Source of the DNA: Candidatus Heimdallarchaeum aukensis
GTDB taxonomy: Archaea > Asgardarchaeota > Heimdallarchaeia > Heimdallarchaeales > Heimdallarchaeaceae
Assembly: GCA_021513695.1 (NCBI GenBank)
Contig: CP084166.1
Location: 2,624,001-2,688,000 of the forward strand
Direction of reading: 5' to 3'
Length of the DNA stretch: 64,000 bases
Shown: positions 1 to 64,000 of the stretch, piece by piece
Layout: every line of letters starts with the position of its first letter
Numbering within the stretch: position 1 is the stretch's first letter
The notes under the pieces: generated by a model
Seen by the model: the letters and a program-made list of their open reading frames with translations, nothing else
What the model was told of the DNA's origin: nothing
Database searches by the model: none
Position numbers and translations under genes: made by a program

Positions 1-619
1 TTTTTATAGTCCTTTTTTTATCTACTGTCCAGGTAACAACTTTCTTGTTTAGTTTTTTGAAGTATTGCATATTTGATTTGTTAAGAAAACGGTAGTATGG
101 ATTTACAGTGTCTATATATTCTCTTTTGATAAACTCTTTCACTTTTTTATTTGGAAATAGAAAAAGAAAAGCGAGAGAAAACCCTAATTTCCTATTTTTT
201 AATTCTTCAATGACCTCAGGATGAAATGAACTGACCATTATTTTAGAATAATCGATATCAATTTCTCGAAGACAATCGTAAAATTGCTCTTTTTTAATTT
301 TACATTTTATTTCTACATTAATACTAATCGAAGGAATAAATTGTTGCAAAACATCCTTGAGTAATGGTATCCTCTCATTGTTAGGCAGTTTAATCTTCTT
401 CAATTCTTCAAATGTAGTTTCTTTTATTAAATAAGAACGGTTATTGTATTTTATCTCTGGATCATGATGGACAATAAAAAACCCATCTTTCGTTAAATGT
501 GTATCTAACTCAATCATATCTGCTTTTTGTTCAACAGCTAACTTAAAAGCTGAAAAGCTATTTTCATACGCTTCTGCTGAAGCACCTCTATGTGCAATGA
601 TAAGTGGTTTATTTGTCAT
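1..619 (-). CDS. Glycerophosphodiester phosphodiesterase (GDPD/UgpQ family). The C-terminus runs off the window edge. Not in the supplied ORF track.
   Basis: Reverse-strand translation from the ATG at 617-619 reads MTNKPLIIAHRGASAEAYENSFSAFKLAVEQKADMIELDTHLTKDGFFIVHHD..., the GDPD catalytic N-terminus (HRG...E.D.H motif). The frame stays open to position 2. Confidence 0.6.
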   Translation of the reverse strand, partial: MTNKPLIIAHRGASAEAYENSFSAFKLAVEQKADMIELDTHLTKDGFFIVHHDPEIKYNNRSYLIKETTFEELKKIKLPNNERIPLLKDVLQQFIPSISINVEIKCKIKKEQFYDCLREIDIDYSKIMVSSFHPEVIEELKNRKLGFSLAFLFLFPNKKVKEFIKREYIDTVNPYYRFLNKSNMQYFKKLNKKVVTWTVDKKRTIK

Positions 620-720
620 CAAGTCTTCTAACTTTTCATTCAATTAAATGCTTTTCCCCTTTTTTTAATTATAAAGAAACACACTTAAAAACGTAAATAA
701 AAATAGTTCTTGAGAAAGAA

Positions 721-1974
721 ATGGCATATAAAATTAAAAATATTGATCTTGCAGAAGAAGGGAGAAGGAAAATCGAATGGGCAGAAAGTAGAATGCCTGT
801 AATGATGAAATTAAGAGAAGAATTTTCTAAAACTAAGCCTTTAGAAGGAATGAGAATAGCAGGTTGTCTTCATGTAACAAAAGAGACCGCTGTCTTAGTT
901 GAAACACTTGTTCTTGCTGGAGCAGAGGTTTCTTGGAGTGGATGTAATCCGCTATCTACTAAAGATGATATAGCAGCAGCTTTAGCTGCAAATGGAACAT
1001 CAATTTTCGCTTGGCATGGAATGACAACGGAAGAATTTTACTGGGCAATAGATAAAACACTTGAATTTAAACCCACACTAACTCTAGATGATGGAGCAGA
1101 TTTAATATTTAGAGTTCATTCTGAGTTCCCACACTTAGCAGAAAACATCATTGGTGGAACTGAAGAGACGACTACAGGAGTCCACCGTCTAAGAGCAATG
1201 GAAAAAGCAAATAAACTGCTGTATCCCATCATTGCTGTTAATGATACACCTACTAAGTGGCAATTTGATAATGTATATGGAACAGGACAATCAACTATTG
1301 ATGGAATATTAAGGGCAACAAATATTCTTATTGCAGGTAAAACTTTAGTTGTGGCGGGTTATGGACATTGTGGAAGAGGAGTTGCAAAAAGGGCAGCTGG
1401 TTTAGGTGCGAATGTAATTGTTACTGAAATAGATCCAGTTGAAGCACTAAAGGCCACATTAGAAGGTTTTAGAGTAATGAAAATGATCGATGCTGCAGAA
1501 ATAGGAGATATTTTTGTAACTGCAACTGGAATGAAAGATGTAATAACAAAGCCCCACTTTGAAAAAATGAAAGATGGTGCAATAATTTGTAATACAGGAC
1601 ATTATGATGTAGAGATAAATATTAATCACTTAGAAGAGTTAGCCGTAGAAAAAAGAGAACTAAGAGCAAATAATGAAGAATATAAGTTGAAAGACGGAAG
1701 AAGATTATATTTACTTGCAAAAGGAAGACTTGTAAATCTTGCCTCTGCAGAAGGACACCCATCAGAAGTTATGGATATGTCTTTTGCTAATCAACTGTTA
1801 AGTTTGATTTATCTTAAAGAAAATGGAGAAAACTTAAAGAAAAAAGTATATGATGTCTCAGAAGAACAAGACAAAAGAGTTGCCAGTTTGAAATTGCAAT
1901 TAATGGGTTATGAGATTGACGAATTGACAGAAGAACAGAAGCAATATAGAGATGCTTTCTTTGAAGGAACATAG
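721..1974 (+). CDS. ahcY: S-adenosyl-L-homocysteine hydrolase (adenosylhomocysteinase)
   Basis: 417 aa. Contains HVTKETAVLVETL, GCNPLSTKDD and the NAD-binding GYGHCGRGVA Rossmann motif typical of SAHH. Confidence 0.9.
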   Translation: MAYKIKNIDLAEEGRRKIEWAESRMPVMMKLREEFSKTKPLEGMRIAGCLHVTKETAVLVETLVLAGAEVSWSGCNPLSTKDDIAAALAANGTSIFAWHGMTTEEFYWAIDKTLEFKPTLTLDDGADLIFRVHSEFPHLAENIIGGTEETTTGVHRLRAMEKANKLLYPIIAVNDTPTKWQFDNVYGTGQSTIDGILRATNILIAGKTLVVAGYGHCGRGVAKRAAGLGANVIVTEIDPVEALKATLEGFRVMKMIDAAEIGDIFVTATGMKDVITKPHFEKMKDGAIICNTGHYDVEININHLEELAVEKRELRANNEEYKLKDGRRLYLLAKGRLVNLASAEGHPSEVMDMSFANQLLSLIYLKENGENLKKKVYDVSEEQDKRVASLKLQLMGYEIDELTEEQKQYRDAFFEGT

Positions 1975-2046
1975 AATCAGAGACAAATCGACGGAAGATT
2001 TTTAGACTAGAAATAAGTATCTCAATATATAGGAAGAGGTATAGAA

Positions 2047-3333
2047 TTGATAAAGCATCTACTTATCCTAACAACATATGGGCAAATATTTTATAGTCAA
2101 GAATTTGGAACAGAAGAAACAGTGGATGTCGCTTTAACAGGAGGGCTAATGTCTGCAATATACTCCATGGCTACAGAAACTCAAAGAGAAAATATCACTG
2201 AATTTGAAATGATGACATCCAGAATCAAATTTAGAGAAGAAGAAAATGATCTATTATTTGTCCTTACTGTTGATAAGCGTATGGATGAAAAAGATGTAGA
2301 AGACTTACTTGATATGATCTCCAAAAGATTTTTTGAAAAATACGGAGAACTTCGAGTAGATGGACTTATTTTGAGTGATTTTGAAGAAGATGTCACTGAA
2401 ATTATAAATAAAAAATTATGGTACCTTGAAACCTCAAAAAGAAAGTTCAGGTTCTTTGATTACTTAGCTTTAATTGCTACTTCAGTAATATTAGGTTGGT
2501 ATATTTACTTATTGTTCAATATTCCCGGTTTTGTATGGTCCCCCTTGTTGAAAAGGTTATCTCAACCTGTAGACTTCGTACTGTATCTCTTAATTTTGAT
2601 GGCTTCTTTTTCTTTACCAGGATTAGCGTTGTATTTTATCTTGAAATATTCACACATTAAGGATATATTCAGGTTCTCAAAGGATTATTTAACAAGACCA
2701 ACAAGAGCAAGCTATGCAGAACTTTTACCAAACTACTTTTTACTAAGTATAGTCATTTCATATGTTATTTACTTTAGTTTTATGATATTCAGCAAGGCCT
2801 ACTTTTCAGAAATTACTGCTTTTCCGATGTACCCTGGAGCATTATTAGGTTCAGATTATGCACAACCTTTCTCCTTTAGTAATATTAGTAACTCTGATAT
2901 AGGTGATCAAGTGTTAGTAGGTTCGTTCACTTGGTTTAGCTGGGTTTTCTTATGTCCCCTTATCTATTCTTTGATTCTTGGAGAAAAAGAAAGGTGGAAA
3001 CTACTCAGAAATAGCATCTTTATTGCATCATTAGCTATAACTGTATTAATTGGCTGTTTAGTTGTAGGAGGAGTAATTTACCTACAAGCGGTTGGTTTTC
3101 ACCCAACAAATCCTGTTCTTTTTGCAGAAGATGTTTCATCTCTATTATATCAATTCGTTGCTCGTTTTCCATTGAACATCTTTTTCTATGGGTTTCTTTT
3201 ATTCCTAGGTGTTGGAATAAATAGAGTTACACCACCAAAGACAAAAGTTTCTTCACTTCTCGCTATTTGGGTATCAATTTACCTTACACTTATCATTCAA
3301 CGCTTATTCTCTGATCTATGGGCTGGAAGCTAG
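2047..3333 (+). CDS. Roadblock/longin-like N-terminal domain fused to a polytopic (~8 TM) membrane domain
   Basis: TTG start. The first ~100 aa (LLILTTYGQIFYSQEF...GGLMSAIYSMATE...LLFVLTVDK...) have a beta-alpha-beta-beta-alpha pattern typical of the Roadblock/LC7/MglB fold. The remainder is hydrophobic helices. Confidence 0.45.
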   Translation: MIKHLLILTTYGQIFYSQEFGTEETVDVALTGGLMSAIYSMATETQRENITEFEMMTSRIKFREEENDLLFVLTVDKRMDEKDVEDLLDMISKRFFEKYGELRVDGLILSDFEEDVTEIINKKLWYLETSKRKFRFFDYLALIATSVILGWYIYLLFNIPGFVWSPLLKRLSQPVDFVLYLLILMASFSLPGLALYFILKYSHIKDIFRFSKDYLTRPTRASYAELLPNYFLLSIVISYVIYFSFMIFSKAYFSEITAFPMYPGALLGSDYAQPFSFSNISNSDIGDQVLVGSFTWFSWVFLCPLIYSLILGEKERWKLLRNSIFIASLAITVLIGCLVVGGVIYLQAVGFHPTNPVLFAEDVSSLLYQFVARFPLNIFFYGFLLFLGVGINRVTPPKTKVSSLLAIWVSIYLTLIIQRLFSDLWAGS

Positions 3334-3399
3334 TCTCTCTCTTTTCTCTTTCTACAAAGAATTTTTAAATTCATAAGATAGAAGGTAGATGAAGTTACA

Positions 3400-4554
3400 A
3401 TGCTCTCATTTAGTGTTCTATTCTTTTTCCATAATAAAAAAAGAACTTACCAAGCAATATTAGTACTCTCTCTTTCCTTAGTAATCTATATTTCAACTAC
3501 TCTTCTGGTGAGAGGTTATTCTTCAAATCTTTCAGGAATGGCTAATATTATTGCTCCATCAGATGAATATATTATAATAGAAAAGGAAAAGTCACTATCT
3601 GAAAGTAGAATTGAAAATCAAACTATTGATTTTCTTCATGATTATGCAGAAAAAACTCCAAATATAAAAGCAATTGTCGCATACAAATATGTACCGATAA
3701 TTATAGAAGGAGAAAATGGTAGAATTAAGGAAACTTATCTTCGTTTATTGAATTTTACTTATTTTAATTCGTATTATCCTCGGGAGTATGTTTATTCGTT
3801 TGAAAATCCAGGTTCTGATGAGCTTATTTTAGGAAGATACTTAGCTTCTTTGTTATCTGCTGATAAAAACTCAGTAGTTGATGTTTATCTTCCAACCATC
3901 AATTTTAACACATCTCTTGTAATTTCTAATATAATAACTAACAGCGATGAATTTGAACTCGAAATAATTGCGAGCTTTAACAGCATTTTGAACTCACACT
4001 TTGATTATTTCTCTTTTGTTGAAATAAAAATTAAAGACCCTTCAACTATTTCTGCTATTCAAGAGGATATTAAAGAAAAGTATCCTGAGCTTGATGTAAT
4101 AAGTGAAAAGCAAACTCAAGAATTTATTATTTATGGCACAAATGATATCATACAAACTCTTACTCTATTACAATCCTTATTTTTCATTTTAATGCTTGTT
4201 TCAATTACGTATAGCATTTATACGTTAGTAAAAGAAAGTGAAAAAGAAATTTTTATTCTCCGTTCTATAGGGGCCACCAATTTAAATATTATTAGCCTTT
4301 TTCTTCTCCAATCATTGTATATAGGAATAATTTCAGCATTCTTGGCTTTAATTGGTGGATTTTTATTTATTGTTTCCATTGTTTCGGCAGTAACAGCTTT
4401 TTCTCATCTTCCTTATATTTCTGTCACAATATATTCAAAGTTAATTGTAATTATTTTTGGTTTTTCAATAGGTTTGTCAATATTATCAGGAATAATACCT
4501 TCTTTCCTTGCGTCAAAAATAAGATTACTTAAGGAGGATGAAATTGTTGTTTAA
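3400..4554 (+). CDS. MacB/FtsX-family permease-like membrane protein (N-terminal TM, extracytoplasmic domain, C-terminal 4-TM FtsX-type domain)
   Basis: C-terminal ILRSIGATNLNIISLFLLQSLYIGIISAFLALIGG... matches the FtsX/MacB permease core (R/K-x-IG-A motif). Overlaps the next gene by 17 nt. Confidence 0.55.
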   Translation: MLSFSVLFFFHNKKRTYQAILVLSLSLVIYISTTLLVRGYSSNLSGMANIIAPSDEYIIIEKEKSLSESRIENQTIDFLHDYAEKTPNIKAIVAYKYVPIIIEGENGRIKETYLRLLNFTYFNSYYPREYVYSFENPGSDELILGRYLASLLSADKNSVVDVYLPTINFNTSLVISNIITNSDEFELEIIASFNSILNSHFDYFSFVEIKIKDPSTISAIQEDIKEKYPELDVISEKQTQEFIIYGTNDIIQTLTLLQSLFFILMLVSITYSIYTLVKESEKEIFILRSIGATNLNIISLFLLQSLYIGIISAFLALIGGFLFIVSIVSAVTAFSHLPYISVTIYSKLIVIIFGFSIGLSILSGIIPSFLASKIRLLKEDEIVV

Positions 4555-7500
4555 CCTTAGACATACTTTCCTATACAATATCTTACCAAAAAAGAGATTA
4601 CTAATAGCTTTTATTGGTTTTTTCATTAGTTCAGTAGTTATATCTGGTGGATCAATATTAATGTATAGTATTGTTTCTTCTACTACAACGTACCTTGGTG
4701 AGAGTGATGATGTCCTTATAATAACGAAAGAAGGTTCTACAACTCCCTATACAAGCCAATTGCCTTTAGACTTTGTTGAAGCAGTGAAATTTGTACCTGG
4801 AGTAGTTGAAGTGTGTCCAGAGGTTTTAACTGCAGCAGTATATAAAAATAAGGCTATTTATTTTAGGGGAGTAGATACATATAGTTTTTGGAATTTTACT
4901 CCTTATACTTTAATTGATGGAGTATTATTAGATGACAAAGATACCTTTAATGTTACGATTGGATTAAATTTTGCAAAAAAGCATAAATTGGAGGTTGGAG
5001 ATTTCATAACTATTTATTCTACAAAAACAACTTCAGCTATTGAATTAAGAGTAAAATCTATTATTTACACGGGCACACTTCTAGATGATGAACTAGTAGC
5101 TCCATTAGCAATTGGACAATTTTTAACTTTTAATTCTTTCAACTATATTACTCATGTAAGAGTAAGAATTGATTTATTAAAAACTACAAAAGAAAAAGTG
5201 AAAAGTATAGTATCGAATAGTTATAAAATTAAAGTTGGAGTACGAACCTTTAATGAAACACAAGAGCTTAATGCTACTGTTTTCGTTCAAGATTTGCGTG
5301 GACAAAAAATTAACACAACTGAAATTGTAAACTCAAATTCTATGATGTTTGAACTCCCATTTAGGATGTATGAAATTTATGCACAGATAGGAAATTTCAA
5401 GTCAAATAAAACACAAATATTACCTGGAATCGACTTAGAGGTTAACCTTCTTATTCCTTATTTAGAAAGAGTTCTGAATTTTACTATTTTAACTGAAGAA
5501 AAAGAACCCATAGAAAACGCAAAAATAAGCTTAACTAGCGAAGATTTTGATGTTTATTCTTATACTGATGAAATAGTATTGTATTCAAATTCTAAAGGAA
5601 AAGCAGTTGTCACTGTCAGTAATGGTACGTATTCTGCTGTTATCTCTTATAAAAGATTCAATAAGAAAATCAGTTTTGCAACTCAGGAAAATAATGAATT
5701 TGAAATAACATTAATAAAGAAACATCCAGACTTACAAGTTAAATTTCCACAAAATAACTCTATAATACATGGTACAACACTTAATCTCTCTTTTGTTAGT
5801 TCTCCTGGTTATTCAATATATTATTACTTTGATGGCGATGGATCCAACACTTATACTTATTATAGTGAGTATACTAATCTACTAGTTCCTGATTTTATTT
5901 TACACAAATTTTCAGGAGAAGCAGGAGAACACACGCTTACGGTTTATACAAAAAATTCTTATTATTCAGGAAACGTGTCAGAATATTTTAATTCAACAAT
6001 TATTTATTTCACTATAATTGACCCACCTGAAACTTTAGAATTTGAAAATGTTTCAGATATGTCTAATTTAGAGCCCAATCAAGTACTGAAAGTAAACTTA
6101 CCATTTAACTATTCATATTATACCCCTTCTTATAGATGGGACGATAAAGAGTGGATAAGTATGAATAATAATCAGATCGTTGCAGAAACAACAATAGGAT
6201 TGCATAAGTTAGAAATTAAACTTAAAACGAATACTAAGCAAAAGAGCTATTTCTATTATTTCTCTATTTCAGAAAACAATTACAATTTTGGATTGTATAA
6301 CTTATCGTATCATAAAAGAATAAAACCAAATTCAATTTTTAAGGTTTGGTTTAATAATCTAACAGAACCACTCTTCTATAGTTGGGATAATCGTAGTTCA
6401 AATAATTTATTTGAACACGAATATATTTTAACAACAGGTTTATCAGAAGGGAGCCATTCATTAACCATTGGATTCCAAAAAGATGGGCTATGGAACAATA
6501 GAAGTTACAATGTAATTATTGACGCTAGTATTCCAAATGTTTCTCTTTCAGTAACAAATAATTCTATTCTAAATTCAGGAGAGTTTTTGAGCGTTTTTTC
6601 AAATGAAACAATTAATAATCTTGCATTTTCATGGGATAATCAAAAATATTCTCTATCTTATGGCAACAAAATCCCAACCCCTTATACAAACGGTACGCAT
6701 ACTCTAAGTTTGATTGGTTATGATTTAGCAGGTAATAAATTTAGTTTATTTTACAATTTCATTATTGTTAATCAAACAACTGTCAATCTATATGACTTCT
6801 TTTTGTCAAACGAATATTCAGGGTTGATCAATCAAACATTTATTGAACTCGAAATTTATTCTCCACCTAGTGTTTCAACTATAACCTATGAATTAGAAGG
6901 AATGCTAAATATTTCAGGAAATTACACAGAAAAACAACTATTTCATCTTTATTCTGGAAAATATAATTTAACAATTAAACTCTTCAACAACTCTCAGATT
7001 ATAGGTTACAGAAATTGGTCTTTTTATGTAATGGATGGATACAACAAATCATTCATTTCTTACTATGATTTACCACAAAATAATGATTTAGAAGATGTTG
7101 TGATCTACTTCCCAGAATTCGATGTTTCATATAAATTAGATGAATCATCAACAATATTTATTACAGATAATATATGGTCTTCAATTATTTTGTCTAACAA
7201 TTCCACTAACAACTTATTTTCATATTTGTTTGTTGATACACAACCACCTAGTGTTTCTATACTTTCACCAGATAAAGGGTCTGATCTTGCAAATATATGG
7301 TTGGATTTAAAAACAGAAGCTGTAGAAGTTTTTTACAAAATTGATTCTTTAACAACATTTACTAAATATTACTCTCCCGTAGTTATATCTAATTTATCAA
7401 TAGGAGAACACAAATTATATTTAACTTTGTATGATAGTTTGAAGAATAAGAAGGAACTTACATATACTTTTTCTATAGGAATCGAATATTCTCTCGTTAA

Positions 7501-8752
7501 TTTAACTTTTGTTTATTCTGAAATAGGAAATATTACTCTAGCCCCAAATTATGAATTTAAAGTTCGTTCTATTTGGAATAAAACTTTAATTTCTCTACAA
7601 TCAAATAACAATGGAACTTCACTATTTAAAATTTTGAAAGGACAATTTTATTTGTACATCACTTATGATAATACAACATTTGTATTTACAATCAATGCAA
7701 TAAGTAATATTAAAAAAACTATATTTCTTGGAAAAACAAATTTGACATTATCGTTTATTGATGTCTATGCGAATCTGCCAATATCACACCAGTACTTCAA
7801 TATTTACGATTATACAGGATTACTAATAAAAAGACTAAAAACAAATAGTACAGGAGAAACAGAAGTGTCTTTGGACACAGGCATTTATTCTGTGGAATAT
7901 GAAGTGCTTGATAATATTTATTCTTTTTATATTTATGTTTTTGAGGGAACGCAATCTTATACTTTTTATGTACCTTCACAGCCTGAAGCAATTAGTTTAA
8001 CTTTTATATTTAGCAATAACACTCAGGCCAAAAACTTGCCAATAATTGTTGAAACTGAGTTTTTTGGAAATATTAGTTTTTATACAGATATTAACGGAGA
8101 ATACATTTTGTTGCTACCTTATCAAAAAATAGTTATACATGTTTTTTCACCTTCAGGAAGAAGATTAATATCTTTAACTAGATATATCGAACCAGGTATT
8201 TCCTCTCTTAAAATCGTTATTCCTAGTGAAAAGAGTTCTACTTATCAAGAATTGCCCTTTCAGAATATAGGTGGATCTTTTGAAATACTTGTAAGTTTAT
8301 CTTCAGAGTATATGGAACATTATCTAAAGGGTTCTCTGCTTTTTACATATACTTTGGCTTATGCTGAAATTATCCTAATTGTATTAATTGTAAGTGCTAA
8401 CTTATACGCTATTTTGAGAAATATAAACACAGAAAGTAGAAAAGAAATAAGAATTGCTGAAATGATAGGTGCTACTCATTCTCATATTATGTTTTCTATT
8501 TTTTCCAGATTGGTTATTTTAACCTCTTTCTCCTATATTATCGGTTATTTTGTGGGGAACGAAATTCTTAAATTGTTAGCTATGAAGAACAAAACCGTAT
8601 TCTTTGGTCATACATTTATCCCAAAAGGTAACTTATATATTTTTGTTATATGTTATTTCTTAATTTTAATAATTGTAAGTGTAACAACATTATTCTTGGT
8701 TGTCTTACATAGAAAAAATGAGAAAAATAGAAAGGAAAAACATAAACTCTAA
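4538..8752 (+). CDS. Giant (1404 aa) FtsX/MacB-family membrane protein with a very large extracellular beta-rich region carrying >40 N-x-S/T sequons. Probable N-glycosylated surface protein.
   Basis: Perfect SD AAGGAGG at 4531-4537. N-terminal TM plus a MacB-periplasmic-like segment. Long middle region with Ig/CarboxypepD_reg-like beta repeats and dozens of NxT/NxS. C-terminal RIAEMIGATHSHIMFSIFSRL... is a 4-TM FtsX motif. Confidence 0.55.
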   Translation: MKLLFNLRHTFLYNILPKKRLLIAFIGFFISSVVISGGSILMYSIVSSTTTYLGESDDVLIITKEGSTTPYTSQLPLDFVEAVKFVPGVVEVCPEVLTAAVYKNKAIYFRGVDTYSFWNFTPYTLIDGVLLDDKDTFNVTIGLNFAKKHKLEVGDFITIYSTKTTSAIELRVKSIIYTGTLLDDELVAPLAIGQFLTFNSFNYITHVRVRIDLLKTTKEKVKSIVSNSYKIKVGVRTFNETQELNATVFVQDLRGQKINTTEIVNSNSMMFELPFRMYEIYAQIGNFKSNKTQILPGIDLEVNLLIPYLERVLNFTILTEEKEPIENAKISLTSEDFDVYSYTDEIVLYSNSKGKAVVTVSNGTYSAVISYKRFNKKISFATQENNEFEITLIKKHPDLQVKFPQNNSIIHGTTLNLSFVSSPGYSIYYYFDGDGSNTYTYYSEYTNLLVPDFILHKFSGEAGEHTLTVYTKNSYYSGNVSEYFNSTIIYFTIIDPPETLEFENVSDMSNLEPNQVLKVNLPFNYSYYTPSYRWDDKEWISMNNNQIVAETTIGLHKLEIKLKTNTKQKSYFYYFSISENNYNFGLYNLSYHKRIKPNSIFKVWFNNLTEPLFYSWDNRSSNNLFEHEYILTTGLSEGSHSLTIGFQKDGLWNNRSYNVIIDASIPNVSLSVTNNSILNSGEFLSVFSNETINNLAFSWDNQKYSLSYGNKIPTPYTNGTHTLSLIGYDLAGNKFSLFYNFIIVNQTTVNLYDFFLSNEYSGLINQTFIELEIYSPPSVSTITYELEGMLNISGNYTEKQLFHLYSGKYNLTIKLFNNSQIIGYRNWSFYVMDGYNKSFISYYDLPQNNDLEDVVIYFPEFDVSYKLDESSTIFITDNIWSSIILSNNSTNNLFSYLFVDTQPPSVSILSPDKGSDLANIWLDLKTEAVEVFYKIDSLTTFTKYYSPVVISNLSIGEHKLYLTLYDSLKNKKELTYTFSIGIEYSLVNLTFVYSEIGNITLAPNYEFKVRSIWNKTLISLQSNNNGTSLFKILKGQFYLYITYDNTTFVFTINAISNIKKTIFLGKTNLTLSFIDVYANLPISHQYFNIYDYTGLLIKRLKTNSTGETEVSLDTGIYSVEYEVLDNIYSFYIYVFEGTQSYTFYVPSQPEAISLTFIFSNNTQAKNLPIIVETEFFGNISFYTDINGEYILLLPYQKIVIHVFSPSGRRLISLTRYIEPGISSLKIVIPSEKSSTYQELPFQNIGGSFEILVSLSSEYMEHYLKGSLLFTYTLAYAEIILIVLIVSANLYAILRNINTESRKEIRIAEMIGATHSHIMFSIFSRLVILTSFSYIIGYFVGNEILKLLAMKNKTVFFGHTFIPKGNLYIFVICYFLILIIVSVTTLFLVVLHRKNEKNRKEKHKL

Positions 8753-8764
8753 AAACTAATTTCC

Positions 8765-11563
8765 TTACTTTATAACAAATCCATTTATCCCATAAGTAAA
8801 CCAACTATTATTGTAATAATATATGTTCAATCCATTTGTTGAAAGAGTTGAAACATGGTAATTAAGTTTTTCAATTTCATTTGTATATGAGTGGAAATAG
8901 GATATGGAAATATCGATCGAGTATATTGTGTAAGAACTCTGTTCCAATGATAAAAGTGTAAATTGGTTGAATGTTTCTCCTTCTGGTTTTTCCATTGAAT
9001 AATTTAGCACGGAGAATCGCCTAGTATGATTTGAAAAAGTAGAATATTTTGTAGAAATTGTGATATTAAAAGGCTGATTTGTTGGTATTGCTGTGAAGTC
9101 TTGAATGAGGTTAATTTGAGCATAACTGCCGTCTATGGGCGTATTATGGAAATTATTGGTGAATAAGCTCGTTTTACTATTATTGTTCATTAGAAGAAAA
9201 TCCACGGGTCCGATATAGGGATTGTTAAAATCGTAATCATTGAATGTGTATAATAAATACTCGTCATTATAAAAATTCAAAGTAAATAATTTGTTGTTTG
9301 CTAGTATTCTAAAGATATAATACTTCCAATAAATTTTTTCTATAAAGGCCTTGTACCAATCATTTTTTTGATTATGTGAAACAAAAATTGAAACATTGTA
9401 TTTATTGAAGAAATCAAAGAGTTTTGTTACATTTTCTCTATCTAAATATATTTTTTCTCCTATTTCTGAATTTTCTATGAAACTAAGAACAAAAACATCT
9501 ATTGTTGGTTGAGAAACATAGTATTCCAAGCCTGGAGTGTTAATTGATAATATTGTTTCCCAATCTGAAGACCCAAGTCTGTTAATAGCATCTTTCAATT
9601 CTTCATAGTTTGTTCTAGTGTAGTAGCTATAGCGAAGTTGATATTCATTAATATCAAATTTACAATAAGTAATCAGTGCAGCTTGAGCAGCCATTGGAAC
9701 AAATATTAATACAAAAAGTAAAAAGGTTGTAGCCATTCTCTGAATACGTTTTTTCTTTTTAAAACTTTTACTAAAACTAAGATTCCAACTTTTTTCTTTC
9801 CAAATAAACAAAAACACTATCAAAGTCAATAATAAAGAAAACGCAATAATAGTTCCAATGTGTGTGTGAGCTTTATACCAACGCTCATGAAAATTAGTAA
9901 TTACGCTAACTTCAAAAGGGAGGACTGGATAGAGCGATAAAAAGGCTGTTAAAGCAAAGAAAATAAAAGCAAAAAATCCATCACTTTGAAGTTTAAACTT
10001 TTCATTGAAGAAATTAATTATTTCTTTGAAACCAAACACTACAATTATCGTTAGTGGTACAACGATTGGGGAAAGATAGCGAATAGAGCCTAAAGCAAAA
10101 AAACCTTGCCAGAAAATATAGAAGAATATTAACCAGATGATTAATCCATTCTTTTTATCTTTATGAGTTTTATATAATCCTATAAGCTTTACAAATAACC
10201 ATGAAGGAGCAAACATTGTTGCAATTAAAATAGCAAATGTTGAAGTTACAAAAGTTGCAGAATGAGCATTTTCTAGGTAAGTTTCAACCAAAGGAAGACC
10301 TATACCTTCCCAATTAAGATTAAAAGAAGCGTTTTTAGGGTCCCAATAAGTGCTTCTTAGCATTTGTTCAACACCAGCTATTTTTAACATGTGTCGAGCC
10401 CAAAAATAACCTACAAAAATAGGGAAAGAAAAGATTACTGCAGTAAAAAGCCATCTTTTATATGAAAAAATTAATGTTTTAGATTGGATGATTACTGTTA
10501 CACAATAAATTGCAGCTAATACAATAAAAATTGATGTACCTACATAAATATCAAATAACGATTTTCTTACTATCTGAACGACAAACCCAAAAACAAGTAA
10601 AACTCTTAAAACTTTCCCGATTTTATCTGAATCCATCGCAGTAAAAATAATTAGGGGAATTACAAATCCACTCATTTTACTTAAAACACAACCAGCAAAA
10701 GATACAGACGTCAAAAGAGTATATAGGATTTGATCTTTATTTTCAGTGCTTTTTAAAAATTTCTTGTAATAGTAATAGGAAGAAGTAGTAAAGAACATGA
10801 TGTAAATTTCTTGGTAATATTGATATTCATAAATAAGAAAATACACAAAAGGAGTTACTAAAAAAGCAATCGTAGCCATATTTGAGTATTTTTCATTTAA
10901 TCCCTCAATTTTAGCAATTTTGTAACATAGATAAACAGTTAAACTAAAGAATAACATAGGAACTAATTGTATCATTTCAGTTAATGTGATGAAAAATGTA
11001 AAGGAATAAAGCATTACATTTAGTGGTGGTTTAAACATTGGAAGAAAGTTTAGTTCATTGATTTTTCCTAACTCACCTGTAGCAAAGATTCTAAAAGCAT
11101 TAGGGAGATAAAAGTGGAGTGCATCCCACCCTCTAATTGGTGAAACAAGTGCTTGAAAAGTGTAAGCACCAAGCATTAGACAAATAACCACAATTAGAAT
11201 TTTATTAATACTCTTCTCATACTTATATTGCCCTCTTAAAACTGTTTTAGGAAGAACCTTTATTATGAAATAAAACAAATAATAAAGGAAAACTGCAATA
11301 CTTATAGTTAGAAAAGTGTAAACGAAATTACTCATTAATTGTTTTGTTAGTTGACTAGGATAATAATAAGCTAAAAGACCACAAAAAATCATAGGGCCAA
11401 CGAGAGAGATTGATCCTAATACCGTTGAATCAAGGATATGTTCAAAAAATGTCTGTTTTTTTTCATTTTTTAGTAGTTTGTTGATAATTGATACTTCGAT
11501 TGAACCAAATGAAATTATAGAAATAACAGGTAAAATAACTCTGATGTCAAGCATAAATGTCAT
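8765..11563 (-). CDS. Large polytopic membrane protein (~13 TM N-terminal half, ~300-aa sequon-rich extracytoplasmic C-terminal half). Candidate GT-C-fold glycosyltransferase or oligosaccharyltransferase-like.
   Basis: 932 aa with many TM helices followed by a soluble NxS/T-rich domain. Its start overlaps the stop of the upstream GT2 gene (ATGA). No canonical WWDYG motif was seen, so the GT-C/AglB assignment is inference only. Confidence 0.3.
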   Translation of the reverse strand: MTFMLDIRVILPVISIISFGSIEVSIINKLLKNEKKQTFFEHILDSTVLGSISLVGPMIFCGLLAYYYPSQLTKQLMSNFVYTFLTISIAVFLYYLFYFIIKVLPKTVLRGQYKYEKSINKILIVVICLMLGAYTFQALVSPIRGWDALHFYLPNAFRIFATGELGKINELNFLPMFKPPLNVMLYSFTFFITLTEMIQLVPMLFFSLTVYLCYKIAKIEGLNEKYSNMATIAFLVTPFVYFLIYEYQYYQEIYIMFFTTSSYYYYKKFLKSTENKDQILYTLLTSVSFAGCVLSKMSGFVIPLIIFTAMDSDKIGKVLRVLLVFGFVVQIVRKSLFDIYVGTSIFIVLAAIYCVTVIIQSKTLIFSYKRWLFTAVIFSFPIFVGYFWARHMLKIAGVEQMLRSTYWDPKNASFNLNWEGIGLPLVETYLENAHSATFVTSTFAILIATMFAPSWLFVKLIGLYKTHKDKKNGLIIWLIFFYIFWQGFFALGSIRYLSPIVVPLTIIVVFGFKEIINFFNEKFKLQSDGFFAFIFFALTAFLSLYPVLPFEVSVITNFHERWYKAHTHIGTIIAFSLLLTLIVFLFIWKEKSWNLSFSKSFKKKKRIQRMATTFLLFVLIFVPMAAQAALITYCKFDINEYQLRYSYYTRTNYEELKDAINRLGSSDWETILSINTPGLEYYVSQPTIDVFVLSFIENSEIGEKIYLDRENVTKLFDFFNKYNVSIFVSHNQKNDWYKAFIEKIYWKYYIFRILANNKLFTLNFYNDEYLLYTFNDYDFNNPYIGPVDFLLMNNNSKTSLFTNNFHNTPIDGSYAQINLIQDFTAIPTNQPFNITISTKYSTFSNHTRRFSVLNYSMEKPEGETFNQFTLLSLEQSSYTIYSIDISISYFHSYTNEIEKLNYHVSTLSTNGLNIYYYNNSWFTYGINGFVIK

Positions 11564-13224
11564 TTTTTCTCTCCTTCATATTCTTTAATAACATCTGCAG
11601 CGCTTTTGGTAGATCTTGCCTTTTTAAGGAATTCTAATTCTTTGAAGTATGTGACAGTTATTATTGCAGGTACTGATAAAGATATTGCTGACATGATAAA
11701 CCAGCCAACTAAAGGATCGGGTGGAAAAGATAAGAATGATTGAACAATAGCATAATAAAATGGGATAGAAAGTAATAAGAGAACAAAAGACCAAATAGAA
11801 TATTTTATCTTTTCACTCATCTTACCTAATGTTTTAGGTTTTTTCTTAATTGTTCTTCTGAACTCTTTCTTTATTCCCAGAAAAGCACTAATTACAGCCC
11901 ATAAAAGAAAAGATTGTGCAGTTAACATTAAAATATAAAAAGCAGTAATTGTCCAAATTCCACCCCAAAATCCCCTCAAACGTATCATTCGGTCTTCTTT
12001 TTCTTCTCTTATCCAAGTAACGATCCCCATAACTAAATTTGCAAAAGCAACAAGAATAGGTGCCAAAATAAGTAAAGGAATAACTTCTGCAATGTTTGAC
12101 CTAATAAAGGGAACTTTCAAGAAGTAATTACATAAGAGAATAAAGAAATTAGCAAACCACATGCTTACTCCAATAGCAGGAAGAACAGAGGTTACTACCA
12201 TATCTATTTTGTTTAAAAATGAACCTTTACCTCGTAGAACGAATATTGTTCTTTTCACAAAAATCTGTGAAATCCCATAAGTCCATCTCCACACTTGATT
12301 TATCATTCCTATAGGTGTCCAGGGTACTAAACCATTACTACATATTTCATGAATGTAATTGGATTTGTAACCTTTTGCAATAAGAACGAATGATGTATCT
12401 GTATCTTCTGCAAGGGTATCTTCTAAAAATCCTCCAACTTCTTTAACTAACTTAGTTTTGAATACTCCAGTTGTTCCTGCAAAAACTACTCCATGACGTG
12501 TGGCACGACTTTTTTGCATTATGTGAAAAAATTGACTGTGAATAAATGCACTGCTTCTTTGCATGTAATTATCTTGATTAACAAACATAGGTTTTCCTTG
12601 AACAAAAATAATTTTTTCATCAGTAAAACCAGATAAACAAGTTTTCAAAAAATTCTCTGTTGGAATATGATCAGAATCTAACAAAGCAATATAGTCACTT
12701 GAAATTTGTTTTAAAGCATTATTAATTGCTCCAGCCTTGAACCCTTTTCTGTTTTCTCTATGTATATATTTTACATTCTTTTTTTGGCAAAAATCTCTTA
12801 ATTCGTTATTTTCTCCTTCTGGTGTATCATCTGCTATAATAACCTCAAAAAAGTTTTTAGGGTAATCAACATTTAATGCTCCCTCTATTGTTTGAGATAA
12901 AACTACTAAAGGTTCCTTATATGCAGGAATAATTATTGAAACAGAAGGTATTTTCTCTTTTTCAGAAAAAGAAAAACTTCCAGTAATCGGAATTTTATAG
13001 TCAGAAGAAGAACCAATATAATAATAAATGAAAATAGAATAAAAGGCACTAAATAATTCTATAAACAGTATAGCGAAATTTTCGATAACGATAAGAATAT
13101 TTTTTGTTCCTCCATTCATCTTTGCATATTGAACAATAAGAATTGAACTTGAAATAATATAGTATAATAGAAATCCAAATAGTAAATAAAACAAAATATA
13201 CCAAATTACTTTTACTTTAGACAT
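11560..13224 (-). CDS. Processive family-2 glycosyltransferase (cellulose/chitin-synthase-like beta-glycan synthase) with N- and C-terminal TM helices
   Basis: Contains IIIPAYKEP...IIADDT (DxD), LLDSDHIP, LAEDTDT (TED) and QVWRWTYG (QxxRW), the hallmark motifs of processive GT2 synthases. Flanked by TM segments. Confidence 0.7.
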   Translation of the reverse strand: MSKVKVIWYILFYLLFGFLLYYIISSSILIVQYAKMNGGTKNILIVIENFAILFIELFSAFYSIFIYYYIGSSSDYKIPITGSFSFSEKEKIPSVSIIIPAYKEPLVVLSQTIEGALNVDYPKNFFEVIIADDTPEGENNELRDFCQKKNVKYIHRENRKGFKAGAINNALKQISSDYIALLDSDHIPTENFLKTCLSGFTDEKIIFVQGKPMFVNQDNYMQRSSAFIHSQFFHIMQKSRATRHGVVFAGTTGVFKTKLVKEVGGFLEDTLAEDTDTSFVLIAKGYKSNYIHEICSNGLVPWTPIGMINQVWRWTYGISQIFVKRTIFVLRGKGSFLNKIDMVVTSVLPAIGVSMWFANFFILLCNYFLKVPFIRSNIAEVIPLLILAPILVAFANLVMGIVTWIREEKEDRMIRLRGFWGGIWTITAFYILMLTAQSFLLWAVISAFLGIKKEFRRTIKKKPKTLGKMSEKIKYSIWSFVLLLLSIPFYYAIVQSFLSFPPDPLVGWFIMSAISLSVPAIITVTYFKELEFLKKARSTKSAADVIKEYEGEKK

Positions 13225-13250
13225 TTAACACACTTTAATTCCAACTTACT

Positions 13251-14849
13251 TTAATTAATTTCATAAATATTATTCTTTTTAGTTTTACTCATAAAATAAA
13301 GAGATAAAGGTGTAGTTAATAACATCGAAGAACCTAATACACCTAATCCTAGCCAGAAGGCCCCACTAAAAGAGTTGTTGAGGAAGTCTAGCACAGAACA
13401 GGCAATCATTATTCCTCCAACAATGGTAACAAAAACAAGATAAGAATAAATTGGGACTCTCTCATTCCACTTGTCTTTCCCCTTAATAGGTTCTCTATTG
13501 GATATAAGAGATTTAAAAGAAGCATAAATTGTAAAAGGATTAAAAACAAGTGCGAATAAATAAAAGTAAATTAAATCTCTATATCTATAATTCATGTGAT
13601 TTCTATTTGCAAAGCTTATTGAAAGAATACCTGAAAGATAATATGATAGGCTAAAGGACACTGGTATTATTAATAAAGGTAAGAAATCTTGAATTGGCGG
13701 ACGTATTAACGATATGTTGAAGAAAAACATAATTATATAGACAAATCCAGAGAAATAAAGAATAGAAGCCACTAAGAAAAGTGAGATGCTGAATAATAGG
13801 TCAATTTTGTCAAAAATTCCTAAATCAGAGCGTAATATTTCTCTCCATTTTTTAGTAAGAACCCTAAATTGACCTTTGGCCCACCTGATAATCTGTGAAA
13901 TGAGCACATCAAACTTTGCAGGAACAAGACCCAAACTTCCATATTCGTCTAAAAGCACACCCTTGTATTTTTCTTTAAGTATTTCAACAGTAGTGGCGAC
14001 ATCTTCAGTGAAAGAATAGATAGGAATTCCTCCAATCTCTTTAAGAACCTTTGTTCTAAAGCATGCAGATGAACCGTTGAAAATAGTTGTGTTTCTAACA
14101 CTTTTAGATCTGCCAAATATTTCGAAAAATTGGGTATACATCACAGATTCCCATAATTGTAATTTGGACTTAATTTCTCTAAAATTAACTTTTGTCTGGA
14201 CATATGCAATTTTATTATCTTTTTCTAGTATTCGTACACACTTTGAAAGAATACTTGGAAAAATTACATGATCATAATCTAAGAAAAAGATGAAATCTGT
14301 TTCTATGGTTTTTAAAATTTCGTTTAACATTCCCGCTTTGAAATACTTATTTGAAGACGAGAAAAAGTAATTAGCATTATAATGTTCAGCTAAATTCTTA
14401 ATTTTTAGCGCAAGTTCTTCGTTTAACGTATCATCGCCTATTATAATTTTAATCTTTGATTTTGGATAATCCATTTCATTAAGTGAGACTAGTGTTTCTT
14501 TTAACACGTCTATTATTGGGTTATGAACTGGAACAACTATTGTTACTTTGGGTAGTTCCTTGTTTTCGCTTTCTTGAGTTTCAAGATTGATTAATTGAGT
14601 GTGAAAACAACTATTTGCCATATGATAAAATAATAGTGTGGTATAAAAAATACCAAAAGTTTCAAAGAAAAGAGAAATAAAATTAAATATAATTTGAAAA
14701 GTTAAATTTGTAGTAATTTTTGAAACAAATAATGGATAAATATTTAGATACATTGACCATATAAGGTAAAAGCAACCTAGAACTAATGATGTTAATGTGA
14801 AAAAGTAGAGTAAAATTCCAACAAATTTCCATTTTTTACTAGGTTTCAT
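13251..14849 (-). CDS. Processive family-2 glycosyltransferase, paralog of the adjacent gene
   Basis: Contains TIVVPVHNP...IIIGDDT, FFLDYDH, FTEDVATT (TED) and QIIRWAKGQ (QxxRW). N-terminal and C-terminal TM helices. Confidence 0.7.
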   Translation of the reverse strand: MKPSKKWKFVGILLYFFTLTSLVLGCFYLIWSMYLNIYPLFVSKITTNLTFQIIFNFISLFFETFGIFYTTLLFYHMANSCFHTQLINLETQESENKELPKVTIVVPVHNPIIDVLKETLVSLNEMDYPKSKIKIIIGDDTLNEELALKIKNLAEHYNANYFFSSSNKYFKAGMLNEILKTIETDFIFFLDYDHVIFPSILSKCVRILEKDNKIAYVQTKVNFREIKSKLQLWESVMYTQFFEIFGRSKSVRNTTIFNGSSACFRTKVLKEIGGIPIYSFTEDVATTVEILKEKYKGVLLDEYGSLGLVPAKFDVLISQIIRWAKGQFRVLTKKWREILRSDLGIFDKIDLLFSISLFLVASILYFSGFVYIIMFFFNISLIRPPIQDFLPLLIIPVSFSLSYYLSGILSISFANRNHMNYRYRDLIYFYLFALVFNPFTIYASFKSLISNREPIKGKDKWNERVPIYSYLVFVTIVGGIMIACSVLDFLNNSFSGAFWLGLGVLGSSMLLTTPLSLYFMSKTKKNNIYEIN

Positions 14850-15035
14850 CTAATCCCGTACATCGCTTTTTAATTCGGATATTTATAGAGTTTCTTAAAT
14901 ATTTTGAAAAGACTTATTGAGAATAAAAGATCAGGGTGAGCTAGGCTCATCACTATTCAGCGGTTGTAATTCTTCGTCATCTCTATTATTCTCAAAAACA
15001 TTTTAATTATACTGTTATAATTTTTCTTATTGTTC

Positions 15036-16070
15036 TTATTCTTCTTTTTCTTCTTCAAAAGGAACTTCTTCTATTTGTTCCTCTTTATCCTCATCTATCA
15101 TCTCTATTTTCTCATCTTCAGTCAGCCTTTTTTGTATTAATTGTTCAGGAGGTAAAAGAGCTTCTATTTGGTTTTTAGGAACTGGAGGTGGTACAAATCT
15201 TTTTACAAGATTTTGTATTTTTTCTTTTTCTTCAGTTAATTTTAGTTTATCACAGATTTCATAAAATTGTTCTTCAAATAAATATAATTCTTCGAGTAAA
15301 TCCTTATAGATTGTATTTAATTCTTTATCGCTCAATTTTGCTATTTCGTCAGAACATATTTCCTGAATATATTCCTTAAGAAAATCGTCGTCTTTTGTTT
15401 CTTCAGCAATGAAGAACATAAATTTGGAGATGTTAGGTTGAGTACCATGTACGGCAGTCTGAATGATTATTTTCTTATACTTTTTAGTTAAATATTCTCT
15501 AAATTCACCTTTTTCTATTTTTAAAGCATCTGATAATTCATCTTCCCAATTTTCATCCAATTTGGAAAAATTAAATGCTATTGCTGGTATAGTGTGTTTA
15601 ATAATAACTTCTCGATGCTTTGTTAAATCCTCTTCTGGTATAGCTTTTATATTTTTTAGAAATAAGTTGTAATATTGTATATTTCCTGAAATTTCGAAGT
15701 ATTTTAGTAATGGAATAACAACTTGTTGAGGTTCTAAATCTTTAAAATATAGTTTTAGTAAATATGGTCTAAAAATATAAGGAGCAACCATTAAAAGCAA
15801 CAATGGAATAAATAGATAAGAAATTGGGAATCTTAAAGCAAGTAAAATTACACTTACAACAATGATAATTGCGTATAGTCCATAATTAAAAAGTCTTAAT
15901 GTCTTTTTTGCATTATATCTATTAGCACAAATAGGACAAATTCGTTCTTGTTTCATATTATAATGTTGATCTAAATCACAAATTGCTAATTTACATTCAG
16001 TACACTTTTCAGTAGATTCATTATGAATATGAAAAGCACAATTTTCTTTTATTTCTCCATCAAAACTCAT
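15036..16070 (-). CDS. Hypothetical membrane protein with an N-terminal Cys/His zinc-ribbon (B-box-like), 2 TM helices and an acidic Glu-rich C-terminal tail
   Basis: CAFHIH...CTECKLAICDLDQH...CPICANRY cysteine/histidine pattern, then hydrophobic LYAIIIVVSVILLAL..LFIPLLLLMVAPYIF, ending EEVPFEEEKEE. Confidence 0.3.
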   Translation of the reverse strand: MSFDGEIKENCAFHIHNESTEKCTECKLAICDLDQHYNMKQERICPICANRYNAKKTLRLFNYGLYAIIIVVSVILLALRFPISYLFIPLLLLMVAPYIFRPYLLKLYFKDLEPQQVVIPLLKYFEISGNIQYYNLFLKNIKAIPEEDLTKHREVIIKHTIPAIAFNFSKLDENWEDELSDALKIEKGEFREYLTKKYKKIIIQTAVHGTQPNISKFMFFIAEETKDDDFLKEYIQEICSDEIAKLSDKELNTIYKDLLEELYLFEEQFYEICDKLKLTEEKEKIQNLVKRFVPPPVPKNQIEALLPPEQLIQKRLTEDEKIEMIDEDKEEQIEEVPFEEEKEE

Positions 16071-16204
16071 TTCATTACAAAATTCTAGAGAAGTTTTTTA
16101 ACTTTATCTATTGCTTGAAATTTATAATAATTTATCCGAAACTATAACAAATGTTTCCCTCAGATAATAAGTCTTAAAATAATAACAATAAATGTTGAAC
16201 TGAA

Positions 16205-17842
16205 ATGAATAATCCTTATGAAATTGAAGAACGCGAGTATAAACATTGGGCAACAGTTGTAAGTGAACAAGCAATTCAATTGTTTGGTAATGATCAAGTT
16301 GTAGCAACTGGTTGGGCTCCTAGCGGCTATTATCACATAGGTAATTTTAAAGAAGCAGTAACTTGTCGTGCAATTTATAATGAGTTGAAAAACTTGGGTG
16401 CAAAAACACGCTTTATTCTAAACATCGATGATGTTGACCCTTTCGACAAAGTACCTTCTTTTTTCAAAAAGGATTATGGAAAAGAGCTTCACAAATATAT
16501 TGGTTTTCCAATCAATCAAGTACCTGATCCACTAGGTTGTCATAAATCATATGCAGAGCATTTTATAGCTAATGCTTTAAGTATTATGGAATCGTTCGAT
16601 GTTAACCCAGAAAATCTTAGTACTGCAGAACTTTATAAAAAAGGTGAATATGATAAATATGCAAAGTTGTTTTTAGAGAAGAAAGAACAAGTATATGAGC
16701 TAACAGAACAAATTACTGGCTCTAGAATGGAAGATTTCATGCTTATTCAATGTCCAAAATGTGGTAATCTCGCAGCTCCTAAGATGACAGATTTCAGTAT
16801 CGAAAAAGAAAAAATATTTGTTGATATTGAGTGTAGAAAGGAAAAAAGAGGTTGCGGTGAAAAAAGTTCAATTCAACTAGGTGAAACAACATGGAAACTG
16901 AAATGGCGTCTAGATTGGGCGTCTAGACAAGATTTCTTGGGAGTAACTGTTGAATCATCAGGAAAGGATCATGGGGTGGCTGGAGGATCAATTGACACCT
17001 CTTTAGCAGTCCATAAAGACATATTTCAAAAAGAAAAGCTCCCTCTTCTAATTCAACATGGTTTCTTAACTTTTGGCGGGAAAAAGTTGAGCGGGAGCTC
17101 TGGCAGTGGTATGCCTGTTACTGAATTCCCAAAAATTCTAGATCCAACAGTCTTTTTATATAAAATATATAGACAAAACCTAAGGACTGATTTTGATTTT
17201 AATGTAAGCATAGATGTACCTAAAGTGGCTGCAGAATTTGATCAAGCTGAGAAACTATACTTCAGTAAAGAAACAATAGAAAAGGATAAAGCTGCTAAAA
17301 AGATAATTAAGGCATACGAGTTGTCGCTTATAGGCGAACCTATATCTGAACCTGTAATTAGGATTGATTATGGTCATCTCTCTACAATTATGCAAGTATG
17401 TCTGTTTGATCAAGACTTAACTTTACAAAAATTGTATGAAACAAATTACATTCCAAGGAAATTGACAGAATATGAATATGAACTCTTTAAGAAACGATTT
17501 GAAAGAGCAAAGTATTGGTTAGAAAATTATGCAGATGAGAGAATTCGTTTTAAAATACTTGATAAACCAGAGTGCTCTCAGGTACAAAAATGCACCGCAG
17601 AAATTATTTCATCTTTAAGTAAAGCAATAGAAAGTTTAACTGAAGATTTACATGGAGATAACATTACACAATTCTTGTATGAACAAGCTAAAATGAATAA
17701 AATTAAGCCTAAAGACTTTTTCAAAGCTTTATATCTTGTAATATTAGGTAGAACTTCAGGACCAAGAGCTGGGACACTTATAGAAGCAATAGGGAAAGAA
17801 AAAGTAATATCAATGATGAAAGAAGCTTTATCTTGCTTTTAG
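16205..17842 (+). CDS. lysK: Lysine--tRNA ligase, class I (archaeal type)
   Basis: Contains WAPSGYYHIGNFKE (HIGH region), FPINQVPDPLGCHKSYAEHF, KLKWRLDWASRQDFLGVTVESSGKDH and KLSGSSGSGM (KMSKS-like). Collinear with Pyrococcus class I LysRS. Confidence 0.85.
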   Translation: MNNPYEIEEREYKHWATVVSEQAIQLFGNDQVVATGWAPSGYYHIGNFKEAVTCRAIYNELKNLGAKTRFILNIDDVDPFDKVPSFFKKDYGKELHKYIGFPINQVPDPLGCHKSYAEHFIANALSIMESFDVNPENLSTAELYKKGEYDKYAKLFLEKKEQVYELTEQITGSRMEDFMLIQCPKCGNLAAPKMTDFSIEKEKIFVDIECRKEKRGCGEKSSIQLGETTWKLKWRLDWASRQDFLGVTVESSGKDHGVAGGSIDTSLAVHKDIFQKEKLPLLIQHGFLTFGGKKLSGSSGSGMPVTEFPKILDPTVFLYKIYRQNLRTDFDFNVSIDVPKVAAEFDQAEKLYFSKETIEKDKAAKKIIKAYELSLIGEPISEPVIRIDYGHLSTIMQVCLFDQDLTLQKLYETNYIPRKLTEYEYELFKKRFERAKYWLENYADERIRFKILDKPECSQVQKCTAEIISSLSKAIESLTEDLHGDNITQFLYEQAKMNKIKPKDFFKALYLVILGRTSGPRAGTLIEAIGKEKVISMMKEALSCF

Positions 17843-17894
17843 TTTAGCTGTCGGTAACGAAACATATACATAGTTTGTTTTTTTTTACTAAATA

Positions 17895-18770
17895 ATGAGT
17901 GATATACTTAATATTGTCCTTCTTGGCTTGGAAAACGCAGGGAAAACAACTCTTCTAAACACTTTAAAAGGAGAACAATTTAGAGACACAAGTACAACAA
18001 TTGGAATTAATGTAGACCTTATTAATTATAATGGATATAAATTTCAAGCAATTGATGTAGGAGGACAAAGAGTATTTCGAGACACATTATGGCCGCAATA
18101 TACGAAACTTGCTAGTGGAGTAATCTTTATTTTTGATATATTTGATAAAGGAAAGTTAAGCGAAGCAAAAAAATGGTTTGATGAAATCCAGACATGGGTA
18201 ACAAAAAAGGCTGTTTTTCTTTTTTTAGCAAATAAGATAGATCTAAAAGAAGAAAGAAAAGATTTTATGTCACTTGATGATGTAATAAAGAGCTTCAACT
18301 TAGAAAGATTTTCTCTTTATCCTGAGCAAAGTTTCAGAATTTTTGAAGTTTCAGCAAAAACTGGAGAAAATGTGGATGTGGCAATTAAATGGTTGTTTGA
18401 GAAATTGTCAGAGCAAGTTAGAAAACAAACAAATCTTTCTTTCATATTCGTCCATAATAGTGATTTTGAATTAATATATGTTAATTCTGAAAAAGTGAAG
18501 GTTTTAGAAAAACTACTGTTAAAACATGTTTCTCAACTTAGAAAAAATAACATGAAAACTTCATTTCTAAATGTCGATGAGTATAAATTATTTTTTTATG
18601 TTGAACCTCAATTCAGCATTATTTTTGGGGCAAAAAATATATACAAACAGTTCTTCCTAAATGTAGCCTTAGAAATAGCTAATGAGCTTAAAACAAACCA
18701 TCTGCCATTAACTGAATATAAACCAGAACTTGATGGAATAATAAGTAGAATTTTAATAAAGGAAAAATAA
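17895..18770 (+). CDS. Small Ras/Arf-superfamily GTPase fused to a C-terminal roadblock/longin-like domain
   Basis: G1 GLENAGKTTLLN, G3 DVGGQ, G4 ANKIDL and G5 SAKTG fall in the first ~170 aa. The last ~120 aa (FIFVHNSDFELIYVN...KLFFYVEP...FLNVALEIANEL) show a beta-alpha-beta-beta-alpha pattern. Confidence 0.6.
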   Translation: MSDILNIVLLGLENAGKTTLLNTLKGEQFRDTSTTIGINVDLINYNGYKFQAIDVGGQRVFRDTLWPQYTKLASGVIFIFDIFDKGKLSEAKKWFDEIQTWVTKKAVFLFLANKIDLKEERKDFMSLDDVIKSFNLERFSLYPEQSFRIFEVSAKTGENVDVAIKWLFEKLSEQVRKQTNLSFIFVHNSDFELIYVNSEKVKVLEKLLLKHVSQLRKNNMKTSFLNVDEYKLFFYVEPQFSIIFGAKNIYKQFFLNVALEIANELKTNHLPLTEYKPELDGIISRILIKEK

Positions 18771-18844
18771 TTGAGGAACTCCTGTTATCTAAAATTACAT
18801 CTCAATAAATTATAAGTTAAAAAAACATTGAAATCAGTTTAAAC

Positions 18845-20404
18845 TTATTCTGGTAAGCGTATCAAGTCTCGAAAGACCTCTGATTTTTTCTCTAAAACTT
18901 CCTTTTCTCCTTGACCATTAACGAAAATAGAGAATGTTTCTAACATTGGAGAAGAATCTCCACTAATCTTTAGATATATTCTCTGCTCTTCATTTTCTTT
19001 GAGAACATCTAAAATCAAAGTCATTTTTTTGTAGTCGTCTTTGTTTTCTTCAATTATTTGTATGTATTCTGGTTCCTTTCTAGTTATAACGTGCATTAGG
19101 GGTATTTTGTCTTCAATTGAAATTGCTCCTTCTAAATTCTTTGTAGGCTTGAATACGTAAAGAATAGTATATCCTGATTCTGTACTTTTAAGGTAAATGA
19201 ATTTAGCGCTTTTAATGATTGTTTCTCCATTTTCATTCTCAACAACTTTTTTAGCTCTAAATAGATAAGGATAATAGTCAAGTTGGTAGGTTTTAGTTAG
19301 AATCTGTCCCATGTTGACATTCTTATGCTGCCAGCGGACAGTTGTTCCTTTCATTTTTGCTTTTTCAATTGTTCCGGTAGGAGGAATTACATCAGGATTG
19401 CTTCTTTGAATTTCAAATTCAGGAGGAATGTCATCTGTAATATACAATTCATCGATGCTGCGATTATGAATGTTCAAATATTTTGTCTCTGATACAAACT
19501 GTAATCCTTCTGTTTTAATTGTTTCAAATACGTTTAATATGTTAATGACTTTTTTATCCATTACTTCGAGAATTGTTCTATTAATTCTCCTCCTAAAGTA
19601 ATATTTTGCTTGAAATTTTTGTTTTGGGGCAAGTTCTGGTATGTTCCAAATAATTTCCAAAAATTCATCTTTCTTGTTTTTTAATGGATCCACTTCTGCA
19701 CCGTGAATATCAATTTTGTTGATTTTAAAACAATAAGGAATCTGATCAACGATTTTTATATCCTTTATTGGTGCATCATACTCATTTTCTAATTCTGATT
19801 CGATAACAAAATCTCCTATTCCTTCTCCAACAAGTATGCTGTTATCTTTCTCTGTTGTAACTAGTTTTCCGTCGGGTGTTCTAAAACTATTTGTACTTTT
19901 AATCTTTTCAGGATATTGATACTTGTTATCCTCTATTATTTTGAAGATTAGCTCTTTTTTTGCATATTCATCATCAGGAAGTTCGGAAAGAGTGTTTTCT
20001 TTTCCAATCACACGAGTGTCTTCTTCAATTTCCCAATTTTCTTCTTGTTTTCTTGTATCAAGTGGTTTTGTATCTACAATTAAATCTTCAATAGGTTTTT
20101 CTAATATAGTATCAGTTTTTAAAAGTCGAAGAATTAGTCTATAGTCTGCATTTATTCCCAACTCTTGCAAAAATTCTTCTATCCATCGAGCAACTCGAGT
20201 TTCGTGAGGAGCTAGAATTGTAGCCCAAAACTCAAAAACTGTTTTAACCACTTCATGCAGGTTTTTGCATACTCTTTCATTTATTAACCCAGACTTATCA
20301 TGAAAAGAAACAGTTCCACCTAAAGCAGTAGAAAATAAATTTGTGTTTGGTTCAATGTTGATAAAATATCGAGTAGAGCCCCAAAGAAGTTTTCCCGTAG
20401 TCAT
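18845..20404 (-). CDS. Hypothetical protein (519 aa, beta-rich, no recognised motif)
   Basis: Long uninterrupted ORF with a proper ATG. Its start overlaps the stop of the upstream gene (ATGA). Confidence 0.3.
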   Translation of the reverse strand: MTTGKLLWGSTRYFINIEPNTNLFSTALGGTVSFHDKSGLINERVCKNLHEVVKTVFEFWATILAPHETRVARWIEEFLQELGINADYRLILRLLKTDTILEKPIEDLIVDTKPLDTRKQEENWEIEEDTRVIGKENTLSELPDDEYAKKELIFKIIEDNKYQYPEKIKSTNSFRTPDGKLVTTEKDNSILVGEGIGDFVIESELENEYDAPIKDIKIVDQIPYCFKINKIDIHGAEVDPLKNKKDEFLEIIWNIPELAPKQKFQAKYYFRRRINRTILEVMDKKVINILNVFETIKTEGLQFVSETKYLNIHNRSIDELYITDDIPPEFEIQRSNPDVIPPTGTIEKAKMKGTTVRWQHKNVNMGQILTKTYQLDYYPYLFRAKKVVENENGETIIKSAKFIYLKSTESGYTILYVFKPTKNLEGAISIEDKIPLMHVITRKEPEYIQIIEENKDDYKKMTLILDVLKENEEQRIYLKISGDSSPMLETFSIFVNGQGEKEVLEKKSEVFRDLIRLPE

Positions 20405-21012
20405 TGTGTCACCTCTCCTATAACAATGCGTTCATTTATAGAAATAACTTGGTACTCGACAGTTTTCTCTGTTGAAACCTCGATTTCTTCAATTGTGTCA
20501 GAACTATAATTGTAAACACTTAATTTGTAAGTACCTTCTTCTAATGATTCAGTAACATATTTTTTAATTTGAGTAAGAGAATTAAACATAACTGAAGGAG
20601 AACTTAAAACTGGGACATAATCTCCAAAAACATCTCTTTTTAAAATTTCTATTATCTCTCTATTCTCCTTTTTTCCTAATTTTTCTTTATAGAGCCTTTT
20701 TGCAGTATGTAAATGAAAGTTTACTATCTCCTCACTTTCAGCTAAATCATAAATCTCTTTTGCTTTTTCCAATTCATTTAGATACAAGTATCTAGTTATC
20801 AATTTTGCTAAAGCGAAAGCGTATAAGTCTTCATAATCCTCTTTTGAAATATCAGCTAGAAAATTCCACAAAATTGTTGATTCTAAATATTTTTCATTTT
20901 TTTCTAATTCTAAAGATTTTTTTGTTATTGCTTCTAACACTTCATTTATCTTGTCTTGATTGAATAATTCCTTTACTTCTCTAATGATTTCTTGAATAGA
21001 ACCTTCGCTCAT
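20401..21012 (-). CDS. Hypothetical protein (helical N-terminal half, beta-rich C-terminal half), co-translated with the 519-aa ORF
   Basis: The ORF runs to 21021 with a GTG start. The first ATG is at 21010-21012. Confidence 0.3.
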   Translation of the reverse strand: MSEGSIQEIIREVKELFNQDKINEVLEAITKKSLELEKNEKYLESTILWNFLADISKEDYEDLYAFALAKLITRYLYLNELEKAKEIYDLAESEEIVNFHLHTAKRLYKEKLGKKENREIIEILKRDVFGDYVPVLSSPSVMFNSLTQIKKYVTESLEEGTYKLSVYNYSSDTIEEIEVSTEKTVEYQVISINERIVIGEVTQ

Positions 21013-21131
21013 AATAGCCACTCTTTCTTCACCTAAGTTTGTTTAACTAACTATATAATTGTTACTCTCGCCAAATCTTTTCTTATAATTCTATTTGTGA
21101 TTTTTGCTCTTCCTAATTATAAATGTTGAAA

Positions 21132-22479
21132 TTAAATGAATCTTTGGTAAATTAATTCCATTTTCCTTTTCCAATTTTCATATTCCCTATAATCATTAGG
21201 AAACTGATAGCAGATATTCTTTATCTGTTTTGTAGCACTAAGAGCTTTTTTCATTAATAACAGTAAATACATTTTTGGGAAACAACGTATAACTCTGGCT
21301 AATAAAGAAAAAATGCTTTCTTTTTTACTTAATCCTTCAACTGATAAATCGGATTGTTTGATTACTCTTTTTCTAATTAAAAACTCTAAATCTTCAGCTC
21401 CAATTCTCTTTAAAACAACAGCTAAAATTTTATAAAGAGAATTATCGCTCCCAAATTCTTTCATAACTTCAACATTATACTGCCACAAGTTGTTAATGTC
21501 ATATTCTCCTTTTTCTATTGCTTGTTTAGCTACTTTTCCAGCTATTGTTCCTGCAAGTAGAGCTGGACCGTGACCCTCTGCGGTTAGAGGATCAGCATGA
21601 AAAGCAGCATCTCCTACAACAATTAAACCTGGTGCAACAGCATTCCATAGAGGTGGTTGTACTGGAACAACATCTCCTCTTCCGTCAATAACATTATAAT
21701 CTGAATAATATTTCTTCATAGCATTGAAGTAAACTTGTTTAACACTAAGTTGTTCATTTTTTCCAATTTTTTGAAAGCCTGTTCCACAATTTAGTCTTTG
21801 TTTTCCATCTCCAAAAAACCAAATATATCCAGGCTCTGGAATGTCTTTTTCGTATTGTAACACAATTTTACCATGTAAATCATGATCCTCTTTTAATTCT
21901 ATTATTTCCCGAAAACAAGAGGCATAATCGTTTTTTGTTAGCTTCTTATATAATCTTGGAGAAAAGTCTTCAGGTAAATTCGTCCTTATAACAGCACGGC
22001 ATCCACTAGCATCAATAGTTATTTTTGCTCTAAATTCTTCTTCTTTATCAGCTTTTTTTGCGATAACACCTACTACTCTGCCTTTTTCAATTATGGGTGT
22101 TGATACTTTACAATTATCTACTAATTTGACATTTCTTGAGAGAGCTTCTTTGAGTAATCTCTGCCCATAGATATGGCGGTTGATCATAAAACCAATAGCT
22201 GGTAACTCTATGTTTATTTCAGGGTCTCCAGTTCTAACTACCATTGTTTCTATTTTTGCATTAATTTCTTCTTCTCTTGGAGGGTCAATGTCTAACATTT
22301 TTGAAACTTTTAGAACAGTTTTCTTAGATAATGCTTCTCCGCACACTTTATCTCCAATTCTCTCCTTAGACTTAGAGTCGATTAGTATTACATTCAACCC
22401 TTGATTGGCCGCACTAATAGCTGCAGCAACACCTGCAGGACCTGCTCCAACAATAACAACATCACTAGTGTTAACCATT
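21132..22479 (-). CDS. Geranylgeranyl reductase family FAD-dependent oxidoreductase (digeranylgeranylglycerophospholipid reductase-like) with a C-terminal extension
   Basis: DVVIVGAGPAGVAAAISAANQGLNVILIDSK dinucleotide-binding motif and overall GGR-like layout. The ORF begins with TTG at 22502, the likely ATG is at 22479. About 60 aa longer than typical GGR. Confidence 0.7.
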
Positions 22480-22686
22480 AAATCAGAACGAGAATAGAGC
22501 AATAAAAGACTTTCTCTCCTTCTACTAGTAGATACACCAATTATATATTTAATACAATTAAGATATATATCTGATTATATCTATATTATTTTGGAAAGAG
22601 CTATACTATAATTGATTTTAGCTAAATAATCTTCTTCCTATGAAACAAATTTTAAATAGATATATGATTTTTTAAAGTAGAAGAAA

Positions 22687-23790
22687 ATGGAAAATGTAAA
22701 AATAGTCTTTTCAGTATTTGATGATACAGTGGGTTCAAGAGTTCTTCTATCTCAGAATGTTTCTGAAGAAGAAGCTCAAAAAGTATCTGTAAGAATGTTG
22801 ATGGGAGCAGCAGCTACAGACATGTTAAAAGAAAGTTCTGCAGTTTTACCCCTTCATGACATGAGTGATGTGGCATATTCATTTTTCTTTGGTATCCCGT
22901 GTAAATCAAAGAGATCTCCTGTTACAATGGCTTGTTTGACATTTATAATTCCAGAAGATCTTCAAGCTAAGCTTTATACGAAGGTGCCTGTTTTTAATTA
23001 TCATTCTAGTACAGTGGCAAAACAGATATCTGGTCTTATTTTGTATGAACCTAGTTACAACTTAGATGAATCACTTAAACAGAGAGTGCTAAAATGGGCT
23101 GAAAATCTGAATTCAATTATGGAAGCTAAACAAGAACAAATGGGTGGTGTTCAAACAGTTGATATATTGAGATCTGCAGCAACACCGTATTTCTTCATGA
23201 GGCTCGTAAACAAAGGACAAGAATCAGTTGTACGAGAACTGATGCTAGGTCGCCCAATTGTAGTCGTGTGTTCTAAAGAAATGGTTAAACCATTTTTATC
23301 CTCGCTTCAGTCATTCCAACCTAGAAGAGAATTACTTGTTTCGCTCTATCCTGCAGAATATGTTCCTCCAGATCAATTTGATGTCCTTTTCGCAACTCCT
23401 GAACTACTATCTTCCTATCCTGATACATTAATAGTAGATCTAACAACAGGTGTAGCAAAAAATGGTCAAAATTGCCAATTCTGTAAAGAATTACTAAATA
23501 AACTACAACAAGATGCAGAAGCTGAAAAATATAATCACAAAGAAATAATAGATGATGCAATAAGAAAAATGGAAGAGGAAGTAAGCAAAATACTTCGATA
23601 CTCTGGTTCTTCTATTATTAGTCAATATTATGCACTAACAACAAATCCAAAACAACAGTTCGCTAATCTTACAGATAGTGAAATCGATATGGCTTTTACA
23701 ATTGCTTTAGCTAGATATCCAGAATATACCCAAAAAATCGACAAATTATACCAAGAATTAACTGGTAAGAAACGAAAATTCACTGTTTAA
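22687..23790 (+). CDS. Hypothetical protein with an N-terminal longin-like fold followed by an alpha/beta (Rossmann-like) domain. Possible longin-DENN/folliculin-like regulator.
   Basis: The predicted secondary-structure pattern of residues 1-120 (IVFSVFDD / SRVLLSQ / helix / AVLPLHD / VAYSFFFGI / TMACLTFIIPE / two helices) fits a longin domain. Downstream PIVVVCS...VLFATPELL...LIVDLTTG suggests a three-layer alpha/beta domain. Inference only. Confidence 0.3.
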   Translation: MENVKIVFSVFDDTVGSRVLLSQNVSEEEAQKVSVRMLMGAAATDMLKESSAVLPLHDMSDVAYSFFFGIPCKSKRSPVTMACLTFIIPEDLQAKLYTKVPVFNYHSSTVAKQISGLILYEPSYNLDESLKQRVLKWAENLNSIMEAKQEQMGGVQTVDILRSAATPYFFMRLVNKGQESVVRELMLGRPIVVVCSKEMVKPFLSSLQSFQPRRELLVSLYPAEYVPPDQFDVLFATPELLSSYPDTLIVDLTTGVAKNGQNCQFCKELLNKLQQDAEAEKYNHKEIIDDAIRKMEEEVSKILRYSGSSIISQYYALTTNPKQQFANLTDSEIDMAFTIALARYPEYTQKIDKLYQELTGKKRKFTV

Positions 23791-23913
23791 AAATAATAAT
23801 TACTTTTAATTTTTTTTGCTTTTTAAATTATTATCGTTGACTTTAGGCAAAAATAAGCTTTTTCAAGTATTTTTTTGAATAAATTTTAAATCTCTAAAGC
23901 TTATTAGTTGAAT

Positions 23914-24693
23914 ATGAACATTTCTGAGATTGTAGAAAAAATTGATGTGGAAAGGTTAAAAATAGTCTCTATTGTCGGGGCGGGGATTTCAAAAGCTTCT
24001 GGTATGCCTACTTTCAGAGGAGAAGATGGAATGTGGGATAATTATAGTGCAATGGAACTGGCTACGCCCCAAGCATTTGCAAAAGATCCTCAATTAGTAT
24101 GGAATTGGTACAAAGCAAGAATGAGGATTTTACTTGAAGCAAAGCCCAATAATGCTCATTTTGCTCTTACTGAATTAGAAGAGGAGGGTTTAAGTTTAGG
24201 TATCATAACTCAAAATGTTGATGGATTACACGAAATAGCAGGAAGTAAAAATATTATTGAGATTCATGGTAGAATCAGATATGCTCGTTGTACAAGTTGC
24301 AATCATATCCAAAGATGGGATAACCATAAGATTGCAAATGAAAGAGATTCTCTTCTTTATTGCCCAAAGTGCAAAAACAGTTTGTTAAGGCCCGATGTTG
24401 TGTGGTTTGGAGAACCTTTAGACCCTTTAAAAAGTGAAAAGGCATTAGATTGGTTATCACAGTGTAATCTCGTTCTGGTGATTGGAACAAGTGGAGTTGT
24501 TTATCCTGTAGCATCTTTCCCTTCTTTTGCAAAAAAAAGTGGAGCTAAAATTATAGAATTTAATATTGAATCTACTCCATTAACACCAATTTGTGATTTT
24601 TCAATATTTGGAAAGTGTGAGGAAACCTTACCAGTGTTTGTAAAAGAGTTAATAAGAAAAGTTGAGAAAAGAAAAAGTGAGAAAAATGAATAA
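23914..24693 (+). CDS. cobB: NAD-dependent protein deacylase, Sir2/sirtuin family
   Basis: GAGISKASGMPTFRG, QNVDGLH, the zinc ribbon CTSCNH...CPKC and VVWFGE. The ORF opens with TTG at 23908, the ATG at 23914 is the likely start. Confidence 0.85.
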   Translation: MNISEIVEKIDVERLKIVSIVGAGISKASGMPTFRGEDGMWDNYSAMELATPQAFAKDPQLVWNWYKARMRILLEAKPNNAHFALTELEEEGLSLGIITQNVDGLHEIAGSKNIIEIHGRIRYARCTSCNHIQRWDNHKIANERDSLLYCPKCKNSLLRPDVVWFGEPLDPLKSEKALDWLSQCNLVLVIGTSGVVYPVASFPSFAKKSGAKIIEFNIESTPLTPICDFSIFGKCEETLPVFVKELIRKVEKRKSEKNE

Positions 24694-24961
24694 AAGAATA
24701 GAAGTAAAGGTTACAGGAATAGTCCAGGGAGTATGCTTTAGGGCTTATACCAGAGATTTCGCAAAAAGAATAGGTGTAAATGGATACGTGAGAAATCTCG
24801 TTGATGGTTCCGTAGAAATAGTAGCTGAAGGTGAAGAGGAAAAATTGTGGGAATTAATTAAATTTGCAAAAAGAGGTCCCCCCTCAGCTCGAGTATATAA
24901 CATTGATGTAAAGTGGACTGAAGCTTCAAATCAATACAACAATTTTACAATAAAGTATTGA
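24686..24961 (+). CDS. acyP: Acylphosphatase
   Basis: VTGIVQGVCFRAYTRDFAKRIGVNGYVRNLVDGSVEIVAEGEE matches the acylphosphatase signatures (V.G.VQGV.FR and G.V.N..DGSV). The ATG at 24686 overlaps the sirtuin stop by 8 nt. The track ORF starts earlier at a TTG. Confidence 0.8.
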   Translation: MNKRIEVKVTGIVQGVCFRAYTRDFAKRIGVNGYVRNLVDGSVEIVAEGEEEKLWELIKFAKRGPPSARVYNIDVKWTEASNQYNNFTIKY

Positions 24962-24990
24962 AAAATAAAAATGAGGAAAATAGGAAACAC

Positions 24991-25773
24991 CTATTCATTT
25001 TTTTCAGAAGATGTGTCTTTTTCTTCTTCTTTTTCCCCCTTTGATTTTGCTAGTAACTCATCTATTTTTTTCCTATCCTCCTCTGATAGTTGTTCCATAG
25101 CCTCTTGACTCTTTTTCATAATATGACCAAGTATAAGACCATATAATATCGATAAAACACCCATTGTTGAACCTTGAGAGTTGAAATGCTCTTGTGCTCT
25201 TGATTTACATGTATTCAACCATTCTTTGGTCATTTTTCCGTTTCCTAATCCTGGGCATTCTTCCTTATCTGCTAAAAAGTATTTTTGCCCGTTAAAAGCT
25301 AAAGGATAAGCACTACAGTGAATGGGCATACTGTAGTAAAGGTTACATATTTTGTTTTCATGATCATAGAGAGGACACCCAGAGGGGTTAGTGTCATTTT
25401 CTTCCTTATTACGCTTCAAAACTAACTGAACACTAAATTGGTTAATCTCTTTTATTTGAAGAAATGGTAATACATAATTAAGAGAACCATCTCTAATCCA
25501 TCTTTGGATGTCAGAAATATAAACTGGTACCTCGTCCCAACGTTCGCAACACTTACCACAGCCTTTTATACAATTAAAAACAAATCTTGGGGGCTTTTTT
25601 TCTTTTGTTTCTTGTTTTTCTTCTTCACTCTTTTTTACTTCTTGTTTTTCCTCTTGCTTCATTTCTTCTTTATCTTGCTGGTTTTCCTGCTGTTCTTGGT
25701 TTTTTTCTTCTTGTTTTTCTTCTTGCTCTCTTCTTTCCTCTGTAACGTCTACGTTCTCTTCATTTTCAAACAT
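24991..25773 (-). CDS. Cys-rich YkgJ/UPF0153-like putative Fe-S/zinc-binding protein with a Glu/Lys/Gln-rich low-complexity N-terminus
   Basis: CIKGCGKCCERW (CxxCxxCC) pattern plus additional Cys. N-terminal EEKQEEKNQEQQENQQDKEEMKQEEKQEVKKSEEEKQETKEKK. Confidence 0.4.
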   Translation of the reverse strand: MFENEENVDVTEERREQEEKQEEKNQEQQENQQDKEEMKQEEKQEVKKSEEEKQETKEKKPPRFVFNCIKGCGKCCERWDEVPVYISDIQRWIRDGSLNYVLPFLQIKEINQFSVQLVLKRNKEENDTNPSGCPLYDHENKICNLYYSMPIHCSAYPLAFNGQKYFLADKEECPGLGNGKMTKEWLNTCKSRAQEHFNSQGSTMGVLSILYGLILGHIMKKSQEAMEQLSEEDRKKIDELLAKSKGEKEEEKDTSSEKNE

Positions 25774-25851
25774 TGTATCACCAAATATTAAGCCTACAAG
25801 ATAAAATAAAATTTTTCGGTATAATATAAAAATAAAAAATAAAACAAGAGT

Positions 25852-26490
25852 CTAATCATACAACTCTCGTTTAATAGTCTCAAAGATTCCATCTATTCTG
25901 TCGTACATTTCCTCTCCGCCTTTTAAAGCAGAGATAGCTTCCCAACCATGAAATGATTTCGGATAACGTTCTTTTAGATGTTCCCAAGCAGCTTTGAAGT
26001 TTTCTCTCAAGTATTCATCTGCTTTTGCCTTGCTAAAATCGAGTAAGTCAATTTTATTGACTACTAGGAAAAAGATAGCTTTGATTTTTCTTGCCTTGCG
26101 CTCAGCTTTGACAATATCATCATCTAAAGTCATAAGAAAATAATTGCTAACTTGAGTTAAAGCATCAATTTGAACTTTAGTGTCTTGAGTGGGATCAATC
26201 ATAAAGATTATACCATTAGTTTTATAGTCTTGCATTGCTTTTTTCCAATAAGGCCATAAAGACATATCTCCAGGACAGTCTACTGCCATAACTTTGTAAG
26301 TTCTGTATTTTTCTAAGCTCAAAGAAGATTTGTATTGTTGGCTTTTTAGCTTTATACGCTTAGAATGCACTTCAATTTGCGTAGTTGGACTTATATCTTC
26401 TATTTCTTCTCCCTTGATTCTTTTAATTAGAGTAGTTTTACCCACTCCTGTTGCACCTAAAACTGTGATTGATAATTCACGAGTTAACAT
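25852..26490 (-). CDS. Small GTPase (Arf/Rag-like, Ras superfamily)
   Basis: G1 GATGVGKTTLIKR, DCPGD, the LWPYW switch-II region resembling Arf's LWRHY, and NKIDLL (NKxD). Confidence 0.65.
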   Translation of the reverse strand: MLTRELSITVLGATGVGKTTLIKRIKGEEIEDISPTTQIEVHSKRIKLKSQQYKSSLSLEKYRTYKVMAVDCPGDMSLWPYWKKAMQDYKTNGIIFMIDPTQDTKVQIDALTQVSNYFLMTLDDDIVKAERKARKIKAIFFLVVNKIDLLDFSKAKADEYLRENFKAAWEHLKERYPKSFHGWEAISALKGGEEMYDRIDGIFETIKRELYD

Positions 26491-26904
26491 TGTTATTCAA
26501 CTGAATATTTAGTTTAATCAGTATATCAATCTTTTGTAAAGATTAAGTAAACACTTTATTCAAAAAATCAAAAGAATCAAATAATAGATGAAAAAAATCA
26601 ATAATTAGATATAATTAGCTTCTTAAGTATGATGAAAAAATCAAAAAGATATTTTTTTATTAATTATTGTTGGTGACTAAAAAAGCTAAAAACAAGTTTA
26701 ATTCGGTCTTAAATTTATTTTTTTTTAATTATTATTTTTTTTAAATTTTTGTATTTTTCACACTGAAAAAAACATTATTCTAAAGTGTTTTTTTAACGCT
26801 TCTAACTTGATTTTTTATAGGTTCCAATATTTGAGAAAAGTTTATAAGGAGACTGTTGGTGTTCTTGTAGATTATTTAAAATTAAGTTAATATGTGAATA
26901 GTAT
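26491..26904. promoter_or_regulatory. 414-bp extremely AT-rich divergent intergenic region (small GTPase on the minus strand, oxidoreductase-hydrogenase cluster on the plus strand) with TATA-like tttaaaatt at ~26875-26883, about 25 nt upstream of the korD ATG
   Basis: Longest non-coding stretch in the window. T/A runs and a TATA-box-like element close to the start codon suggest a short-leader archaeal promoter. Not verified. Confidence 0.3.
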
Positions 26905-27237
26905 ATGAATTATACTGTCGATTATGATAAAAAAAAGAAAAAAGCGGAGTGGCCCGCTTTCATAAATATAAGTGAATGGAAACAAGAACACCCCGTAATA
27001 TATCTAATCCCAGAACGTTGCAAAGCTTGTAGTTTCTGCATAAATTACTGCCCTGAACAGATTCTTGAATTTTCTCCAGATATTAATCAAAAGGGCTATC
27101 ATCTTCCCAAACTTAAAGAGGGTAAAGACTTTTCTAACTGTGCAGAGTGTCATTTTTGTGAATTAATTTGTCCTGAATTCGCTATTTTTGTGAAGGTTCC
27201 GGAAAAACAAGACGAGGAGGAGAAACCAAGTGAGTGA
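26905..27237 (+). CDS. 2-oxoacid:ferredoxin oxidoreductase, delta (2x[4Fe-4S] ferredoxin) subunit
   Basis: Two CxxCxxCxxxCP motifs (CKACSFCINYCP, CAECHFCELICP). First gene of a D-A-B-G set. Substrate specificity (2-oxoglutarate vs pyruvate/2-ketoisovalerate) is not decidable by eye. Confidence 0.75.
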   Translation: MNYTVDYDKKKKKAEWPAFINISEWKQEHPVIYLIPERCKACSFCINYCPEQILEFSPDINQKGYHLPKLKEGKDFSNCAECHFCELICPEFAIFVKVPEKQDEEEKPSE

Positions 27238-28402
27238 AACAATTCAGAAAGAAGAAGATAGAACTGTTTTAACTGGTGAATATTTCACAACTGGAAACCT
27301 AGCTGCGGCAGAAGGCGCTTTAGCTGCTGGATGTAAGTTCTTCGGCGGTTATCCCATTACTCCCAGTTCAGAGATTGCAGAACACATGTCTTATCGTCTT
27401 CCCCAAGTTGGAGGTCATTTCCTTCAATTCGAGGATGAAATAGCTTCTATCGTATCAATTCTTGGAGCAAGTTGGGGCGGATGGAAATCTATGACTGCAA
27501 CTTCTGGTCCAGGTTACTCTTTAATGTTGGAAAATATAGGTCTAGGAATAATGACTGAAACTCCTTGTGTTATAGTTAATGTTCAACGAGGAGGTCCTTC
27601 TACTGGTTTACCAACACTAGTAGGCCAACAAGATATCCAACAAACAAGGTGGGGGTCTCATGGAGATTATGAAGTAATCGCTTTAGCACCAAATAGTGTT
27701 CAAGAATGCTTTGATTTAACTATTGTTGCTTTTAATTATGCTGAAAAATATAGGTTGCCAGTAACCTTGCTAATGGATGAAACACTTGGTCATATGAGTG
27801 AAAAGTTGATTATTCCAACAAAAGATGAAATCAAGGTTATTAATAGAAAAAAACCCAAAGATGATCCATCGATACACCTTCCCTATAAAGCAGATGACGA
27901 TCTAGTTCCTCCCATGGCTACTGCAGGGGAAGGATATCGTGTAATGACTACAGGATTAACACATGATGAACGAGGATATCCTGTTTTAAATGCGGAAACC
28001 CAAGAAAAACTTATACGAAGATTAATCGACAAAATAAGAAAAAATAAAGATGATATAATCCTGCTCGAGGAATATAAGCTCGAGGACGCAGAAATAGCGC
28101 TAATCTCTTTTGGTATAAGCGCACGTGCTTCAAAGGGTGCAATTGAGCTTGCAAGAAAGAAAGGAATAAAGGTTGGCCTTTTAAGACTTATTACTATTTG
28201 GCCGTTTGCAGATGAACAAATAGAGAAACTTGCTGAACAAGTGGGTAATATTTTTGTTGTTGAAATTAATGCAGGACAAGTTACAAGAGAGGTTCAGAGA
28301 GCTGTAAAAGGTAAAGCAGAAGTTCATGGTGTATTTAAGTATGGTGGAGCCATTCACACACCAGAAGAAATTTTGTCTGAAATCGAGAGGAGAATAAAAT
28401 GA
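27230..28402 (+). CDS. 2-oxoacid:ferredoxin oxidoreductase, alpha subunit
   Basis: GTG start preceded by GAGGAGGAG. GGYPITPSSEI and the overall PorA/KorA layout. Overlaps korD by 8 nt. Confidence 0.8.
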   Translation: MSETIQKEEDRTVLTGEYFTTGNLAAAEGALAAGCKFFGGYPITPSSEIAEHMSYRLPQVGGHFLQFEDEIASIVSILGASWGGWKSMTATSGPGYSLMLENIGLGIMTETPCVIVNVQRGGPSTGLPTLVGQQDIQQTRWGSHGDYEVIALAPNSVQECFDLTIVAFNYAEKYRLPVTLLMDETLGHMSEKLIIPTKDEIKVINRKKPKDDPSIHLPYKADDDLVPPMATAGEGYRVMTTGLTHDERGYPVLNAETQEKLIRRLIDKIRKNKDDIILLEEYKLEDAEIALISFGISARASKGAIELARKKGIKVGLLRLITIWPFADEQIEKLAEQVGNIFVVEINAGQVTREVQRAVKGKAEVHGVFKYGGAIHTPEEILSEIERRIK

Positions 28403-29259
28403 CAGATAAATTATTAAAAGCAGTAGAACATCCTTCTGATGTATTTTTAAGACCAGGGAGAATACCACATATTTGGTGTCCTGGGTGCAGTTTAGGTTCA
28501 GTAACGAACGTGATTATTGAAGCAATAAAACAAAGTGGAATTGATTCCAAAAAAATATCTATTATCTCTGGAATTGGTTGTACTGGAAGAGCTGCAGGAT
28601 ACCTAAACTTTGATTCCTTTCACACTACACATGGTAGAGCTATTCCCTTCGCAATAGGCTTAAGTGTAACTGATCCTGAAAGAAAAGTTATTGTTATTTC
28701 AGGAGATGGTGATCTAGCTTCTATCGGAGGTAATCATCTAATTCATGGAGCTAGAAGAAATGCAGATATTACAGTTATTTGTGTAAATAACTTTCAATAT
28801 GGAATGACAGGGGGGCAAGTAGGTCCTACCTCCTATGAGGGACAATTTCAAACTACTGCACCATATGGAAATGTTGAACATCCATTTGACCTACCGGGTT
28901 TGGCTTATTCATGTGGAGCAACTTTTGTAGCAAGGTGGACAGCTCTTGATGTCAGAAGAATGAAAGAGACAATTATTGAAGCAATTCTACATAAAGGATT
29001 TTCTTTTGTAGAAATATTGGGCTCATGTCCTACAACTTATGGACGAAGAAATCAATTAAGAGAAGGTTTAGAGATTTTAGAAAATTTCAGAAAGAGAACA
29101 GTATTGAAACACGGAGCTGACCCAACAAAAACAGAAATTTCCAAGGATGGACCTATAATTGTTGGAAAATTTGTTGAAATCAAAGATAAATCGACTTTAA
29201 CTGATAATTTGCTTAAAGTTCAAAGAATAGCAAAAGCGACAAAGGCAAGGGGGTTATAA
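28399..29259 (+). CDS. 2-oxoacid:ferredoxin oxidoreductase, beta (TPP-binding) subunit
   Basis: Cys ligands CPGCSLG...GIGCTGRA, and the TPP motif GDGDLASIGGNHLIHGARRNADITVICVNNFQYGMTGGQ. ATGA overlap with the alpha subunit. Confidence 0.85.
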   Translation: MTDKLLKAVEHPSDVFLRPGRIPHIWCPGCSLGSVTNVIIEAIKQSGIDSKKISIISGIGCTGRAAGYLNFDSFHTTHGRAIPFAIGLSVTDPERKVIVISGDGDLASIGGNHLIHGARRNADITVICVNNFQYGMTGGQVGPTSYEGQFQTTAPYGNVEHPFDLPGLAYSCGATFVARWTALDVRRMKETIIEAILHKGFSFVEILGSCPTTYGRRNQLREGLEILENFRKRTVLKHGADPTKTEISKDGPIIVGKFVEIKDKSTLTDNLLKVQRIAKATKARGL

Positions 29260-29262
29260 AAA

Positions 29263-29802
29263 GTGCCAAGAGTAGAAATACGTTTTGCTGGTTTTGGAGG
29301 ACAAGGTATTGGTCTTCTAGGGCGATTAGTAGGAGAGGCAATTGCTTTGTATATGGAAGGAAAAAATGCAATAATGACACAGAGCTATGGACCTGAAAGT
29401 AGAGGTGGAGCGAGTAGTTCTGATGTTGTGATTGACGAAGGAGAGATAGCCTACCCTAAAGCGACACATTACGATTATTTAGTTGTTATGTCAGAGGAAG
29501 CCTATCACAAATATATCCCAAATTTAAAAGAAGGAGGAACATTATTTGTAGAAGAGAATCTAGTTATCCTCGATGAACACGCTAAAAAAGCTGGAAAAAT
29601 CTTCAAAATTCCCGCAACTAAAATAGCAGAAGAAATAGGAAGTAGTTTATATGCTAATATAGCAATGTTGGGTTTTTTCTGTGCAAACACTGATATCGTA
29701 TCTGAGGATGCGCTAAAGAAGGTAATAAGAGAAAAAGTGAAGGCGCGGTTTGTTAAGAACAATCTTATTGCTTTCGAAAAAGGGAAAAACTATAAGGGAT
29801 GA
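29263..29802 (+). CDS. 2-oxoacid:ferredoxin oxidoreductase, gamma subunit
   Basis: 179 aa, FAGFGGQGIGLLG motif typical of the gamma subunits. GTG start. Confidence 0.75.
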   Translation: MPRVEIRFAGFGGQGIGLLGRLVGEAIALYMEGKNAIMTQSYGPESRGGASSSDVVIDEGEIAYPKATHYDYLVVMSEEAYHKYIPNLKEGGTLFVEENLVILDEHAKKAGKIFKIPATKIAEEIGSSLYANIAMLGFFCANTDIVSEDALKKVIREKVKARFVKNNLIAFEKGKNYKG

Positions 29803-31772
29803 AAAAAGAAATGGATGAGAAAAAGAAAGTTGGAGTATTTATTTGTCATTGCGGAAGAAATATCGCTCAAACTGTTGATATAGAAAAACTAATGGAAGAA
29901 GTTAGAGAAAAGTATGATGTTGAGTTTGTAGAAGATAATATGTACATGTGTTCTGATCCTGGACAAAATCTGTTAAAAGAATCAATTCAAGCAAAGAATT
30001 TAGATCGAGTAATTGTTGCTGCTTGCTCTAGAGATATGCATGAACCAACATTTAGAAGTGCAGCACAAGAAGCTGGTTTAAATCCGTATTTAGTCGAAAT
30101 TGCTAATATTAGAGAACAAGTCAGTTGGGTTCATGATGATAAAGAAAAAGCCACAGAAAAAGCTTCAAAGATTATCGGTTCAACAATCGAAAAAGTAGTA
30201 AGAGATGAACCTTTAGAACCTCTACAAATTCCAGTTGTTCAAAGAGCATTAGTTATTGGTGGTGGAATAGCAGGAATTCAAGCTGCTCTTGACATCGCTG
30301 ATGCAGGATATGAAGTGACTCTAGTTGAAAAATCTCCTACTATTGGAGGACACATGGCACAATTAGCTGAAACATTTCCCACTTTGGATTGTAGTCAATG
30401 TATTTTAACACCAAAAATGGTTGCATTAAGTCGCCATCCAAAAATTAATTTGCTGACAACCAGTGAAGTTGTAAGTGTAGAAGGTTATGTGGGAAATTTC
30501 AAAGTACAGATAAGAAAAAATCCAAGGTATGTTGATGTTGATAAATGTAATCTCTGTGATGATTGTACAGCTGTATGTCCTGTAGTTGTTCATGATGAAT
30601 ACAATCAGGGTTTAGCTCCAAGGAAAGCTATCTACATTCCATTTCCGCAAGCTGTTCCTGCATCATATGTGATTGACGAAGCAACTTGTTTGGGAATTGA
30701 CCCTCTAATTTGTTCTAAATGTAAAGATGTTTGTTTAGTTGAAGCAATAGACTTTGATATGCAACCAGAAATTATTGAAGAAGAATTTGGCGCCATAGTT
30801 GTAGCTACTGGGTATGATATCTATCCAATAGAAAATATAGGAGAATATGGGTATGGTTCCCATCCAGATATTATATCTGGATTAGATTTTGAAAGGTTAT
30901 TATCTGCAAATGGACCTACACAAGGAGTTATAAGAAGACCTTCAGACGGAAAGATTCCAAAAACCGTAGTTTTTGTTCATTGTGCTGGTTCAAGAGACCC
31001 TGCTAAACATTTACCTTATTGTTCCAAGATTTGTTGTATGTATTCTACTAAACACGCTTTGCAGTATAAACATCTTGTTCATGATGGTACTGCAATCAAC
31101 TTTTATATTGATGTAAGAACAGCAGGAAAAGATTACGAAGAATTCTATAAACGAGCAGCAGAAGAAGAGCAAGTGATTTATGTTCGAGGAAAAGTCTCAG
31201 AGATAATAGAAGATGGAGATCAGCTTCTAGTTAAAGGTGTGGATACATTATTAGGGGAAGCAGTAGAAGTTCATGCTGATCTAGTGGTTCTAGCTACAGG
31301 ACTAGTTCCAAGTAAAGGAACACAGGAAATCTCACATCTTTTGAAGTTATCTTGTGATAGTAAAGGATTTCTAAAAGAAGCACATCCAAAGTTAAAACCT
31401 GTTGAATCAGCTCTATCGGGTATTTTTATTGCTGGAACTGCTTCCGGACCAAAAGATATCCCCGAGACTGTTGCCCAAGCTTCTGGAGCGGCAGCAAAAG
31501 CTGCAACGATTCTGGCCTCTGAATATCTTGAACGAGAACCTCAAATTGCTCAAGTAGACCCAACAACCTGTGGTGTATGTCATACTTGTATTCATGTTTG
31601 TCCATATGGCGCAATTTATCTAGATGAGGTTGTAGGAAGAATAACTGTTCGAGAAGCATTATGCGAAGGATGTGGAAGTTGTGCAGCAGCTTGTCCTTCT
31701 GGTAGCATTGAATTAAAGAACTCTACTTCTGAAGGAATTAGAGCGAGAATTAAAGCATTATTGCAAGGGTGA
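29799..31772 (+). CDS. hdrA: Heterodisulfide reductase subunit A (FAD, multiple [4Fe-4S])
   Basis: FICHCGRNIA N-terminal Cys cluster, FAD-binding GGGIAGIQAALDIADAGYEVTLVEKSPTIGG and four CxxCxxCxxxCP ferredoxin motifs. ATGA overlap with the preceding gene. Confidence 0.85.
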   Translation: MKKEMDEKKKVGVFICHCGRNIAQTVDIEKLMEEVREKYDVEFVEDNMYMCSDPGQNLLKESIQAKNLDRVIVAACSRDMHEPTFRSAAQEAGLNPYLVEIANIREQVSWVHDDKEKATEKASKIIGSTIEKVVRDEPLEPLQIPVVQRALVIGGGIAGIQAALDIADAGYEVTLVEKSPTIGGHMAQLAETFPTLDCSQCILTPKMVALSRHPKINLLTTSEVVSVEGYVGNFKVQIRKNPRYVDVDKCNLCDDCTAVCPVVVHDEYNQGLAPRKAIYIPFPQAVPASYVIDEATCLGIDPLICSKCKDVCLVEAIDFDMQPEIIEEEFGAIVVATGYDIYPIENIGEYGYGSHPDIISGLDFERLLSANGPTQGVIRRPSDGKIPKTVVFVHCAGSRDPAKHLPYCSKICCMYSTKHALQYKHLVHDGTAINFYIDVRTAGKDYEEFYKRAAEEEQVIYVRGKVSEIIEDGDQLLVKGVDTLLGEAVEVHADLVVLATGLVPSKGTQEISHLLKLSCDSKGFLKEAHPKLKPVESALSGIFIAGTASGPKDIPETVAQASGAAAKAATILASEYLEREPQIAQVDPTTCGVCHTCIHVCPYGAIYLDEVVGRITVREALCEGCGSCAAACPSGSIELKNSTSEGIRARIKALLQG

Positions 31773-31777
31773 GAATA

Positions 31778-32242
31778 ATGAGTACATCAAAGCAAGAACA
31801 AGAATCAGGTATAAAAAACCCAGATCCTAAGATTGTCCTTTTCTTATGCCGATGGTGTTCAGGAAAGGGAGCAGATCTAGCAGGAACGTCAAGATTAAGT
31901 TATCCTCCCAATGTTTTACCAATAATGGTAAATTGTACATCAAGAATTGATCCAAGATTTGTAGTAGAAGCTTTTCTTGATGGAGCTGATGGTGTTCTAG
32001 TGACTGGCTGTCACTTTGGTGATTGTCACTATAAGACTGGTAATTACAAAGCATATAGACGTCTTTCGCTAGTCGCAAAGTTGTTAAAACAAGTTGGGGT
32101 AAATCCTAAGAGATTTAGATTGACTTGGATATCAGCTACAGAAGCAGCAAAATTCGTAGAAGTGACTACAGAGATGGTAAATGATCTGAAAAAACTTCCT
32201 CCTTACTGGAGAAATGGAAATGGAGGTAATACCAATGAATAA
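31778..32242 (+). CDS. mvhD: Methyl-viologen-reducing hydrogenase delta subunit
   Basis: ILFLCRWCSGKGADLAG...VTGCHFGDCHY, the MvhD/FlpD family Cys pattern. The ATG at 31778 lies downstream of the track's GTG. Confidence 0.8.
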   Translation: MSTSKQEQESGIKNPDPKIVLFLCRWCSGKGADLAGTSRLSYPPNVLPIMVNCTSRIDPRFVVEAFLDGADGVLVTGCHFGDCHYKTGNYKAYRRLSLVAKLLKQVGVNPKRFRLTWISATEAAKFVEVTTEMVNDLKKLPPYWRNGNGGNTNE

Positions 32243-33233
32243 ATTAAAGGTTGCAGTGGCTCTTGGCGCAACTTGTGCAGGTTGTGACGTGGCTATCTTA
32301 GATTTGAATGAAAAAATACTAGATGTTATAGAGATAGTAGATTTTGTTTTCTGGCCAACAGCTATGGATTTCAAGCTTGAAGATCTAAAGGCATTAAAAG
32401 ATGGTGAAGTAGACGTAGGTTTATACCATGGAGCTATAGGTACAGAAGAAGATGAAGAAATAGCAAAAATATTAAGAAAGAAGTCGAAAGTAGTAGTGGC
32501 CTTTGGAGCTTGTGCTAATTTTGGTGGGATACCAAGTCTAACAAATATGCCTTATGAATCAAAAATATTCGATGTGGTTTATAAGGAAAGTCCATCTACT
32601 TCAAATCCTGAAGGAACTGTACCTCTAAAAGAAACAGAGGTAGAAGGAACAAAGTTGACTTTACCTGGAATTAGAAAAAGAGCAGATTCTTTGAATAGTG
32701 TTATCGATGTAGATTATTACGTTCCAGGCTGTCCTCCTATGGTTCCTTTGATAGAACAAGTGGTAGACATTTTGAGAGTTTTTGTTGAAAAAGGAACTTT
32801 ACCTCCTAAAGGAGCTGTTATCGCTGGGCAAGATACACTATGTAAGGAATGCGGAAGAACTAAACCAGAAACCATCTCTTACACAGAGTTTCTCTCTCCA
32901 CAAGAAGTGAAAGAGATTGACCCTGACCTTTGTCTTCTATCACAAGGAATTTTGTGTTTAGGACCAGCAACACGTTCTGGTTGTGGAGGATTATGCACAA
33001 GCATGAATGTTGGTTGTAGAGGATGTTTAGGACCAACAGATAAAGTTGATGATCATGGTCTAAAAATGATTTCAGCTCTAACATCACTTTTGGACGTAGA
33101 GCATGAAGAAGAGTATACAGAAGAGGAACTAGATAAATTAATAGAAAAAATCCCAGACCCATTAGGAACATTTTATCGATTTACTTATGGAGTCTCCATG
33201 ATCTCTAAATTACATCCTGATATGGAGGAATAA
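32235..33233 (+). CDS. mvhG: [NiFe] hydrogenase small subunit (F420-non-reducing, Mvh-type)
   Basis: VAVALGATCAGCDVAILD proximal-cluster Cys motif and further Cys clusters. GGAGGT SD 7 nt upstream of the ATG at 32235. The track ORF starts at an in-frame ATG at 32214. Confidence 0.8.
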   Translation: MNKLKVAVALGATCAGCDVAILDLNEKILDVIEIVDFVFWPTAMDFKLEDLKALKDGEVDVGLYHGAIGTEEDEEIAKILRKKSKVVVAFGACANFGGIPSLTNMPYESKIFDVVYKESPSTSNPEGTVPLKETEVEGTKLTLPGIRKRADSLNSVIDVDYYVPGCPPMVPLIEQVVDILRVFVEKGTLPPKGAVIAGQDTLCKECGRTKPETISYTEFLSPQEVKEIDPDLCLLSQGILCLGPATRSGCGGLCTSMNVGCRGCLGPTDKVDDHGLKMISALTSLLDVEHEEEYTEEELDKLIEKIPDPLGTFYRFTYGVSMISKLHPDMEE

Positions 33234-33235
33234 AA

Positions 33236-34723
33236 ATGAATCAAAAATTAAATCCAAATATCGTGACTATTGAGCCAGTCACAAGATTAGAAGGATTAGC
33301 AAAAATAACAGTACTTCTTAATGATGAAGGAAATGTAAAAGATGCTTTTTATCAAGTAGTAGAACTCAGAGGTTTTGAGCGTTTTGTTCAAGGAAGACCA
33401 ATTGAGGAAGTATTGAGAATCACACCAAGAATATGTGGTGTATGCCCCATACCTCATCATCTTGCACCAGCAAAAGCAGCAGATAGGGTATATGGGGTCG
33501 ACCCTCCTAAAACTGCAAAATTATTAAGAGAAATGCTAGCTTTGGGACATATTGTTCATAGCCATATTTTGCATTTCTATGCTTTTGCTCTTCCTGATTT
33601 TGTACTAGGAGAAAAGAAAGAACCAGGAACGCATAACATAATTGGTATAGCAAAAGCATTTCCTGATGTGGCGAAAGCTGCCATTAAAGCAAGAGGAGAT
33701 GCCCAAAAAATACAAGCAATGATTGGTGCAAAAGCAACTCATCCTGTTACTGTAATTCCAGGAGGAATAAGTAAAGGAGTAACGAAGGAAGATACAGAAA
33801 AGATATTAGAAATGAGCAAGAATATCGTTGAATTCGGTAAACTGGGTCTTAAGGTCTTTGAAGATTTAGTAGTTAAAAATAAAGATCAAATGGATCTTAT
33901 AAACAGTGACGCCTATCAGATGGATACCTATTATATGTCAATTGTAGGCCCCGATAATACGCTCGATTTCTATAATAGTCAAACAGTTAGAGTAATTGAC
34001 AGTAAAGGAAAAGAATTTGCAAAATTTGAAGCAGAAGATTATTTAGACCATTTAGATGAACATGTTGAACCATGGACATATCTCAAGTTCCCCTATTTGA
34101 AAAAGGTAGGTTGGAAGGGACTTGTTGATGGACCGGATAGTGGTATGTATAGAGTAAATGCTTTAGCACGATTGAACGTTATAGATAAGATAACAACACC
34201 TCTCGCCCAAGAAGCAATGGAAATTATGTATGAAGGTCTAGGTGGAAAACCTGCTCATCACACTTTAGGTTTTAACTGGGCTAGGTTAGTGGAAATACTA
34301 TACAGCGGTGAGAGAATGGTTGAACTAGCTGAAGATCCTGACTTTTATGGTACAAAGTTCAGAGAACAGCTAACCAAGGATATGATTACAGGTGAAGGGG
34401 TGGGAGCCATAGAAGCACCAAGAGGAACTTTATATCATCACTATAAGACTGATAAAGAAGGAAAAGTAACCAAAGCTAATATCATAGTAGCAACCACCAA
34501 CAATAATGCTGCGATTTGTTTAAGTGTGAAAAAAGCCGCTCAAGAAATGATTAAAAACGGTCAGTATAATGAGGATGGCTTAAATAAAATAGAGATGGCT
34601 TTTAGAGCTTATGACCCTTGTTTAGCATGTGCTACCCACGCCATGGTTGGACAAATGCCACTGAAAGTAGAAATATATGATTCTAAGAAAAATAAGATTA
34701 GAGAGTTGACACGTAAACTATGA
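33236..34723 (+). CDS. mvhA: [NiFe] hydrogenase large subunit (group 3c, Mvh-type)
   Basis: N-terminal RICGVCPIPHH (RxCGxC) and C-terminal DPCLACATH (DPCxxCxxH) nickel-binding motifs. A C-terminal extension after the His is consistent with protease processing. Confidence 0.85.
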   Translation: MNQKLNPNIVTIEPVTRLEGLAKITVLLNDEGNVKDAFYQVVELRGFERFVQGRPIEEVLRITPRICGVCPIPHHLAPAKAADRVYGVDPPKTAKLLREMLALGHIVHSHILHFYAFALPDFVLGEKKEPGTHNIIGIAKAFPDVAKAAIKARGDAQKIQAMIGAKATHPVTVIPGGISKGVTKEDTEKILEMSKNIVEFGKLGLKVFEDLVVKNKDQMDLINSDAYQMDTYYMSIVGPDNTLDFYNSQTVRVIDSKGKEFAKFEAEDYLDHLDEHVEPWTYLKFPYLKKVGWKGLVDGPDSGMYRVNALARLNVIDKITTPLAQEAMEIMYEGLGGKPAHHTLGFNWARLVEILYSGERMVELAEDPDFYGTKFREQLTKDMITGEGVGAIEAPRGTLYHHYKTDKEGKVTKANIIVATTNNNAAICLSVKKAAQEMIKNGQYNEDGLNKIEMAFRAYDPCLACATHAMVGQMPLKVEIYDSKKNKIRELTRKL

Positions 34724-35226
34724 AAATAGCAATTATCGGCCTGGGAAACCCCATTGTTGGGGATGATGCTGTCGGAATAAGAGTCTTAGATTACATAAAA
34801 GAGAATAAGACTCTTCCTTCCTTTGTAGACATAATGGTCGATGTAAGCCTTTCTGGAATAGGTTTAGTTGAACTATTCAGAGGATATGACAAAGTGATAA
34901 TAATTGATTCTATGCAATCTAATCAATTTGAACCAGGTACAGTTCTAAGACTCAACCCTGACCAATTTGTAAGTGCATTACACGTTTCAGATTATCATAA
35001 TATGGACTTTTTTACTGCTTACGAATTCGGTAAAGAGATATATGATGATTTACCACCAAATGAACAAATTGTTATCCTCGGAATTGAGATTAATTATATT
35101 ACTGAATTTAGCGATCAGCTATCTCCAGAAATAAAGTCAAAATTTGATGATATTGTAAATGATGTTTATCAATTTATTAAAAAAGAAATAAATCAAGAGA
35201 AGGAGATTATACGCAATGTCCTTTGA
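34720..35226 (+). CDS. Hydrogenase maturation endopeptidase (HycI/HybD/FrhD family)
   Basis: IAIIGLGNPIVGDDAVGIRV N-terminal motif. 168 aa. ATGA overlap with mvhA. Confidence 0.7.
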   Translation: MKIAIIGLGNPIVGDDAVGIRVLDYIKENKTLPSFVDIMVDVSLSGIGLVELFRGYDKVIIIDSMQSNQFEPGTVLRLNPDQFVSALHVSDYHNMDFFTAYEFGKEIYDDLPPNEQIVILGIEINYITEFSDQLSPEIKSKFDDIVNDVYQFIKKEINQEKEIIRNVL

Positions 35227-35629
35227 ATATATAAAAATAGGAAAAGAAGAAAAAGAATTCATTAGTAAAATAGAAGATATCAGCGGACAGAATCTATATG
35301 CATGTTATCAATGTGGAAAATGTACCGCTGGATGTTCTTTTAGTAATCAGATGGATCTTACAGTAAACCAAGTTATTCATAGATTACAACTTGGGCAAAA
35401 AGAAAAAGTGCTGAGTGCAAAGAGTCCTTGGGTATGTGCGAGTTGTTTGACTTGTACAGTTAGATGCCCACGAGATATTGACGTAGCTGCAATAATGGAG
35501 TCAGTAAGAGAATACATTCTACGTTATGAACCTGAGAGAATAGAAAGAATGAAAGTTACAGGAGAAAAAGCTAAAAACTTGCCTAACATTGCCCTCGTAG
35601 GTAGTTTTAGGAAGAATACTGAATTATAA
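35216..35629 (+). CDS. hdrC: Heterodisulfide reductase subunit C-like (2x[4Fe-4S])
   Basis: CYQCGKCTAGCSF and CASCLTCTVRCP motifs. Confidence 0.7.
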   Translation: MSFEYIKIGKEEKEFISKIEDISGQNLYACYQCGKCTAGCSFSNQMDLTVNQVIHRLQLGQKEKVLSAKSPWVCASCLTCTVRCPRDIDVAAIMESVREYILRYEPERIERMKVTGEKAKNLPNIALVGSFRKNTEL

Positions 35630-35641
35630 TAGGTGAATTAA

Positions 35642-36532
35642 ATGAAATATTCATATTTTCCAGGATGTAATCTCAAAACAAATGCAAAGGAATATGAACA
35701 TACAGCTGTTGAAGTTTCTAAAATATTAGATGCTGAACTTGTAGAAATGCCAGTGTTTAATTGCTGTGGGACAGTTCATAGTATGGCTTCAGATAATACT
35801 ATGAGGAGAATCGCCCCTGTACGTATTCTTTCAAGATCAGAAGAGCACCAAAAAGAGTTGGAAGATACAAATAACACAGTTGTAACTCTATGTTCCATGT
35901 GTAGTTCAACACTTAAAGTAGTAAATGAAGAAGTAAAAGAAGATGAAGAAATGCTACAGAAAATAAACTGGCAGCTAGAAAGAGATAACTTAAAATATTC
36001 TGGCCATTCGGAAGTCAAACACTATTTAGAAATACTTAGAGATGAAGTTGGTTTTGAAGAAATTGTTAAAAAGGTTAAAAAACAACTTAAAGGAATGAAA
36101 GTTGCTTCTTATTACGGTTGCATGCTGTTACACCCAGATAAAGCTAAAATTGATGACAGCGAAACACCAACAGTGATGGAAACCCTTACCCTTGCACTCG
36201 GAGCAGAAGTAGTTGATTGGCCTTATTTTAAAACTTGTTGCGGTTCTTACCATGTAGTAGACAAAGAAGATATCGTAAACAATCAAATTCTAAAAATAAC
36301 GGAGGGTGCTAAAAAAAGAGGAGCTAATGCTATAATTACTGCTTGTCCTTTATGTGCCTATAATCTTGATAGTCAGCAAGTATTTTTACAGAAAAAAGGA
36401 ATAATAAAAGAAACTATACCTATCTTCTACTTTACTCAACTTATGGCAATAGCTCTAGGAATAAAATTAGAAAATTTTGAAGATCATCATGTAGATCCTA
36501 AACCTTTACTAAAAAGTCTAGGATTAATTTAA
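35642..36532 (+). CDS. hdrB: Heterodisulfide reductase subunit B-like (two CCG domains)
   Basis: PGC...NCCGT and YYGC...CCGS...CPLC arrangement characteristic of the HdrB/GlpC/SdhE CCG domain. Confidence 0.75.
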   Translation: MKYSYFPGCNLKTNAKEYEHTAVEVSKILDAELVEMPVFNCCGTVHSMASDNTMRRIAPVRILSRSEEHQKELEDTNNTVVTLCSMCSSTLKVVNEEVKEDEEMLQKINWQLERDNLKYSGHSEVKHYLEILRDEVGFEEIVKKVKKQLKGMKVASYYGCMLLHPDKAKIDDSETPTVMETLTLALGAEVVDWPYFKTCCGSYHVVDKEDIVNNQILKITEGAKKRGANAIITACPLCAYNLDSQQVFLQKKGIIKETIPIFYFTQLMAIALGIKLENFEDHHVDPKPLLKSLGLI

Positions 36533-36549
36533 AAAAAAGAGGAATAAAA

Positions 36550-37272
36550 ATGGCAAAAGCAATATCAATGAGAGAAAAAAAGGAAAAACTTGACACAGTA
36601 ACCATATATATTATGGGTCAAGGATACAAAGTTCCTTCTTCTTTAACCATAATGAAAGCAATGGAATATGCTGGTTTTAAACTTAAAAGAGGAGTCGGTT
36701 GTCGTGCAGGTTTTTGTGGAGCATGTGCAACCGTTTATAGAAAATTAGGTGATTACAAAATATATGCTAACTTAGCATGTCAAACTAAAGTCGAAGATGG
36801 GATGTATCTCACACAATTACCTTTTGTTCCTGCTAATAAAGCAGAATACAATCTTGACGAGATTAAACCTTCAGCTTCAACAATGCTCCGTTTCTATCCA
36901 GAAATAGCAAGATGCTTAAGCTGTAATGCTTGTTCAAGAGTGTGCCCACAAGATATACAAGTAATGGACTATGTTCAATACAGCTTGCAAGGGCAAATAG
37001 AAAAAGCAGCAGAACTAGCTTTTGATTGTATTCAATGCGGTCTTTGCGCAATTCGTTGCCCAGCAGAGATTCCTCAATATCATGTGGCGACATTGGCACG
37101 AAGATTACATGGTAAATATCATATGATTGCTCCTGATACTCTAGAACAAAGAGTAAAGGAAATAGAAGAAGGAAAATACGAAAAAGGATTTGAAGAGTTG
37201 ATGTCTCTATCTGAAGAAGAATTGAAGAAACGATACGTTGCAAGAGACTTTATTGATCAGAAAAAGGCGTGA
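36550..37272 (+). CDS. Succinate dehydrogenase/fumarate reductase iron-sulfur subunit-like protein (2Fe-2S plus 2x[4Fe-4S])
   Basis: GCRAGFCGACA (plant-ferredoxin-like cluster as in SdhB), then CLSCNACSRVCP and CIQCGLCAIRCP. Confidence 0.65.
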   Translation: MAKAISMREKKEKLDTVTIYIMGQGYKVPSSLTIMKAMEYAGFKLKRGVGCRAGFCGACATVYRKLGDYKIYANLACQTKVEDGMYLTQLPFVPANKAEYNLDEIKPSASTMLRFYPEIARCLSCNACSRVCPQDIQVMDYVQYSLQGQIEKAAELAFDCIQCGLCAIRCPAEIPQYHVATLARRLHGKYHMIAPDTLEQRVKEIEEGKYEKGFEELMSLSEEELKKRYVARDFIDQKKA

Positions 37273-37277
37273 GAAAA

Positions 37278-38936
37278 ATGATTAGAGGATATCCAGAAAG
37301 TATGAGAAAAAGTATTGACAAAGTCAATAAAACAAGAGATAAGAGAATCGACCAAATTATGAAAGATTTGACTCTTGAAGAACGTGAGAAAGTATTAAAG
37401 GAATTTCACCCTGATTATAATCCAGCATATAAAAGAACTATAAGTTGGGGACAAAATAAAGGCGATTATGTTCCTAATGAAGTCGCAGATATACTGGAAT
37501 CATACCCAATCTATGATCCAGATGAGATAGATTTAAGTCAAATAGATTACGATGTTGGAATATTAATTATTGGTGCAGGAGGAGCTGGAACAGCTGCTGC
37601 TTTATGGTCTGTTTATTCTGGAGTGCCAAATGATAAGATCCTTCTAACAACTAAATTAAGGCTGGGAGACTGTAATACAGTTATGGCACAAGGAGGGATA
37701 CAAGCTGCTGATAGACCAGAAGATTCACCTTTAATTCATTATTTAGATGCTATGGGTGGAGGACACTTCAAAAATAAACCAGAGTTAGTAAAAGCACTTG
37801 TTTCAGATGGTCCCAAAATAATCAAATGGCATAAAGAACTAGGTTTAATGTACGATCAGAATGAAGATGGAAGTTTTGTAGAAAATGCTGGAGGAGGAAC
37901 ATCTAGAAACAGAATGCACTGCGCAAAAGATTATACAGGAATGGAAATTTTCAGAAATCTAAAAGATGAAGTTATTAACAATGAGATACCTTTATTGGAA
38001 TTTTCACCTGCAGTAGAATTGCTAAAAGATGAAAATGGAAGAGTAGCTGGTGCATTGTTATATAATCTAGAAACAAAAGAATATTCCGTCGTAAGAGCAA
38101 AAACAACCATTTTAACAACAGGAGGTTTTGGAAGATTACACATCGCAGGATTTGCAACAACAAATCACTATGGGGCAACAGGAGACGGAATAGTTATGGC
38201 TTATAGAGCAGGAGCTAAACTAAGAGATTTAGACTCAACACAGTTCCACCCAACAGGAGCAGCTTTCCCTGAACAAATAGTAGGTCTGTTAATTACTGAA
38301 AAAGTAAGAAGTTTAGGAGCACAAGTTTTAGGAAAGAATGGAGAACAAATCTGCTATCCACTAGAACCAAGAGATGTAGAGGCTGCTTCAATAATAAGAG
38401 TAACAAAAAGTACAGATAATTATGTTGAAACTCCAACAGGAATGAGAGGAGTCTGGTTAGATAGTCCATTAATTGAAGAAATCAGAGGAAAGGGAACAAT
38501 TGATAAGAATCTTGCTGCAATGAAAAGAATGTTTGCAAGGTTTGATATTGACATGACAGAAGATCCCATACTTGTTCATCCAACCCTTCATTATCAGAAT
38601 GGAGGAGTGGAACTCGATGAAAATGGATATACTTCTGTACCAGGTTTACTAGGCGCAGGTGAAATAAGCGGAGGAGTACATGGAAAGAATCGTCTTATGG
38701 GTAACTCTCTGCTTGAGGTCAATGTTTTCGGTAGACGAGCAGGTATAACTGCTGCTAAAGAATATAAACGAGGTAAAAAACCAGGCAAACTTACTTTATC
38801 ACATGTAAAGAAAACTATTGAGCAATTAGATGCTCTAAACATTAAGAAAAAACGCTTTTCACCTATCATTCTTCCAGAATATCGTAGTGAAGCAGTAAGA
38901 GACAGATTAATTCAACTATTTGAATCTAGTCTCTAA
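37278..38936 (+). CDS. Fumarate reductase/succinate dehydrogenase flavoprotein-family FAD oxidoreductase (TfrA/L-aspartate-oxidase-like), probably non-covalent FAD
   Basis: GILIIGAGGAGTAAAL dinucleotide fold. CNTVMAQGG sits where SdhA has the His that binds FAD covalently (Cys here). HYQNGGV active-site region. ~90-aa N-terminal extension. The ATG at 37278 lies downstream of the track's GTG. Confidence 0.75.
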   Translation: MIRGYPESMRKSIDKVNKTRDKRIDQIMKDLTLEEREKVLKEFHPDYNPAYKRTISWGQNKGDYVPNEVADILESYPIYDPDEIDLSQIDYDVGILIIGAGGAGTAAALWSVYSGVPNDKILLTTKLRLGDCNTVMAQGGIQAADRPEDSPLIHYLDAMGGGHFKNKPELVKALVSDGPKIIKWHKELGLMYDQNEDGSFVENAGGGTSRNRMHCAKDYTGMEIFRNLKDEVINNEIPLLEFSPAVELLKDENGRVAGALLYNLETKEYSVVRAKTTILTTGGFGRLHIAGFATTNHYGATGDGIVMAYRAGAKLRDLDSTQFHPTGAAFPEQIVGLLITEKVRSLGAQVLGKNGEQICYPLEPRDVEAASIIRVTKSTDNYVETPTGMRGVWLDSPLIEEIRGKGTIDKNLAAMKRMFARFDIDMTEDPILVHPTLHYQNGGVELDENGYTSVPGLLGAGEISGGVHGKNRLMGNSLLEVNVFGRRAGITAAKEYKRGKKPGKLTLSHVKKTIEQLDALNIKKKRFSPIILPEYRSEAVRDRLIQLFESSL

Positions 38937-39642
38937 AGTCTTTAACGACTATTTTCTTTTTTTCCATCTCTTTTTCTAATAATCTTATTGGAAATATTTT
39001 TCCATGTGAAGGATAAAGCCATTTTACACCTTCATCTATTAGTTTTTTCCAACTTTCGTATATCTTTTCCTTTTTATTTGCGACTATAGGAAAATAGCTT
39101 CTTCCTGAAAGCAAAGGAAACTTCATAACTATGTCTCCTACAAAAGCATGTTTTTGTTTAAAAATTAATGAAATTGAACCATCAGTATGACCTAATGTAT
39201 GAATTATCTTAGCATCAAATCCATATTCTTTTAGGGAAAATTCATCACTTACTTTAATATCAACAGAAAAAGGAGCTATCTCACGCTTTGTAGAAGAAAA
39301 AATCTTCTTAAGCAATTTATTAGTTAAAACTGCTTCTGGTGTATCTCCCTTTTCCACTAATTCAGCCTCTATTTTGTGCATTAAGACTTTTGCTCCTGTA
39401 ATCTCTTTTATCTCTTTTACAGAACCAATATGGTCTATATGTGCATGTGTAATGATAATTAGCTTGATATTTTCTGGTTGAATAGAATTTTTTTGTAAAA
39501 AATGAACTATCTTTTTATGACTTTTTGGCATTCCTGTATCAACTAAAATACAATTATTATTCTCTTTTATTAGAAAACTATTGACATAACCCAATTTTAT
39601 TCTATGGATAGAAACCATACTTACCAAAGAAAGTTCTTGCAT
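38926..39642 (-). CDS. Metallo-beta-lactamase-fold hydrolase
   Basis: IIITHAHIDHIG (HxHxDH) motif and further His/Asp ligands. 3' end overlaps the flavoprotein gene convergently by 11 nt. Confidence 0.65.
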   Translation of the reverse strand: MQELSLVSMVSIHRIKLGYVNSFLIKENNNCILVDTGMPKSHKKIVHFLQKNSIQPENIKLIIITHAHIDHIGSVKEIKEITGAKVLMHKIEAELVEKGDTPEAVLTNKLLKKIFSSTKREIAPFSVDIKVSDEFSLKEYGFDAKIIHTLGHTDGSISLIFKQKHAFVGDIVMKFPLLSGRSYFPIVANKKEKIYESWKKLIDEGVKWLYPSHGKIFPIRLLEKEMEKKKIVVKDFRD

Positions 39643-41310
<1,668 letters not shown>

Positions 41311-41345
41311 ATTCTTTAATTTCTTTTTTCTCTTTTTTAAAAATA
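41311..41345 (+). terminator. Oligo-T tracts downstream of gdhA (candidate archaeal intrinsic terminator)
   Basis: taaattctttaatttcttttttctcttttttaaaaa immediately after the gdhA stop. Archaeal termination typically occurs at T-runs. Confidence 0.3.
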
Positions 41346-41394
41346 TCAAAAATGCTTTTTTATTATAATCAAATTATTATAATCAAAAAGAAGA

Positions 41395-42801
41395 TTAGAT
41401 AAAATCTCCCGTTTCTATTTTCTGTGGGAGGTAGAAGTTTGTAATAAATTGTGGGTCACGTGCATTTAATGCTTGTATTTCTGCTTTATAACCTGTATTT
41501 ATTAGGATTTCAAGTTGTTCTTGCCATTTTGGTTTTCTCTTTACGAACTCTTCTTCAAGCATTAACTTTGATCTTCTTATGTCTTTTTGAGTCATTTTGA
41601 TTAGTGCTTCTCTAGGAATATCAAATCCACTTTCAGGTTTTAGATCACTTGGGAGCAAACCTAACCATTTAATATTTGGCACTGCAAGATGGGTTGATTC
41701 GAAACTAAGAGCTTTACTTCCAACGCTATATACTCTCATGATTTCGAATCCGTAAGGGTCAGCATCCATAATGGCAAGAATAGGTAATTGTAAGTCATCA
41801 TTTATTTTCTTTAGAAACTGTCTTGTTGCCATGTCAGGTTGACCTTTAGCTGTAACTAAAATGCTTGGTACATAATCGTAAAAATGGTCTTCTGCTAACC
41901 TGTTAAAAATAGCATCTTTTTCAATAACTAAACAAAATTCAGCATCACTTTCTAAATCTTCGATGTCATCTATATTTGGTGAAATAGCTTTTCCTGAACC
42001 GATAGCTCTACAATCTATAAGATCACCCTTTTCCTTGAATTGTAACTTTCCTACAACAATACCTTTAGACGATGCACTAACATTTAGTGAAGTCCTCGTA
42101 GCTTGTATCATTGCTCCTAAATCTTCAATAAGAGAGTCTGATACTGCTTGTTTCTTAAACGCATTCACATTCATGTAGAAAATATCTCTTTTTGTACTGT
42201 GAATATCACGTGATAGTATGTCATGAAGAAGTCTCATTAATATTGACATTTGTTCAATCGTGCTTACAGAGGATAAACTCCTAAATTGGCGTTCTATCAT
42301 TTGTCTACCAATAAGTACTAATTCTTGTTCTTCATCAAAACCAATATTTCTCTTTCCTCTTGAAGGAATTTTAAAACTAGCTTCATCAGGTTTGTTAAGT
42401 GCTTCATTCAAAAATAATAATGCTGCTTCAACAATTTTATTTTTAGCTTTTTCCGAAGACATTGTTTCTACATTAGTTACACCATAAGGTAACTCATAAT
42501 CCTGCAATAAAGTAAGTTCGTTTCTAAGTTTCCTTATTTTATCAACTGGAACTTTTCTTTTTATTTCAATTCTCATTAATTCTTTCTTAAGAGGATAATT
42601 ACCTAAGGTTTTACCTTTCTCTAGAGGATACCACTTCTTTCCGCTTCTCAAAAAGAGTACAAAAGATCCTTTTTTAAGTTCAAATTCTTCTTGTAATATT
42701 TGAAATAATTCATTTATCTGAATACTGTTATCAAAACTCATTTTTACTTCAGTTGAAGGCAATATTGTTGCATTTTTTACTAAAAAATTATAGTTTACCA
42801 T
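41395..42801 (-). CDS. top6A: DNA topoisomerase VI subunit A (Spo11/Top6A family)
   Basis: Winged-helix region with the RDIFY tyrosine, and the Toprim domain CLVIEKDAIF...ILVTAKGQPDMATRQFL...LPILAIMDADPYGFEIM. Starts 9 nt after the top6B stop with a GGTGG SD. Confidence 0.85.
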   Translation of the reverse strand: MVNYNFLVKNATILPSTEVKMSFDNSIQINELFQILQEEFELKKGSFVLFLRSGKKWYPLEKGKTLGNYPLKKELMRIEIKRKVPVDKIRKLRNELTLLQDYELPYGVTNVETMSSEKAKNKIVEAALLFLNEALNKPDEASFKIPSRGKRNIGFDEEQELVLIGRQMIERQFRSLSSVSTIEQMSILMRLLHDILSRDIHSTKRDIFYMNVNAFKKQAVSDSLIEDLGAMIQATRTSLNVSASSKGIVVGKLQFKEKGDLIDCRAIGSGKAISPNIDDIEDLESDAEFCLVIEKDAIFNRLAEDHFYDYVPSILVTAKGQPDMATRQFLKKINDDLQLPILAIMDADPYGFEIMRVYSVGSKALSFESTHLAVPNIKWLGLLPSDLKPESGFDIPREALIKMTQKDIRRSKLMLEEEFVKRKPKWQEQLEILINTGYKAEIQALNARDPQFITNFYLPQKIETGDFI

Positions 42802-42810
42802 TTTTCCACC

Positions 42811-45800
42811 TCATTTTGTACTCCTTTTTTTGGTTTCAATTTTTGTATCAGCTGAAATTTCATCTAAAGTTGTTTGTTTTGTTCGCTTTGAAGTTGTTGT
42901 TTTCTTTGTTGTTGTACTTGGTCTCTTTGTTTTAGTAGTCGTTGTTTTCTTTGTTGTTGTACTTGGTCTCTTTGTTTTAGTAGTCGTTGTTTTCTTTGTT
43001 GTTGTACTTGGTCTCTTTGCTTTGGTAGTCGTTGTTTTTACAAAAGGAATTGTCTGTTTGATCTTCTTTATATCATTATAAGTCATCTCTAGCTTTCCTT
43101 CAAGCTGAGATGTCGGATAAGCAATAAATTCTCCAATTGTATTAATTCCAAGTGAGTTCAACTTATTTCGTATTTGCTGTTTAACATCTAATTTTTCTAT
43201 TGGCTCTTCTATTAACTTTAGTAATTTTTGAACATTTTTGTTTTTGAAAATATCTTTTCTCTTCGTACGATTATCAGCAAATATCAACTCTTCAAACGAA
43301 GATATCCCTATTTCTTTTAATTTTGATATAATCTCACTGCTCATAAATGGTGTACTTTTCACTATTTGCGTTTTACCCTTCTTTGCAATTTTTAGAGATT
43401 GAGGAGTTAAAGTTGCAAAATAGTTTCTTAACTGCCTTTCTGTTATATTAGTAATTTCAGTCAGTTCGTTAATTTTTGTATTAAAAACATCCCAGAGAGA
43501 ATACTTCTGTTTATGGTATAATTTAAAGATACTGTTTGGTTTATCCTGCATTAGTGCATAGAATGAGTAAATTGGGTATGAAAGAAGTTCTTTTAATGTG
43601 GATATCTGTCTGATTGATAACTCTGTTTGTTCTTTAATTCTCTTATCAGAAACTGATAAATGTATAATGTGGGAATACCCACCGTTTTCCAATATGGATT
43701 TTTCAGTATCTGAAAATAGACCTAAATCTTTAATCCTATAGCTATTTAGTTCTAATTGCTCTTTCACTTTAGTCATGTTAAGAGAGTTAAGAAGTTCAGT
43801 AAATTCTGCACGTTGTTTTTCTGTAAATTTAATCTGTAAATCATCTATATTTTGTAGGAAGAAAAGATCATAAACTTGTTCATAACCTCTTTTTGCTAGT
43901 TGAAAAAGTATATTCTTTTGACGTATAAATAATGCTAATGATGCTCTAAAACAAGAAAGAACATCTTTTACTTTCATGGATAAGTCGCTGATATTTTTCT
44001 CTTCAAACAAAGCAATTAGTTCACCTAATGAATTTATATCATTTTCATTTAGCTCGTTAATTATTTCTTTATCGTTTACAAAATCTATAAGTTTAGAATT
44101 GCTTTGAGATGCTAATGAATCTAGATCATGGAACGGAATTTGAGATAAAAGGTTTTTAAGGACAGTTATGTTTGAAGATTTATTTAATAATAGTAAATCA
44201 TAAACTGTTTTTGTATTACTTTTTAGTAGAAGCCTAAATGTTTCCTTACTCTCAAAGACAAGTGGAAGAGAGTAAATTTTTTGTTCAATTCTTAAACGGA
44301 GTTTTTCCGTGATCTTCCATCTCTTTGAAGTTTTTGATTTTGATACAATATTAAACACGTAAGCCTCTTCTATAGAGAAAATGTGACCTTGACTTAAAAC
44401 ATCTAATTCAGTTTTATCCAAAATTGTTTCAGGAATGGGGGTTAACTTAGATGCTAGAGTACGTAATGTTTCTAGTGATAGATTTCGAATCTGACGTATT
44501 AGTCTATTATCGTCGATTATCTGACTTAACTGGTATCTAGGTTTTAAAATTAAATCTCCTATTGTTAAGTTGCCATATTGTTTGAATTTCTCTTTATTTT
44601 CAAAACTTTCATTGACTAGCAAAATAACATGCCTATTTAGAAATTGTAAGTATTCATTAAAGTGTAAAGTTATGGTCTCTGGGAAAGAACTTGTAATTTT
44701 GTCAAATTGCTTTTTATCATATTTCTCCAAGAGAAGTAAGGATTCAAGGGTATATTGGACTTTTAGTTCATCTTTTTCAGGAAGATTCAACTTTTCTTCG
44801 AATTTGGTTGGTTTTGAGAAAATAAATGAGTAAATATCAAGTAGTCTCTTGGATACTTGAGAATTTACTTTTAGAGAATCATGATGTATATTGAAGAAAA
44901 CTAATTGTTGAAAACTTAAGTCTGGGAGTTTTTCGTCAAAATATCGCGAAGAGAGTTTTTGTAAAAGTCCAATTTTTGTTCTTAATGAAGGTGAAAGGTT
45001 AGAAACAACATCAGTGTTTTCAAAGAGATCAAGATAATTCTTAATACCATTTTCTCTCAATTCAGCAATATCAAAATCTTGTAGAACAATGTTTGTTTTT
45101 AGAGCAGGGGGGTTGCTTATTCTAGAAATAGTAATCTTACTAAGAAAAGTGTCAACTTCACTAATGTTTGTGCTTATAATTTTTGCAAGAGCTGGCTTAG
45201 ATAACAAAAGCATTTCTTGTAGAGTACTTACTTTGGATAAAAGTTTTAACCAATTTTCGAGAGGAAGTTGTGGGAAAGAAATCAGATAAATAGATTTGTT
45301 TAATATCTTTTGAACATTATTTCGTAATTTACTTCTCAATTTACAGTGTTTTTTTGATAAATCATAAACCAAATCGTCAATAACTGTATAATATTTCAGT
45401 AATTTTTTCTTTGTTTCACTATCAAACAGCATAATATTGGAAAGTTGAACTCTTTTATCTCTCAATTTTTTAATTGTTTTAACATTCAAAGTTGAGAGAA
45501 CATGATTAACTTTCTCAAGTTGTTTTTCTGATAAGAATGAAGAATATGAAATAGGTTTAATTAGTAAATCCTTTAGTGTTTCGATTTTATGTTCATTCAG
45601 TTTTTCTACTTCTTTTTCAGTGAAATCTGTTATTATAGAGACAGAACTGTTAAGGAGGTTTAGAATCTCTAATCCTGTTTTAGTAAGAAACTCTTTGTTC
45701 ATGTATAAAACAGAAATAAAATCAATGATATTTGAGATCTCTGGAATTTCAATGTTTTTGCTGAATAAGTTTTTTGAATTAATAGTACCAAGAAAATCTT

Positions 45801-48800
45801 TTGTCTTTAACGTAAGAGATAATGTTTTCTTTTTATCTTTAATCAGATTACTAATTATGGTGTTATAATCACCAAAGCTGACTAGTTGATCGTTTTTAAC
45901 AAGATCTCTGATGGTGAAAAGATTGTTGTCAAAGTATTTTGTTTCAATCTCTTCAAATTTTAAGGAGTTAATAGAGCTTAAGAATAGGATTGATGTATCT
46001 AAAATTTGTTTTATTTTTGTTCTTATTTTTTCTATCTTTTTAATATCATAAAGCCAGTTGTATATTGAATTCTCTTCTAAATCTGAAAAACTATAGAATC
46101 CATAAGATAACAAAGTAGATTTTTCTTTTTCACTAAGAAATGGTAAATCTACAAAATGATTTGGCTTATCTTTTTCAATTGTTTTCTTGATTTTATCAAT
46201 CTTTATTGATGAGCGTAGTTTCAATATTTGATCAAGTTTAATCCTTGATTCTTTTGCGACTGTTTTATACGGAATAAGCAGTAGATCTGCGATAGTGTAT
46301 GTTCCACCTTTTTTAAGGTTAGTTTCTATTTTCTCTTCTAGTCCTAAATATCGAATATTGGCTAGTAAATATGGGCTAATTTCTGCAAATATGCTCTTAT
46401 CTTTTAGATTAACATCTCCAAGTAATTCTTGATAAGATAAGTACCCAAGTTTCATTGCTTTTTCTTCATATGAACCTAAAGGAGGAATAAAACTTTCAAG
46501 ATGTAGATTTTTTAACATTGATAGACTTGATAAAATTTCATCAACCATTGCATCATCTAGATTTTGGATAGAGGAAATAACATCTATAATGTAAACTAAC
46601 TTCTTGTTATAACAAGATTTTATTGTATCTAATGTCAATATAGGTAGATTGTTTATGTTTCTACTTAATTTCATTCTAATATCTTTAATTTCTTCAATGT
46701 ATGAATCTGGTAGGCTTAAGAAAAACTCTTCAGGGAAGTAATATAGATATTCAATTGAGAAAACTCCCAAACTGTATAGCTTTTGAACTAATGACTTATT
46801 TAACTTTAAGTTTGCAATATCAAGAGTAGAGAATTGAAGGGAAGATAGATTCCTAATGAAAAGAGAATTGTTCTCTTTTATGGCTTTATCCAATTTTGGG
46901 AGAAGGGTTTCCCACAGGTGAATAGGAATATGAAGGTAGTCATAATATGTTTTTTTATTTTTTAAAGATTCATTAATATTTTTTGTTGAAATCCCGAGTA
47001 TACGCTCAATTGTCTTTATTGGTGTAAAGAGAATAGGTATATTCACTATCAACTTTTCTTTTTCATCTTTGTTTATTTCTAATTGATCTACATCATGATA
47101 AAATAGTTGAATTAAAGAGTAAATCTCATTTTCATTAAGATATTCGATTGTAGAAACCTCGGGTTTTTTGATTGTTTTTGGACTAGTACCTTCTTTAGCT
47201 TCACGTTTTTTAATAAGTGGAAGTTTACCCTCTTTTGTTAGTTCTTTTTCAGTTAAGGATGGTAAAAGGTTTAAGTCGATTCCATAGAGTTTAAGTTCAG
47301 AAACAATATTTCTTTTACTAATCTGTAATTTAATAGTGTTTATCTCTTTATACTCTATTTCAAATAATTTACCCAAAGAAACTGATGGAATAGATAAAAA
47401 TTCAAGTATAGTGTTAATCTTATTTTCAAAGAGAATAGAGTTTTGTTGCAATGAAAGTGAACTTAAGAAGGAAATTGGAGTTGTTCCAAACAATGAGAGA
47501 GTCTTTTTTATTGATGATAAATTCTTATCTTCTGAACTGTAATCCTGTAAACAAAGAAGTTGATCTAAATACTCAATATTAATCTTTTTTAGATATAGCT
47601 TCTGTTGTTTGGACAAAAATTTTACATCACGTAACTTAATTGCCCATTTAGGTATTTGAAAATCAGATAAAGAACTTACTACATATTCTGCTAGTTCTAT
47701 GTCAATATTGTCTGGAGGAAGAAGTAATAAATCAAGAATAAGTTTTTTATCTTCCTTCATCAAATTTCTCAAAAACTCAAGCTGATCTATTTGAGAAAAT
47801 TTATCTAACCAAATAATTGGATATTTTACCATACTTGTAAGAGAATTAGAATTACTAAAGAGAATTTGAGAACTTATGACAAATGGTTGAGGAAGCAGAT
47901 CTAGTAGATTAATAACATCGGGAGAGGTCTTAATGTCTAGTTTATCACTTTTATTTGATAGAATGTCCAGATGATCTTTGGGAATTAAGTTAACTAATTT
48001 TTCTTTAGAAAATTCTTTTACAAAACGGATAATCTCACTTCTAGCATTTGATGGAATAGTTCTCTTTTCTTCAGAGCTAAGAGTAAGAAGTTCAATAATA
48101 TTTTTAACTCCATTTTTCCATAAATCAAGTTTGACGTCTAAACTCATGTCTGAGATAGAAAAAATATTTAGACATAAACCATAGATTAGTTCTTCAAGTT
48201 TAGCAATACTACTCGCTTTTTCTATTTTTTCACTTTCTGAGAATATAAGCAAGTATTCTGGTACCAACCCAAAGATATCTTCAAATGATGCTTTTGAAAG
48301 GTTGAATTTAAAGTCTGTGAGTGTACTTATTAATTCTTTATCTTCTTCAAGAATAGGTATGCCTGAACTAAGGCTTATGTTTCCCTTTCTTTTATCTTTT
48401 AACTCTTCAGGAATGGAATTGAATATCTTCTTAAGATCTTTTTCTCTAACTATAAAGAGGTCAATAACTCGTAGAATGCGGTTTTTTGCAAGACTACGTT
48501 TAATAAAGCGTGAAAGGTTTGAAATTCTGAAGACTGAAGAGTTACAAAGAGAGAGAAAATTATCAATATTTTCCTTAAATTCTTCAGAAAATGATTTTAT
48601 TTGATAACAAAGACCATAAAGATCTTGAACTGTGTCCTTATTCAGTTTTTGTAAGCTAAGAAGATTTCTCTTTGACAATAACGCAAGAGATTCAAGTTTT
48701 ATTCCTTTTTCTTCAACTTCATTTAGTATTTTTTTAACTGAAATATTTTCTTTTATTTTGATAATTTCAGTTTCAGGTATGTCTAAAATTAATGATATCG

Positions 48801-51800
48801 TAGTGATGTCTTCTGTTAAGAAGGTGAGTATATCCCCGACGCCAGAATAAACAAGTTTTAACATTTGTTCTAACTCTAAATCCAAGAAGAATACAGATGA
48901 GAGATACAACTTTGCTTCTTTAAATACATTCATGTTCACTAGATATGGGTATGATTTTCTGATTTCAGACATTCTAGAAATGAAGTCTTGAATTGAATAA
49001 ATCCCTAATTCATGTAATTTTTCTACATATTCACTTGTTATTGATGGACAATTTTCTAGAGGAATTGCAAAACGAAGTCTTTTCTCTTTTAATTCATCTA
49101 AAGATAACAAGTCAAATATATGAAATTCATCATAAATAGGATTGTTTAGAATTTGTGATAATTGTCCTTTTTCAAAAAGAGACAAATCGATTACTGAGTG
49201 AATATCCTGTAATTCTAGTTTCTTTATTTCTTCAAAAGACAAGAAACTAAGAAAAGTTATTGAACCTGATAATATTTCTTTAAATTCTCTATATTTCTCT
49301 TGCTTTAAGATACTGGATGCACCCATTCTTACTCCAGCATAGTACAAAGTTTCTATGTCTGATATTCCTATATCTCGTAATTTAGAAATTTCAGTTTCCG
49401 TGATGAGAGAAGAAGGCATAATAGGGTGAGATCTTGCTTTGTGTAATTCAACAATTTCACTATAAGATAGATTTTCCTTTATTTCATTAATCCTTTTTTG
49501 TGTTTCATTAGATATTTCAGAAAGTTTTTTGGTTGGTGTTGAATAAAAGTCTATTAATGTTGTAATTGAAGATCTGCTAAGAGGAAGAGCAAGATTAACG
49601 TCCAAGTTTAGTGAAGAAATAGGAATAGACAAATCACCTATAAGTTTATCTAAACTATTTTCTTCACCTAGTTTGTTTTTAATTTCCAAGAGAGGAGAGT
49701 TCTCCTCGAATTCAAGTTCAAATAAGCTCCCTAAAGTAATTATAAAGTATTTATTCCTCATATCTTCACTTAAAAGATTGAGAAAAGGTGTAATTCCAAG
49801 TGGTAATTCAAAAACTGAACGAATAAGTGTAATGTTACATTTTTCAAAAGCTAATTGTCTTTCAAATTCGCTGAGGGTTTTTATCAAATCTGTGCTGGAA
49901 ATAACATCAAGTAATGTTAACTCTTCAATATCTTCCAGAATAGTAGAAAAGAAGTCTTTATTGTAAGCAGTTGCAGAAAGAAAATCAAAGTAGTGATAAG
50001 CTCTCAAGTCAATTAATTTAGAAGAATAGTCTGAAACAGTTCTAAATAGCGTTCTATCCGTTAAATCGCTATCTAATATGAATATTAAATGGTAAAGGTG
50101 GGTTATTTGGTTTTGATTAAAAATAGTCAAAGAATAATCTGAAATCTCCTGAAAAATCCGTAAAGGAAGTGATAATATTTTCTTTAATGTGAAAACTTTT
50201 CTCCAGATTGATGAGTTTCTGTCGATGAAAACTTCATCGGGACAGTAGAAAAGTTCTTGAATTGATTGAAATCCTTCATAACTGTAAATTGTTTCTCTAC
50301 TTAGCGTTCTTTGTTCATTTTTGTCAAAAAGTCTAGTTTCATATGCATAGATTGCTCGCGCCTCATATTCTTCTCTTATTCTCTGTGATGTTAAAATGTC
50401 AATTATTTCCTTTGTTTCTTTTGTTGTAATGTTTAGGATATTACTGAGTTTAACAGATGAAGTAGAAACGAAATCAACTATAGTTAATATACCCGCTTTT
50501 CTCAATTCTTCAGTTTGTGAAAAAGAGATATTTGGTAAGAAATAAACAGGGAGACTGAAAAAGTAAAAAATTTCACCAAGATCTAGACTTCTCTTAATAT
50601 TATCAAAACGTTCGTCGGGAATCCCTGTTCTTTCCATTAGAACTTTAGATGACGTAAGTAGAAAACCTAACAATGTATTTATTTTGTTTTTCTTTAAGAG
50701 CTTAATTATATCTGGATCTAACATGTCTGACAAGTGCTTAAATCGTAAATTTAGCACATTTTTTAAATTCTGAACTATCTCCCATGGAATTGTTCTTATT
50801 GCCCATTTTTCTTGCTGAGTAGAAAAGTATAGGTCCTCAATGGTAAAGATGTTGTTAGTTTCTAAAATTTCTACTATCGATGGTCTAAAGATATCAAGTT
50901 CAGAAATATCTGTTCCAGTTTCACTAATCCTGATATTTTTCTTGTATTTTTTAGCTTCTTCTAAATCAATTTTTAAAATAGAAGCGATTGTTTCATCACT
51001 AACAAGGAAAAAGTCAATGATTCTTCTGATTCCAGTTTTTCTTAGAGCATTCAGCTGTTCATGGGATAAGCTTGTTATTTCAATTTCTTCAATTTCTTCC
51101 TCTTGTTTTGTTTCTTCATTTAATATCTTCTTCTTTGTGGTTTTTTCCCAAGTAACTAGCGTCAGGGGAGAACGCAATAGTTTCTTGAATTTTTCAATTA
51201 CACCCCATTTTATTATGGGAGCACCAAAAGTGTAAGGGTGTGTTAAATAAAATAGCTGGTCTATAGAATTGTAACCAATAACAAGTAAAGAACGGATTTC
51301 TTCAGGTGAAAAACGTTCTGAATTTTCAAAATCAAAGGAGATTATTGATTCATACTTACCACTAGATACTTTCTCGTAGAATGGTTGTCCATCTCTATTT
51401 ACATCAAAATTGTTTATTAACTCATCAAAATTCTTCTTTGAAAAATTAAGTATCGTGCTTAATTCATCAAAACTGTAATTTAAAAATTGGTGCAGAGAGT
51501 AAATCTTTTTTGAAGCTAATACTTCATAATCTTTAAGTTTCAAGCTTTTTATACGAGTGATTGGTAATTGCAAAAACTGATAGAAATCAATTATTTCGTG
51601 AGATAACAAAACTTTTTCTGCAAACTCATCAGTATCTTTAAGATTTTTACTATTTATATTGTCGTAGAGTTCAAGTAAAATTTTTTTGTCTTTATTTTTT
51701 GAAATTTCTGTCTCAATAAATACAGGTGTAAGTTGAAGGAAATCTCTTATTGTATTTACATCCTTGGTTTTGAGCTTAAGAAGAGCATCATTCAATGACT

Positions 51801-54800
51801 TTGCTTTAGATTTTGTTGGGGCTAACTTTGCTAAAAATATTAGATCTTCATTCATGAATTCTCTAAAGTTATTCATCTTAGTTAAAAGATCTGAAATCGA
51901 CGGAAGTTCTTCTTCAATATAAAAGTAAAACAACTCTTGTATTGTTGTTTGTTGTTCATTGAATTGCTTAACCAATCTTGGAAAGTGTTTTTTTATTATT
52001 TTTAAATTTCCTTTGTATCTTTCTTTATTTTTTGTAATCTTGTTAGCAGATATACTTTGTTTTAGACGTATAATTTCTTGTTCGTTAAGGTTTAATACCA
52101 AAGAGAGTTCTTTATTACTCCATATTAGAAACCTGCCTATACAGTTTACTCCAATTTCATTCAAAACGTTAATTTTCTCGTTTAGTTCAGGAAAAGCAAA
52201 AATCAAGGGAGTTCGTAATAGTAAGTAATCTGAAACATATTGTTTCTTTGTTTGTTCATCTTTAAATTCAAAATTCTCTGGTTGAGAATATAGAATGTCC
52301 TCTACTGTATAAATTTCATATTTACTTGCTTTGTTCTTCAAAGATAGAAAGTTAGGAATGGGCGTACCTATCTTTTTCTTTATTCTTGCAATCTCGCTTT
52401 TTAATAAACCCATTTCGCGTAATTTTTTCGATGGTGTAATCAAGAATGATGTGGAAGTAAATATCTTGTTTTCTAGCAATTTTTCTTCAGCTTTTTCACT
52501 AATCACTTTTAAGTGTGATAGGTCAAGGTCTTTATTTACTTCATTAAGATGAGAAAGAATGCGAAACTTTGATTCTTCTAATAGACTATCAACAAAAACA
52601 CTTAGTTCTTTTTTCATTAACGTTCTTAATTTAGCGTTTGCATATTGTGCTAAGGTTTCTATATTCGCTGATTTAAGACTGTCTAGTATGTTTTTTCTTA
52701 TATTGTCATCTATGGTTGATATTAGTCCTAGTTTGTTAAGAGGGATAGATCTCTCGCTGTTAGCTAGAATAGTGAAAAATCTAGTATAAATAGAACGCTC
52801 TAATTCTTTGATTTCTAAAAGGTCTTTAGTTGGCGTTTTAAGAAAATTATCTATTGTCTCTATCTTTCTTCTATGAAAAGCATTTTTAGAATATCCATCT
52901 ATCCAATCAGGTTTCATTTTTGTAATGTTGACCTTTAGAAAATCAGGAAACTTTTCTGAAACATGTGAAAATACCTTTTTAACGTAATCAATCAACATTT
53001 CTGTTAAATCATTATCATATTTAAACGAAAAAGGCTCATTGAACTTATAAATAAAATCCTCTAACCCCTTAAACTTATTTGAAAAGTTGGGATAACTTGT
53101 TTTTATATAATTGAAATCTGGATACAGAAATTCTTCTTTTAACTCTGAATAATCAGACATAGTTTCTAAATTAAATTTAAATTCTTCGATAAAGATCGAC
53201 AACTCTACTGTTTCTTGGCCATCTTGAGATTTTGTAACTTCGTTAATTAGCTTAAATTTGTTATCTTCTATTAGACGTTCTACTAAACCTTCAACTAAAC
53301 GCAATTGTGTAGCTTCTGTAGCTAAATAATGATAGCTATTTTGAATCCATCTTTGATATAATGCTTCATTGAAACTACTACTAGTTCCTTGACGTGCAAA
53401 CCTCTTATCTATCATTTTATTTGTTAATGCTTTTAGTGGGAGTTCAGGGCTCAACTTAGACCTGTCTAGTTCATAAATTGTTCTTTGTTTTATTCTTGAA
53501 ACTTCTTTTTTTGAAAGATTCAAAATAGGAGCTAGTTCTGAAACAGGTATGGAAAGAAACTTTCCAATTGTTAAAATATCACTTTTAGCACAACTTTTCT
53601 TGTATTTATCAGGGCACCACACATTAAGTTCAAAAATGGGTGTCCCTAAAGGAACAAAATTTCTAATTTTCTTTTTTGCTCCGTGAGCTAGAGCTGCTGC
53701 AACTTTATATTTTTCTTTATTTATGTTTGTATAAACTATTTTTTCATTCTCTAAAATTCTTGCGAGGTTATCAATTACAACAGGTGCTGATCGTACAAAA
53801 CGGGATAATCGTGCATGTTCTCTTTTCCTTCTTTTTGCTCTACTAAGGAATGTTTTAAGTCTTCTACCAAGTTGTTGTAAAGCTAACCTAATCTCTTCTT
53901 CAATTTCTGGGACGGTTGAGATATACTCCTTACTCGTTTCAGGAAAAGGTATTTTTGTACTTACAATTGATACTGCAATCGCGAGAGGATCTGATTGTCT
54001 TGTAAGACCGTATTCACTCCAATTAAGCGAAGAAACTACTTTTGTAATAACGTCATTTCCCGCACCAAAAATTAAAGGAATTCTATTTGCATATCGATAA
54101 ATTATTTTGTTGTCGACTGACGTGCTTCCTTTTTGTTGAGCATATTTTGATACTCCCCCCCCATAACCTATTGCTGCTTCAACGATAAAAGGATGACCAG
54201 AATAAGCTTTTGGAGGACGAGAAATCGCTTCTACAAACTCTGGTTCAAGTTCTTTTTCTAAACCTTTTCTTAATCTTGCTGCTCCTAAAGGAGAAAGAGC
54301 ATCACCTTGTGGAGCATCAAATCTAAAGATTCTATCTCTTTTTCTTTTTATTTCTTTAGCCTCTTGGTAGGCTTTGATAAATCCTTCATGAACTATTCTT
54401 CTAATTTCTTTAGAAGTAAGGTCGCTAGGCTTTTTATTAGGGTCAATTTCTAAAATCTGAAAGAACTCTTCAGCTACTTCTTTTCTTACTCCCATAAAAT
54501 CTTTTGACAGAAAATCAACTAGATTTTCTGCAGAAGTAGCAGCAATTTTTGCTTTAAACTGAGTGATATCACATCCAAATGGGTGTAACTGAATTACTTT
54601 AGGAGGGTCGGGCATATCATCTACTACTTTTTGGAAAACTAATGTTTCACTTGTTCCTTCTTCATCTCCTGGAAGAACTACAGTAAAACTTGCATAGGGA
54701 GTAATTATAGCTAATTGTTTAAAATACTCCTTAATACTGTTCTTTGCTAGATTCCAAGCTCCAGTAAAAGTTATACTTATCTCAGTACCGCTAGTGTGCA

Positions 54801-55365
54801 AATATCCTGGGTCATCTGGATTATATTCGTGTTGTTCCATAATAACAGGTTCATTTTTTTCCAAGTTGATCATTAAATGAACTTCTGTAGTCATTTCTTC
54901 CATGAAGTATCTGCTCTTTATCCTTGCAGGAAGATCTACAGATGACATAGAATGTAGTAGACACATCTTGGCTCCTAAACCAAATCTGCCTCTAGTTTGA
55001 ATTACTCCATATTTTGTTCCTGTTAATACTCTACCAAAAAGATTTGGAATCTCATGACCAGGAACACCTACACCGTTATCTCTACATGTTAACTGAAGAA
55101 AATCAAGATGTTTTTCTAACTGTTTATATCTGGTAATATCTAATAATTCATTAATTTCAGAACTTGATAACTTCCTTAATTCAATATATATTTCAGGGTT
55201 CACACCTAGTTTTTCTGCTGCATCTAAGCCATTCTCGACCAATTCTCTAACAGAGGTAAAAACAGCTCGCATCGAGTTGCCAAAACCTGCAATGGCCTTA
55301 TTTTCATTGAAGAAAGCAGCTGCACTCATTTTTCGTGTTTTATTTTCTTCAGCCACAAAATTCAC
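42811..55365 (-). CDS. top6B: Giant (4184 aa) DNA topoisomerase VI subunit B fusion. The N-terminal ~540 aa carry the Top6B GHKL ATPase and transducer. They are followed by ~3,500 aa of tandem HhH-like repeats and a Lys/Thr-rich basic tail.
   Basis: Bergerat-fold motifs ELVENGLDA (N box), RDNGVGVP (G1) and GRFGLGAKM (G2), then a transducer-like region ending in a long basic helix. The rest is one uninterrupted ORF. A 12.5-kb stop-free frame in AT-rich DNA cannot arise by chance. SD GGAG 7 nt upstream of the ATG. Confidence 0.8.
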   Translation of the reverse strand: MNFVAEENKTRKMSAAAFFNENKAIAGFGNSMRAVFTSVRELVENGLDAAEKLGVNPEIYIELRKLSSSEINELLDITRYKQLEKHLDFLQLTCRDNGVGVPGHEIPNLFGRVLTGTKYGVIQTRGRFGLGAKMCLLHSMSSVDLPARIKSRYFMEEMTTEVHLMINLEKNEPVIMEQHEYNPDDPGYLHTSGTEISITFTGAWNLAKNSIKEYFKQLAIITPYASFTVVLPGDEEGTSETLVFQKVVDDMPDPPKVIQLHPFGCDITQFKAKIAATSAENLVDFLSKDFMGVRKEVAEEFFQILEIDPNKKPSDLTSKEIRRIVHEGFIKAYQEAKEIKRKRDRIFRFDAPQGDALSPLGAARLRKGLEKELEPEFVEAISRPPKAYSGHPFIVEAAIGYGGGVSKYAQQKGSTSVDNKIIYRYANRIPLIFGAGNDVITKVVSSLNWSEYGLTRQSDPLAIAVSIVSTKIPFPETSKEYISTVPEIEEEIRLALQQLGRRLKTFLSRAKRRKREHARLSRFVRSAPVVIDNLARILENEKIVYTNINKEKYKVAAALAHGAKKKIRNFVPLGTPIFELNVWCPDKYKKSCAKSDILTIGKFLSIPVSELAPILNLSKKEVSRIKQRTIYELDRSKLSPELPLKALTNKMIDKRFARQGTSSSFNEALYQRWIQNSYHYLATEATQLRLVEGLVERLIEDNKFKLINEVTKSQDGQETVELSIFIEEFKFNLETMSDYSELKEEFLYPDFNYIKTSYPNFSNKFKGLEDFIYKFNEPFSFKYDNDLTEMLIDYVKKVFSHVSEKFPDFLKVNITKMKPDWIDGYSKNAFHRRKIETIDNFLKTPTKDLLEIKELERSIYTRFFTILANSERSIPLNKLGLISTIDDNIRKNILDSLKSANIETLAQYANAKLRTLMKKELSVFVDSLLEESKFRILSHLNEVNKDLDLSHLKVISEKAEEKLLENKIFTSTSFLITPSKKLREMGLLKSEIARIKKKIGTPIPNFLSLKNKASKYEIYTVEDILYSQPENFEFKDEQTKKQYVSDYLLLRTPLIFAFPELNEKINVLNEIGVNCIGRFLIWSNKELSLVLNLNEQEIIRLKQSISANKITKNKERYKGNLKIIKKHFPRLVKQFNEQQTTIQELFYFYIEEELPSISDLLTKMNNFREFMNEDLIFLAKLAPTKSKAKSLNDALLKLKTKDVNTIRDFLQLTPVFIETEISKNKDKKILLELYDNINSKNLKDTDEFAEKVLLSHEIIDFYQFLQLPITRIKSLKLKDYEVLASKKIYSLHQFLNYSFDELSTILNFSKKNFDELINNFDVNRDGQPFYEKVSSGKYESIISFDFENSERFSPEEIRSLLVIGYNSIDQLFYLTHPYTFGAPIIKWGVIEKFKKLLRSPLTLVTWEKTTKKKILNEETKQEEEIEEIEITSLSHEQLNALRKTGIRRIIDFFLVSDETIASILKIDLEEAKKYKKNIRISETGTDISELDIFRPSIVEILETNNIFTIEDLYFSTQQEKWAIRTIPWEIVQNLKNVLNLRFKHLSDMLDPDIIKLLKKNKINTLLGFLLTSSKVLMERTGIPDERFDNIKRSLDLGEIFYFFSLPVYFLPNISFSQTEELRKAGILTIVDFVSTSSVKLSNILNITTKETKEIIDILTSQRIREEYEARAIYAYETRLFDKNEQRTLSRETIYSYEGFQSIQELFYCPDEVFIDRNSSIWRKVFTLKKILSLPLRIFQEISDYSLTIFNQNQITHLYHLIFILDSDLTDRTLFRTVSDYSSKLIDLRAYHYFDFLSATAYNKDFFSTILEDIEELTLLDVISSTDLIKTLSEFERQLAFEKCNITLIRSVFELPLGITPFLNLLSEDMRNKYFIITLGSLFELEFEENSPLLEIKNKLGEENSLDKLIGDLSIPISSLNLDVNLALPLSRSSITTLIDFYSTPTKKLSEISNETQKRINEIKENLSYSEIVELHKARSHPIMPSSLITETEISKLRDIGISDIETLYYAGVRMGASSILKQEKYREFKEILSGSITFLSFLSFEEIKKLELQDIHSVIDLSLFEKGQLSQILNNPIYDEFHIFDLLSLDELKEKRLRFAIPLENCPSITSEYVEKLHELGIYSIQDFISRMSEIRKSYPYLVNMNVFKEAKLYLSSVFFLDLELEQMLKLVYSGVGDILTFLTEDITTISLILDIPETEIIKIKENISVKKILNEVEEKGIKLESLALLSKRNLLSLQKLNKDTVQDLYGLCYQIKSFSEEFKENIDNFLSLCNSSVFRISNLSRFIKRSLAKNRILRVIDLFIVREKDLKKIFNSIPEELKDKRKGNISLSSGIPILEEDKELISTLTDFKFNLSKASFEDIFGLVPEYLLIFSESEKIEKASSIAKLEELIYGLCLNIFSISDMSLDVKLDLWKNGVKNIIELLTLSSEEKRTIPSNARSEIIRFVKEFSKEKLVNLIPKDHLDILSNKSDKLDIKTSPDVINLLDLLPQPFVISSQILFSNSNSLTSMVKYPIIWLDKFSQIDQLEFLRNLMKEDKKLILDLLLLPPDNIDIELAEYVVSSLSDFQIPKWAIKLRDVKFLSKQQKLYLKKINIEYLDQLLCLQDYSSEDKNLSSIKKTLSLFGTTPISFLSSLSLQQNSILFENKINTILEFLSIPSVSLGKLFEIEYKEINTIKLQISKRNIVSELKLYGIDLNLLPSLTEKELTKEGKLPLIKKREAKEGTSPKTIKKPEVSTIEYLNENEIYSLIQLFYHDVDQLEINKDEKEKLIVNIPILFTPIKTIERILGISTKNINESLKNKKTYYDYLHIPIHLWETLLPKLDKAIKENNSLFIRNLSSLQFSTLDIANLKLNKSLVQKLYSLGVFSIEYLYYFPEEFFLSLPDSYIEEIKDIRMKLSRNINNLPILTLDTIKSCYNKKLVYIIDVISSIQNLDDAMVDEILSSLSMLKNLHLESFIPPLGSYEEKAMKLGYLSYQELLGDVNLKDKSIFAEISPYLLANIRYLGLEEKIETNLKKGGTYTIADLLLIPYKTVAKESRIKLDQILKLRSSIKIDKIKKTIEKDKPNHFVDLPFLSEKEKSTLLSYGFYSFSDLEENSIYNWLYDIKKIEKIRTKIKQILDTSILFLSSINSLKFEEIETKYFDNNLFTIRDLVKNDQLVSFGDYNTIISNLIKDKKKTLSLTLKTKDFLGTINSKNLFSKNIEIPEISNIIDFISVLYMNKEFLTKTGLEILNLLNSSVSIITDFTEKEVEKLNEHKIETLKDLLIKPISYSSFLSEKQLEKVNHVLSTLNVKTIKKLRDKRVQLSNIMLFDSETKKKLLKYYTVIDDLVYDLSKKHCKLRSKLRNNVQKILNKSIYLISFPQLPLENWLKLLSKVSTLQEMLLLSKPALAKIISTNISEVDTFLSKITISRISNPPALKTNIVLQDFDIAELRENGIKNYLDLFENTDVVSNLSPSLRTKIGLLQKLSSRYFDEKLPDLSFQQLVFFNIHHDSLKVNSQVSKRLLDIYSFIFSKPTKFEEKLNLPEKDELKVQYTLESLLLLEKYDKKQFDKITSSFPETITLHFNEYLQFLNRHVILLVNESFENKEKFKQYGNLTIGDLILKPRYQLSQIIDDNRLIRQIRNLSLETLRTLASKLTPIPETILDKTELDVLSQGHIFSIEEAYVFNIVSKSKTSKRWKITEKLRLRIEQKIYSLPLVFESKETFRLLLKSNTKTVYDLLLLNKSSNITVLKNLLSQIPFHDLDSLASQSNSKLIDFVNDKEIINELNENDINSLGELIALFEEKNISDLSMKVKDVLSCFRASLALFIRQKNILFQLAKRGYEQVYDLFFLQNIDDLQIKFTEKQRAEFTELLNSLNMTKVKEQLELNSYRIKDLGLFSDTEKSILENGGYSHIIHLSVSDKRIKEQTELSIRQISTLKELLSYPIYSFYALMQDKPNSIFKLYHKQKYSLWDVFNTKINELTEITNITERQLRNYFATLTPQSLKIAKKGKTQIVKSTPFMSSEIISKLKEIGISSFEELIFADNRTKRKDIFKNKNVQKLLKLIEEPIEKLDVKQQIRNKLNSLGINTIGEFIAYPTSQLEGKLEMTYNDIKKIKQTIPFVKTTTTKAKRPSTTTKKTTTTKTKRPSTTTKKTTTTKTKRPSTTTKKTTTSKRTKQTTLDEISADTKIETKKRSTK
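42904..43038 (-). repeat. Three tandem copies of a 45-bp direct repeat at the 3' end of the giant top6B gene, encoding (KRPSTTTKKTTTTKT)x3
   Basis: The unit ctttgttgttgtacttggtctctttgttttagtagtcgttgtttt recurs at 42904, 42949 and 42994, the last copy with 2 mismatches. It reads in frame on the minus strand as KRPSTTTKKTTTTKT. Confidence 0.85.
43040..53580 (-). other. Region of the giant top6B gene encoding a tandem array of degenerate (HhH)2-type repeats (RpoA-alphaCTD/NusA/HhH_5-like). At least a dozen strong copies and many weaker ones.
   Basis: Recurring ~55-65-aa unit L..xGIxTIxDL...S..eL..ILNI[ST]xKE..EIK..L. Examples: LRKTGIRRIIDFFLVSDETIASILKIDLEEAKKY, LRKAGILTIVDFVSTSSVKLSNILNITTKETKEI, LNEIGVNCIGRFLIWSNKELSLVLNLNEQEIIRLKQ, LNSLGINTIGEFIAYPTSQLEGKLEMTYNDIKKIKQ, LHELGIYSIQDF, LRDIGISDIETL. 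Confidence 0.5.
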
Positions 55366-55503
55366 TCCTTATATTCCGAATTAATGTACAAACATACATT
55401 CTTTTTCTATTATTTAAAGATAAATTAACCGTTTTAATAATTTAGCGCTTTAGGATTGAAATACAAAAAGTGAAATAATAAAATAAAAAATAGAGAAAAT
55501 AGA

Positions 55504-58440
55504 TTATTTTTTCTTGCGGAACAATTGTTGTTTTACTGGTTCTGGATTAATTGTTAGAGAAGAAACAATTATACCAAGTGTTAGAATAAATAATGCTGCA
55601 AAAGCCCCTCCAGTTCTGTAAGAGTCAGCTCTTCCGATTATTGAGAGGAACTCATCTTCTATTTGTTTAGCAAGGTTATCTGTGGAATATAGGATATCTT
55701 CGAGCCAGAATAAGTTTGCCATGTCTGCAGTAAGTTTTGGATAAGTTTGATGCCATGTTCTGTATTTATATTGAATGTCTTCAGTATCTTCTACAACATC
55801 TTCATCAAGGAATGGATAGTACTCAATATATTGTCCTGCATAAGTGTTGTATTGTACTCTATCTCTTCGTTCAAGAATTGTACCAGTTGTTGGGTCAGTG
55901 AAGATCTGTTGGAAGTGGAATTCATCACGTATAGAACCTGGGAAGGTGTGAGTGATATAAATATCGTCATTCTTCCAATCGGTACCATGAATTTGGTTCC
56001 ATCTTCCTACATGGACGAAACTCTCGTTTAGGTAGTCTGCATACTCTTGCCAGTATAAATCGTATTGATCGACTTGTAGGTAAGGTTGTTGTGTATCTGC
56101 ATAATAAATGTAAGCATCTCTACCATACATGATTGTTTTATCTCTGGCTGAATCAAATATAAATGGACGATAGAAGTACTCAACCCATCTTTGTGTAAAT
56201 CCTCTTTCTGTGTTTGGAGGTAGGACATCTAATCCATAAGTTTCACTAAATGGTTCAAACTGTGTAGTCTTCATTGGCCAATTGTTTAATTGAACAAAAG
56301 AAGCTTTATCCCAAATTTCAACGAATGTTCTTAATTCGTCTCTATGTAAGACATCACTGAATGAACCTGAAGAATAGGTTATGTGTATTAATCCTTTTGA
56401 ACCATCTGCAAGGTAAATGTTTTCACCAGAAGCATAAATATCGTATGCTTCTCCGTCACTATCATAAGTTGCTAAACTTGTTAAGGAATTGACGTTAGAT
56501 GCATCAACTACAATCAAACCATTTTCTCCAGCAGTGAGATATAGCAGATCGTTGTTTTGGTATAGGTTGAAGAATCCACCAGAAACACCAAAGTCATATG
56601 TTCCTATTTGAGTTAAGGTGTTTCCACTAATGGAATAAACAACAAGTCCTAAGGTGTCATCAAGAACATACAGAGTTGTTCCATCTAATAATAACTGAGT
56701 TGCTCCAGTAAGAGAAACGTTTGCTAATGATTCTAATGTAACTGCATCAAAAACTTCTATTCCTCGTCCCTGTTCAACAGCATAGGCTTTTGTTCCATCA
56801 GTTACAACAGCTGTAACAGGAGATTCAGTCTCTTTAAGTGTGTTTAGTGATATGTCTCCTCCATTAGTAGTTGCTTTAGCTAATCCATATTGACCCATAG
56901 CGATGAGCATAAAAGTCTTTGTTGGATTATATTCAAGGTCTAAAGCGTTTATATCTCCTCCATTGGTCCAAACTGTAATTTGGTCAATTTCTGTAAGATC
57001 AGACATATCTAATGAAACTATTCCTTTTTCTCCTGCTGCTACGTATGCAAAATCGCCATATAAACTAGTTTCAAAAGCGATGTCTCTGAAGAAATAACCT
57101 TGTAATCTGTATCCACCAATACCCAAAAACAAGGGGCTGGATGTGTTTACTATTCTAAATCCTCTATTTCCTTCAATAACATAAGCGAATTCGTCATTCA
57201 TTTCAACCTTATAACTTTGAGATTCTTCGAAGGTTGGTATGTTGGCTATTCCAATGATTTCATCAACTTTTGTTATATTATCTCTTCCTGTTTTAACAGC
57301 GTATAATAGGTCTGTTGAAGGATCAACTGAGTCAACTGCAAATGACTGATTAACTAAGAAAGGATATTTTTTTCCGCCGAGGAGTGGATCTTCAACTCCT
57401 GTAACCCATTCTAAAGCTGTTCTTTCACATATGTATGATATCTTGTTTTCATATAACCAGTTTAAAGCAGGTGTACCAGTAAGATATCTGATGTATGCAG
57501 CAAAAGATTGAGCTTGTTCTAGTTCCTCTGGTGTATCGATGTCATAAATTTCTGCTAACTTTTGAGTTACATTAATTGTGAGGATTGAGGGGTCATAGCT
57601 TAACCCTTGGACTAAATCAAGGAAGTACTTCATAGAACCGGCTTCTCCAGTGAATAGAGAATAATCATGACCATCTGCAGTAATTGCATTAAAGAGAATT
57701 TTGTAGGCTGTAGCGCTATCAAAGTTAATATCAGTGTGGTCAGGACGTGAGTTGATCCACATGTGAGGGCTATATTTGATACTATAAATTAGGTCGTTAG
57801 TTTGAGCATATGCCTTATTTAGCACAAGTTTAGCAATCTCACTGTTGTTGTATCCTAAACCTTCTAACTCGCTTCGAATCATAAATCCTGCAACATAAGC
57901 TTGTAAACCATATTCTGAACCATTACCAAAATTTTTCACATAATATGGCCAGAGGTAGTTATAATTGATGATTTTCTCATTACCTGTTAATGTTGAAAGT
58001 GTTTTATTTAAAGTGTATTGTTTCCGTTCGGTGTAAACAACATAATCATTTTCTTCACTATAATCAATTACAAATTTCTTCACTTCTAAGTCAAATACTA
58101 GTTTTCCTGGAATACCTATGTAAGTAATTGGAGTGTTCTTGTACAAGTATGCGTTTCTATCACTTATGTTGTAAAATTCTATATACGTATGAGCGTAATA
58201 ATTACTATCATCAGAGTATTTAGCAACATACATCCAATCAGAGTAATTGTCGCTTCCTCCTTCATAAGGATCAAGATCGTCTTCTGTAATCATACCATAC
58301 TCATTTAGCTTCTCTTCTATTTGATTATTGATTTTAATAGTTTGAATTGGTAACATTACGCCAACTGCGATAGCTGATCCAGAAGTTAAAATTAAAATAA
58401 ATATTCCTAACATTACACGGAATTTTTTCTGCATAGTCAT
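55504..58440 (-). CDS. LVIVD-repeat (beta-propeller) surface protein with an N-terminal signal/TM and a C-terminal TM anchor
   Basis: Repeated GLIVVDASN, GLVVYSISG, GIEVFDAVT, GFRIVNTSS and GIVSLDMSD motifs of the LVIVD repeat. Hydrophobic N-terminus (MLGIFILILTSGSAIAVGV), C-terminal GGAFAALFILTLGIIVSSLTI followed by basic residues. Many NxS/T sequons. Confidence 0.6.
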   Translation of the reverse strand: MTMQKKFRVMLGIFILILTSGSAIAVGVMLPIQTIKINNQIEEKLNEYGMITEDDLDPYEGGSDNYSDWMYVAKYSDDSNYYAHTYIEFYNISDRNAYLYKNTPITYIGIPGKLVFDLEVKKFVIDYSEENDYVVYTERKQYTLNKTLSTLTGNEKIINYNYLWPYYVKNFGNGSEYGLQAYVAGFMIRSELEGLGYNNSEIAKLVLNKAYAQTNDLIYSIKYSPHMWINSRPDHTDINFDSATAYKILFNAITADGHDYSLFTGEAGSMKYFLDLVQGLSYDPSILTINVTQKLAEIYDIDTPEELEQAQSFAAYIRYLTGTPALNWLYENKISYICERTALEWVTGVEDPLLGGKKYPFLVNQSFAVDSVDPSTDLLYAVKTGRDNITKVDEIIGIANIPTFEESQSYKVEMNDEFAYVIEGNRGFRIVNTSSPLFLGIGGYRLQGYFFRDIAFETSLYGDFAYVAAGEKGIVSLDMSDLTEIDQITVWTNGGDINALDLEYNPTKTFMLIAMGQYGLAKATTNGGDISLNTLKETESPVTAVVTDGTKAYAVEQGRGIEVFDAVTLESLANVSLTGATQLLLDGTTLYVLDDTLGLVVYSISGNTLTQIGTYDFGVSGGFFNLYQNNDLLYLTAGENGLIVVDASNVNSLTSLATYDSDGEAYDIYASGENIYLADGSKGLIHITYSSGSFSDVLHRDELRTFVEIWDKASFVQLNNWPMKTTQFEPFSETYGLDVLPPNTERGFTQRWVEYFYRPFIFDSARDKTIMYGRDAYIYYADTQQPYLQVDQYDLYWQEYADYLNESFVHVGRWNQIHGTDWKNDDIYITHTFPGSIRDEFHFQQIFTDPTTGTILERRDRVQYNTYAGQYIEYYPFLDEDVVEDTEDIQYKYRTWHQTYPKLTADMANLFWLEDILYSTDNLAKQIEDEFLSIIGRADSYRTGGAFAALFILTLGIIVSSLTINPEPVKQQLFRKKK

Positions 58441-58672
58441 TTTCCTCGCAACAATATCTGTTTATGCTTCCGTCTCTTATGTCTATTTAAATGTAATGAC
58501 ATAATCACTAGACATATTGGACTAGAGACATTATCAGTGCAACAGAGAAATAAACAATTATATATTTTGCGTATGTGTTCTTTTTAAGGAATCATATATC
58601 TAGAAGATTTTTATCCAAAAACAAGTTGATGAAAAAAAGTATGTAAAAAGAAGGTATGTATCCATAGAAAGA

Positions 58673-59938
58673 TTATCCACTTTTCTTCTCTTCTTCATCC
58701 TCTTTTGAGATGTTCTCTTCTATTAGATAGTATTCCTTCTCAAATAAACTATCACACGAAGATAAGATGGAAGCTCCAATAAGTTCGCCGTCAGAATTGT
58801 ACTCTTTGACGATTATATTGTTTAATATATTAAATGAATCAACAATTTCCTGGGGAATACTAACAAAAGAGAATATTCCTCTAATGATTGTTCCTCTTCT
58901 CTTATCACCGTTTATTGCAAAAAATACATCCTTATTTGAGTACTTTTGTCTAAAAACCTTATAATTTGCAACTGATAGACCTTCGTCTGTTGTTTGAATA
59001 CTAATAAAACCTCTTAAAGGAGGATTGTCGATTTCTATACTTGATGCTAAATTTTCAACTTTCAACAGAACTGTAAAATCATTAATTTGCTCATAAATGT
59101 CATAAGCAACCAAAGAACAAAGACCCTTTGCTTCCTGAAAAATATACAGAAAGTCTGACAAATCATAGGAATAAAAGTCATTCTTTGAGATAGAAGCTGT
59201 TGTAATATCAATTATTATATTCATTACTCTATCTCTAAATTTGTTTTTCAACTCAAGATAATCATTGGAAGGGTTGTTTTCTATTAATTTATTATGATCT
59301 AGTAGGATAAATGGAATTAAGGTATTTTCTAAATTTATTAAATATGAAATGAAACTCAAGAACGAAACTTCAGCATTTAAGTCCTGTTTTCTTAATGGCT
59401 TTTCAAGGATAACTATTGGAGTTTTTCCTTTCTTTTTAATGATGGGTAAGAGATCCATTAACAAACCAAACAGAAAACCATCATTTCCTGCGAAAATAAA
59501 GATAATTGAAGAATTTCCTGTAACATTTTCGATTTTCTGCAAGACCTCAAACTGATTTTCCCTAAACCACTTTTTTCCCAAAGAAAAAGTAGAATTTATG
59601 ATCTCTCTACTAGGTAATCGAATAGAATGATTCTTGTTTTCATATTTGTTCAATATCTCTTCATTAGCTAATAGTAGGGAATTGCATTTTTTTATTCTTC
59701 TTGTAAGAGAAGGATAGAATTCACAGCTTTCTTCTAAAAATAGAAACGCAAAGTCCTTTAGTTTTTCTTCTCCTTCAAAAAACAGGGTATCAGATAACTC
59801 TGAACCAAAAAAAGGTTTTTCATCATTTCTACTATCTGAAATTATTCCCTGAAAATCAAATTTGTATAAAGGATTGAATTTTTGTTTCCTTGTCCCTAGA
59901 ATTGTTTTTTTCCTTTTTAATATTCTTTTCAAACTCAT
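58673..59938 (-). CDS. Highly divergent FtsZ/tubulin-superfamily protein with a degenerate GTP-binding signature (possible pseudo-GTPase)
   Basis: IIFIFAGNDGFLFGLLMDLLPIIKKKGKTPIVILEKPL...TLIPFILLDHNKLI aligns residue-for-residue in spacing with FtsZ [38 protein letters not shown]...TLIVIPNDKLL. GNDGFLFG replaces the GGGTGTG motif. The downstream DFYSYDLSDFLYIF region resembles FtsZ NVDFADVKTVM. Confidence 0.4.
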   Translation of the reverse strand: MSLKRILKRKKTILGTRKQKFNPLYKFDFQGIISDSRNDEKPFFGSELSDTLFFEGEEKLKDFAFLFLEESCEFYPSLTRRIKKCNSLLLANEEILNKYENKNHSIRLPSREIINSTFSLGKKWFRENQFEVLQKIENVTGNSSIIFIFAGNDGFLFGLLMDLLPIIKKKGKTPIVILEKPLRKQDLNAEVSFLSFISYLINLENTLIPFILLDHNKLIENNPSNDYLELKNKFRDRVMNIIIDITTASISKNDFYSYDLSDFLYIFQEAKGLCSLVAYDIYEQINDFTVLLKVENLASSIEIDNPPLRGFISIQTTDEGLSVANYKVFRQKYSNKDVFFAINGDKRRGTIIRGIFSFVSIPQEIVDSFNILNNIIVKEYNSDGELIGASILSSCDSLFEKEYYLIEENISKEDEEEKKSG

Positions 59939-60007
59939 TTTGCAACACTTAACGAAACTTCATTTTATATTTTATTTATTGCTTTTTATTTCTATCGAAA
60001 AGCAATT

Positions 60008-61414
60008 TTAATGTTTTCCCGCAAGTACTTCATTGGTGTTGAATACTTGGATTGTATTAGTTTTTCTTGGTATGCCTAAATAGCTTCCTCCTACTAATAC
60101 TACAGTGTCATCATCCTTCAAATGTTCCTCATTAATTAATCGTGAAATACAAGTGTAAACTAGTTGATCATAATCTGTTTCATATGTGTGGAAAATAGGC
60201 TTCACTCCCCAATAGAGTTGTACTCTTCTTAATGTCCTCTTTTCGGGTGTAGAGGCAAATATTGGTAAGTGCAATCTATATTTTGACACCATTTGCGAAC
60301 TATAACCTGTACGAGTAAGAGCAATTATAGCTTTAGCAGAAAGATTCTGAGCAATATCGACAGCTGCTTTTCCTATAGATTCTTCTATGTTTTTAGCTTT
60401 ATACCTTGGAATAAAAGTGAGATCGCTTTTTTCTGCTTCTCTAATAATTTGATCCATTACGTTGATTACAGTAATAGGATGAATTCCTGTAGCAGTTTCA
60501 GCGGACAACATCACTGCATCAGCACCATCAAAAACAGCATGGGCAACATCACTAGCCTCAGCACGAGTTGGGATAGGTTCAATTGTCATTGATTCGAGCA
60601 TCTGTGTAGCAACGATCACTGGTTTTCCAAGTTCCATTCCCATTTGAATATATTGTTTTTGTAAAACTGGCACTCTCTCAGGGCCTATTTCAATTCCTAG
60701 GTCTCCTCTTGCAACCATTAATCCATCACAATTCTTCATGATGGACTTAACGTTATTCACTGCATCAATATGCTCAATCTTTGCAATTATGGGAATATAT
60801 TGAGATGTTGAGGATTTTATTATCTCTTTTATCTTCTTAATGTCTTTGACATCTCTTACAAAACTTATGAAAAGATAATCGACTTCTAAATCACAAGCCT
60901 TTTCAATATCCTTTATGTCTTTTTTAGTTGGCACATGTAAAGTTAAATTTGAATCAGGAACATTCACTCCTTTTCTTGTTGATATTGTTCCGCCATCTCT
61001 AACTACGCATTTAATTAAACTCCCATCAATTTCTAAAACCTCTAGTTTTACTAAACCATCATTAATAAAAATAGGTGAACCCACTTTCACTTCTTTGTAT
61101 AAATCTTTGTAATTAACTGAAAAGTAATTTTTTGTACTTATTATTGATTCATCATTGGTTATTGTTACCTTTTCACCAATTTCTAGTGAAACTGCCTCTT
61201 TAAATTTTCCAATACGTATTTTGGGACCAGCTATATCAATTGCTATTGCAATATTAGGACAATTTTCTCTAATTCTATTAAAAATTGTTTCATGTTCGTT
61301 GTGAGTTCCATGAGAGAAATTTAATCTAGCTACATTCATTCCAGCTTTTTCCATCTTTTTCAGCATTTCTGCAGAATCAGATGATGGCCCAATAGTGCAA
61401 ACAATTTTAGTCAT
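60008..61414 (-). CDS. pyk: Pyruvate kinase
   Basis: MTKIVCTIGPSSDS...NVARLNFSHGTHNEH and MVARGDLGIEI motifs. The ORF opens with TTG at 61420, the ATG is at 61412-61414. Confidence 0.85.
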   Translation of the reverse strand: MTKIVCTIGPSSDSAEMLKKMEKAGMNVARLNFSHGTHNEHETIFNRIRENCPNIAIAIDIAGPKIRIGKFKEAVSLEIGEKVTITNDESIISTKNYFSVNYKDLYKEVKVGSPIFINDGLVKLEVLEIDGSLIKCVVRDGGTISTRKGVNVPDSNLTLHVPTKKDIKDIEKACDLEVDYLFISFVRDVKDIKKIKEIIKSSTSQYIPIIAKIEHIDAVNNVKSIMKNCDGLMVARGDLGIEIGPERVPVLQKQYIQMGMELGKPVIVATQMLESMTIEPIPTRAEASDVAHAVFDGADAVMLSAETATGIHPITVINVMDQIIREAEKSDLTFIPRYKAKNIEESIGKAAVDIAQNLSAKAIIALTRTGYSSQMVSKYRLHLPIFASTPEKRTLRRVQLYWGVKPIFHTYETDYDQLVYTCISRLINEEHLKDDDTVVLVGGSYLGIPRKTNTIQVFNTNEVLAGKH

Positions 61415-61637
61415 TCTCAACTTTAATCGTCTAAGTATTCGTATTTTTACTTAAAAGATTATGCTTGTGTTCTTTCTCCAAATTTGAAAAAACAACCTTT
61501 TTTTGCAAGTGTAACTGTTTCAAAGAATTGATTTTCCTATCTAGAGGACCAATCAGTTATTTTTTTTTAAGAAATCCTAATTTGTTATTGTTTCTCTTGC
61601 GAAAGTTTAAAAATGTAAATTTGCTCTTTTCATTGAA

Positions 61638-62948
61638 ATGGAAGAAAATTCAAAAACTCTTGTTAGTGGGATTAAAGCAAATTTAGTATATCCAGAATCT
61701 AAAGTAAAACCAGTCTTTAATTTTGAAAATATGATAGTTGAACATTATAAACGATTTCCACGAACTGCAGTTTTAATCGAAAATCCAAAATATGCAAAAG
61801 CTCTAATGAACCCTCTAAAATCATTTTATCTAGTACCTATTGCCATTTTCAAAGTCAAATTTAATACTGTTCTCTCAATGAAATTTTGGAATTATATCGC
61901 TTTGTGGTTATACATCCTTATTGTTTCTATTCCTAACTCTGTTTTTATGTATATAACGTTTAGTAGCAACAAAATTTTGGGAGACATAACTTTTTCAGTT
62001 ATTATACCCATGTTGGTTTCATCCCTAGTAGCTCTTTGGTATTTGAAATTTACTCATGATGGTTTCTTTGGATTGATTATAGAGAAAAAAGTTGAATGGT
62101 TAGAAAAGCCTGTAAAAGAATATTATGATAAATATTATGATAAAAAATTTAGCTTAAATATTGTTTTAGTTGTTTTAAGTGTCTTAACATCATTAGGAGT
62201 GGGAATTCCTGTATTAATTTATGCTTCAAGTCAAGGTTTACAATCTGCAATTATATTTGGAGTTATAGGAATGATTTGTAATTTCGTAGTTTTTTATATT
62301 TTCTACTTATCTTTACAATATACTATATTAAACACCAAAATCTATTCTAAAGTATTAAACGCAATAAAAAGTAGAATTGATATCTATCTCAATGAGTATG
62401 GAACTTTGTTAAATAGTGAAAATTACGAAATTATTTGGGCTCTAGGAGATACCCCTGGAAGATCAATAAGGCAGCTTGAAAATATACCCGTGGCTGGAGT
62501 GTTATCTGCGTTAATAGTAACAATTGCCATGTTGATGGGAACAATTAATCAAGCAGTCCTTGGAGTAGTCAAAGGGAATATGCCAACAGTGAATGTATTC
62601 AATTCGCAAATGAGTCTTAACGCAATAATAGCTGCAATCTCCCTAGTTATAGCTATCATAATAGTACTAATTGTTGTTCTTCCATTGTATATCTTCAGTG
62701 GAAAAATGAAGAAATTCAAAATTAAAGCTTTAATAGAACTTGATAACTATATTTTTGCAAATGTAATGGAATTTGAACAACGCTATTCTGAACTTGCAAA
62801 GCAAGAAACAGTAACAATATTTGCTCTCAGAGAGTATATATCGGGTATGAGAACAATTCCTATTTCAGCAGCAAAGATTATCAAAAGTTTAACAGCTGTT
62901 GCAGTATGGTTTGTAAATGTCCGAAAAATAATTAGAGCGTTTAATTAA
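61638..62948 (+). CDS. Hypothetical polytopic membrane protein
   Basis: 436 aa with ~8 hydrophobic helices. No recognised motif. Confidence 0.4.
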   Translation: MEENSKTLVSGIKANLVYPESKVKPVFNFENMIVEHYKRFPRTAVLIENPKYAKALMNPLKSFYLVPIAIFKVKFNTVLSMKFWNYIALWLYILIVSIPNSVFMYITFSSNKILGDITFSVIIPMLVSSLVALWYLKFTHDGFFGLIIEKKVEWLEKPVKEYYDKYYDKKFSLNIVLVVLSVLTSLGVGIPVLIYASSQGLQSAIIFGVIGMICNFVVFYIFYLSLQYTILNTKIYSKVLNAIKSRIDIYLNEYGTLLNSENYEIIWALGDTPGRSIRQLENIPVAGVLSALIVTIAMLMGTINQAVLGVVKGNMPTVNVFNSQMSLNAIIAAISLVIAIIIVLIVVLPLYIFSGKMKKFKIKALIELDNYIFANVMEFEQRYSELAKQETVTIFALREYISGMRTIPISAAKIIKSLTAVAVWFVNVRKIIRAFN

Positions 62949-62958
62949 GTGAGGAAAA

Positions 62959-64000
62959 ATGTCGTTCTTAAAGAAACTTAGAAAAAAATCAATAGATATC
63001 GCAGTAATTGCTGTTGGTGACGCAGCTTGTATAATAGGTGCTAAATTTATCCAAAATTTAAAAGAAAATAAGATTAATGTCAAATCTCTGGCAGTGAACA
63101 CAAAGAACAACTTTGGTTCTAAGATTTCTGATCCTTATAATGACAAGTTTTGGTTTGCTGAGCAATATTCTTCTACAAATCGTAATTTAGAATTTGCAAG
63201 AAAGCTTTTAGAAGAAAGAAAAGAGGTTCTAACTGATAAATTGAGGAATGTTGTCTTTTATCGTTTAGATGATAAAAAACGTAAAGAGAAACTCGCTTTA
63301 CATCTTATAATTGCTAGTGGAGGAGGAACTGGTTCAGCAGGTTCAATGATAATAAGTAAAATAATCAAGGATATAACTGGCGAATCTCCAACAATAATAT
63401 TTATTGTTCCTGAAAAGCATGAACCTTCTATTGTTCAATATAACACAGCAACAGCTTTGTTCTATCTAGGATTTGATAGTCTAGGTCCTAATTGTCCTAC
63501 TATTCTTTTTGACAATGAAAAATTAATTTCAGTTGATGAAACTTTGGATATTAAAAAGGCATTGGACTATTGTAATAACTATCTAGCTGATACTCTCTCT
63601 ACTACTATTTTAGCAGCTCTGCAAGAATCATCTCATGAAGAATTTAATGCTGGTTTAAATGATTTCTTCAAATCTTTTAGTTCTGAAGCAAAAGGAATAG
63701 GTGTTATTATCTCTGTCGATAAAACTTTTGAATCGTTAGAAAAAGCACAAAATATTAGGTTTTCTGACATATTCTTCAAAGAATTAGAACTAACATCAAG
63801 TTTAACTGCAGACATTACTAAAGCAAGGTTGGGCTTCCTATCTATTATCGCTCCTCATTCTTATCAGACAACTTTTGAAACCAAAAAGATAGTAAAAAGA
63901 TTCGAAAAAGGGTCAATTAAAGTCTCATTAACAGCTTTAGAAGAGCCTATACTTTTAATACGCGGTGTAATAACGGGGTTGCATCCTGATTTCATTGAGA
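62959..64000 (+). CDS. FtsZ/tubulin-superfamily GTPase, divergent (intact T4 signature, atypical T1 loop). The C-terminus runs off the window. Not in the supplied ORF track.
   Basis: Own translation from the ATG at 62959 (SD GTGAGGA upstream) gives MSFLKKLRKKSIDIAVIAVGDAACIIGAKF...LALHLIIASGGGTGSAGSMIISKIIKDITGESPTIIFIVPEK...PTILFDNEKLIS. SGGGTGSAG matches the tubulin/FtsZ signature [SAG]GGTG[ST]G. Spacing to the NEKL element is as in FtsZ. The frame stays open to 64000. Confidence 0.6.
   Translation, partial: MSFLKKLRKKSIDIAVIAVGDAACIIGAKFIQNLKENKINVKSLAVNTKNNFGSKISDPYNDKFWFAEQYSSTNRNLEFARKLLEERKEVLTDKLRNVVFYRLDDKKRKEKLALHLIIASGGGTGSAGSMIISKIIKDITGESPTIIFIVPEKHEPSIVQYNTATALFYLGFDSLGPNCPTILFDNEKLISVDETLDIKKALDYCNNYLADTLSTTILAALQESSHEEFNAGLNDFFKSFSSEAKGIGVIISVDKTFESLEKAQNIRFSDIFFKELELTSSLTADITKARLGFLSIIAPHSYQTTFETKKIVKRFEKGSIKVSLTALEEPILLIRGVITGLHPDFIE

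What the first reader, a model, noticed from the sequence alone, without database searches (positions are those of the whole stretch)
3400..8752. Two FtsX/MacB-type permease genes with no ABC ATPase nearby, one carrying a ~1,100-residue sequon-dense extracellular region
Established knowledge: FtsX/MacB permeases normally work with a cytoplasmic ABC ATPase (FtsE, MacB NBD or LolD) encoded adjacently. Here a 384-aa FtsX-type protein and a 1404-aa FtsX-type protein are co-translated (17-nt overlap, perfect AAGGAGG SD at 4531-4537). No Walker A/B ATPase gene is present within 10 kb on either side. The large protein inserts ~1,100 beta-rich residues with more than 40 N-x-S/T sequons between its first TM and the C-terminal 4-TM FtsX core. 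That suggests a heavily N-glycosylated surface structure anchored by an FtsX fold. It could be a mechanotransmission-type module (as in MacB/LolCDE/FtsEX) repurposed as an S-layer-like or adhesin display platform.
Basis: partly seen in the sequence, partly recalled or inferred. Interest (0 to 1): 0.55.

Follow-up and report, generated by a model that had tools for sequence, protein, structure and literature searches.

The report
Asgard FtsX pair lacking linked ATPase
Two coupled genes of an Asgard archaeon encode a Lol/MacB-type membrane pair whose large subunit carries a roughly 1,000-residue sugar-site-rich chain of about 12 beta-sandwich domains; across Asgard archaea it never sits near an ABC ATPase gene but usually sits next to glycosyltransferase genes, so it is a candidate cell-surface glycoprotein machine.

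Summary

No ABC ATPase lies from 10 kb upstream to 55 kb downstream, nor in about 36 related Asgard loci. Four non-Asgard controls all show one.

The nearest non-Asgard homolog (Geothermarchaeales) has an ATPase-S-L operon. The cytoplasmic coupling-helix motif is the best conserved block in S and among the best in L. The family therefore descends from a true ABC system. An ATPase encoded elsewhere is the most likely power source, but I could not test this.

The conserved partners are a convergent GT-C-fold glycosyltransferase and processive-type GT2 synthases. This points to cell-surface glycan or glycoprotein assembly.

Verdict: a new variant of a known kind, of moderate interest. The ATPase-free display-platform reading is not excluded and not shown.

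The parts
3400..4554 (+). S: small FtsX/LolC-E-like permease, 384 aa. TM1 is at 3454-3510, the extracytoplasmic domain at about 3517-4149, TM2 at 4174-4230, the coupling-helix loop at 4231-4299 and TM3-TM4 at 4306-4497.
   Evidence: Pfam FtsX 4.9e-12. The family profile hits PDB LolF, LolC and LolE at 5.5e-15 to 1.7e-10, including the periplasmic domain. The block E279-T293 is invariant in 31 orthologs. It aligns with the LolC/LolE coupling-helix region.
4531..4537 (+). AAGGAGG Shine-Dalgarno-like box inside the last codons of S. It drives coupled translation of L.
   Evidence: Sequence. A GGAGG-like box lies upstream of the L start in most orthologous loci. Spacing to ATG 4538 is 0 nt, and 6 or 9 nt to TTG 4544 or 4547.
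4538..8752 (+). L: giant FtsX-type permease, 1404 aa as called. The likely start is TTG 4544 or 4547.
   Evidence: Pfam FtsX 9.5e-11 and MacB_PCD 2.1e-5. There are 32 orthologs of about 1,100-1,445 aa, all Heimdallarchaeia by the names their sources give. The protein is 100% identical to an NCBI 'ABC transporter permease' of Ca. Heimdallarchaeum aukensis.
4601..5254 (+). L TM1 (4601-4657) and a complete MacB/Lol-type periplasmic core domain (residues 55-239, 4700-5254).
5255..8257 (+). L inserted array: about 12 all-beta sandwich domains (residues about 240-1240) with 40 of the 43 sequons. It lies between the last strand of the core domain and the TM2 stalk.
8294..8713 (+). L stalk, TM2, coupling-helix loop (8408-8485), TM3 and TM4, which together form the FtsX domain. 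The TM3-TM4 outer loop carries the conserved motif N-x-T-V-F-F-G-H-T-F-x-P.
   Evidence: Pfam FtsX at residues 1278-1393. hhalign to the S family gives probability 89%. Invariant residues are listed. This region is the most conserved part of L: TM2 0.85 and the coupling-helix loop 0.75 mean column identity.
8765..11563 (-). Conserved convergent neighbour: a 932-aa GT-C-fold membrane glycosyltransferase. About 600 residues are multi-TM, followed by a C-terminal outer alpha/beta and beta-sandwich domain.
   Evidence: AF2 pLDDT 82, pTM 0.82. Foldseek PDB hits: AglB 8.8e-7, ArnT 6.4e-6, DPY19, STT3, EmbC, AftA, Pmt4. 5 of 26 orthologs hit Pfam PMT. It lies next to L in the Heimdallarchaeaceae loci that extend past L, and in L008, L011, L012 and L046.
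11560..13224 (-). GT2a: a 554-aa membrane GT2 with the processive-synthase motif QVWRW. It overlaps the GT-C start by 4 nt, so the two are in one operon.
   Evidence: Pfam Glyco_tranf_2_3 1.3e-23 and a weak Cellulose_synt hit. Motif and TM segments. Conserved in most loci.
13251..14849 (-). GT2b: a 532-aa membrane GT2 with QIIRW. It is the first gene of the GT2b-GT2a-GT-C operon.
   Evidence: Pfam, motif, synteny.
2047..3333 (+). Frequent upstream partner: a 428-aa protein with a cytoplasmic longin-like N-terminal domain (about 125 aa) and a multi-TM body. Its stop lies 66 nt before S.
   Evidence: Fuz_longin_1 at 3.8e-4, below the Pfam cut-off but seen in 4 of 4 orthologs. Present upstream of S in 26 of the 29 Heimdallarchaeota loci, plus this genome, and in distant L011 (30% identity, 1e-59). 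Absent in L008, L010 and L012.

Best explanation
S and L are the two membrane subunits of a Lol/MacB-type (type VII ABC) machine.

Shown: they are made together by coupled translation. Each has the FtsX layout of TM1, an outer core domain, and TM2-TM4. L carries about 12 extra beta-sandwich domains, looped out between its core domain and TM2 and studded with conserved N-glycosylation sequons.

Inferred: S and L pair like LolC and LolE into an eight-helix heterodimer. The array projects from the single Asgard membrane as a glycoprotein.

Inferred from conserved neighbourhood: the complex works with the adjacent GT2b-GT2a-GT-C operon in building or organising a cell-surface glycan or glycoprotein. 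The array may be the acceptor or scaffold. Alternatively the Lol-like core may handle a lipid-linked product from the outer leaflet, as Lol, Dev and Bce systems do.

Inferred, not tested: power still comes from an ABC ATPase dimer docking on the conserved coupling helices. In Asgard archaea this ATPase is encoded elsewhere in the genome.
For: - Coupling: 17-nt overlap with a conserved SD box.
- Glycosylation: sequon excess of z 5.8, unique in the window. The excess is present in all 24 orthologs, 19 positions are conserved in at least half of them, and 3 are invariant.
- ABC ancestry: the Geothermarchaeales locus L045 has ABC_tran, then S-like, then L-like. The L-like protein is 31% identical to L residues 14-344 (E 1.5e-38) and the NBD is 36% identical to LolD.
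- Coupling helix: the motif E-S-x-K-E-I-x-I-L-R-S-I-G aligns with LolC, LolE and a MacB-like permease. It is the most conserved block in S orthologs and among the best conserved in L orthologs, and it is the longest consensus block across distant Asgard S relatives. The role of this helix in ATPase coupling is described in PMC8277102.
- Glycan link: the GT-C fold of the neighbour and QxxRW in both GT2 proteins. The GT-C gene follows L in the Heimdallarchaeaceae loci that extend that far, and in L008, L011, L012 and L046. A GT2 is co-directional with S in Hodarchaeota L013. GT2 and GT4 genes flank the ATPase-bearing homolog L045.
Against: - No ATPase gene lies near the pair in any of about 36 Asgard loci, including 11 with a full 10 kb on both sides and this window with 55 kb downstream. 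ABC permease and ATPase genes are normally adjacent, so a permanently unlinked dedicated ATPase would be unusual.
- I could not search the rest of the genome, so no candidate ATPase exists.
- The 1,000-residue insertion breaks the direct link between the core domain and the TM2 stalk that carries the mechanical stroke in MacB. Classic mechanotransmission to the core domain may therefore be impaired.
- The glycan link is by gene association only. The GT2 genes are missing in some loci (L004/L030, L008).
- The heterodimer is inferred, not modelled.
- Residues 1201-1404 of L were not modelled.
Confidence: 0.5

Rival explanations
1. ATPase-independent display platform. The ATPase was lost in the Asgard lineage. 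The S/L heterodimer now serves only as a double-ended membrane anchor for a glycosylated beta-sandwich coat or adhesin protein, one of the disordered surface proteins seen on Asgard cells.
For: - No NBD in about 36 Asgard loci, while all 4 non-Asgard controls have one.
- An NCBIfam family of duplicated FtsX permeases, ADOP, exists. From my recollection of its description, it is named for lacking adjacent ATPases.
- Sequon density of 1 per 29 residues matches the 1 per 30-40 reported for S-layer glycoproteins (PMC11284389).
- Lokiarchaeum has no ordered S-layer but many protruding surface proteins (PMC9834061).
- The insertion uncouples the core domain from TM2.
- The array evolves faster than the core, as expected for an exposed surface part.
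Against: - The cytoplasmic coupling-helix loop is the best conserved block of S and among the best of L, and it is canonical. This is hard to explain for a passive anchor.
- The full Lol-like core domains of both subunits are also retained and conserved, at 0.75 mean column identity in L.
- The homologous pair in Geothermarchaeales still has its ATPase.
- Abundance and lattice formation are untested.
Confidence: 0.28
2. Conventional MacB/BceAB-like efflux or resistance transporter for peptides, lipids or toxins that shares an ATPase with another system. Under this reading the big ectodomain is only a shield or sensor, and the glycosyltransferase neighbours are coincidental.
For: The nearest solved relatives include MacB, YknZ, HrtB and Spr0695, which are efflux or resistance systems. 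Public annotation is 'ABC transporter permease'.
Against: - The neighbourhood with GT-C and GT2 genes is kept across lineages where S is only 22-30% identical, and in different gene arrangements.
- No membrane-fusion protein, regulator or two-component system is linked to the pair.
- A 1,000-residue conserved glycosylated array has no precedent in efflux members.
Confidence: 0.1
3. The pair is driven or regulated by a different cytoplasmic partner. The upstream longin-domain membrane protein, perhaps with a small GTPase, would replace the ABC ATPase. This would make S/L a transmembrane link between Asgard GTPase signalling and the cell surface.
For: - The longin-TM gene sits 66 nt upstream on the same strand in 26 of the 29 Heimdallarchaeota loci, in this genome, and in distant L011.
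- It has a longin-like N-terminal domain.
- Arf-family GTPase genes lie 4-5 kb upstream of S in L008, L011 and L046, and 9 kb beyond L here.
Against: - The longin-TM gene is absent from L008, L010 and L012, which keep S and L.
- The longin hit is below the Pfam cut-off.
- Asgard genomes hold many small GTPases, so proximity may be chance.
- No precedent exists for a coupling helix docking on anything but an NBD.
Confidence: 0.07

Closest known systems
LolCDE lipoprotein-release complex (E. coli; PDB 7arh), and LolF
   Different: lolD lies between lolC and lolE, whereas no ATPase is linked here. The score is far below the lolCE equivalog cut-off, 52.7 versus 362 bits. Archaea have no outer membrane or LolA/LolB. 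L carries a 1,000-residue beta-sandwich array.
MacB of the MacAB-TolC pump (type VII ABC, mechanotransmission)
   Different: MacB has a fused N-terminal NBD, is a homodimer, and works with a membrane-fusion protein and TolC. None of these is present here.
Uncharacterised ABC_tran, S-like, L-like operon of Geothermarchaeales (L045, GCA_046757245.1)
   Same: True homolog of the pair: a small FtsX followed by a large FtsX with MacB_PCD and Ig-like or CarboxypepD_reg domains. Its L-like protein is 31% identical to L over residues 14-344. It is also embedded among GT2 and GT4 genes.
   Different: It keeps an ABC ATPase gene directly upstream. It comes from a different phylum (Thermoproteota). The L-like gene is cut by the contig end, so its full size is unknown.
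ADOP family duplicated permeases (NCBIfam TIGR03434, Acidobacteria)
   Same: Two FtsX domains per functional unit. By my recollection of the family description, there are no adjacent ABC ATPase genes. Function is unknown.
   Different: ADOP has both FtsX domains in one polypeptide and is bacterial. Only a weak match is seen here, 26.8 versus 622 bits. It has no giant Ig-like array.
Archaeal S-layer glycoproteins and their anchors (for example SlaA/SlaB of Sulfolobus)
   Different: Those proteins are anchored by a single helix or a lipid, not by an FtsX heterodimer. Lattice formation and abundance are untested here. Asgard cells studied so far lack an ordered S-layer.

Membership tests
MacB/FtsX (type VII ABC) permease superfamily | FtsX C-terminal domain (TM2-TM4) matching Pfam PF02687 above the gathering score | tested here: met
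   S scores 46.4 bits and L 42.2 bits against a cut-off of 25.5.
MacB/FtsX (type VII ABC) permease superfamily | Four TM helices with a large extracytoplasmic domain between TM1 and TM2 | tested here: met
   Hydropathy gives S TM segments at 19-37, 259-277, about 310-328 and 348-366. L has TM segments at 22-40, 1267-1285, about 1317-1339 and 1370-1388. AF2 shows a TM1 helix followed by an outer domain.
MacB/FtsX (type VII ABC) permease superfamily | Periplasmic core domain: a Porter beta-alpha-beta pair split by a Sabre subdomain | tested here: met
MacB/FtsX (type VII ABC) permease superfamily | Major coupling helix in the cytoplasmic TM2-TM3 loop | tested here: met
   The motif aligns with LolC, LolE and a MacB-like permease. 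It is invariant in S orthologs (E279-T293) and conserved in L (E1299, S1300, E1303, I1306, G1311, T1313). This was tested at the sequence level only.
MacB/FtsX (type VII ABC) permease superfamily | Cognate ABC ATPase, fused or encoded next to the permease | tested here: not met
   None is fused. None lies from -10 kb to +55 kb here. None lies in about 36 Asgard loci, while 4 of 4 non-Asgard controls have one. Whether one is encoded elsewhere in the genome could not be tested.
LolCDE lipoprotein-release system | Score above the TIGR02212 (lolCE) equivalog cut-off | tested here: not met
   52.7 bits against 362.45.
LolCDE lipoprotein-release system | Heterodimer of two paralogous permeases | tested here: inconclusive
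   Two paralogous, translationally coupled genes are always adjacent. The physical heterodimer was not modelled or measured.
ADOP duplicated orphan permeases (TIGR03434) | Two FtsX domains in one polypeptide and a score above the family cut-off | tested here: not met
   There are separate genes with one FtsX domain each. The score is 26.8 bits against 622.3.
Archaeal S-layer glycoprotein | High density of N-glycosylation sites on an exposed beta-rich ectodomain | tested here: met
   42 sequons in 1,225 residues, or 1 per 29, with z of 5.8 and conservation across orthologs. These are sequons only; occupancy is unknown.
Archaeal S-layer glycoprotein | Forms a regular 2-D lattice and is a dominant cell protein | not testable with these tools
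   This needs proteomics and cryo-ET of a Heimdallarchaeon.
GT-C glycosyltransferases (the 932-aa neighbour) | GT-C membrane fold | tested here: met
   Foldseek top hits, all at probability 1.00, are AglB, ArnT, DPY19, STT3, EmbC and AftA, at 8.8e-7 to 5.5e-4. The model has pTM 0.82.
STT3/AglB oligosaccharyltransferase (the 932-aa neighbour) | WWDxG catalytic motif | tested here: not met
   There is no WWD in the sequence. The only invariant W-D is W146-D147 in the first outer loop. It should therefore not be filed as the general N-glycosylation OST.

The most novel reading that the evidence does not exclude
The Asgard S/L pair has truly lost its ABC ATPase. It now works as a nucleotide-independent transmembrane link. 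A Lol-like eight-helix core anchors a glycosylated multi-domain surface array at both ends. Its conserved cytoplasmic coupling helices would then dock a different partner, the upstream longin-domain membrane protein and perhaps a small GTPase. This would give Asgard archaea a eukaryote-flavoured route between surface contacts and intracellular trafficking or signalling modules.
Probability: 0.08. Interest if true: 0.85.

Novelty: new variant of a known kind. Interest (0 to 1): 0.5.

Why it matters
[quoted passage not shown] That envelope is thought to matter for the cell-cell contacts behind eukaryogenesis.

This locus offers a concrete candidate. It is a conserved, clade-wide, heavily sequon-loaded protein of about 1,400 residues, anchored by a Lol-like heterodimer, with a dedicated-looking GT-C and GT2 glycosylation operon beside it.

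For ABC transporter biology it is a phylum-scale case of an FtsX pair separated from its ATPase gene, with a sister lineage that still keeps the ATPase. The question of whether such orphan permeases still use an ATPase can therefore be tested by comparison.

Tried and rejected
1. Finding the ATPase elsewhere in the genome was not possible.
2. A metagenome scan with the L045 ATPase returned only generic NBDs of at most 44% identity. None lay next to S- or L-like genes.
3. A broad Asgard S alignment (A8) was too diverse for the search for related loci. The closer alignment A2 was used instead.
4. The afdb50 fold library was unavailable.
5. Profile searches of the 428-aa and 932-aa neighbours against PDB sequences gave nothing useful. 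Structure prediction plus Foldseek was needed for the 932-aa protein.
6. Literature searches for FtsX plus Asgard, orphan FtsX permeases, and duplicated orphan permease found no paper on this family. One search was wasted on over-general terms.
7. Pseudogene or miscalled ORF: rejected. Both proteins are full length and conserved in more than 30 genomes.
8. The 932-aa neighbour as the general OST AglB: rejected, because it has no WWDxG motif.
9. The P0109 and P0111 N-terminal extension as a fused ATPase: rejected. It is a multi-TM segment with no P-loop.
The length or shape of the array could not be measured, and pTM 0.48 makes the domain arrangement unreliable anyway.
Full report
**Source and observation**

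The window is low in GC (about 30%). It encodes Arf-family GTPases, a class I lysyl-tRNA synthetase and a longin-like protein. The large ORF is 100% identical to an NCBI protein of Candidatus Heimdallarchaeum aukensis on a 3.08-Mb contig, named 'ABC transporter permease'. This is therefore an Asgard archaeon.

S spans 3400-4554 (384 aa) and L spans 4538-8752 (1404 aa). They overlap by 17 nt, and AAGGAGG lies at 4531-4537. Both match Pfam FtsX above the curated cut-off. L also matches MacB_PCD at residues 23-194, just below the cut-off.

L has 43 N-x-S/T sequons, 42 of them in the ectodomain. Shuffling predicts 19.4 +/- 3.8. No other ORF in the window shows an excess, including a 4184-aa one. 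All 24 aligned orthologs show the same excess. Nineteen sequon columns are kept in at least half of them, and N245, N406 and N674 are invariant. This argues for real glycosylation sites rather than a composition effect.

Three corrections apply:
- The C-terminal core has three TM helices, not four. This is the normal FtsX layout of one plus three.
- The added region is about 1,000 residues, because residues 55-239 are a complete canonical core domain.
- The SD box touches ATG 4538 with no spacer. In orthologs a GGAGG-like box sits about 7-9 nt before an ATG that overlaps the S stop as ATGA. Their N-termini align to residue 5 of this ORF. TTG 4544 or 4547 is thus the likelier start.

The conserved SD and overlap indicate coupled, roughly equimolar synthesis of S and L.

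**What the two proteins are**

A profile of 31 S orthologs hits solved LolF, LolC and LolE at 5.5e-15 to 1.7e-10. The match covers the periplasmic domain as well as the FtsX domain. S and L are related to each other in the FtsX domain (hhalign probability 89%).

The remaining roughly 1,000 residues form about 12 beta-sandwich domains. They resemble transthyretin-like, CnaB, pilin, macroglobulin and Ig arrays. By profile self-comparison they fall into two repeat classes: D3-D6 and D9, versus D1, D2, D10 and D11.

The array is not inside the core domain. It is looped out between the last Porter strand (about residue 237) and the TM2 stalk (about residue 1253). Both ends of the array must therefore return to the membrane. 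The usual direct link from TM2 to the core domain is interrupted. Inter-domain geometry is unreliable (pTM 0.48) and residues 1201-1404 were not modelled.

**The ATPase question**

Several independent checks found no ABC ATPase near the pair:
- A six-frame scan of the window for Walker A plus the ABC signature found none.
- The only P-loop ORFs are two Arf-like GTPases.
- The contig extends 6.6 kb further upstream and has no ABC gene there either.
- A genome scan with the S family returned 29 Heimdallarchaeota species representatives and one bacterial hit.
- Further look-ups gave more distant Asgard loci: L008/L009, L010 (Helarchaeota), L011, L012, L013 (Hodarchaeota) and L046.
- BLASTP with E. 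coli LolD and a bacterial MacB-type NBD found no ABC NBD in any Asgard locus.
- tblastn at E <= 1 with the Geothermarchaeales (L045) NBD also found none, across 43 loci and about 740 kb including redundancy.

The four non-Asgard controls (E. coli lolCDE, a bacterial MacAB-like locus, Tenacibaculum and Geothermarchaeales) each gave a strong NBD hit within a few kb. The lack of a linked ATPase is thus a conserved property of the Asgard family.

Two results argue against reading this as loss of ATPase dependence. First, the nearest non-Asgard relative found by an exhaustive profile search is from Geothermarchaeales. Its locus reads ABC_tran (229 aa, 36% identical to LolD), then S-like (379 aa), then L-like. 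The L-like protein has MacB_PCD plus Ig-like domains and is 31% identical to L over residues 14-344 (E 1.5e-38). The ancestral state of this exact two-permease architecture is therefore a normal ABC system.

Second, the cytoplasmic TM2-TM3 loop docks the ATPase in MacB/Lol systems. Here it has the canonical motif and length, and it aligns with LolC, LolE and a MacB-like permease. It is the most conserved block of S (E279-T293 invariant) and among the most conserved of L (TM2 0.85 and the loop 0.75, against 0.48-0.60 for the array). It is also the longest consensus block across Asgard S relatives that share only 19-30% identity.

I could not search the remainder of the genome. Whether a suitable orphan ATPase exists remains open.

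**Genomic partners**

In Heimdallarchaeaceae the gene order is AdoHcyase, longin-TM protein, S, L, and then on the other strand GT-C, GT2, GT2. This order is kept in nearly all loci long enough to show it.

The 932-aa convergent gene (8765-11563) had no Pfam hit itself, but 5 of 26 orthologs hit PMT. Its AlphaFold2 model (pLDDT 82, pTM 0.82) matches AglB, ArnT, DPY19, STT3, EmbC, AftA and Pmt4. It is a GT-C-fold glycosyltransferase, a class that uses lipid-linked sugars on the outer face of the membrane. It lacks the WWDxG motif of STT3/AglB, so it is not the general oligosaccharyltransferase. Homologs follow L in the distant loci L008, L011, L012 and L046 as well.

Its start overlaps by 4 nt the end of a GT2 gene, which follows a second GT2 gene. 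Both GT2 proteins have flanking TM segments and a QxxRW motif (QVWRW and QIIRW). By established knowledge this motif marks processive synthases such as cellulose, chitin and hyaluronan synthases. In Hodarchaeota a GT2 of this type lies directly upstream of S on the same strand. The ATPase-bearing Geothermarchaeales operon is also preceded by GT2 and GT4 genes. The link to glycosyltransferases across different arrangements is the best clue to function.

The 428-aa upstream protein (2047-3333) has a longin-like cytoplasmic domain. The hit is below the cut-off but is seen in 4 of 4 orthologs. The rest of the protein is a multi-TM body. It is present in 26 of the 29 Heimdallarchaeota loci, in this genome, and in L011. 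It is absent from L008, L010 and L012, so it is a frequent but not obligate partner.

**Most likely mechanism**

I take S and L to form a LolC/LolE-like heterodimer. This is inferred from paralogy, coupling and constant adjacency. Its large subunit displays a glycosylated beta-sandwich array on the cell surface. The architecture is shown; glycan occupancy is inferred.

The complex probably acts with the GT2b-GT2a-GT-C operon in making or organising a surface glycan or glycoprotein (inferred from neighbourhood). The array may be the acceptor or scaffold. Alternatively the Lol-like core may take a lipid-linked product from the outer leaflet, as known relatives do with lipoproteins.

Energy most likely still comes from an ABC ATPase dimer encoded elsewhere (inferred from ancestry and coupling-helix conservation, confidence about 0.5). 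The main rival, at about 0.28, is that the ATPase was lost and the pair is a passive two-ended anchor for a coat or adhesin protein. This rival fits the universal absence of a linked ATPase and the broken link between TM2 and the core domain. It does not explain the strongly conserved cytoplasmic loop.

**Comparison with known systems and novelty**

The pair works like, and belongs to, the MacB/FtsX type VII superfamily by fold, topology and motif. It fails the lolCE equivalog threshold and the ADOP threshold. It fails the adjacent-or-fused ATPase criterion.

Public databases already label these genes 'ABC transporter permease' or 'FtsX-like permease'. Full-text searches found no paper describing this family, its giant array, its glycosyltransferase partners or its separation from the ATPase.

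I rate it a new variant of a known kind. Interest is moderate (0.5). It is a plausible identity for some of the unidentified surface structures of Asgard cells, and a clean comparative system for orphan FtsX permeases. Function and energy source both remain inferred.

Noticed in passing
window 42811-55365 (-), with 41395-42801 (-) downstream: A 4184-aa ORF whose first ~520 residues are topoisomerase VI subunit B (weak HATPase_c hit plus Topo-VIb_trans at 3.5e-57). About 3,600 extra residues follow, containing HhH-like hits (RAD51D_N, RNA_pol_A_CTD). The Topo VI A/Spo11 gene comes directly after it. This is a giant Topo VI-B fusion.
   Followed up: no
window 2047-3333 (+): A membrane protein with a very conserved N-terminal longin-like domain (Fuz/Mon1/HPS1-type hit at 3.8e-4, seen in 4 of 4 orthologs) fused to a multi-TM body. 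It is encoded just upstream of the FtsX pair in most Heimdallarchaeota loci and in L011.
   Followed up: partly
window 17895-18770 (+) and 25852-26490 (-); L008 5478-6293; L011 4649-5173; L046 6119-6604: Arf-family small GTPase genes recur within 4-9 kb of the FtsX pair in several distant Asgard loci. This may be chance, given how many such GTPases Asgard genomes hold.
   Followed up: no
window 4531-4547: The SD box has zero spacing to the called ATG of L. TTG 4544 or 4547 fits both the SD spacing and the ortholog N-termini better.
   Followed up: yes
L045 7225-7914: The ABC ATPase of the Geothermarchaeales S-L operon has an atypical signature motif (LSSGEQQ instead of LSGGQ) and Walker A sequence GRSGSGKT. 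A motif scan tuned to LSGGQ would miss it. The BLAST-based checks did not.
   Followed up: partly
L010 10001-11701 (P0109) and P0111: In Helarchaeota the small subunit carries an extra ~188-residue N-terminal multi-TM extension, and the large subunit is shorter at 1214 aa.
   Followed up: no
window 8576-8611 (L residues 1347-1358): The short outer loop between TM3 and TM4 of L holds a nearly invariant motif, N-x-T-V-F-F-G-H-T-F-x-P, which includes a conserved sequon at N1351 (21 of 24 orthologs). This is unusual conservation for that loop.
   Followed up: no
window 15036-16070 (-): A 344-aa protein with an N-terminal Cys-rich zinc-ribbon-like segment, TM helices and a very acidic tail. It has no Pfam hit. 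It is encoded just upstream of the GT2 operon, with ORFs of similar size at the same place in L003 and L006.
   Followed up: no
window 55504-58440 (-): A 978-aa protein with an LVIVD repeat hit and a weak CD36-family hit (3.5e-5). It may be another surface protein.
   Followed up: no

Follow-up and report, generated by a model that had tools for sequence, protein, structure and literature searches.

Closest described systems

Family-2 (GT2) glycosyltransferases are inverting enzymes, and the cellulose synthase BcsA (PDB 4hg6, 5ej1, 7lby) is the closest described system to two of them, GT2-A and GT2-B, encoded side by side in a 64,000-nt stretch of DNA analysed here (the window). Shared with BcsA are a GT-A domain carrying the D, DxD, (T/A)ED and QxxRW motifs, transmembrane (TM) and interface helices that match BcsA TM3-TM8 and, in GT2-B, a gating loop of the FxVTxK type. 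By contrast, both GT2s lack the PilZ domain and BcsA TM1-2, they are tandem paralogues of which GT2-A has no gating loop, BcsB, BcsC, BcsZ and BcsG are absent from the locus, and the partner is a 932-aa GT-C enzyme.

Among the PMT and PMT_2 enzymes that have been characterised are protein O-mannosyltransferases. Compared with ArnT (GT83) and PMT_2/PMT (GT39), the 932-aa GT-C has three additional TM helices at its N-terminus and ends in a 300-aa alpha/beta plus beta-sandwich domain, and its gene follows a BcsA-type GT2 and not one of ArnC or Dpm1 type. Three-component systems, consisting of a GtrB/CsbB/ArnC-type GT-A enzyme, a GtrA flippase and a GtrC/YfhO/ArnT GT-C, likewise have a GT2-then-GT-C operon and an outward-facing GT-C active site, the latter predicted here from a structural model, and the classical arrangement is present at the locus of a distant relative of the GT-C (L046). 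However, instead of being small and Dpm1-like, the GT2s of the present operon are of the QxxRW synthase type with 6-7 TM helices, and no GtrA-type flippase gene was found in the window. In Salmonella O:54, the processive GT2 synthase WbbF makes and exports a lipid-anchored polymer, which the polytopic ligase WaaL then transfers to an acceptor outside the membrane. The likeness, a conceptual one, is that of a synthase followed by a polytopic membrane enzyme acting outside; WaaL is not of the PMT_2 type, wbbF and waaL are not translationally coupled, and the lipid-anchored polymer is a feature of that pathway. No described precedent for the pairing of a BcsA-type synthase with a GT-C was found in the literature. 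Lastly, two neighbouring proteins, FtsX1404 and FtsX384, resemble the ABC permeases of MacB/LolCE/FtsX type in having a four-TM FtsX domain whose TM1 and TM2 are separated by a large extracytoplasmic domain. They differ from them in the size (about 1,200 aa) and sequon enrichment of the FtsX1404 ectodomain, a MacB_PCD score under the cutoff, and the lack of a nearby ABC ATPase.

Operon organization and conservation

The three genes form an operon conserved in Heimdallarchaeia, encoding two cellulose-synthase-like enzymes and a translationally coupled GT-C. The minus-strand ORFs described in the initial annotation were all recovered at the positions given there, with lengths of 532, 554 and 932 aa. 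The first gene encodes GT2-A (13251-14849), a 532-aa BcsA-like membrane GT2 assigned by Pfam, NCBIfam and family profile. A 26-nt spacer (13225-13250), presumably too short for its own promoter or terminator, separates it from GT2-B (11560-13224), a 554-aa membrane GT2 and BcsA-core homologue assigned by PDB phmmer, family profile, AF2 and Foldseek, which is followed by the 932-aa GT-C-fold glycosyltransferase of the PMT_2/ArnT lineage (8765-11563). The proposed stop/start overlap between the second GT2 and the 932-aa ORF was borne out by the junction sequence GGAGAGAAAAAATGACATTT, in which the GT2-B TGA stop and the GT-C ATG share ATGA (11563-11560, minus strand), with GGAGAG just before it. 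The 186-nt intergenic region upstream of the operon (14850-15035, minus strand) holds a candidate TATA box, TATAAATA, at 14887-14880, 31-38 nt ahead of the GT2-A ATG; because the genome has about 29% GC, such a match is a chance expectation. Beyond it lies p344 (15036-16070, minus strand), with a Cys-rich N-terminus, two TM helices, an acidic C-terminal region and no match to Pfam or NCBIfam families. Only the core clade has this gene upstream of the operon (about 23 loci), its place in L038 being taken by a DeoC aldolase gene, and p344 is probably outside the operon core.

About 30 species-level genomes of Heimdallarchaeia contain orthologues of all three genes, with 43-60% identity and the motifs kept, which argues that the genes are real. 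Of 38 evaluable loci, 29 have GT2-B directly 5' of GT-C. The junction gap falls between -14 and +13 nt in 28/28 scored loci, and the ATGA overlap is also found in L031, L006, L013 and L038, the last of these deeply divergent. In the core clade, the housekeeping genes for AdoHcyase and LysRS belong to the same conserved block, suggesting that much of the synteny is phylogenetic inertia; on this ground the adjacency could be ascribed to inheritance among related genomes, with the three enzymes working in unrelated pathways. Such an absence of any functional unit is highly improbable, since deep lineages keep the GT2-B/GT-C start/stop overlap and the GGAG motif with AdoHcyase, LysRS, p344 and p428 no longer near, and the gap is at most 13 nt in every scored locus.

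The paired GT2 enzymes

GT2-A and GT2-B, which share 29% identity, are anciently duplicated BcsA-type family-2 glycosyltransferases, and BcsA is the top match of both in NCBIfam, PDB and fold comparison. Their NCBIfam CelA scores (144 and 177 bits) are far below the equivalog cutoff of 699. The initial annotation had assigned DxD, TED and QxxRW to both proteins: DxD and QxxRW are present in each, as is a DD motif, while TED is confined to GT2-A (QIIRWAKGQ, LDYDH, FTED) and is replaced by AED in GT2-B (QVWRWTYG, LDSDH, AED). The PilZ domain (PF07238) was searched for in the GT2s and was absent, as had been noted.

GT2-B consists of two TM helices, a GT-A domain, the interface helix IF2 with QVWRW, four or five further TM helices and a gating loop. 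BcsA is its match in a phmmer search of the PDB (7e-34), and the GT2-B family profile covers residues 80-569 of Rhodobacter BcsA (4hg6; E 7e-68), aligning FxRTxK residue for residue onto the BcsA gating loop RFAVTAK (FxVTxK type). The AF2 model (pLDDT 88.7) matches BcsA in Foldseek (E 2.4e-22, TMq 0.62-0.65, about 570 columns), and the channel architecture looked for in it is reproduced as the BcsA TM3-TM8 and interface-helix arrangement with its gating loop. The catalytic motifs are kept across 27 orthologues, with K163, D183, D185, E273, D274, W314 and T458 invariant. By sequence and predicted structure, GT2-B is a full cellulose-synthase core without PilZ, whose GT-A domain is predicted to be cytoplasmic.

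GT2-A matches Glyco_tranf_2_3, Glycos_transf_2 and Glyco_trans_2_3 in Pfam and CelA as its top NCBIfam family (5.9e-42, well under the equivalog cutoff), and outside its own clade its closest relatives are PilZ-bearing BcsA proteins. Its family profile aligns with BcsA (8e-34) as far as BcsA TM6, with no alignment obtained for the C-terminal channel half, and a conserved P-x6-W-N-E-[KR] stands where the gating loop FxVTxK would be. The DD, FKAG, LDYDH, VQ, NGS, FTED and QxxRW motifs are kept across 24 orthologues.

In BcsA, as opposed to DPMS/GtrB, the ED base and the QxxRW tryptophan mark a sugar-hydroxyl acceptor, not a phosphate, and their conservation suggests a sugar hydroxyl as the acceptor of the GT2s. 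Processivity and a polymer product are inferred for the GT2s. Alternatively, the GT2s might glycosylate a membrane lipid (dolichyl phosphate, a lipid-linked sugar or a glycolipid), the BcsA-like TM domain moving the lipid-linked mono- or oligosaccharide outward as donor for the GT-C, which amounts to classical GT-A, GtrA and GT-C extracytoplasmic glycosylation minus the flippase. QxxRW-type GT2s can use lipids, and GT2-B exceeds the Pfam GT21 cutoff (37.3 vs 21.7 bits) and matches ceramide glucosyltransferase by profile (5.7e-17). The PDB family ranked second in its profile search is the archaeal PcManGT (6yv7), a short GT2 whose cellulose-synthase-like fold is minimal and which acts in N-glycan assembly. 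A GT2 directly 5' of a GT-C is canonical for ArnC/ArnT-, GtrB/GtrC- and CsbB/YfhO-type systems (PMC13390465), the distant PMT_2 relative of the GT-C at L046 (P0239) adjoins a 249-aa Dpm1-type GT2 and sugar-nucleotide enzymes, and the window holds no other donor synthase or flippase. Lipid glycosylation is nevertheless unlikely to be the role of the GT2s, since GT2-B retains the whole of the BcsA channel architecture as well as the gating loop, and its family profile scores 233 bits with BcsA against 130 with PcManGT, 65 with UGCG and 57 with DPMS, the DPMS alignment being restricted to the N-terminal half. Moreover, conservation of the catalytic-base Asp and of the Trp in QxxRW suits a sugar acceptor, Dol-P-sugar synthesis needs less than two paralogous 6-7-TM synthase-like enzymes, and several lineages keep the GT-C without adjacent GT2s. 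These results support grouping the GT2s with membrane-integrated processive synthases, apart from the Dpm1-like enzymes.

BcsA-like GT2s are also present in the archaeal phyla Nitrososphaerota, Aenigmarchaeota and Thermoproteota. A 2021 census (PMC7997004) had already credited Heimdall with a 'possible cellulose synthase', and the view that processive beta-glycan synthases are uncommon in archaea holds less strongly than first stated.

The GT-C glycosyltransferase

The 932-aa protein, which matched no Pfam model, is a divergent GT-C of the PMT_2/ArnT lineage, this fold being one of two options offered in the initial annotation; neither of the two refuting outcomes named there was thus observed. 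Its AF2 model contains 15 helices that are 18 or more residues long and about four shorter ones, all before residue 634, giving about 16 TM helices (three of them N-terminal additions to the GT-C core) in place of the 13 first counted. The catalytic loop EL1 (residues 141-179), with invariant G145-W146-D147 and K178-P179-P180, is modelled at pLDDT <50. The conserved loop-1 Asp, D147, and the C-terminal domain are predicted by the model to face outward.

Residues 634-932 form this external alpha/beta plus beta-sandwich domain, which had been called sequon-rich; with 7 N-X-S/T sites against 5.9 +/- 2.1 expected from composition (z 0.5), it is not sequon-enriched. In distant relatives, the beta-sandwich corresponds in position to a CBM_11 domain (marginal matches, 24-27 bits vs a cutoff of 27) or a lectin domain of ConA-like type, suggesting a carbohydrate-directed role. 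Pmt1, Pmt2 and Pmt4 are among the structural matches; the PMT-type DE motif and MIR domains were sought and are absent, ruling out a PMT orthologue, and the absence of WWDYG, along with any STT3 match, likewise rules out AglB/STT3.

The convergent FtsX/MacB-type permeases

Convergent with the GT-C gene across a 12-nt gap lies the gene for FtsX1404 (4538-8752, plus strand; Pfam FtsX 9.5e-11), a permease of FtsX/MacB type, 1404 aa long, that has an ectodomain of 1,200 aa. Its MacB_PCD match (2.1e-5) is under the Pfam cutoff. The start of the FtsX1404 gene is overlapped by that of a co-conserved 384-aa FtsX-type permease, FtsX384 (3400-4554, plus strand; Pfam FtsX 4.9e-12). Neither protein matched a PDB sequence, and no ABC ATPase gene was found near them. 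The giant glycoprotein of the initial annotation is thus a neighbour with a sequon-enriched ectodomain (42 vs 19.3 +/- 3.8 expected, z 6.0), and its identity is that of a permease. The other giant ORF of the window (42811-55365) was rejected as a surface protein, since its beginning is that of a Topo VI B subunit.

Of 34 evaluable loci, 27 have FtsX1404 directly 3' of GT-C and convergent with it, which is as faithful a linkage as that of GT2-B to GT-C; FtsX1404 is nearby in three more. The convergence extends to L017, L025 and L033/L045, where the GT-C has no adjacent GT2s and hence is not strictly dependent on them; its other neighbours differ at these loci, those at L045 being SecY and IF-2B. 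This linkage, with the ectodomain enrichment and the PMT-like structural matches, could mean that the partner of the GT-C is the FtsX1404/FtsX384 pair, the GT-C carrying out O- or N-glycosylation of the giant ectodomain or helping its assembly, and that the GT2s share no substrate with it, being an envelope module of their own that was drawn into co-transcription in a single Heimdallarchaeial lineage. We consider this quite improbable: genes that converge are not transcribed together, while translational coupling joins GT2-B to GT-C. This coupling is kept independently in L035, L038 and L040, three loci that have other flanking genes and a GT-C of only 28-29% identity. In addition, N-glycosylation of sequons would fall to AglB/STT3, whose features the GT-C lacks, and the PMT-specific features given above are absent too. 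FtsX1404 may be a functional member of the GT2/GT-C system.

Proposed function

The best explanation, to which we give roughly an even chance, is that the GT2s make and export a beta-glycan, on which the GT-C acts extracellularly by modification or attachment. At the cytoplasmic side of the membrane, the GT2s would polymerise a beta-linked glycan from nucleotide sugar and extrude it through a channel of their own, in the manner of BcsA, HAS and chitin synthase, with GT2-A forming a hetero-oligomer with GT2-B or adding a second sugar. Translational coupling would supply the GT-C in fixed stoichiometry. With a dolichyl-phosphate-linked sugar, supplied by genes elsewhere in the genome, as its donor outside the membrane, the GT-C might decorate the emerging polymer or join glycan to a surface acceptor, the top candidate being the adjacent FtsX-anchored ectodomain protein, and would stand in for BcsB, BcsG and PgaB, the periplasmic partners of bacterial synthase systems.

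The ATGA coupling and gene order, together with the conserved convergence and sequon enrichment of FtsX1404, favour this explanation. Against it, the GT-C requires a lipid-linked donor and the window was found to hold neither a Dpm1-type GT2 nor a flippase; the loci with a GT-C and no adjacent GT2s, and the missing gating loop of GT2-A, also weigh against it, as do the missing precedent for the pairing, the low model confidence of EL1, the marginal CBM_11 matches and the S-layer-like structures of N-glycosylated proteins in cultured relatives, for which no envelope polysaccharide is reported. We know of no polymer from Heimdallarchaeia. The mention of Asgard archaea in the initial annotation is correct, GT2-B being 100% identical to a protein of Ca. 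Heimdallarchaeum aukensis. A dedicated extracellular matrix locus, as first suggested, is a hypothesis; the operon probably builds or decorates a cell-surface glycan.

Operon organization

Three minus-strand open reading frames (ORFs) occupy positions 8765-14849, as the initial annotation had proposed: GT2-A (13251-14849, minus strand, 532 aa), GT2-B (11560-13224, minus strand, 554 aa) and a long ORF encoding a 932-aa protein, GT-C (8765-11563, minus strand). GT2-A and GT2-B are separated by a spacer of 26 nt, and the reported stop/start overlap is present, an ATGA common to the GT2-B stop and the start of the 932-aa protein, with GGAGAG just before it. Upstream of GT2-A lies a 186-nt AT-rich gap containing TATAAATA, a TATA-like element spotted by eye. 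Orthologues of all three proteins occur in about 30 species-level Heimdallarchaeia genomes, so the genes are genuine and under purifying selection. The GT2-B sequence matches a Ca. Heimdallarchaeum aukensis protein at 100% identity, which confirms the Asgard origin.

The GT2 synthases

Both GT2 proteins match the Pfam families Glyco_tranf_2_3, Glycos_transf_2 and Glyco_trans_2_3. In NCBIfam, both score best with CelA, the catalytic subunit of cellulose synthase (5.9e-42 for GT2-A, 6.4e-52 for GT2-B), and next best with PgaC/IcaA, and the top sequence match of each among solved structures is the bacterial cellulose synthase catalytic subunit BcsA. The catalytic residues are D139/D140, D191/D193, E282/D283 and Q319-R322-W323 in GT2-A, and D132/D133, D183/D185, E273/D274 and Q310-R313-W314 in GT2-B. 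Of the motif set first ascribed to both proteins, DxD and QxxRW are found in each, but TED does not hold for GT2-B, which has AED there. The D, DxD, ED and QxxRW residues are invariant or nearly so in 26 GT2-A and 60 GT2-B sequences, and DD, FKAG..N, LDxDH, VQ, G(S/T), GG..ED and QxxRW..G are kept in both families (24 GT2-A and 27 GT2-B orthologues). GT2-A and GT2-B share 29% identity over 421 residues, so they arose from an old duplication, and the orthologues of one form a set separate from those of the other.

When GT2-B and its wider family are combined in a profile, this aligns with residues 80-569 of Rhodobacter BcsA (233 bits, E 7e-68), a region comprising TM3-4, the GT domain, IF2 and TM5-TM8. 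In this alignment the GT2-B family segment 'eFdrTpK' lands exactly on the BcsA gating loop 'RFAVTAK', and the gating-loop residues F455-x-x-T458-x-K460 (FxVTxK type) are invariant or nearly so. Elsewhere the profile scores 130 bits with PcManGT, 108 with plant CesA, 65 with ceramide glucosyltransferase, 58 with HAS and 57 with Dol-P-Man synthase, the last confined to the N-terminal half. GT2-B gave a confident AF2 model (pLDDT 88.7, pTM 0.88) with helices at residues 3-37, 41-73, 304-331, 336-368, 384-410, 412-448, 469-498 and 506-535, an order that would correspond one-to-one with the BcsA core minus TM1-2 and PilZ, and its predicted transmembrane channel is superposable on BcsA TM3-TM8. Foldseek aligns the model with BcsA at E 2.4e-22 and a query-normalised TM-score of 0.62-0.65 over 555-580 columns, the next structural neighbours being hyaluronan synthase, PcManGT and plant CesA. 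With its BcsA-like model and profile, GT2-B is thus neither devoid of a membrane channel nor grouped with Dpm1-like enzymes, the two outcomes that would have counted against a processive synthase.

BcsA is also the best match of the GT2-A profile (8e-34), in an alignment that ends after BcsA TM6. At the position of the gating loop, GT2-A has an 8-residue deletion and another conserved motif, P-x6-W-N-E-[KR], instead of FxVTxK. Its nearest relatives outside its clade are PilZ-bearing BcsA proteins.

In contrast to BcsA proper, both GT2 proteins lack PilZ (PF07238 is absent from both in Pfam, in agreement with the initial annotation), have no BcsB-like neighbour and fall below the NCBIfam cutoff for CelA/PRK11498 (143.6 bits for GT2-A and 176.5 for GT2-B, against 699.1). 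They are therefore not classed as BcsA or cellulose synthase. Both are presumed to be processive enzymes that make and export a polysaccharide.

The GT-C protein

The sequence of the 932-aa protein alone has no match in Pfam, NCBIfam or the PDB (phmmer), and the only PDB matches of its family profile are GPCRs (E 0.003), which are spurious. Its assignment rests on homologues, profile-profile comparison and structure. The 45 word-indexed homologues are nearly all from Heimdallarchaeia and about 924 aa long, and when 1.84 billion cluster representatives were searched exhaustively by HMM, only 186 relatives came out at E <= 1e-3. The Pfam PMT gathering score (22.7) is passed by 5 of 23 aligned family members, at 28-33 bits, with PMT profile positions 73-197 corresponding to residues ~183-306 of the family, and the PMT_2 cutoff is passed by half of 50 distant relatives (25). 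Profile-profile comparison (hhalign) of the aligned family with the distant relatives gives a probability of 100% and E 2.7e-59 over 721 columns. By these comparisons the protein is a homologue of the PMT_2/PMT families (GT39, GT83), with no match to PF13231 or PF02366 in its own sequence. Of the two roles initially offered, a GT-C-type transferase or a channel/export partner, the former agrees with the fold, which has a polytopic core and a long EL1 with juxtamembrane helices; the number of TM helices is about 16, and not 13.

An invariant G145-W146-D147-x-L-H-x-Y-x-P directly follows the TM helix at 119-140, with D147 seven residues past it, and is succeeded by K178-P179-P180; acidic residues at 246 and 252 and K296, R495, E551 and H566 are also conserved. 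Judged by the K/R-rich loops (31-38, 110-118, 469-471 and 589-605), the predicted topology has both EL1, which carries D147, and the C-terminal domain (634-932) on the outer side of the membrane. D147 would accordingly be an outward-facing acidic EL1 residue, and is a putative catalytic one. The fold suggests that the GT-C uses a polyprenyl-phosphate-linked sugar donor. The 932-aa sequence has no WWD(YG) and no Pfam STT3 match, no DE motif is found in residues 141-179, and a MIR domain is absent from all 23 members. The protein is therefore regarded as a divergent GT-C of the PMT_2/ArnT lineage and not as an AglB or PMT orthologue, its likeness to AglB/STT3 being at the level of the fold only.

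The C-terminal domain had been described as sequon-rich, but its seven sequons are what its N-rich composition predicts (shuffle test, z 0.5). At the same position, distant GT-C relatives carry CBM_11, or DUF2341 together with a ConA-like lectin domain, faintly hinting at a possible carbohydrate-binding role.

Conserved linkage of GT2B and GT-C

Gene neighbourhoods were scored over 41 non-redundant loci. GT2B lies directly upstream of GT-C in 29 of 38 evaluable loci, always with -14 to +13 nt from the stop of GT2B to the start of GT-C, and the ATGA overlap is found again in loci L031, L006, L013 and L038. In L007, a seeming 1,475-aa GT2B-GT-C fusion and the associated junction value of -2631 nt are both artefacts of ORF extension, an in-frame stop (EYGE*KMEI) separating the two genes. 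The coupling is retained in L038 (junction GGAGAGGGAAAAATGA), where GT-C is 28% and GT2B 37% identical and the gene upstream encodes an unrelated DeoC aldolase; L035 and L040 are coupled in the same way. L038 and L040 also have a GT2-A-like gene about 2 kb upstream on the opposite strand. An explanation of the adjacency as inherited synteny, with no functional unit behind it, is very improbable.

P0239, a distant PMT_2-bearing GT-C relative in L046, adjoins a classical 249-aa GT2 and sugar-nucleotide enzymes, suggesting that the ancestral context of the GT-C lineage was probably an ordinary GT-A + GT-C module. The classical GT2-GT-C gene order, and the lack of a donor synthase or flippase among the scanned window ORFs, leave some room for a role of the present GT2s in making or translocating a lipid-linked donor for the GT-C. 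ABC ATPase, Dpm1-type GT2, GtrA/Wzx flippase and AglB are all absent, by Pfam, from 33 window ORFs, among them all those of 120 aa or more that lie up to 14 kb from the operon. A polymer synthase is favoured by four features: the gating loop, the complete BcsA channel, the QxxRW Trp and the conserved Asp that serves as catalytic base. Donor supply appears unlikely. Three-component GT-A/GtrA/GT-C systems involve a small Dpm1/GtrB-type GT2 and a GtrA flippase; the GT2s here are BcsA-like.

Upstream of GT2-A, p344 (15036-16070, minus strand) encodes a 344-aa protein with no family match, a Cys/His-rich N-terminus (C..H..C-x2-C...C-x2-C), two TM helices and a highly acidic C-terminal region. It occupies this position in about 23 loci of the core clade and not in divergent ones. 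As p344 is confined to the core clade and the DeoC aldolase stands in its place in L038, it was rejected as a regulatory subunit of the operon. In one Heimdallarchaeial MAG (L004, = L017; 1-9602), a 6210-aa ORF and an LRR protein replace p344, GT2-A and GT2-B upstream of GT-C, a locus that calls to mind the 'Aloposon' elements with giant genes known from Heimdallarchaeum (PMC8813620).

FtsX neighbours

The second recurrent neighbour of GT-C is the gene for FtsX1404 (4538-8752, plus strand, 1404 aa), which is convergent with it in 27 of 34 evaluable loci and nearby in 3 more. FtsX1404 is an FtsX/MacB-type permease with FtsX at 1278-1393, an N-terminal MacB_PCD match below cutoff and four TM helices, and has no match among PDB sequences; a second FtsX protein of 384 aa is encoded before it (3400-4554, plus strand). 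Its ectodomain (residues 45-1260, ~1,200 aa) contains 42 N-X-S/T sequons, compared with 19.3 +/- 3.8 expected (z 6.0), and the architecture, at ~1,390-1,445 aa, is kept in more than 20 Heimdallarchaeia genomes. GT-C and FtsX1404 stay together in L017, L025 and L033/L045, loci that lack a neighbouring GT2 and differ in their other neighbours. These loci, and on the other side the GT2B coupling, bear on a reading in which the FtsX pair is the functional partner of the GT-C and the GT2s work on their own, a reading that we hold to be distinctly unlikely.

Co-oriented with both FtsX genes, and kept beside them in the core clade, is a 428-aa ORF, p428 (2047-3333, plus strand), with a soluble N-terminal region that weakly matches a longin domain (Fuz_longin_1, 3.8e-4, below cutoff) and about eight hydrophobic segments after it.

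Other genes in the window

A 4184-aa ORF (42811-55365, minus strand) was considered as the giant glycoprotein of the initial annotation and rejected, since its N-terminal part is that of a Topo VI B subunit, with HATPase_c at 38-135 and the Topo-VIb transducer at 352-518 (E 3.5e-57). About 3,600 further residues have helix-hairpin-helix-like matches (RAD51D_N, RNA_pol_A_CTD), and the ORF lies directly upstream of Topo VI A/Spo11 (41395-42801, minus strand); it has the appearance of a Topo VI B fusion of giant size.

Arf-family small GTPases are encoded at 17895-18770 (plus strand) and 25852-26490 (minus strand), the former (291 aa) with a C-terminal extension of ~120 aa that has no family match, and in L038 a Ras-family GTPase is encoded close to the GT2/GT-C genes. 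At 18845-21021 and 21132-22502 (both minus strand) are overlapping 519-aa and 206-aa genes with no family match and then a GGR_cat FAD oxidoreductase (geranylgeranyl-reductase-like); all three also adjoin the conserved block in L001. As a candidate polyprenol/dolichol reductase, the GGR_cat protein would be relevant to the GT-C donor. A long co-oriented run at 27230-38936 (plus strand) encodes pyruvate:ferredoxin oxidoreductase, Fe-S/FAD oxidoreductases and a NiFe-hydrogenase large subunit, and its GC content (~0.35-0.38) and positive GC skew are both markedly above the rest of the window.

Proposed mechanism

Operon structure, protein families and folds, catalytic-residue conservation, predicted topology and the two recurrent gene linkages are shown by the analysis. 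To the composite model that follows we give an even chance of being correct. In this model, the GT2s would polymerise a nucleotide sugar into a beta-linked glycan that leaves the cell through their own channel. The translationally coupled GT-C, acting outside the membrane, would use a dolichyl-phosphate-linked sugar and either decorate the polymer or join the glycan to an acceptor, for which the FtsX-anchored ectodomain would be the best candidate. A more specific proposal, which we regard as a long shot, is a hitherto undescribed hybrid glycoconjugate pathway, in which the BcsA-type synthase makes and translocates a lipid-anchored glycan, on dolichyl (pyro)phosphate or another primer, and the coupled GT-C is a ligase transferring the whole chain to a surface acceptor, most plausibly the giant FtsX-type ectodomain, whose assembly could be helped by the FtsX mechanotransmission cycle.

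Significance

Asgard cell envelopes are little known, and the Heimdallarchaeia are the class usually placed closest to eukaryotes. The operon is among the most strongly conserved envelope-related gene blocks of this class, and predicts a surface beta-glycan or glycoconjugate; to our knowledge, nobody has looked for such a glycan. Its components, together with the FtsX neighbours, belong to known superfamilies (BcsA-type GT2 synthases, PMT_2/ArnT-lineage GT-C, FtsX/MacB permeases), and none is orthologous to a characterised enzyme, because equivalog cutoffs are not reached and PilZ, BcsB, MIR and WWDYG are all lacking. The unusual part is the fixed, translationally coupled pair of a self-exporting synthase and a lipid-carrier-dependent GT-C, joining two glycosylation strategies that normally belong to separate pathways. 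No description of this operon, or of any pairing of a synthase with a GT-C, was found in the literature; a 2021 transporter census mentions 'a possible cellulose synthase ... only found in Heimdall', and nothing more (PMC7997004), and reports on Asgard envelopes describe S-layer-like N-glycosylated proteins and a few N-glycans.

The annotation of the operon is well supported, and its function and product are hypothetical. If the synthase and the GT-C share a substrate, they would represent a new pathway architecture and a well-delimited set of three genes to express heterologously; if not, the genes would be a well-annotated but ordinary glycosyltransferase set. For work on Asgard envelopes, the operon is a clear experimental target. 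If the ligase pathway proposed above is real, it would be an Asgard-specific route to a proteoglycan-like coat on cells of the lineage nearest to eukaryotes.

Follow-up and report, generated by a model that had tools for sequence, protein, structure and literature searches.

Which metabolic task is served by a 12-kb block in which genes for a 2-oxoacid:ferredoxin oxidoreductase (Kor), Hdr proteins, an Mvh-type hydrogenase and fumarate-reductase-like proteins follow one another is the question raised by this region of the Candidatus Heimdallarchaeum aukensis genome. The block occupies positions 26905–38936 of the window, i.e. the whole 64-kb stretch of DNA that was analysed. The interpretation favoured here, held with slightly better than even confidence, is an electron-bifurcating fumarate reductase driven by H2 and coupled, through the ferredoxin that it reduces, to a 2-oxoglutarate:ferredoxin oxidoreductase.

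Gene organisation and expression signals

ORF listing combined with a junction script delimited 13 ORFs on the + strand, with junctions in gene order of -8, -4 (ATGA), +3, -4 (ATGA), +5, -8, +2, -4 (ATGA), -11, +12, +17 and +5 nt, i.e. all between -11 and +17 nt, which reproduces exactly the one-strand arrangement with junctions of at most 17 nt described in the original prediction. The start was ambiguous in mvhD (GTG at 31769 or ATG at 31778), mvhG (32214 or 32235) and the flavoprotein gene (GTG at 37269 or ATG at 37278), and whichever alternative was chosen, the affected junctions ranged from -29 to +5 nt. The tight arrangement exceeds chance, because all 12 consecutive junctions are at most 17 nt, when this is true for five of the 16 other same-strand neighbour pairs in the window (hand count from the gene list).

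The Shine-Dalgarno motifs noted earlier were all found (GAGGAGGAG 5′ of korA, GGAGGT 5′ of mvhG, GGAGGA 5′ of mvhA), and most of the remaining starts in the block were preceded by GGAG or GGTGA-type motifs. The divergent intergenic spacer upstream (26491–26904, + strand) had the AT-rich composition and the length ascribed to it, 414 bp with 19% G+C, and may represent an archaeal promoter, with TTTATAA at 26841–26847, 64 nt 5′ of the korD ATG. The sense strand of the block contained no runs of seven or more T and two T6 runs (0.17 per kb, versus 2.0 per kb in the window); this number was not significantly below the codon-shuffle expectation (4.5 ± 1.9). A T4CT7 tract at 38952–38963 (+ strand), 16–27 nt past the last stop codon, is a candidate archaeal oligo-T terminator. 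All 13 genes would probably be expressed as one transcript, although internal promoters may be present, which counts against the favoured interpretation.

Separate from the block, past a convergent MBL-fold gene, lies a gene for an NADP-type glutamate dehydrogenase (39949–41310, + strand; NCBIfam PRK09414, 749.5 bits, cutoff 536), which is possibly tied to the cluster metabolically via interconversion of 2-oxoglutarate and glutamate.

Gene products and cofactor sites

Pfam and NCBIfam searches confirmed the identities originally assigned to all 13 genes, each of which is on the + strand. An Asgard origin is likewise correct, the source being a Heimdall rather than a Loki archaeon. The first four encode the Kor enzyme: korD (26905–27237), a 110 aa delta subunit with two [4Fe-4S] clusters (Pfam Fer4_7; best NCBIfam match OGOR_delta, OorD, below cutoff); korA (27230–28402), the alpha subunit with POR_N and PFOR_II domains (NCBIfam PRK08659, 572.9 bits, cutoff 411); korB (28399–29259), the TPP-binding beta subunit (Pfam TPP_enzyme_C); and korG (29263–29802), the gamma subunit (Pfam POR; NCBIfam PRK08537). 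The korA product matched PDB entries 1yd7_A (4e-128) and 2-oxoglutarate synthase 8ys5_A (3e-86), and the best NCBIfam match of korB was the 2-oxoglutarate ferredoxin oxidoreductase beta model, below cutoff. The most likely substrate of KorDABG would be 2-oxoglutarate; model matches above cutoff were to generic 2-oxoacid enzymes only, which counts against the 2-oxoglutarate link of the favoured interpretation.

The hdrA gene (29799–31772) encodes a full-length FAD- and FeS-containing electron-bifurcating subunit of 657 aa, which could be aligned over its entire length with bifurcating HdrA of known structure (8rvu_a, 9e-208; 5odc_A, 1e-205), the Cys motifs being kept, and had HdrA2 as its best NCBIfam match. 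It is followed by mvhD (31778–32242; Pfam FlpD, 2e-49), encoding the [2Fe-2S] adaptor between hydrogenase and HdrA with five Cys kept in 45/46 orthologues, and by mvhG (32235–33233; Pfam Oxidored_q6, best NCBIfam match VhuG) for the small subunit of a [NiFe]-hydrogenase. The large subunit gene mvhA (33236–34723) is of Mvh/Vhu type, group 3c-like (NCBIfam VhuA 400 bits vs ShyA 184; M. wolfeii MvhA 5odc_F 1e-118 vs sulfhydrogenase 1e-33), and its product carries the RICGVCP and DPCLACATH motifs and a 29-aa C-terminal tail. A maturation endopeptidase of HycI/HybD type is encoded next (34720–35226; Pfam HycI; TIGR00072, 95 bits, cutoff 47).

The short HdrC (35216–35629, 137 aa, two [4Fe-4S] clusters; 8rvv_C, 4e-18) lacks the C-terminal ca. 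80 residues of methanogen HdrC, the match spanning only residues 10–102 of the 183 in that chain, and all eight of its Cys showed little or no variation among 58 orthologues. The HdrB-like protein (35642–36532) has two CCG domains (Pfam CCG twice; 9sfi_C, 1e-32 over the full length) with NCBIfam scores for SdhE (151.7 bits) and HdrB (148.2 bits) that were about equal and both below cutoff. All ten Cys of the disulfide-reducing site are present and were kept in 59–60 of 60 orthologues, so that HdrB may instead have a thiol/disulfide substrate, which counts against the favoured interpretation. The FrdB/TfrB-N-like iron-sulfur protein (36550–37272; Pfam Fer2 and Fer4_9, TfrB N-terminus weakly matched) contains a [2Fe-2S] site (C51, C56, C59, C77) and two complete CxxCxxCxxxCP motifs for two [4Fe-4S] clusters, its 12 Cys being invariant in 75 orthologues.

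The last gene (37278–38936) encodes an FrdA-like flavoprotein of 552 aa, for which Pfam returned FAD_binding_2 only, and NCBIfam returned TfrA at 309 bits, under its cutoff of 718, and NadB models at 261 bits. The PDB fold closest to the AF2 model (pLDDT 84.6) was that of E. coli FrdA (1kf6_A), with urocanate reductase as a distant structural match; the C-terminal helical domain is absent, and a conserved N-terminal extension of ca. 90 aa is present. Across 15 family members, all dicarboxylate-site residues of E. coli FrdA, H233, T245, E246, R249, R288, H356 and R391 (counting Met1), were invariant, whereas the FAD-linking His45 was replaced by an invariant Asn, and the NadB-specific E121 by Gly. 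The fumarate/succinate site is thus complete and FAD is expected to be bound non-covalently. When the covalent bond to FAD is lost in FrdA of E. coli or SdhA of yeast, succinate oxidation stops, but fumarate reduction survives. These features point to fumarate reduction, which makes Kor as likely a consumer as a producer of reduced ferredoxin. Hence, from the ferredoxin-generating step originally proposed, the Kor identity and the ferredoxin link stand, but the generating direction is no more likely than the consuming one.

Conservation of the gene set among relatives

At least 594 species genomes contain relatives of the flavoprotein, and gene neighbourhoods were counted in 80 loci, with a stricter set of 34 loci having at least 8 kb on both sides. 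This set contained frdB in 34, hdrA in 31, hdrC with hdrB in 29, korB and korG in 24 each, korA in 23 and mvhA in 15 loci. Separate genomic contexts for kor and hdr/mvh in relatives had been named as a sign of fortuitous adjacency; the opposite was seen, as kor, hdrA/mvhD (with or without mvhGA), hdrCB and the frdBA-like pair occur together in Asgard archaea, Thermoplasmata, Bathyarchaeia, Acetothermia, Thermotogae, Chloroflexi, Spirochaetota, WOR-3 and others. The position of kor varies, 5′ or 3′ of the block, and gene order has been shuffled in over 20 archaeal and bacterial lineages.

It is highly improbable that the modules are co-transcribed but functionally independent, or that the substrate of the flavoprotein is not fumarate but, e.g., L-aspartate or another enoate, as the nearly equal NadB and TfrA scores and the urocanate reductase match could be taken to indicate. 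The association survives the shuffling of gene order, the frdB-like gene adjoins the flavoprotein gene in 77/80 loci, class-I fumarase (13/80) and sucC (10/80) are often neighbours, and the active site has all FrdA residues and Gly in place of the NadB-specific Glu.

The hdrB gene lies directly 5′ of frdB in 47/80 loci. hdrC-hdrB-frdB-frdA-like is a conserved four-gene module, which is new here and refines the original prediction, hdrCB being counted with the fumarate-reductase-like pair. Observations against the favoured interpretation are that the examined flanks of Methanofastidiosia and Theionarchaea loci hold the module without hdrA or mvh, where it plausibly catalyses a thiol-dependent Tfr-like reaction, and that FrdBA stands alone in some bacteria (L016, L050).

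The four-gene modules lacking hdrA and mvh also favour a methanogen-like scheme of two enzymes and a soluble thiol shuttle, in which MvhAGD-HdrA-HdrCB would reduce a disulfide, bifurcating to ferredoxin, and HdrCB-FrdBA, a split thiol:fumarate reductase, would re-oxidise the thiols with fumarate, one hdrCB pair serving both. The pair is named tfrAB in published annotations (PMC11636981, PMC6315080, PMC8542988), methanogen TfrB fuses exactly the parts that are split here into FrdB-like and HdrB-like proteins, both of which match the TfrB model weakly, and the CCG cysteines are intact. We nevertheless regard this scheme as unlikely, since the single CCG protein per cluster would be needed in two different complexes, the flavoprotein falls under the TfrA equivalog cutoff and the TfrB fusion is absent. 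Moreover, synthesis of CoM or CoB is not known from most hosts (Asgard archaea, Thermotogae, Acetothermia, others). The same is stated for Culexarchaeia in the paper on that group.

Variation of the input module supports the favoured interpretation. FlxA/B/C-like genes (FAD/NAD-binding and FeS proteins) replace MvhGA in six Heimdall loci (L004–L008, L012) and in six more loci of bacteria or unclassified MAGs, and FlxABC in these other Heimdall genomes is predicted to be an NAD(P)H input. Identity to the window was 62–67% for HdrA and 51–54% for MvhD in Flx-type Heimdall loci, versus 75–76% and 73–79% in Mvh-type Asgard loci; HdrA and MvhD thus co-vary with the input type, whereas Kor and FrdBA do not.

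Proposed reaction scheme and direction of flux

According to the favoured interpretation, the block would encode two enzyme systems with ferredoxin common to both. The first would be a cytoplasmic flavin-based electron-bifurcating hydrogenase:fumarate reductase complex, in which MvhA/MvhG, with MvhA matured by the co-encoded endopeptidase, oxidises H2 and MvhD relays the electrons to HdrA at its FAD. There, each pair would be split, one electron going uphill to ferredoxin and one downhill to fumarate, along a chain made up of the short HdrC, the clusters of HdrB type, the iron-sulfur protein with its [2Fe-2S] and 2x[4Fe-4S] centres and, last, the FAD bound non-covalently by the FrdA-like subunit. 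The second system, four-subunit KorDABG, would share this ferredoxin pool. If the scheme runs reductively, the electron count would balance one to one: per two H2, one fumarate and one ferredoxin are reduced, and succinate, via succinyl-CoA, is carboxylated to 2-oxoglutarate using exactly that one ferredoxin.

We count as support the identities of the genes, active-site and cofactor-binding residues that are intact, FeS-ligating Cys that are invariant or nearly so, tight packing, the association of the modules over many lineages of both domains, the Flx swap, the fumarase and sucC neighbours, the literature and the energetics. Counted against it are the lack of sucCD, fumarase and malate dehydrogenase genes within the 64-kb window, and the genome paper of the organism (PMC8813620), in which a partial TCA cycle running oxidatively, with release of H2, is predicted.

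This prediction, and the glutamate dehydrogenase gene 1 kb downstream, would suit the reverse, catabolic direction by electron confurcation: Kor would oxidise glutamate-derived 2-oxoglutarate, yielding reduced ferredoxin, the Frd-like enzyme would oxidise succinate, and HdrA would merge both streams into H2 at Mvh, taken by a syntrophic partner. It is a decidedly unlikely direction, as the invariant Asn at the FAD-linking position speaks against succinate oxidation, and the calculated mean donor potential of about (-500 + 30)/2 = -235 mV would permit proton reduction only below roughly 0.1–1 Pa H2. Furthermore, the dehydrogenase matches an NADP-specific model, and such a gene adjoins the cluster in 0/80 loci.

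Only a small chance is given to the same bifurcating chemistry serving energy conservation instead of biosynthesis. Kor would then work oxidatively, and all reduced ferredoxin, from Kor and bifurcation, would be oxidised by an ion-pumping membrane-bound hydrogenase (MBH) making H2, which is recycled to fumarate, amounting to a fumarate respiration that needs no quinone and cycles H2 internally. Such cycling would reconcile the fumarate-reductase-type flavoprotein with the physiology predicted for Heimdallarchaeum, which is catabolic and includes MBH (PMC8813620), and the electron balance would close (one ferredoxin from Kor and one from bifurcation give two H2 at MBH, reducing one fumarate and one ferredoxin). 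However, it is entirely inferential, MBH was not found in the 64-kb window, and the fumarase and sucC neighbours elsewhere suit a linear path from fumarate to 2-oxoglutarate no less well.

Comparison with known systems

The literature searched contained neither a report of this cluster type in Asgard archaea nor a bifurcating fumarate reductase that had been purified, and the lack of the latter counts against the favoured interpretation. The cluster type itself is already known as a hypothesis, and the association is not new. In tubeworm symbionts, the same idea was proposed for korABCD-tfrAB-flxABCD-hdrABC, with Flx in place of Mvh (PMC6315080), and is supported by co-expression (PMC11636981), and in Cloacimonadota, Ca. 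Celaenobacter has a cluster of TFR, OGOR, Mvh (3c) and Hdr (PMC8542988). Compared with the methanogen system, fumarate (about +30 mV) would take the role of the CoM-S-S-CoB heterodisulfide (about -140 mV), and the reaction of two H2 with fumarate and oxidised ferredoxin would release about -69 kJ/mol, versus about -36 kJ/mol with heterodisulfide, as calculated from textbook potentials. Many anaerobic archaea and bacteria share this gene set, for which a role in driving the citric-acid cycle through its reductive half was proposed earlier, and the Heimdall operon would hypothetically be its Asgard case.

Operon structure and transcription signals

The block consists of 13 plus-strand ORFs (26905-38936) in the order korDABG, hdrA, mvhD, mvhG, mvhA, a maturation endopeptidase gene, hdrC, hdrB, an FeS protein gene and a flavoprotein gene, and the arrangement of the original prediction was reproduced with an ORF list and a junction script, the junctions being -8, -4, +3, -4, +5, -8, +2, -4, -11, +12, +17 and +5 nt. 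The quoted Shine-Dalgarno strings were found at their respective starts, and the AT-rich upstream spacer of 414 bp was confirmed, with a G+C content of 19%. The start is ambiguous for mvhD, mvhG and the flavoprotein gene, packing remaining tight with either choice. According to a hand count from the gene list, the rest of the window has 16 pairs of same-strand neighbours, just 5 of which are spaced by 17 nt or less, and this makes 12 consecutive junctions of this kind distinctive. From the sequence layout, it is a reasonable inference that the 13 genes form a single transcript.

The upstream spacer contains the motif TTTATAA (26841-26847), located 64 nt 5′ of the first ATG. A strict BRE+TATA pattern gave zero matches, and plain TTTATA occurred six times within the operon genes. 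No run of seven or more T residues was present on the sense strand of the block, where two T6 runs were identified; this depletion was not significant against a codon shuffle. A T4CT7 tract at 38952-38963, 3′ of the last stop codon, is a candidate oligo-T terminator. The convergent gene for a metallo-beta-lactamase-fold protein (38926-39642, minus strand) overlaps the flavoprotein gene tail-to-tail by 11 nt, and the candidate terminator therefore falls within the coding sequence of that gene. Scans with bacterial models returned 41 sigma-70 promoter-like sites (54.6 expected from shuffles) and 8 hairpin-terminator-like sites (7.6 expected), and are uninformative because the host is an archaeon. 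No Rfam family reached its gathering score in the whole window (1-64000).

The G+C fraction of 27001-39000 is 0.32-0.39 versus 0.27-0.28 in the flanking kilobases, most of the window lying mainly at 0.26-0.33, and GC skew is persistently positive across the operon. The rise probably reflects coding constraint, not recent transfer, since the glutamate dehydrogenase and pyruvate kinase genes are also higher in G+C. Small GTPases of the Arf family, which belong to the “eukaryotic signature” proteins typical of Asgard archaea, are encoded at two sites, 17895-18770 (plus strand) and 25852-26490 (minus strand), the latter gene being the divergent neighbour of the operon. Together with the low G+C content of the window, they are consistent with an Asgard source. 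In a 4184-aa ORF (42811-55365, minus strand), situated directly upstream of the topoisomerase VI A gene (41395-42801, minus strand), residues 352-518 correspond to the transducer domain of topoisomerase VI B and are followed by an extension of more than 3000 residues with helix-hairpin-helix-like matches (RAD51D_N, RNA_pol_A_CTD); this ORF would represent a giant Topo VI B fusion.

Kor, Hdr and Mvh gene products

All thirteen gene labels agree with Pfam and NCBIfam. KorDABG has the four canonical subunits of a 2-oxoacid:ferredoxin oxidoreductase, with the domains POR_N and PFOR_II (alpha), TPP_enzyme_C (beta), POR (gamma) and Fer4 (delta). KorA scored above the cutoff of PRK08659, a curated 2-oxoacid:acceptor oxidoreductase model, and its closest solved relatives are a 2-ketoacid:ferredoxin oxidoreductase of Pyrococcus and a 2-oxoglutarate synthase. 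Models specific to 2-oxoglutarate were among the best-scoring NCBIfam matches for the delta, alpha and beta subunits, every one of them below its cutoff.

HdrA is full length, residues 2-655 aligning with residues 5-653 of a solved methanogen HdrA (8rvu_a, E-value 9e-208), and the FAD domain and all FeS cysteine motifs are conserved in the alignment. HdrC comprises 137 aa, short of the approximately 185 aa and C-terminal arm of its solved counterpart, of which residues 10-102 (the ferredoxin core) were matched; its eight cysteines (2×[4Fe-4S]) are conserved. HdrB has two CCG domains with ten cysteines present and conserved. Its score against TIGR03288 was 148 bits (cutoff 345), level with that against SdhE, the anchor of methylmenaquinol:fumarate reductase. 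Across 46-75 orthologues, the FeS cysteines of all FeS proteins compared were invariant or nearly so.

MvhA is of the Mvh/Vhu type, with VhuA as the best NCBIfam match (400 bits versus 184 for ShyA) and 5odc_F as the PDB match (1e-118 versus 1e-33 for sulfhydrogenase); these scores rule out a group 3b sulfhydrogenase. Both nickel-binding CxxC motifs are present (RICGVCP at the N-terminal and DPCLACATH at the C-terminal side), and the C-terminal tail is consistent with the co-encoded maturation endopeptidase. In the Ca. Heimdallarchaeum genome paper, one membrane-bound hydrogenase and two cytosolic “sulfhydrogenase” complexes are reported, and Hdr, Mvh, fumarate and oxoglutarate are not mentioned (PMC8813620). 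One of the cytosolic enzymes described as a sulfhydrogenase may be the Mvh-type enzyme of the window.

FeS protein and flavoprotein

The FeS protein (240 aa; 36550-37272) has a plant-type [2Fe-2S] pattern (C51, C56, C59, C77) and two complete CxxCxxCxxxCP motifs, so that by its motifs the predicted cluster complement is that of the N-terminal half of TfrB of thiol:fumarate reductase (Tfr), not of classical SdhB. In the PDB it matched by sequence only generic dicluster domains. The TfrB architecture is split here between this protein and the CCG protein HdrB (35642-36532), each of which matches part of NF004898.

The flavoprotein (552 aa) has FAD_binding_2 (PF00890) as its sole Pfam domain. A protein recorded for Candidatus Heimdallarchaeum aukensis is 100% identical to it, and an exact-sequence search with MvhA gave no match. 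Its best NCBIfam match was the TfrA model NF004900, at 309.4 bits against a cutoff of 718 and over profile positions 7-425 of 546. The window protein and 14 relatives were aligned with FrdA, SdhA and NadB of E. coli (NC_000913), and the dicarboxylate-site residues for fumarate binding and proton donation were invariant in all 15 members (H324, T340, E341, R344, R365, H438 and R472 in the window protein). The covalent-FAD histidine (FrdA His45 and its SdhA equivalent) is replaced by an invariant Asn (N133). The C-terminal helical domain (PF02910) is lacking, the alignment stopping about 130 residues short of the FrdA C-terminus, and a conserved, family-specific N-terminal extension of about 90 residues is added. 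In the AlphaFold2 model (pLDDT 84.6), the extension is confidently folded and E. coli FrdA is the best PDB match. On the grounds of the invariant site residues, the Asn at the FAD position, the domain differences and the FrdA-like fold, the flavoprotein is assigned to a fumarate/succinate enzyme subfamily of its own. The effect of losing covalent FAD is known from FrdA His44 and yeast SdhA mutants, and by analogy the flavoprotein should reduce fumarate and oxidise succinate poorly.

Three other identities were rejected. L-aspartate oxidase (NadB) is ruled out by the replacement of the NadB-specific Glu121 (E. coli numbering) with Gly in 15/15 family members and by the obligatory adjacent FeS partner. 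An AprAB/Qmo-like enzyme is ruled out by the absence of the AprA model from the best 25 of 35 NCBIfam hits, by the complete fumarate site, and by the [2Fe-2S] domain of the FeS protein, which AprB lacks. Membrane-bound complex II, including type E, is ruled out since the covalent-FAD histidine, the C-terminal domain and anchors are missing (no membrane anchor gene was found in the 13-gene block) and SdhE remained below its cutoff.

Conserved gene context

With one genome per GTDB species, a flavoprotein relative was found in at least 594 species genomes. The best 80 loci were annotated by blastp against the window proteins, and presence was counted in those 34 that extend for 8 kb or more in both directions. 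The flavoprotein is unusually conserved, the Asgard sequences sharing 57-65% identity with those of distant archaea and bacteria. Around it, the FeS (frdB-like) gene was present in all 34 loci, hdrA in 31, hdrC and hdrB in 29, korA in 23 (korB and korG in 24) and mvhA in 15, and hdrB was located immediately 5′ of the FeS gene in 47 of the 80 loci. In one other Asgard genome (loci L001/L009), at least 12 of the 13 genes follow the order of the window, the locus beginning inside korA. Relative to the block, the kor genes have a 5′ position among Asgard archaea and Bathyarchaeia, in many Thermoplasmata and in other groups, and a 3′ position among Acetothermia, Thermotogae and Anaerolineae and in some other Thermoplasmata. 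The four-gene module hdrC-hdrB-FeS-flavoprotein occurs alone in the fetched flanks of the Methanofastidiosia and Theionarchaea loci. The original prediction had named separate contexts of kor and hdr/mvh in all relatives as a sign of chance adjacency; their synteny clearly favours a functional link.

Of the 80 loci, 13 carry a class-I fumarase gene and 10 carry sucC; together with the frdBA-like pair, this context favours 2-oxoglutarate as the substrate of Kor. Glutamate dehydrogenase is encoded downstream of the block (39949-41310, plus strand) and fits the bacterial NADP-specific model PRK09414 (749 bits, cutoff 536) rather than the archaeal GdhA model (223 bits, cutoff 750); as it occurred in 0/80 related loci, conserved membership in the cluster is ruled out. 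Two further arrangements were observed among the loci. In L011 and L013 (labelled Thorarchaeota) and L014, a second hdrA, 65-68% identical to window HdrA, lies between mvhA and the maturation protease gene. Five loci of WOR-3, Stahlbacteria and unclassified bacteria (L016, L017, L050, L052, L060) contain the FeS/flavoprotein pair with hdr, mvh and kor absent from the fetched flanks, and in L016 a two-subunit class-I fumarase is encoded 2 kb upstream of the pair.

Exchange of the input genes

In six Heimdall loci (L004-L008, L012) and in six bacterial or unclassified-MAG loci (L019, L022, L032, L038, L051, L054), mvhG and mvhA, with the protease gene, are replaced by three FlxA/B/C-like genes, whose products are an FAD/NAD-binding protein that has a [2Fe-2S] domain, a Fer4_22 protein and an FrhB-like FeS protein. 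By their domains, these correspond to FlxA, FlxB and FlxC of the NADH dehydrogenase FlxABCD-HdrABC, for which the predicted input is NAD(P)H. The identity of HdrA to its window counterpart is 62-67% in the Flx-type Heimdall loci versus 75-76% in the Mvh-type Asgard loci, and that of MvhD is 51-54% versus 73-79%. For Kor and the FeS/flavoprotein pair, similarity to the window is about the same in both types of loci. Since HdrA and MvhD diverge with the input type and Kor and the pair do not, the unit looks modular, with an input (Mvh or Flx, together with MvhD/FlxD and HdrA), an acceptor (HdrCB and the fumarate reductase pair) and Kor. These comparisons of gene content and sequence support a real functional unit with probably interchangeable H2 or NAD(P)H input.

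Proposed mechanism and direction

The best-supported reading is that the block encodes a bifurcating H2:fumarate/ferredoxin oxidoreductase, coupled via ferredoxin to KorDABG. Electrons would follow a hard-wired route from HdrA through HdrC, HdrB and the FeS protein to FAD, and in the reductive direction each turnover would reduce one fumarate and one ferredoxin. Conversion of the succinate formed to 2-oxoglutarate takes exactly one reduced ferredoxin, so that the two steps would match at 1:1 stoichiometry. Textbook potentials are -414 mV for H2, +30 mV for fumarate, about -500 mV for ferredoxin and -140 mV for the heterodisulfide. Calculated from these values, the reaction of 2 H2 with fumarate and oxidised ferredoxin yields about -69 kJ/mol, versus about -36 kJ/mol for the methanogen reaction.

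In its full form, which we hold tentatively and with less than even confidence, HdrB would reduce no disulfide and would act together with the short HdrC as a wire into a dedicated fumarate reductase, to which wire it would contribute its non-cubane clusters. In that case MvhAGD-HdrA-HdrCB-FrdBA would form a single, hard-wired particle for H2:fumarate/ferredoxin bifurcation that might also dock KorDABG and would deliver both reductive steps from fumarate to 2-oxoglutarate at 1:1 electron balance. A thiol shuttle, with one HdrCB serving two assemblies, appears rather unlikely: each cluster encodes one CCG protein and a CCG domain is missing from the FeS protein, which makes the hard-wired route the simpler one, and thiol donors are themselves unlikely in this host.

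The direction of flux is the least secure step of the proposed mechanism. Fumarate reduction is favoured by the Asn that replaces the covalent-FAD histidine. Operation in the oxidative direction with H2 release, which we regard as quite improbable, would agree with the published physiology of Ca. Heimdallarchaeum, for which an oxidative partial TCA cycle with release of H2 is predicted (PMC8813620). Internal cycling of H2 through the membrane hydrogenase would reconcile the Asn with this oxidative physiology, and is likewise regarded as quite improbable.

Which substrate Hdr has in organisms without coenzymes M and B is a long-standing question, and the cluster names a testable candidate, fumarate, via the FeS/flavoprotein pair. 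If true, the hard-wired reading would answer what the “heterodisulfide” of non-methanogen Hdr complexes is, for a family present in at least 594 genomes of both domains, and would give the Heimdall relatives of eukaryotes a cytoplasmic redox module that consumes H2 instead of only producing it. A Mvh-type hydrogenase wired to Hdr, fumarate reductase as well as OGOR (2-oxoglutarate:ferredoxin oxidoreductase) bears on H2 production versus consumption in these archaea, a matter central to syntrophy models of eukaryogenesis. The module extends over Asgard archaea, Thermoplasmata, Bathyarchaeia, Acetothermia, Thermotogae and others, and being so widespread among uncultured anaerobes it is well suited for a first demonstration, by biochemical means, that HdrA can bifurcate with fumarate as acceptor. 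Literature searches returned no purified bifurcating fumarate reductase.

Comparison with known systems

Homologues of MvhA, MvhG, MvhD, HdrA, HdrB and HdrC of the MvhAGD-HdrABC complex of hydrogenotrophic methanogens (5ODC; Kaster et al. 2011; Wagner et al. 2017) are all encoded in the window, HdrA and MvhA aligning over their full length with the solved subunits. The host, however, is no methanogen, HdrC is shorter by about 80 C-terminal residues, the gene for the MvhB polyferredoxin is missing from the block, and hdrCB is joined to the FeS/flavoprotein fumarate-reductase pair, the high-potential acceptor being likely fumarate instead of CoM-S-S-CoB. TfrAB of Methanothermobacter (Heim et al. 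1998) has, like the window, a soluble flavoprotein with a fumarate site, and an FeS module in which a [2Fe-2S] motif and two complete [4Fe-4S] motifs are joined by a pair of CCG domains. TfrB is one polypeptide, whereas the window has a 240-aa FeS protein, a separate HdrB and an additional short HdrC, and a flavoprotein that lacks the C-terminal domain and carries the family-specific N-terminal extension.

Hydrogenobacter thermophilus reportedly possesses a soluble, five-subunit, NADH-dependent fumarate reductase, FrdABCDE (KEGG K18556-K18560), a finding attributed to Miura and co-workers in 2008. This enzyme may be a biochemically characterised relative of the window pair, to which it is alike as a cytoplasmic, multi-subunit, quinone-independent fumarate reductase of the reductive TCA cycle; Aquifex FrdA (64 kDa) and FrdB (27 kDa), compared by size alone, match the window pair. 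It differs in having NADH as donor, and we know of no report of bifurcation for it. Bcd-EtfAB and related complexes (Li et al. 2008) are similar in principle, as exergonic C=C reduction near 0 mV pays for ferredoxin reduction, whereas their proteins are unrelated (Etf-based versus HdrA-based) and their donor is NADH. SdhA adjoining HdrBC is described in the Culexarchaeia paper.

Clusters of korABCD-tfrAB-flxABCD-hdrABC were found in tubeworm symbionts and Thioflavicoccus mobilis, and Rubin-Blum et al. (2019, PMC6315080) proposed a complex that feeds OGOR as well as fumarate reductase, a proposal later supported by co-expression (Mitchell et al. 2024, PMC11636981) and repeated in a 2026 survey (PMC13147460). 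By gene combination, they share OGOR, Tfr-like fumarate reductase and HdrABC with the window, and the same bifurcation logic is proposed. Their input is FlxABC (NADH) and that of the window Mvh [NiFe]-hydrogenase (H2), the Flx-type version having its counterpart in other Heimdall genomes; the window host, unlike theirs, is a heterotrophic-looking archaeon, and no ATP citrate lyase (ACL), reversible citrate synthase or other reductive TCA genes were found within the 64-kb window.

The bacterium Ca. Celaenobacter (Cloacimonadota) has a cluster of TFR, OGOR, group 3c Mvh and Hdr (Williams et al. 2021, PMC8542988), which the authors of that study took to be functionally linked and to serve a reductive TCA cycle driven by H2, assuming a CoM-S-S-CoB-type heterodisulfide intermediate. 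Its parts list is essentially identical with that of the window, H2 input included, except that it also contains fumarate hydratase and succinyl-CoA synthetase, neither of which is encoded in the window. The co-location of kor, a tfr/frd-like pair, hdrABC and a Mvh or Flx input was found in the window, and the 80 related loci were examined likewise. As equivalent bacterial clusters are already published, the block is not a new kind of system; no report of it in Asgard archaea was found in literature searches. The original interpretation is thus supported, with refinements, and Heimdallarchaeia are added to a known, still hypothetical cluster type, for which the wide conservation, the delimitation of an acceptor module of four genes, the evidence from the active site that the fumarate reductase is of the non-covalent-FAD kind, and the Mvh/Flx swap within Heimdall archaea are new.
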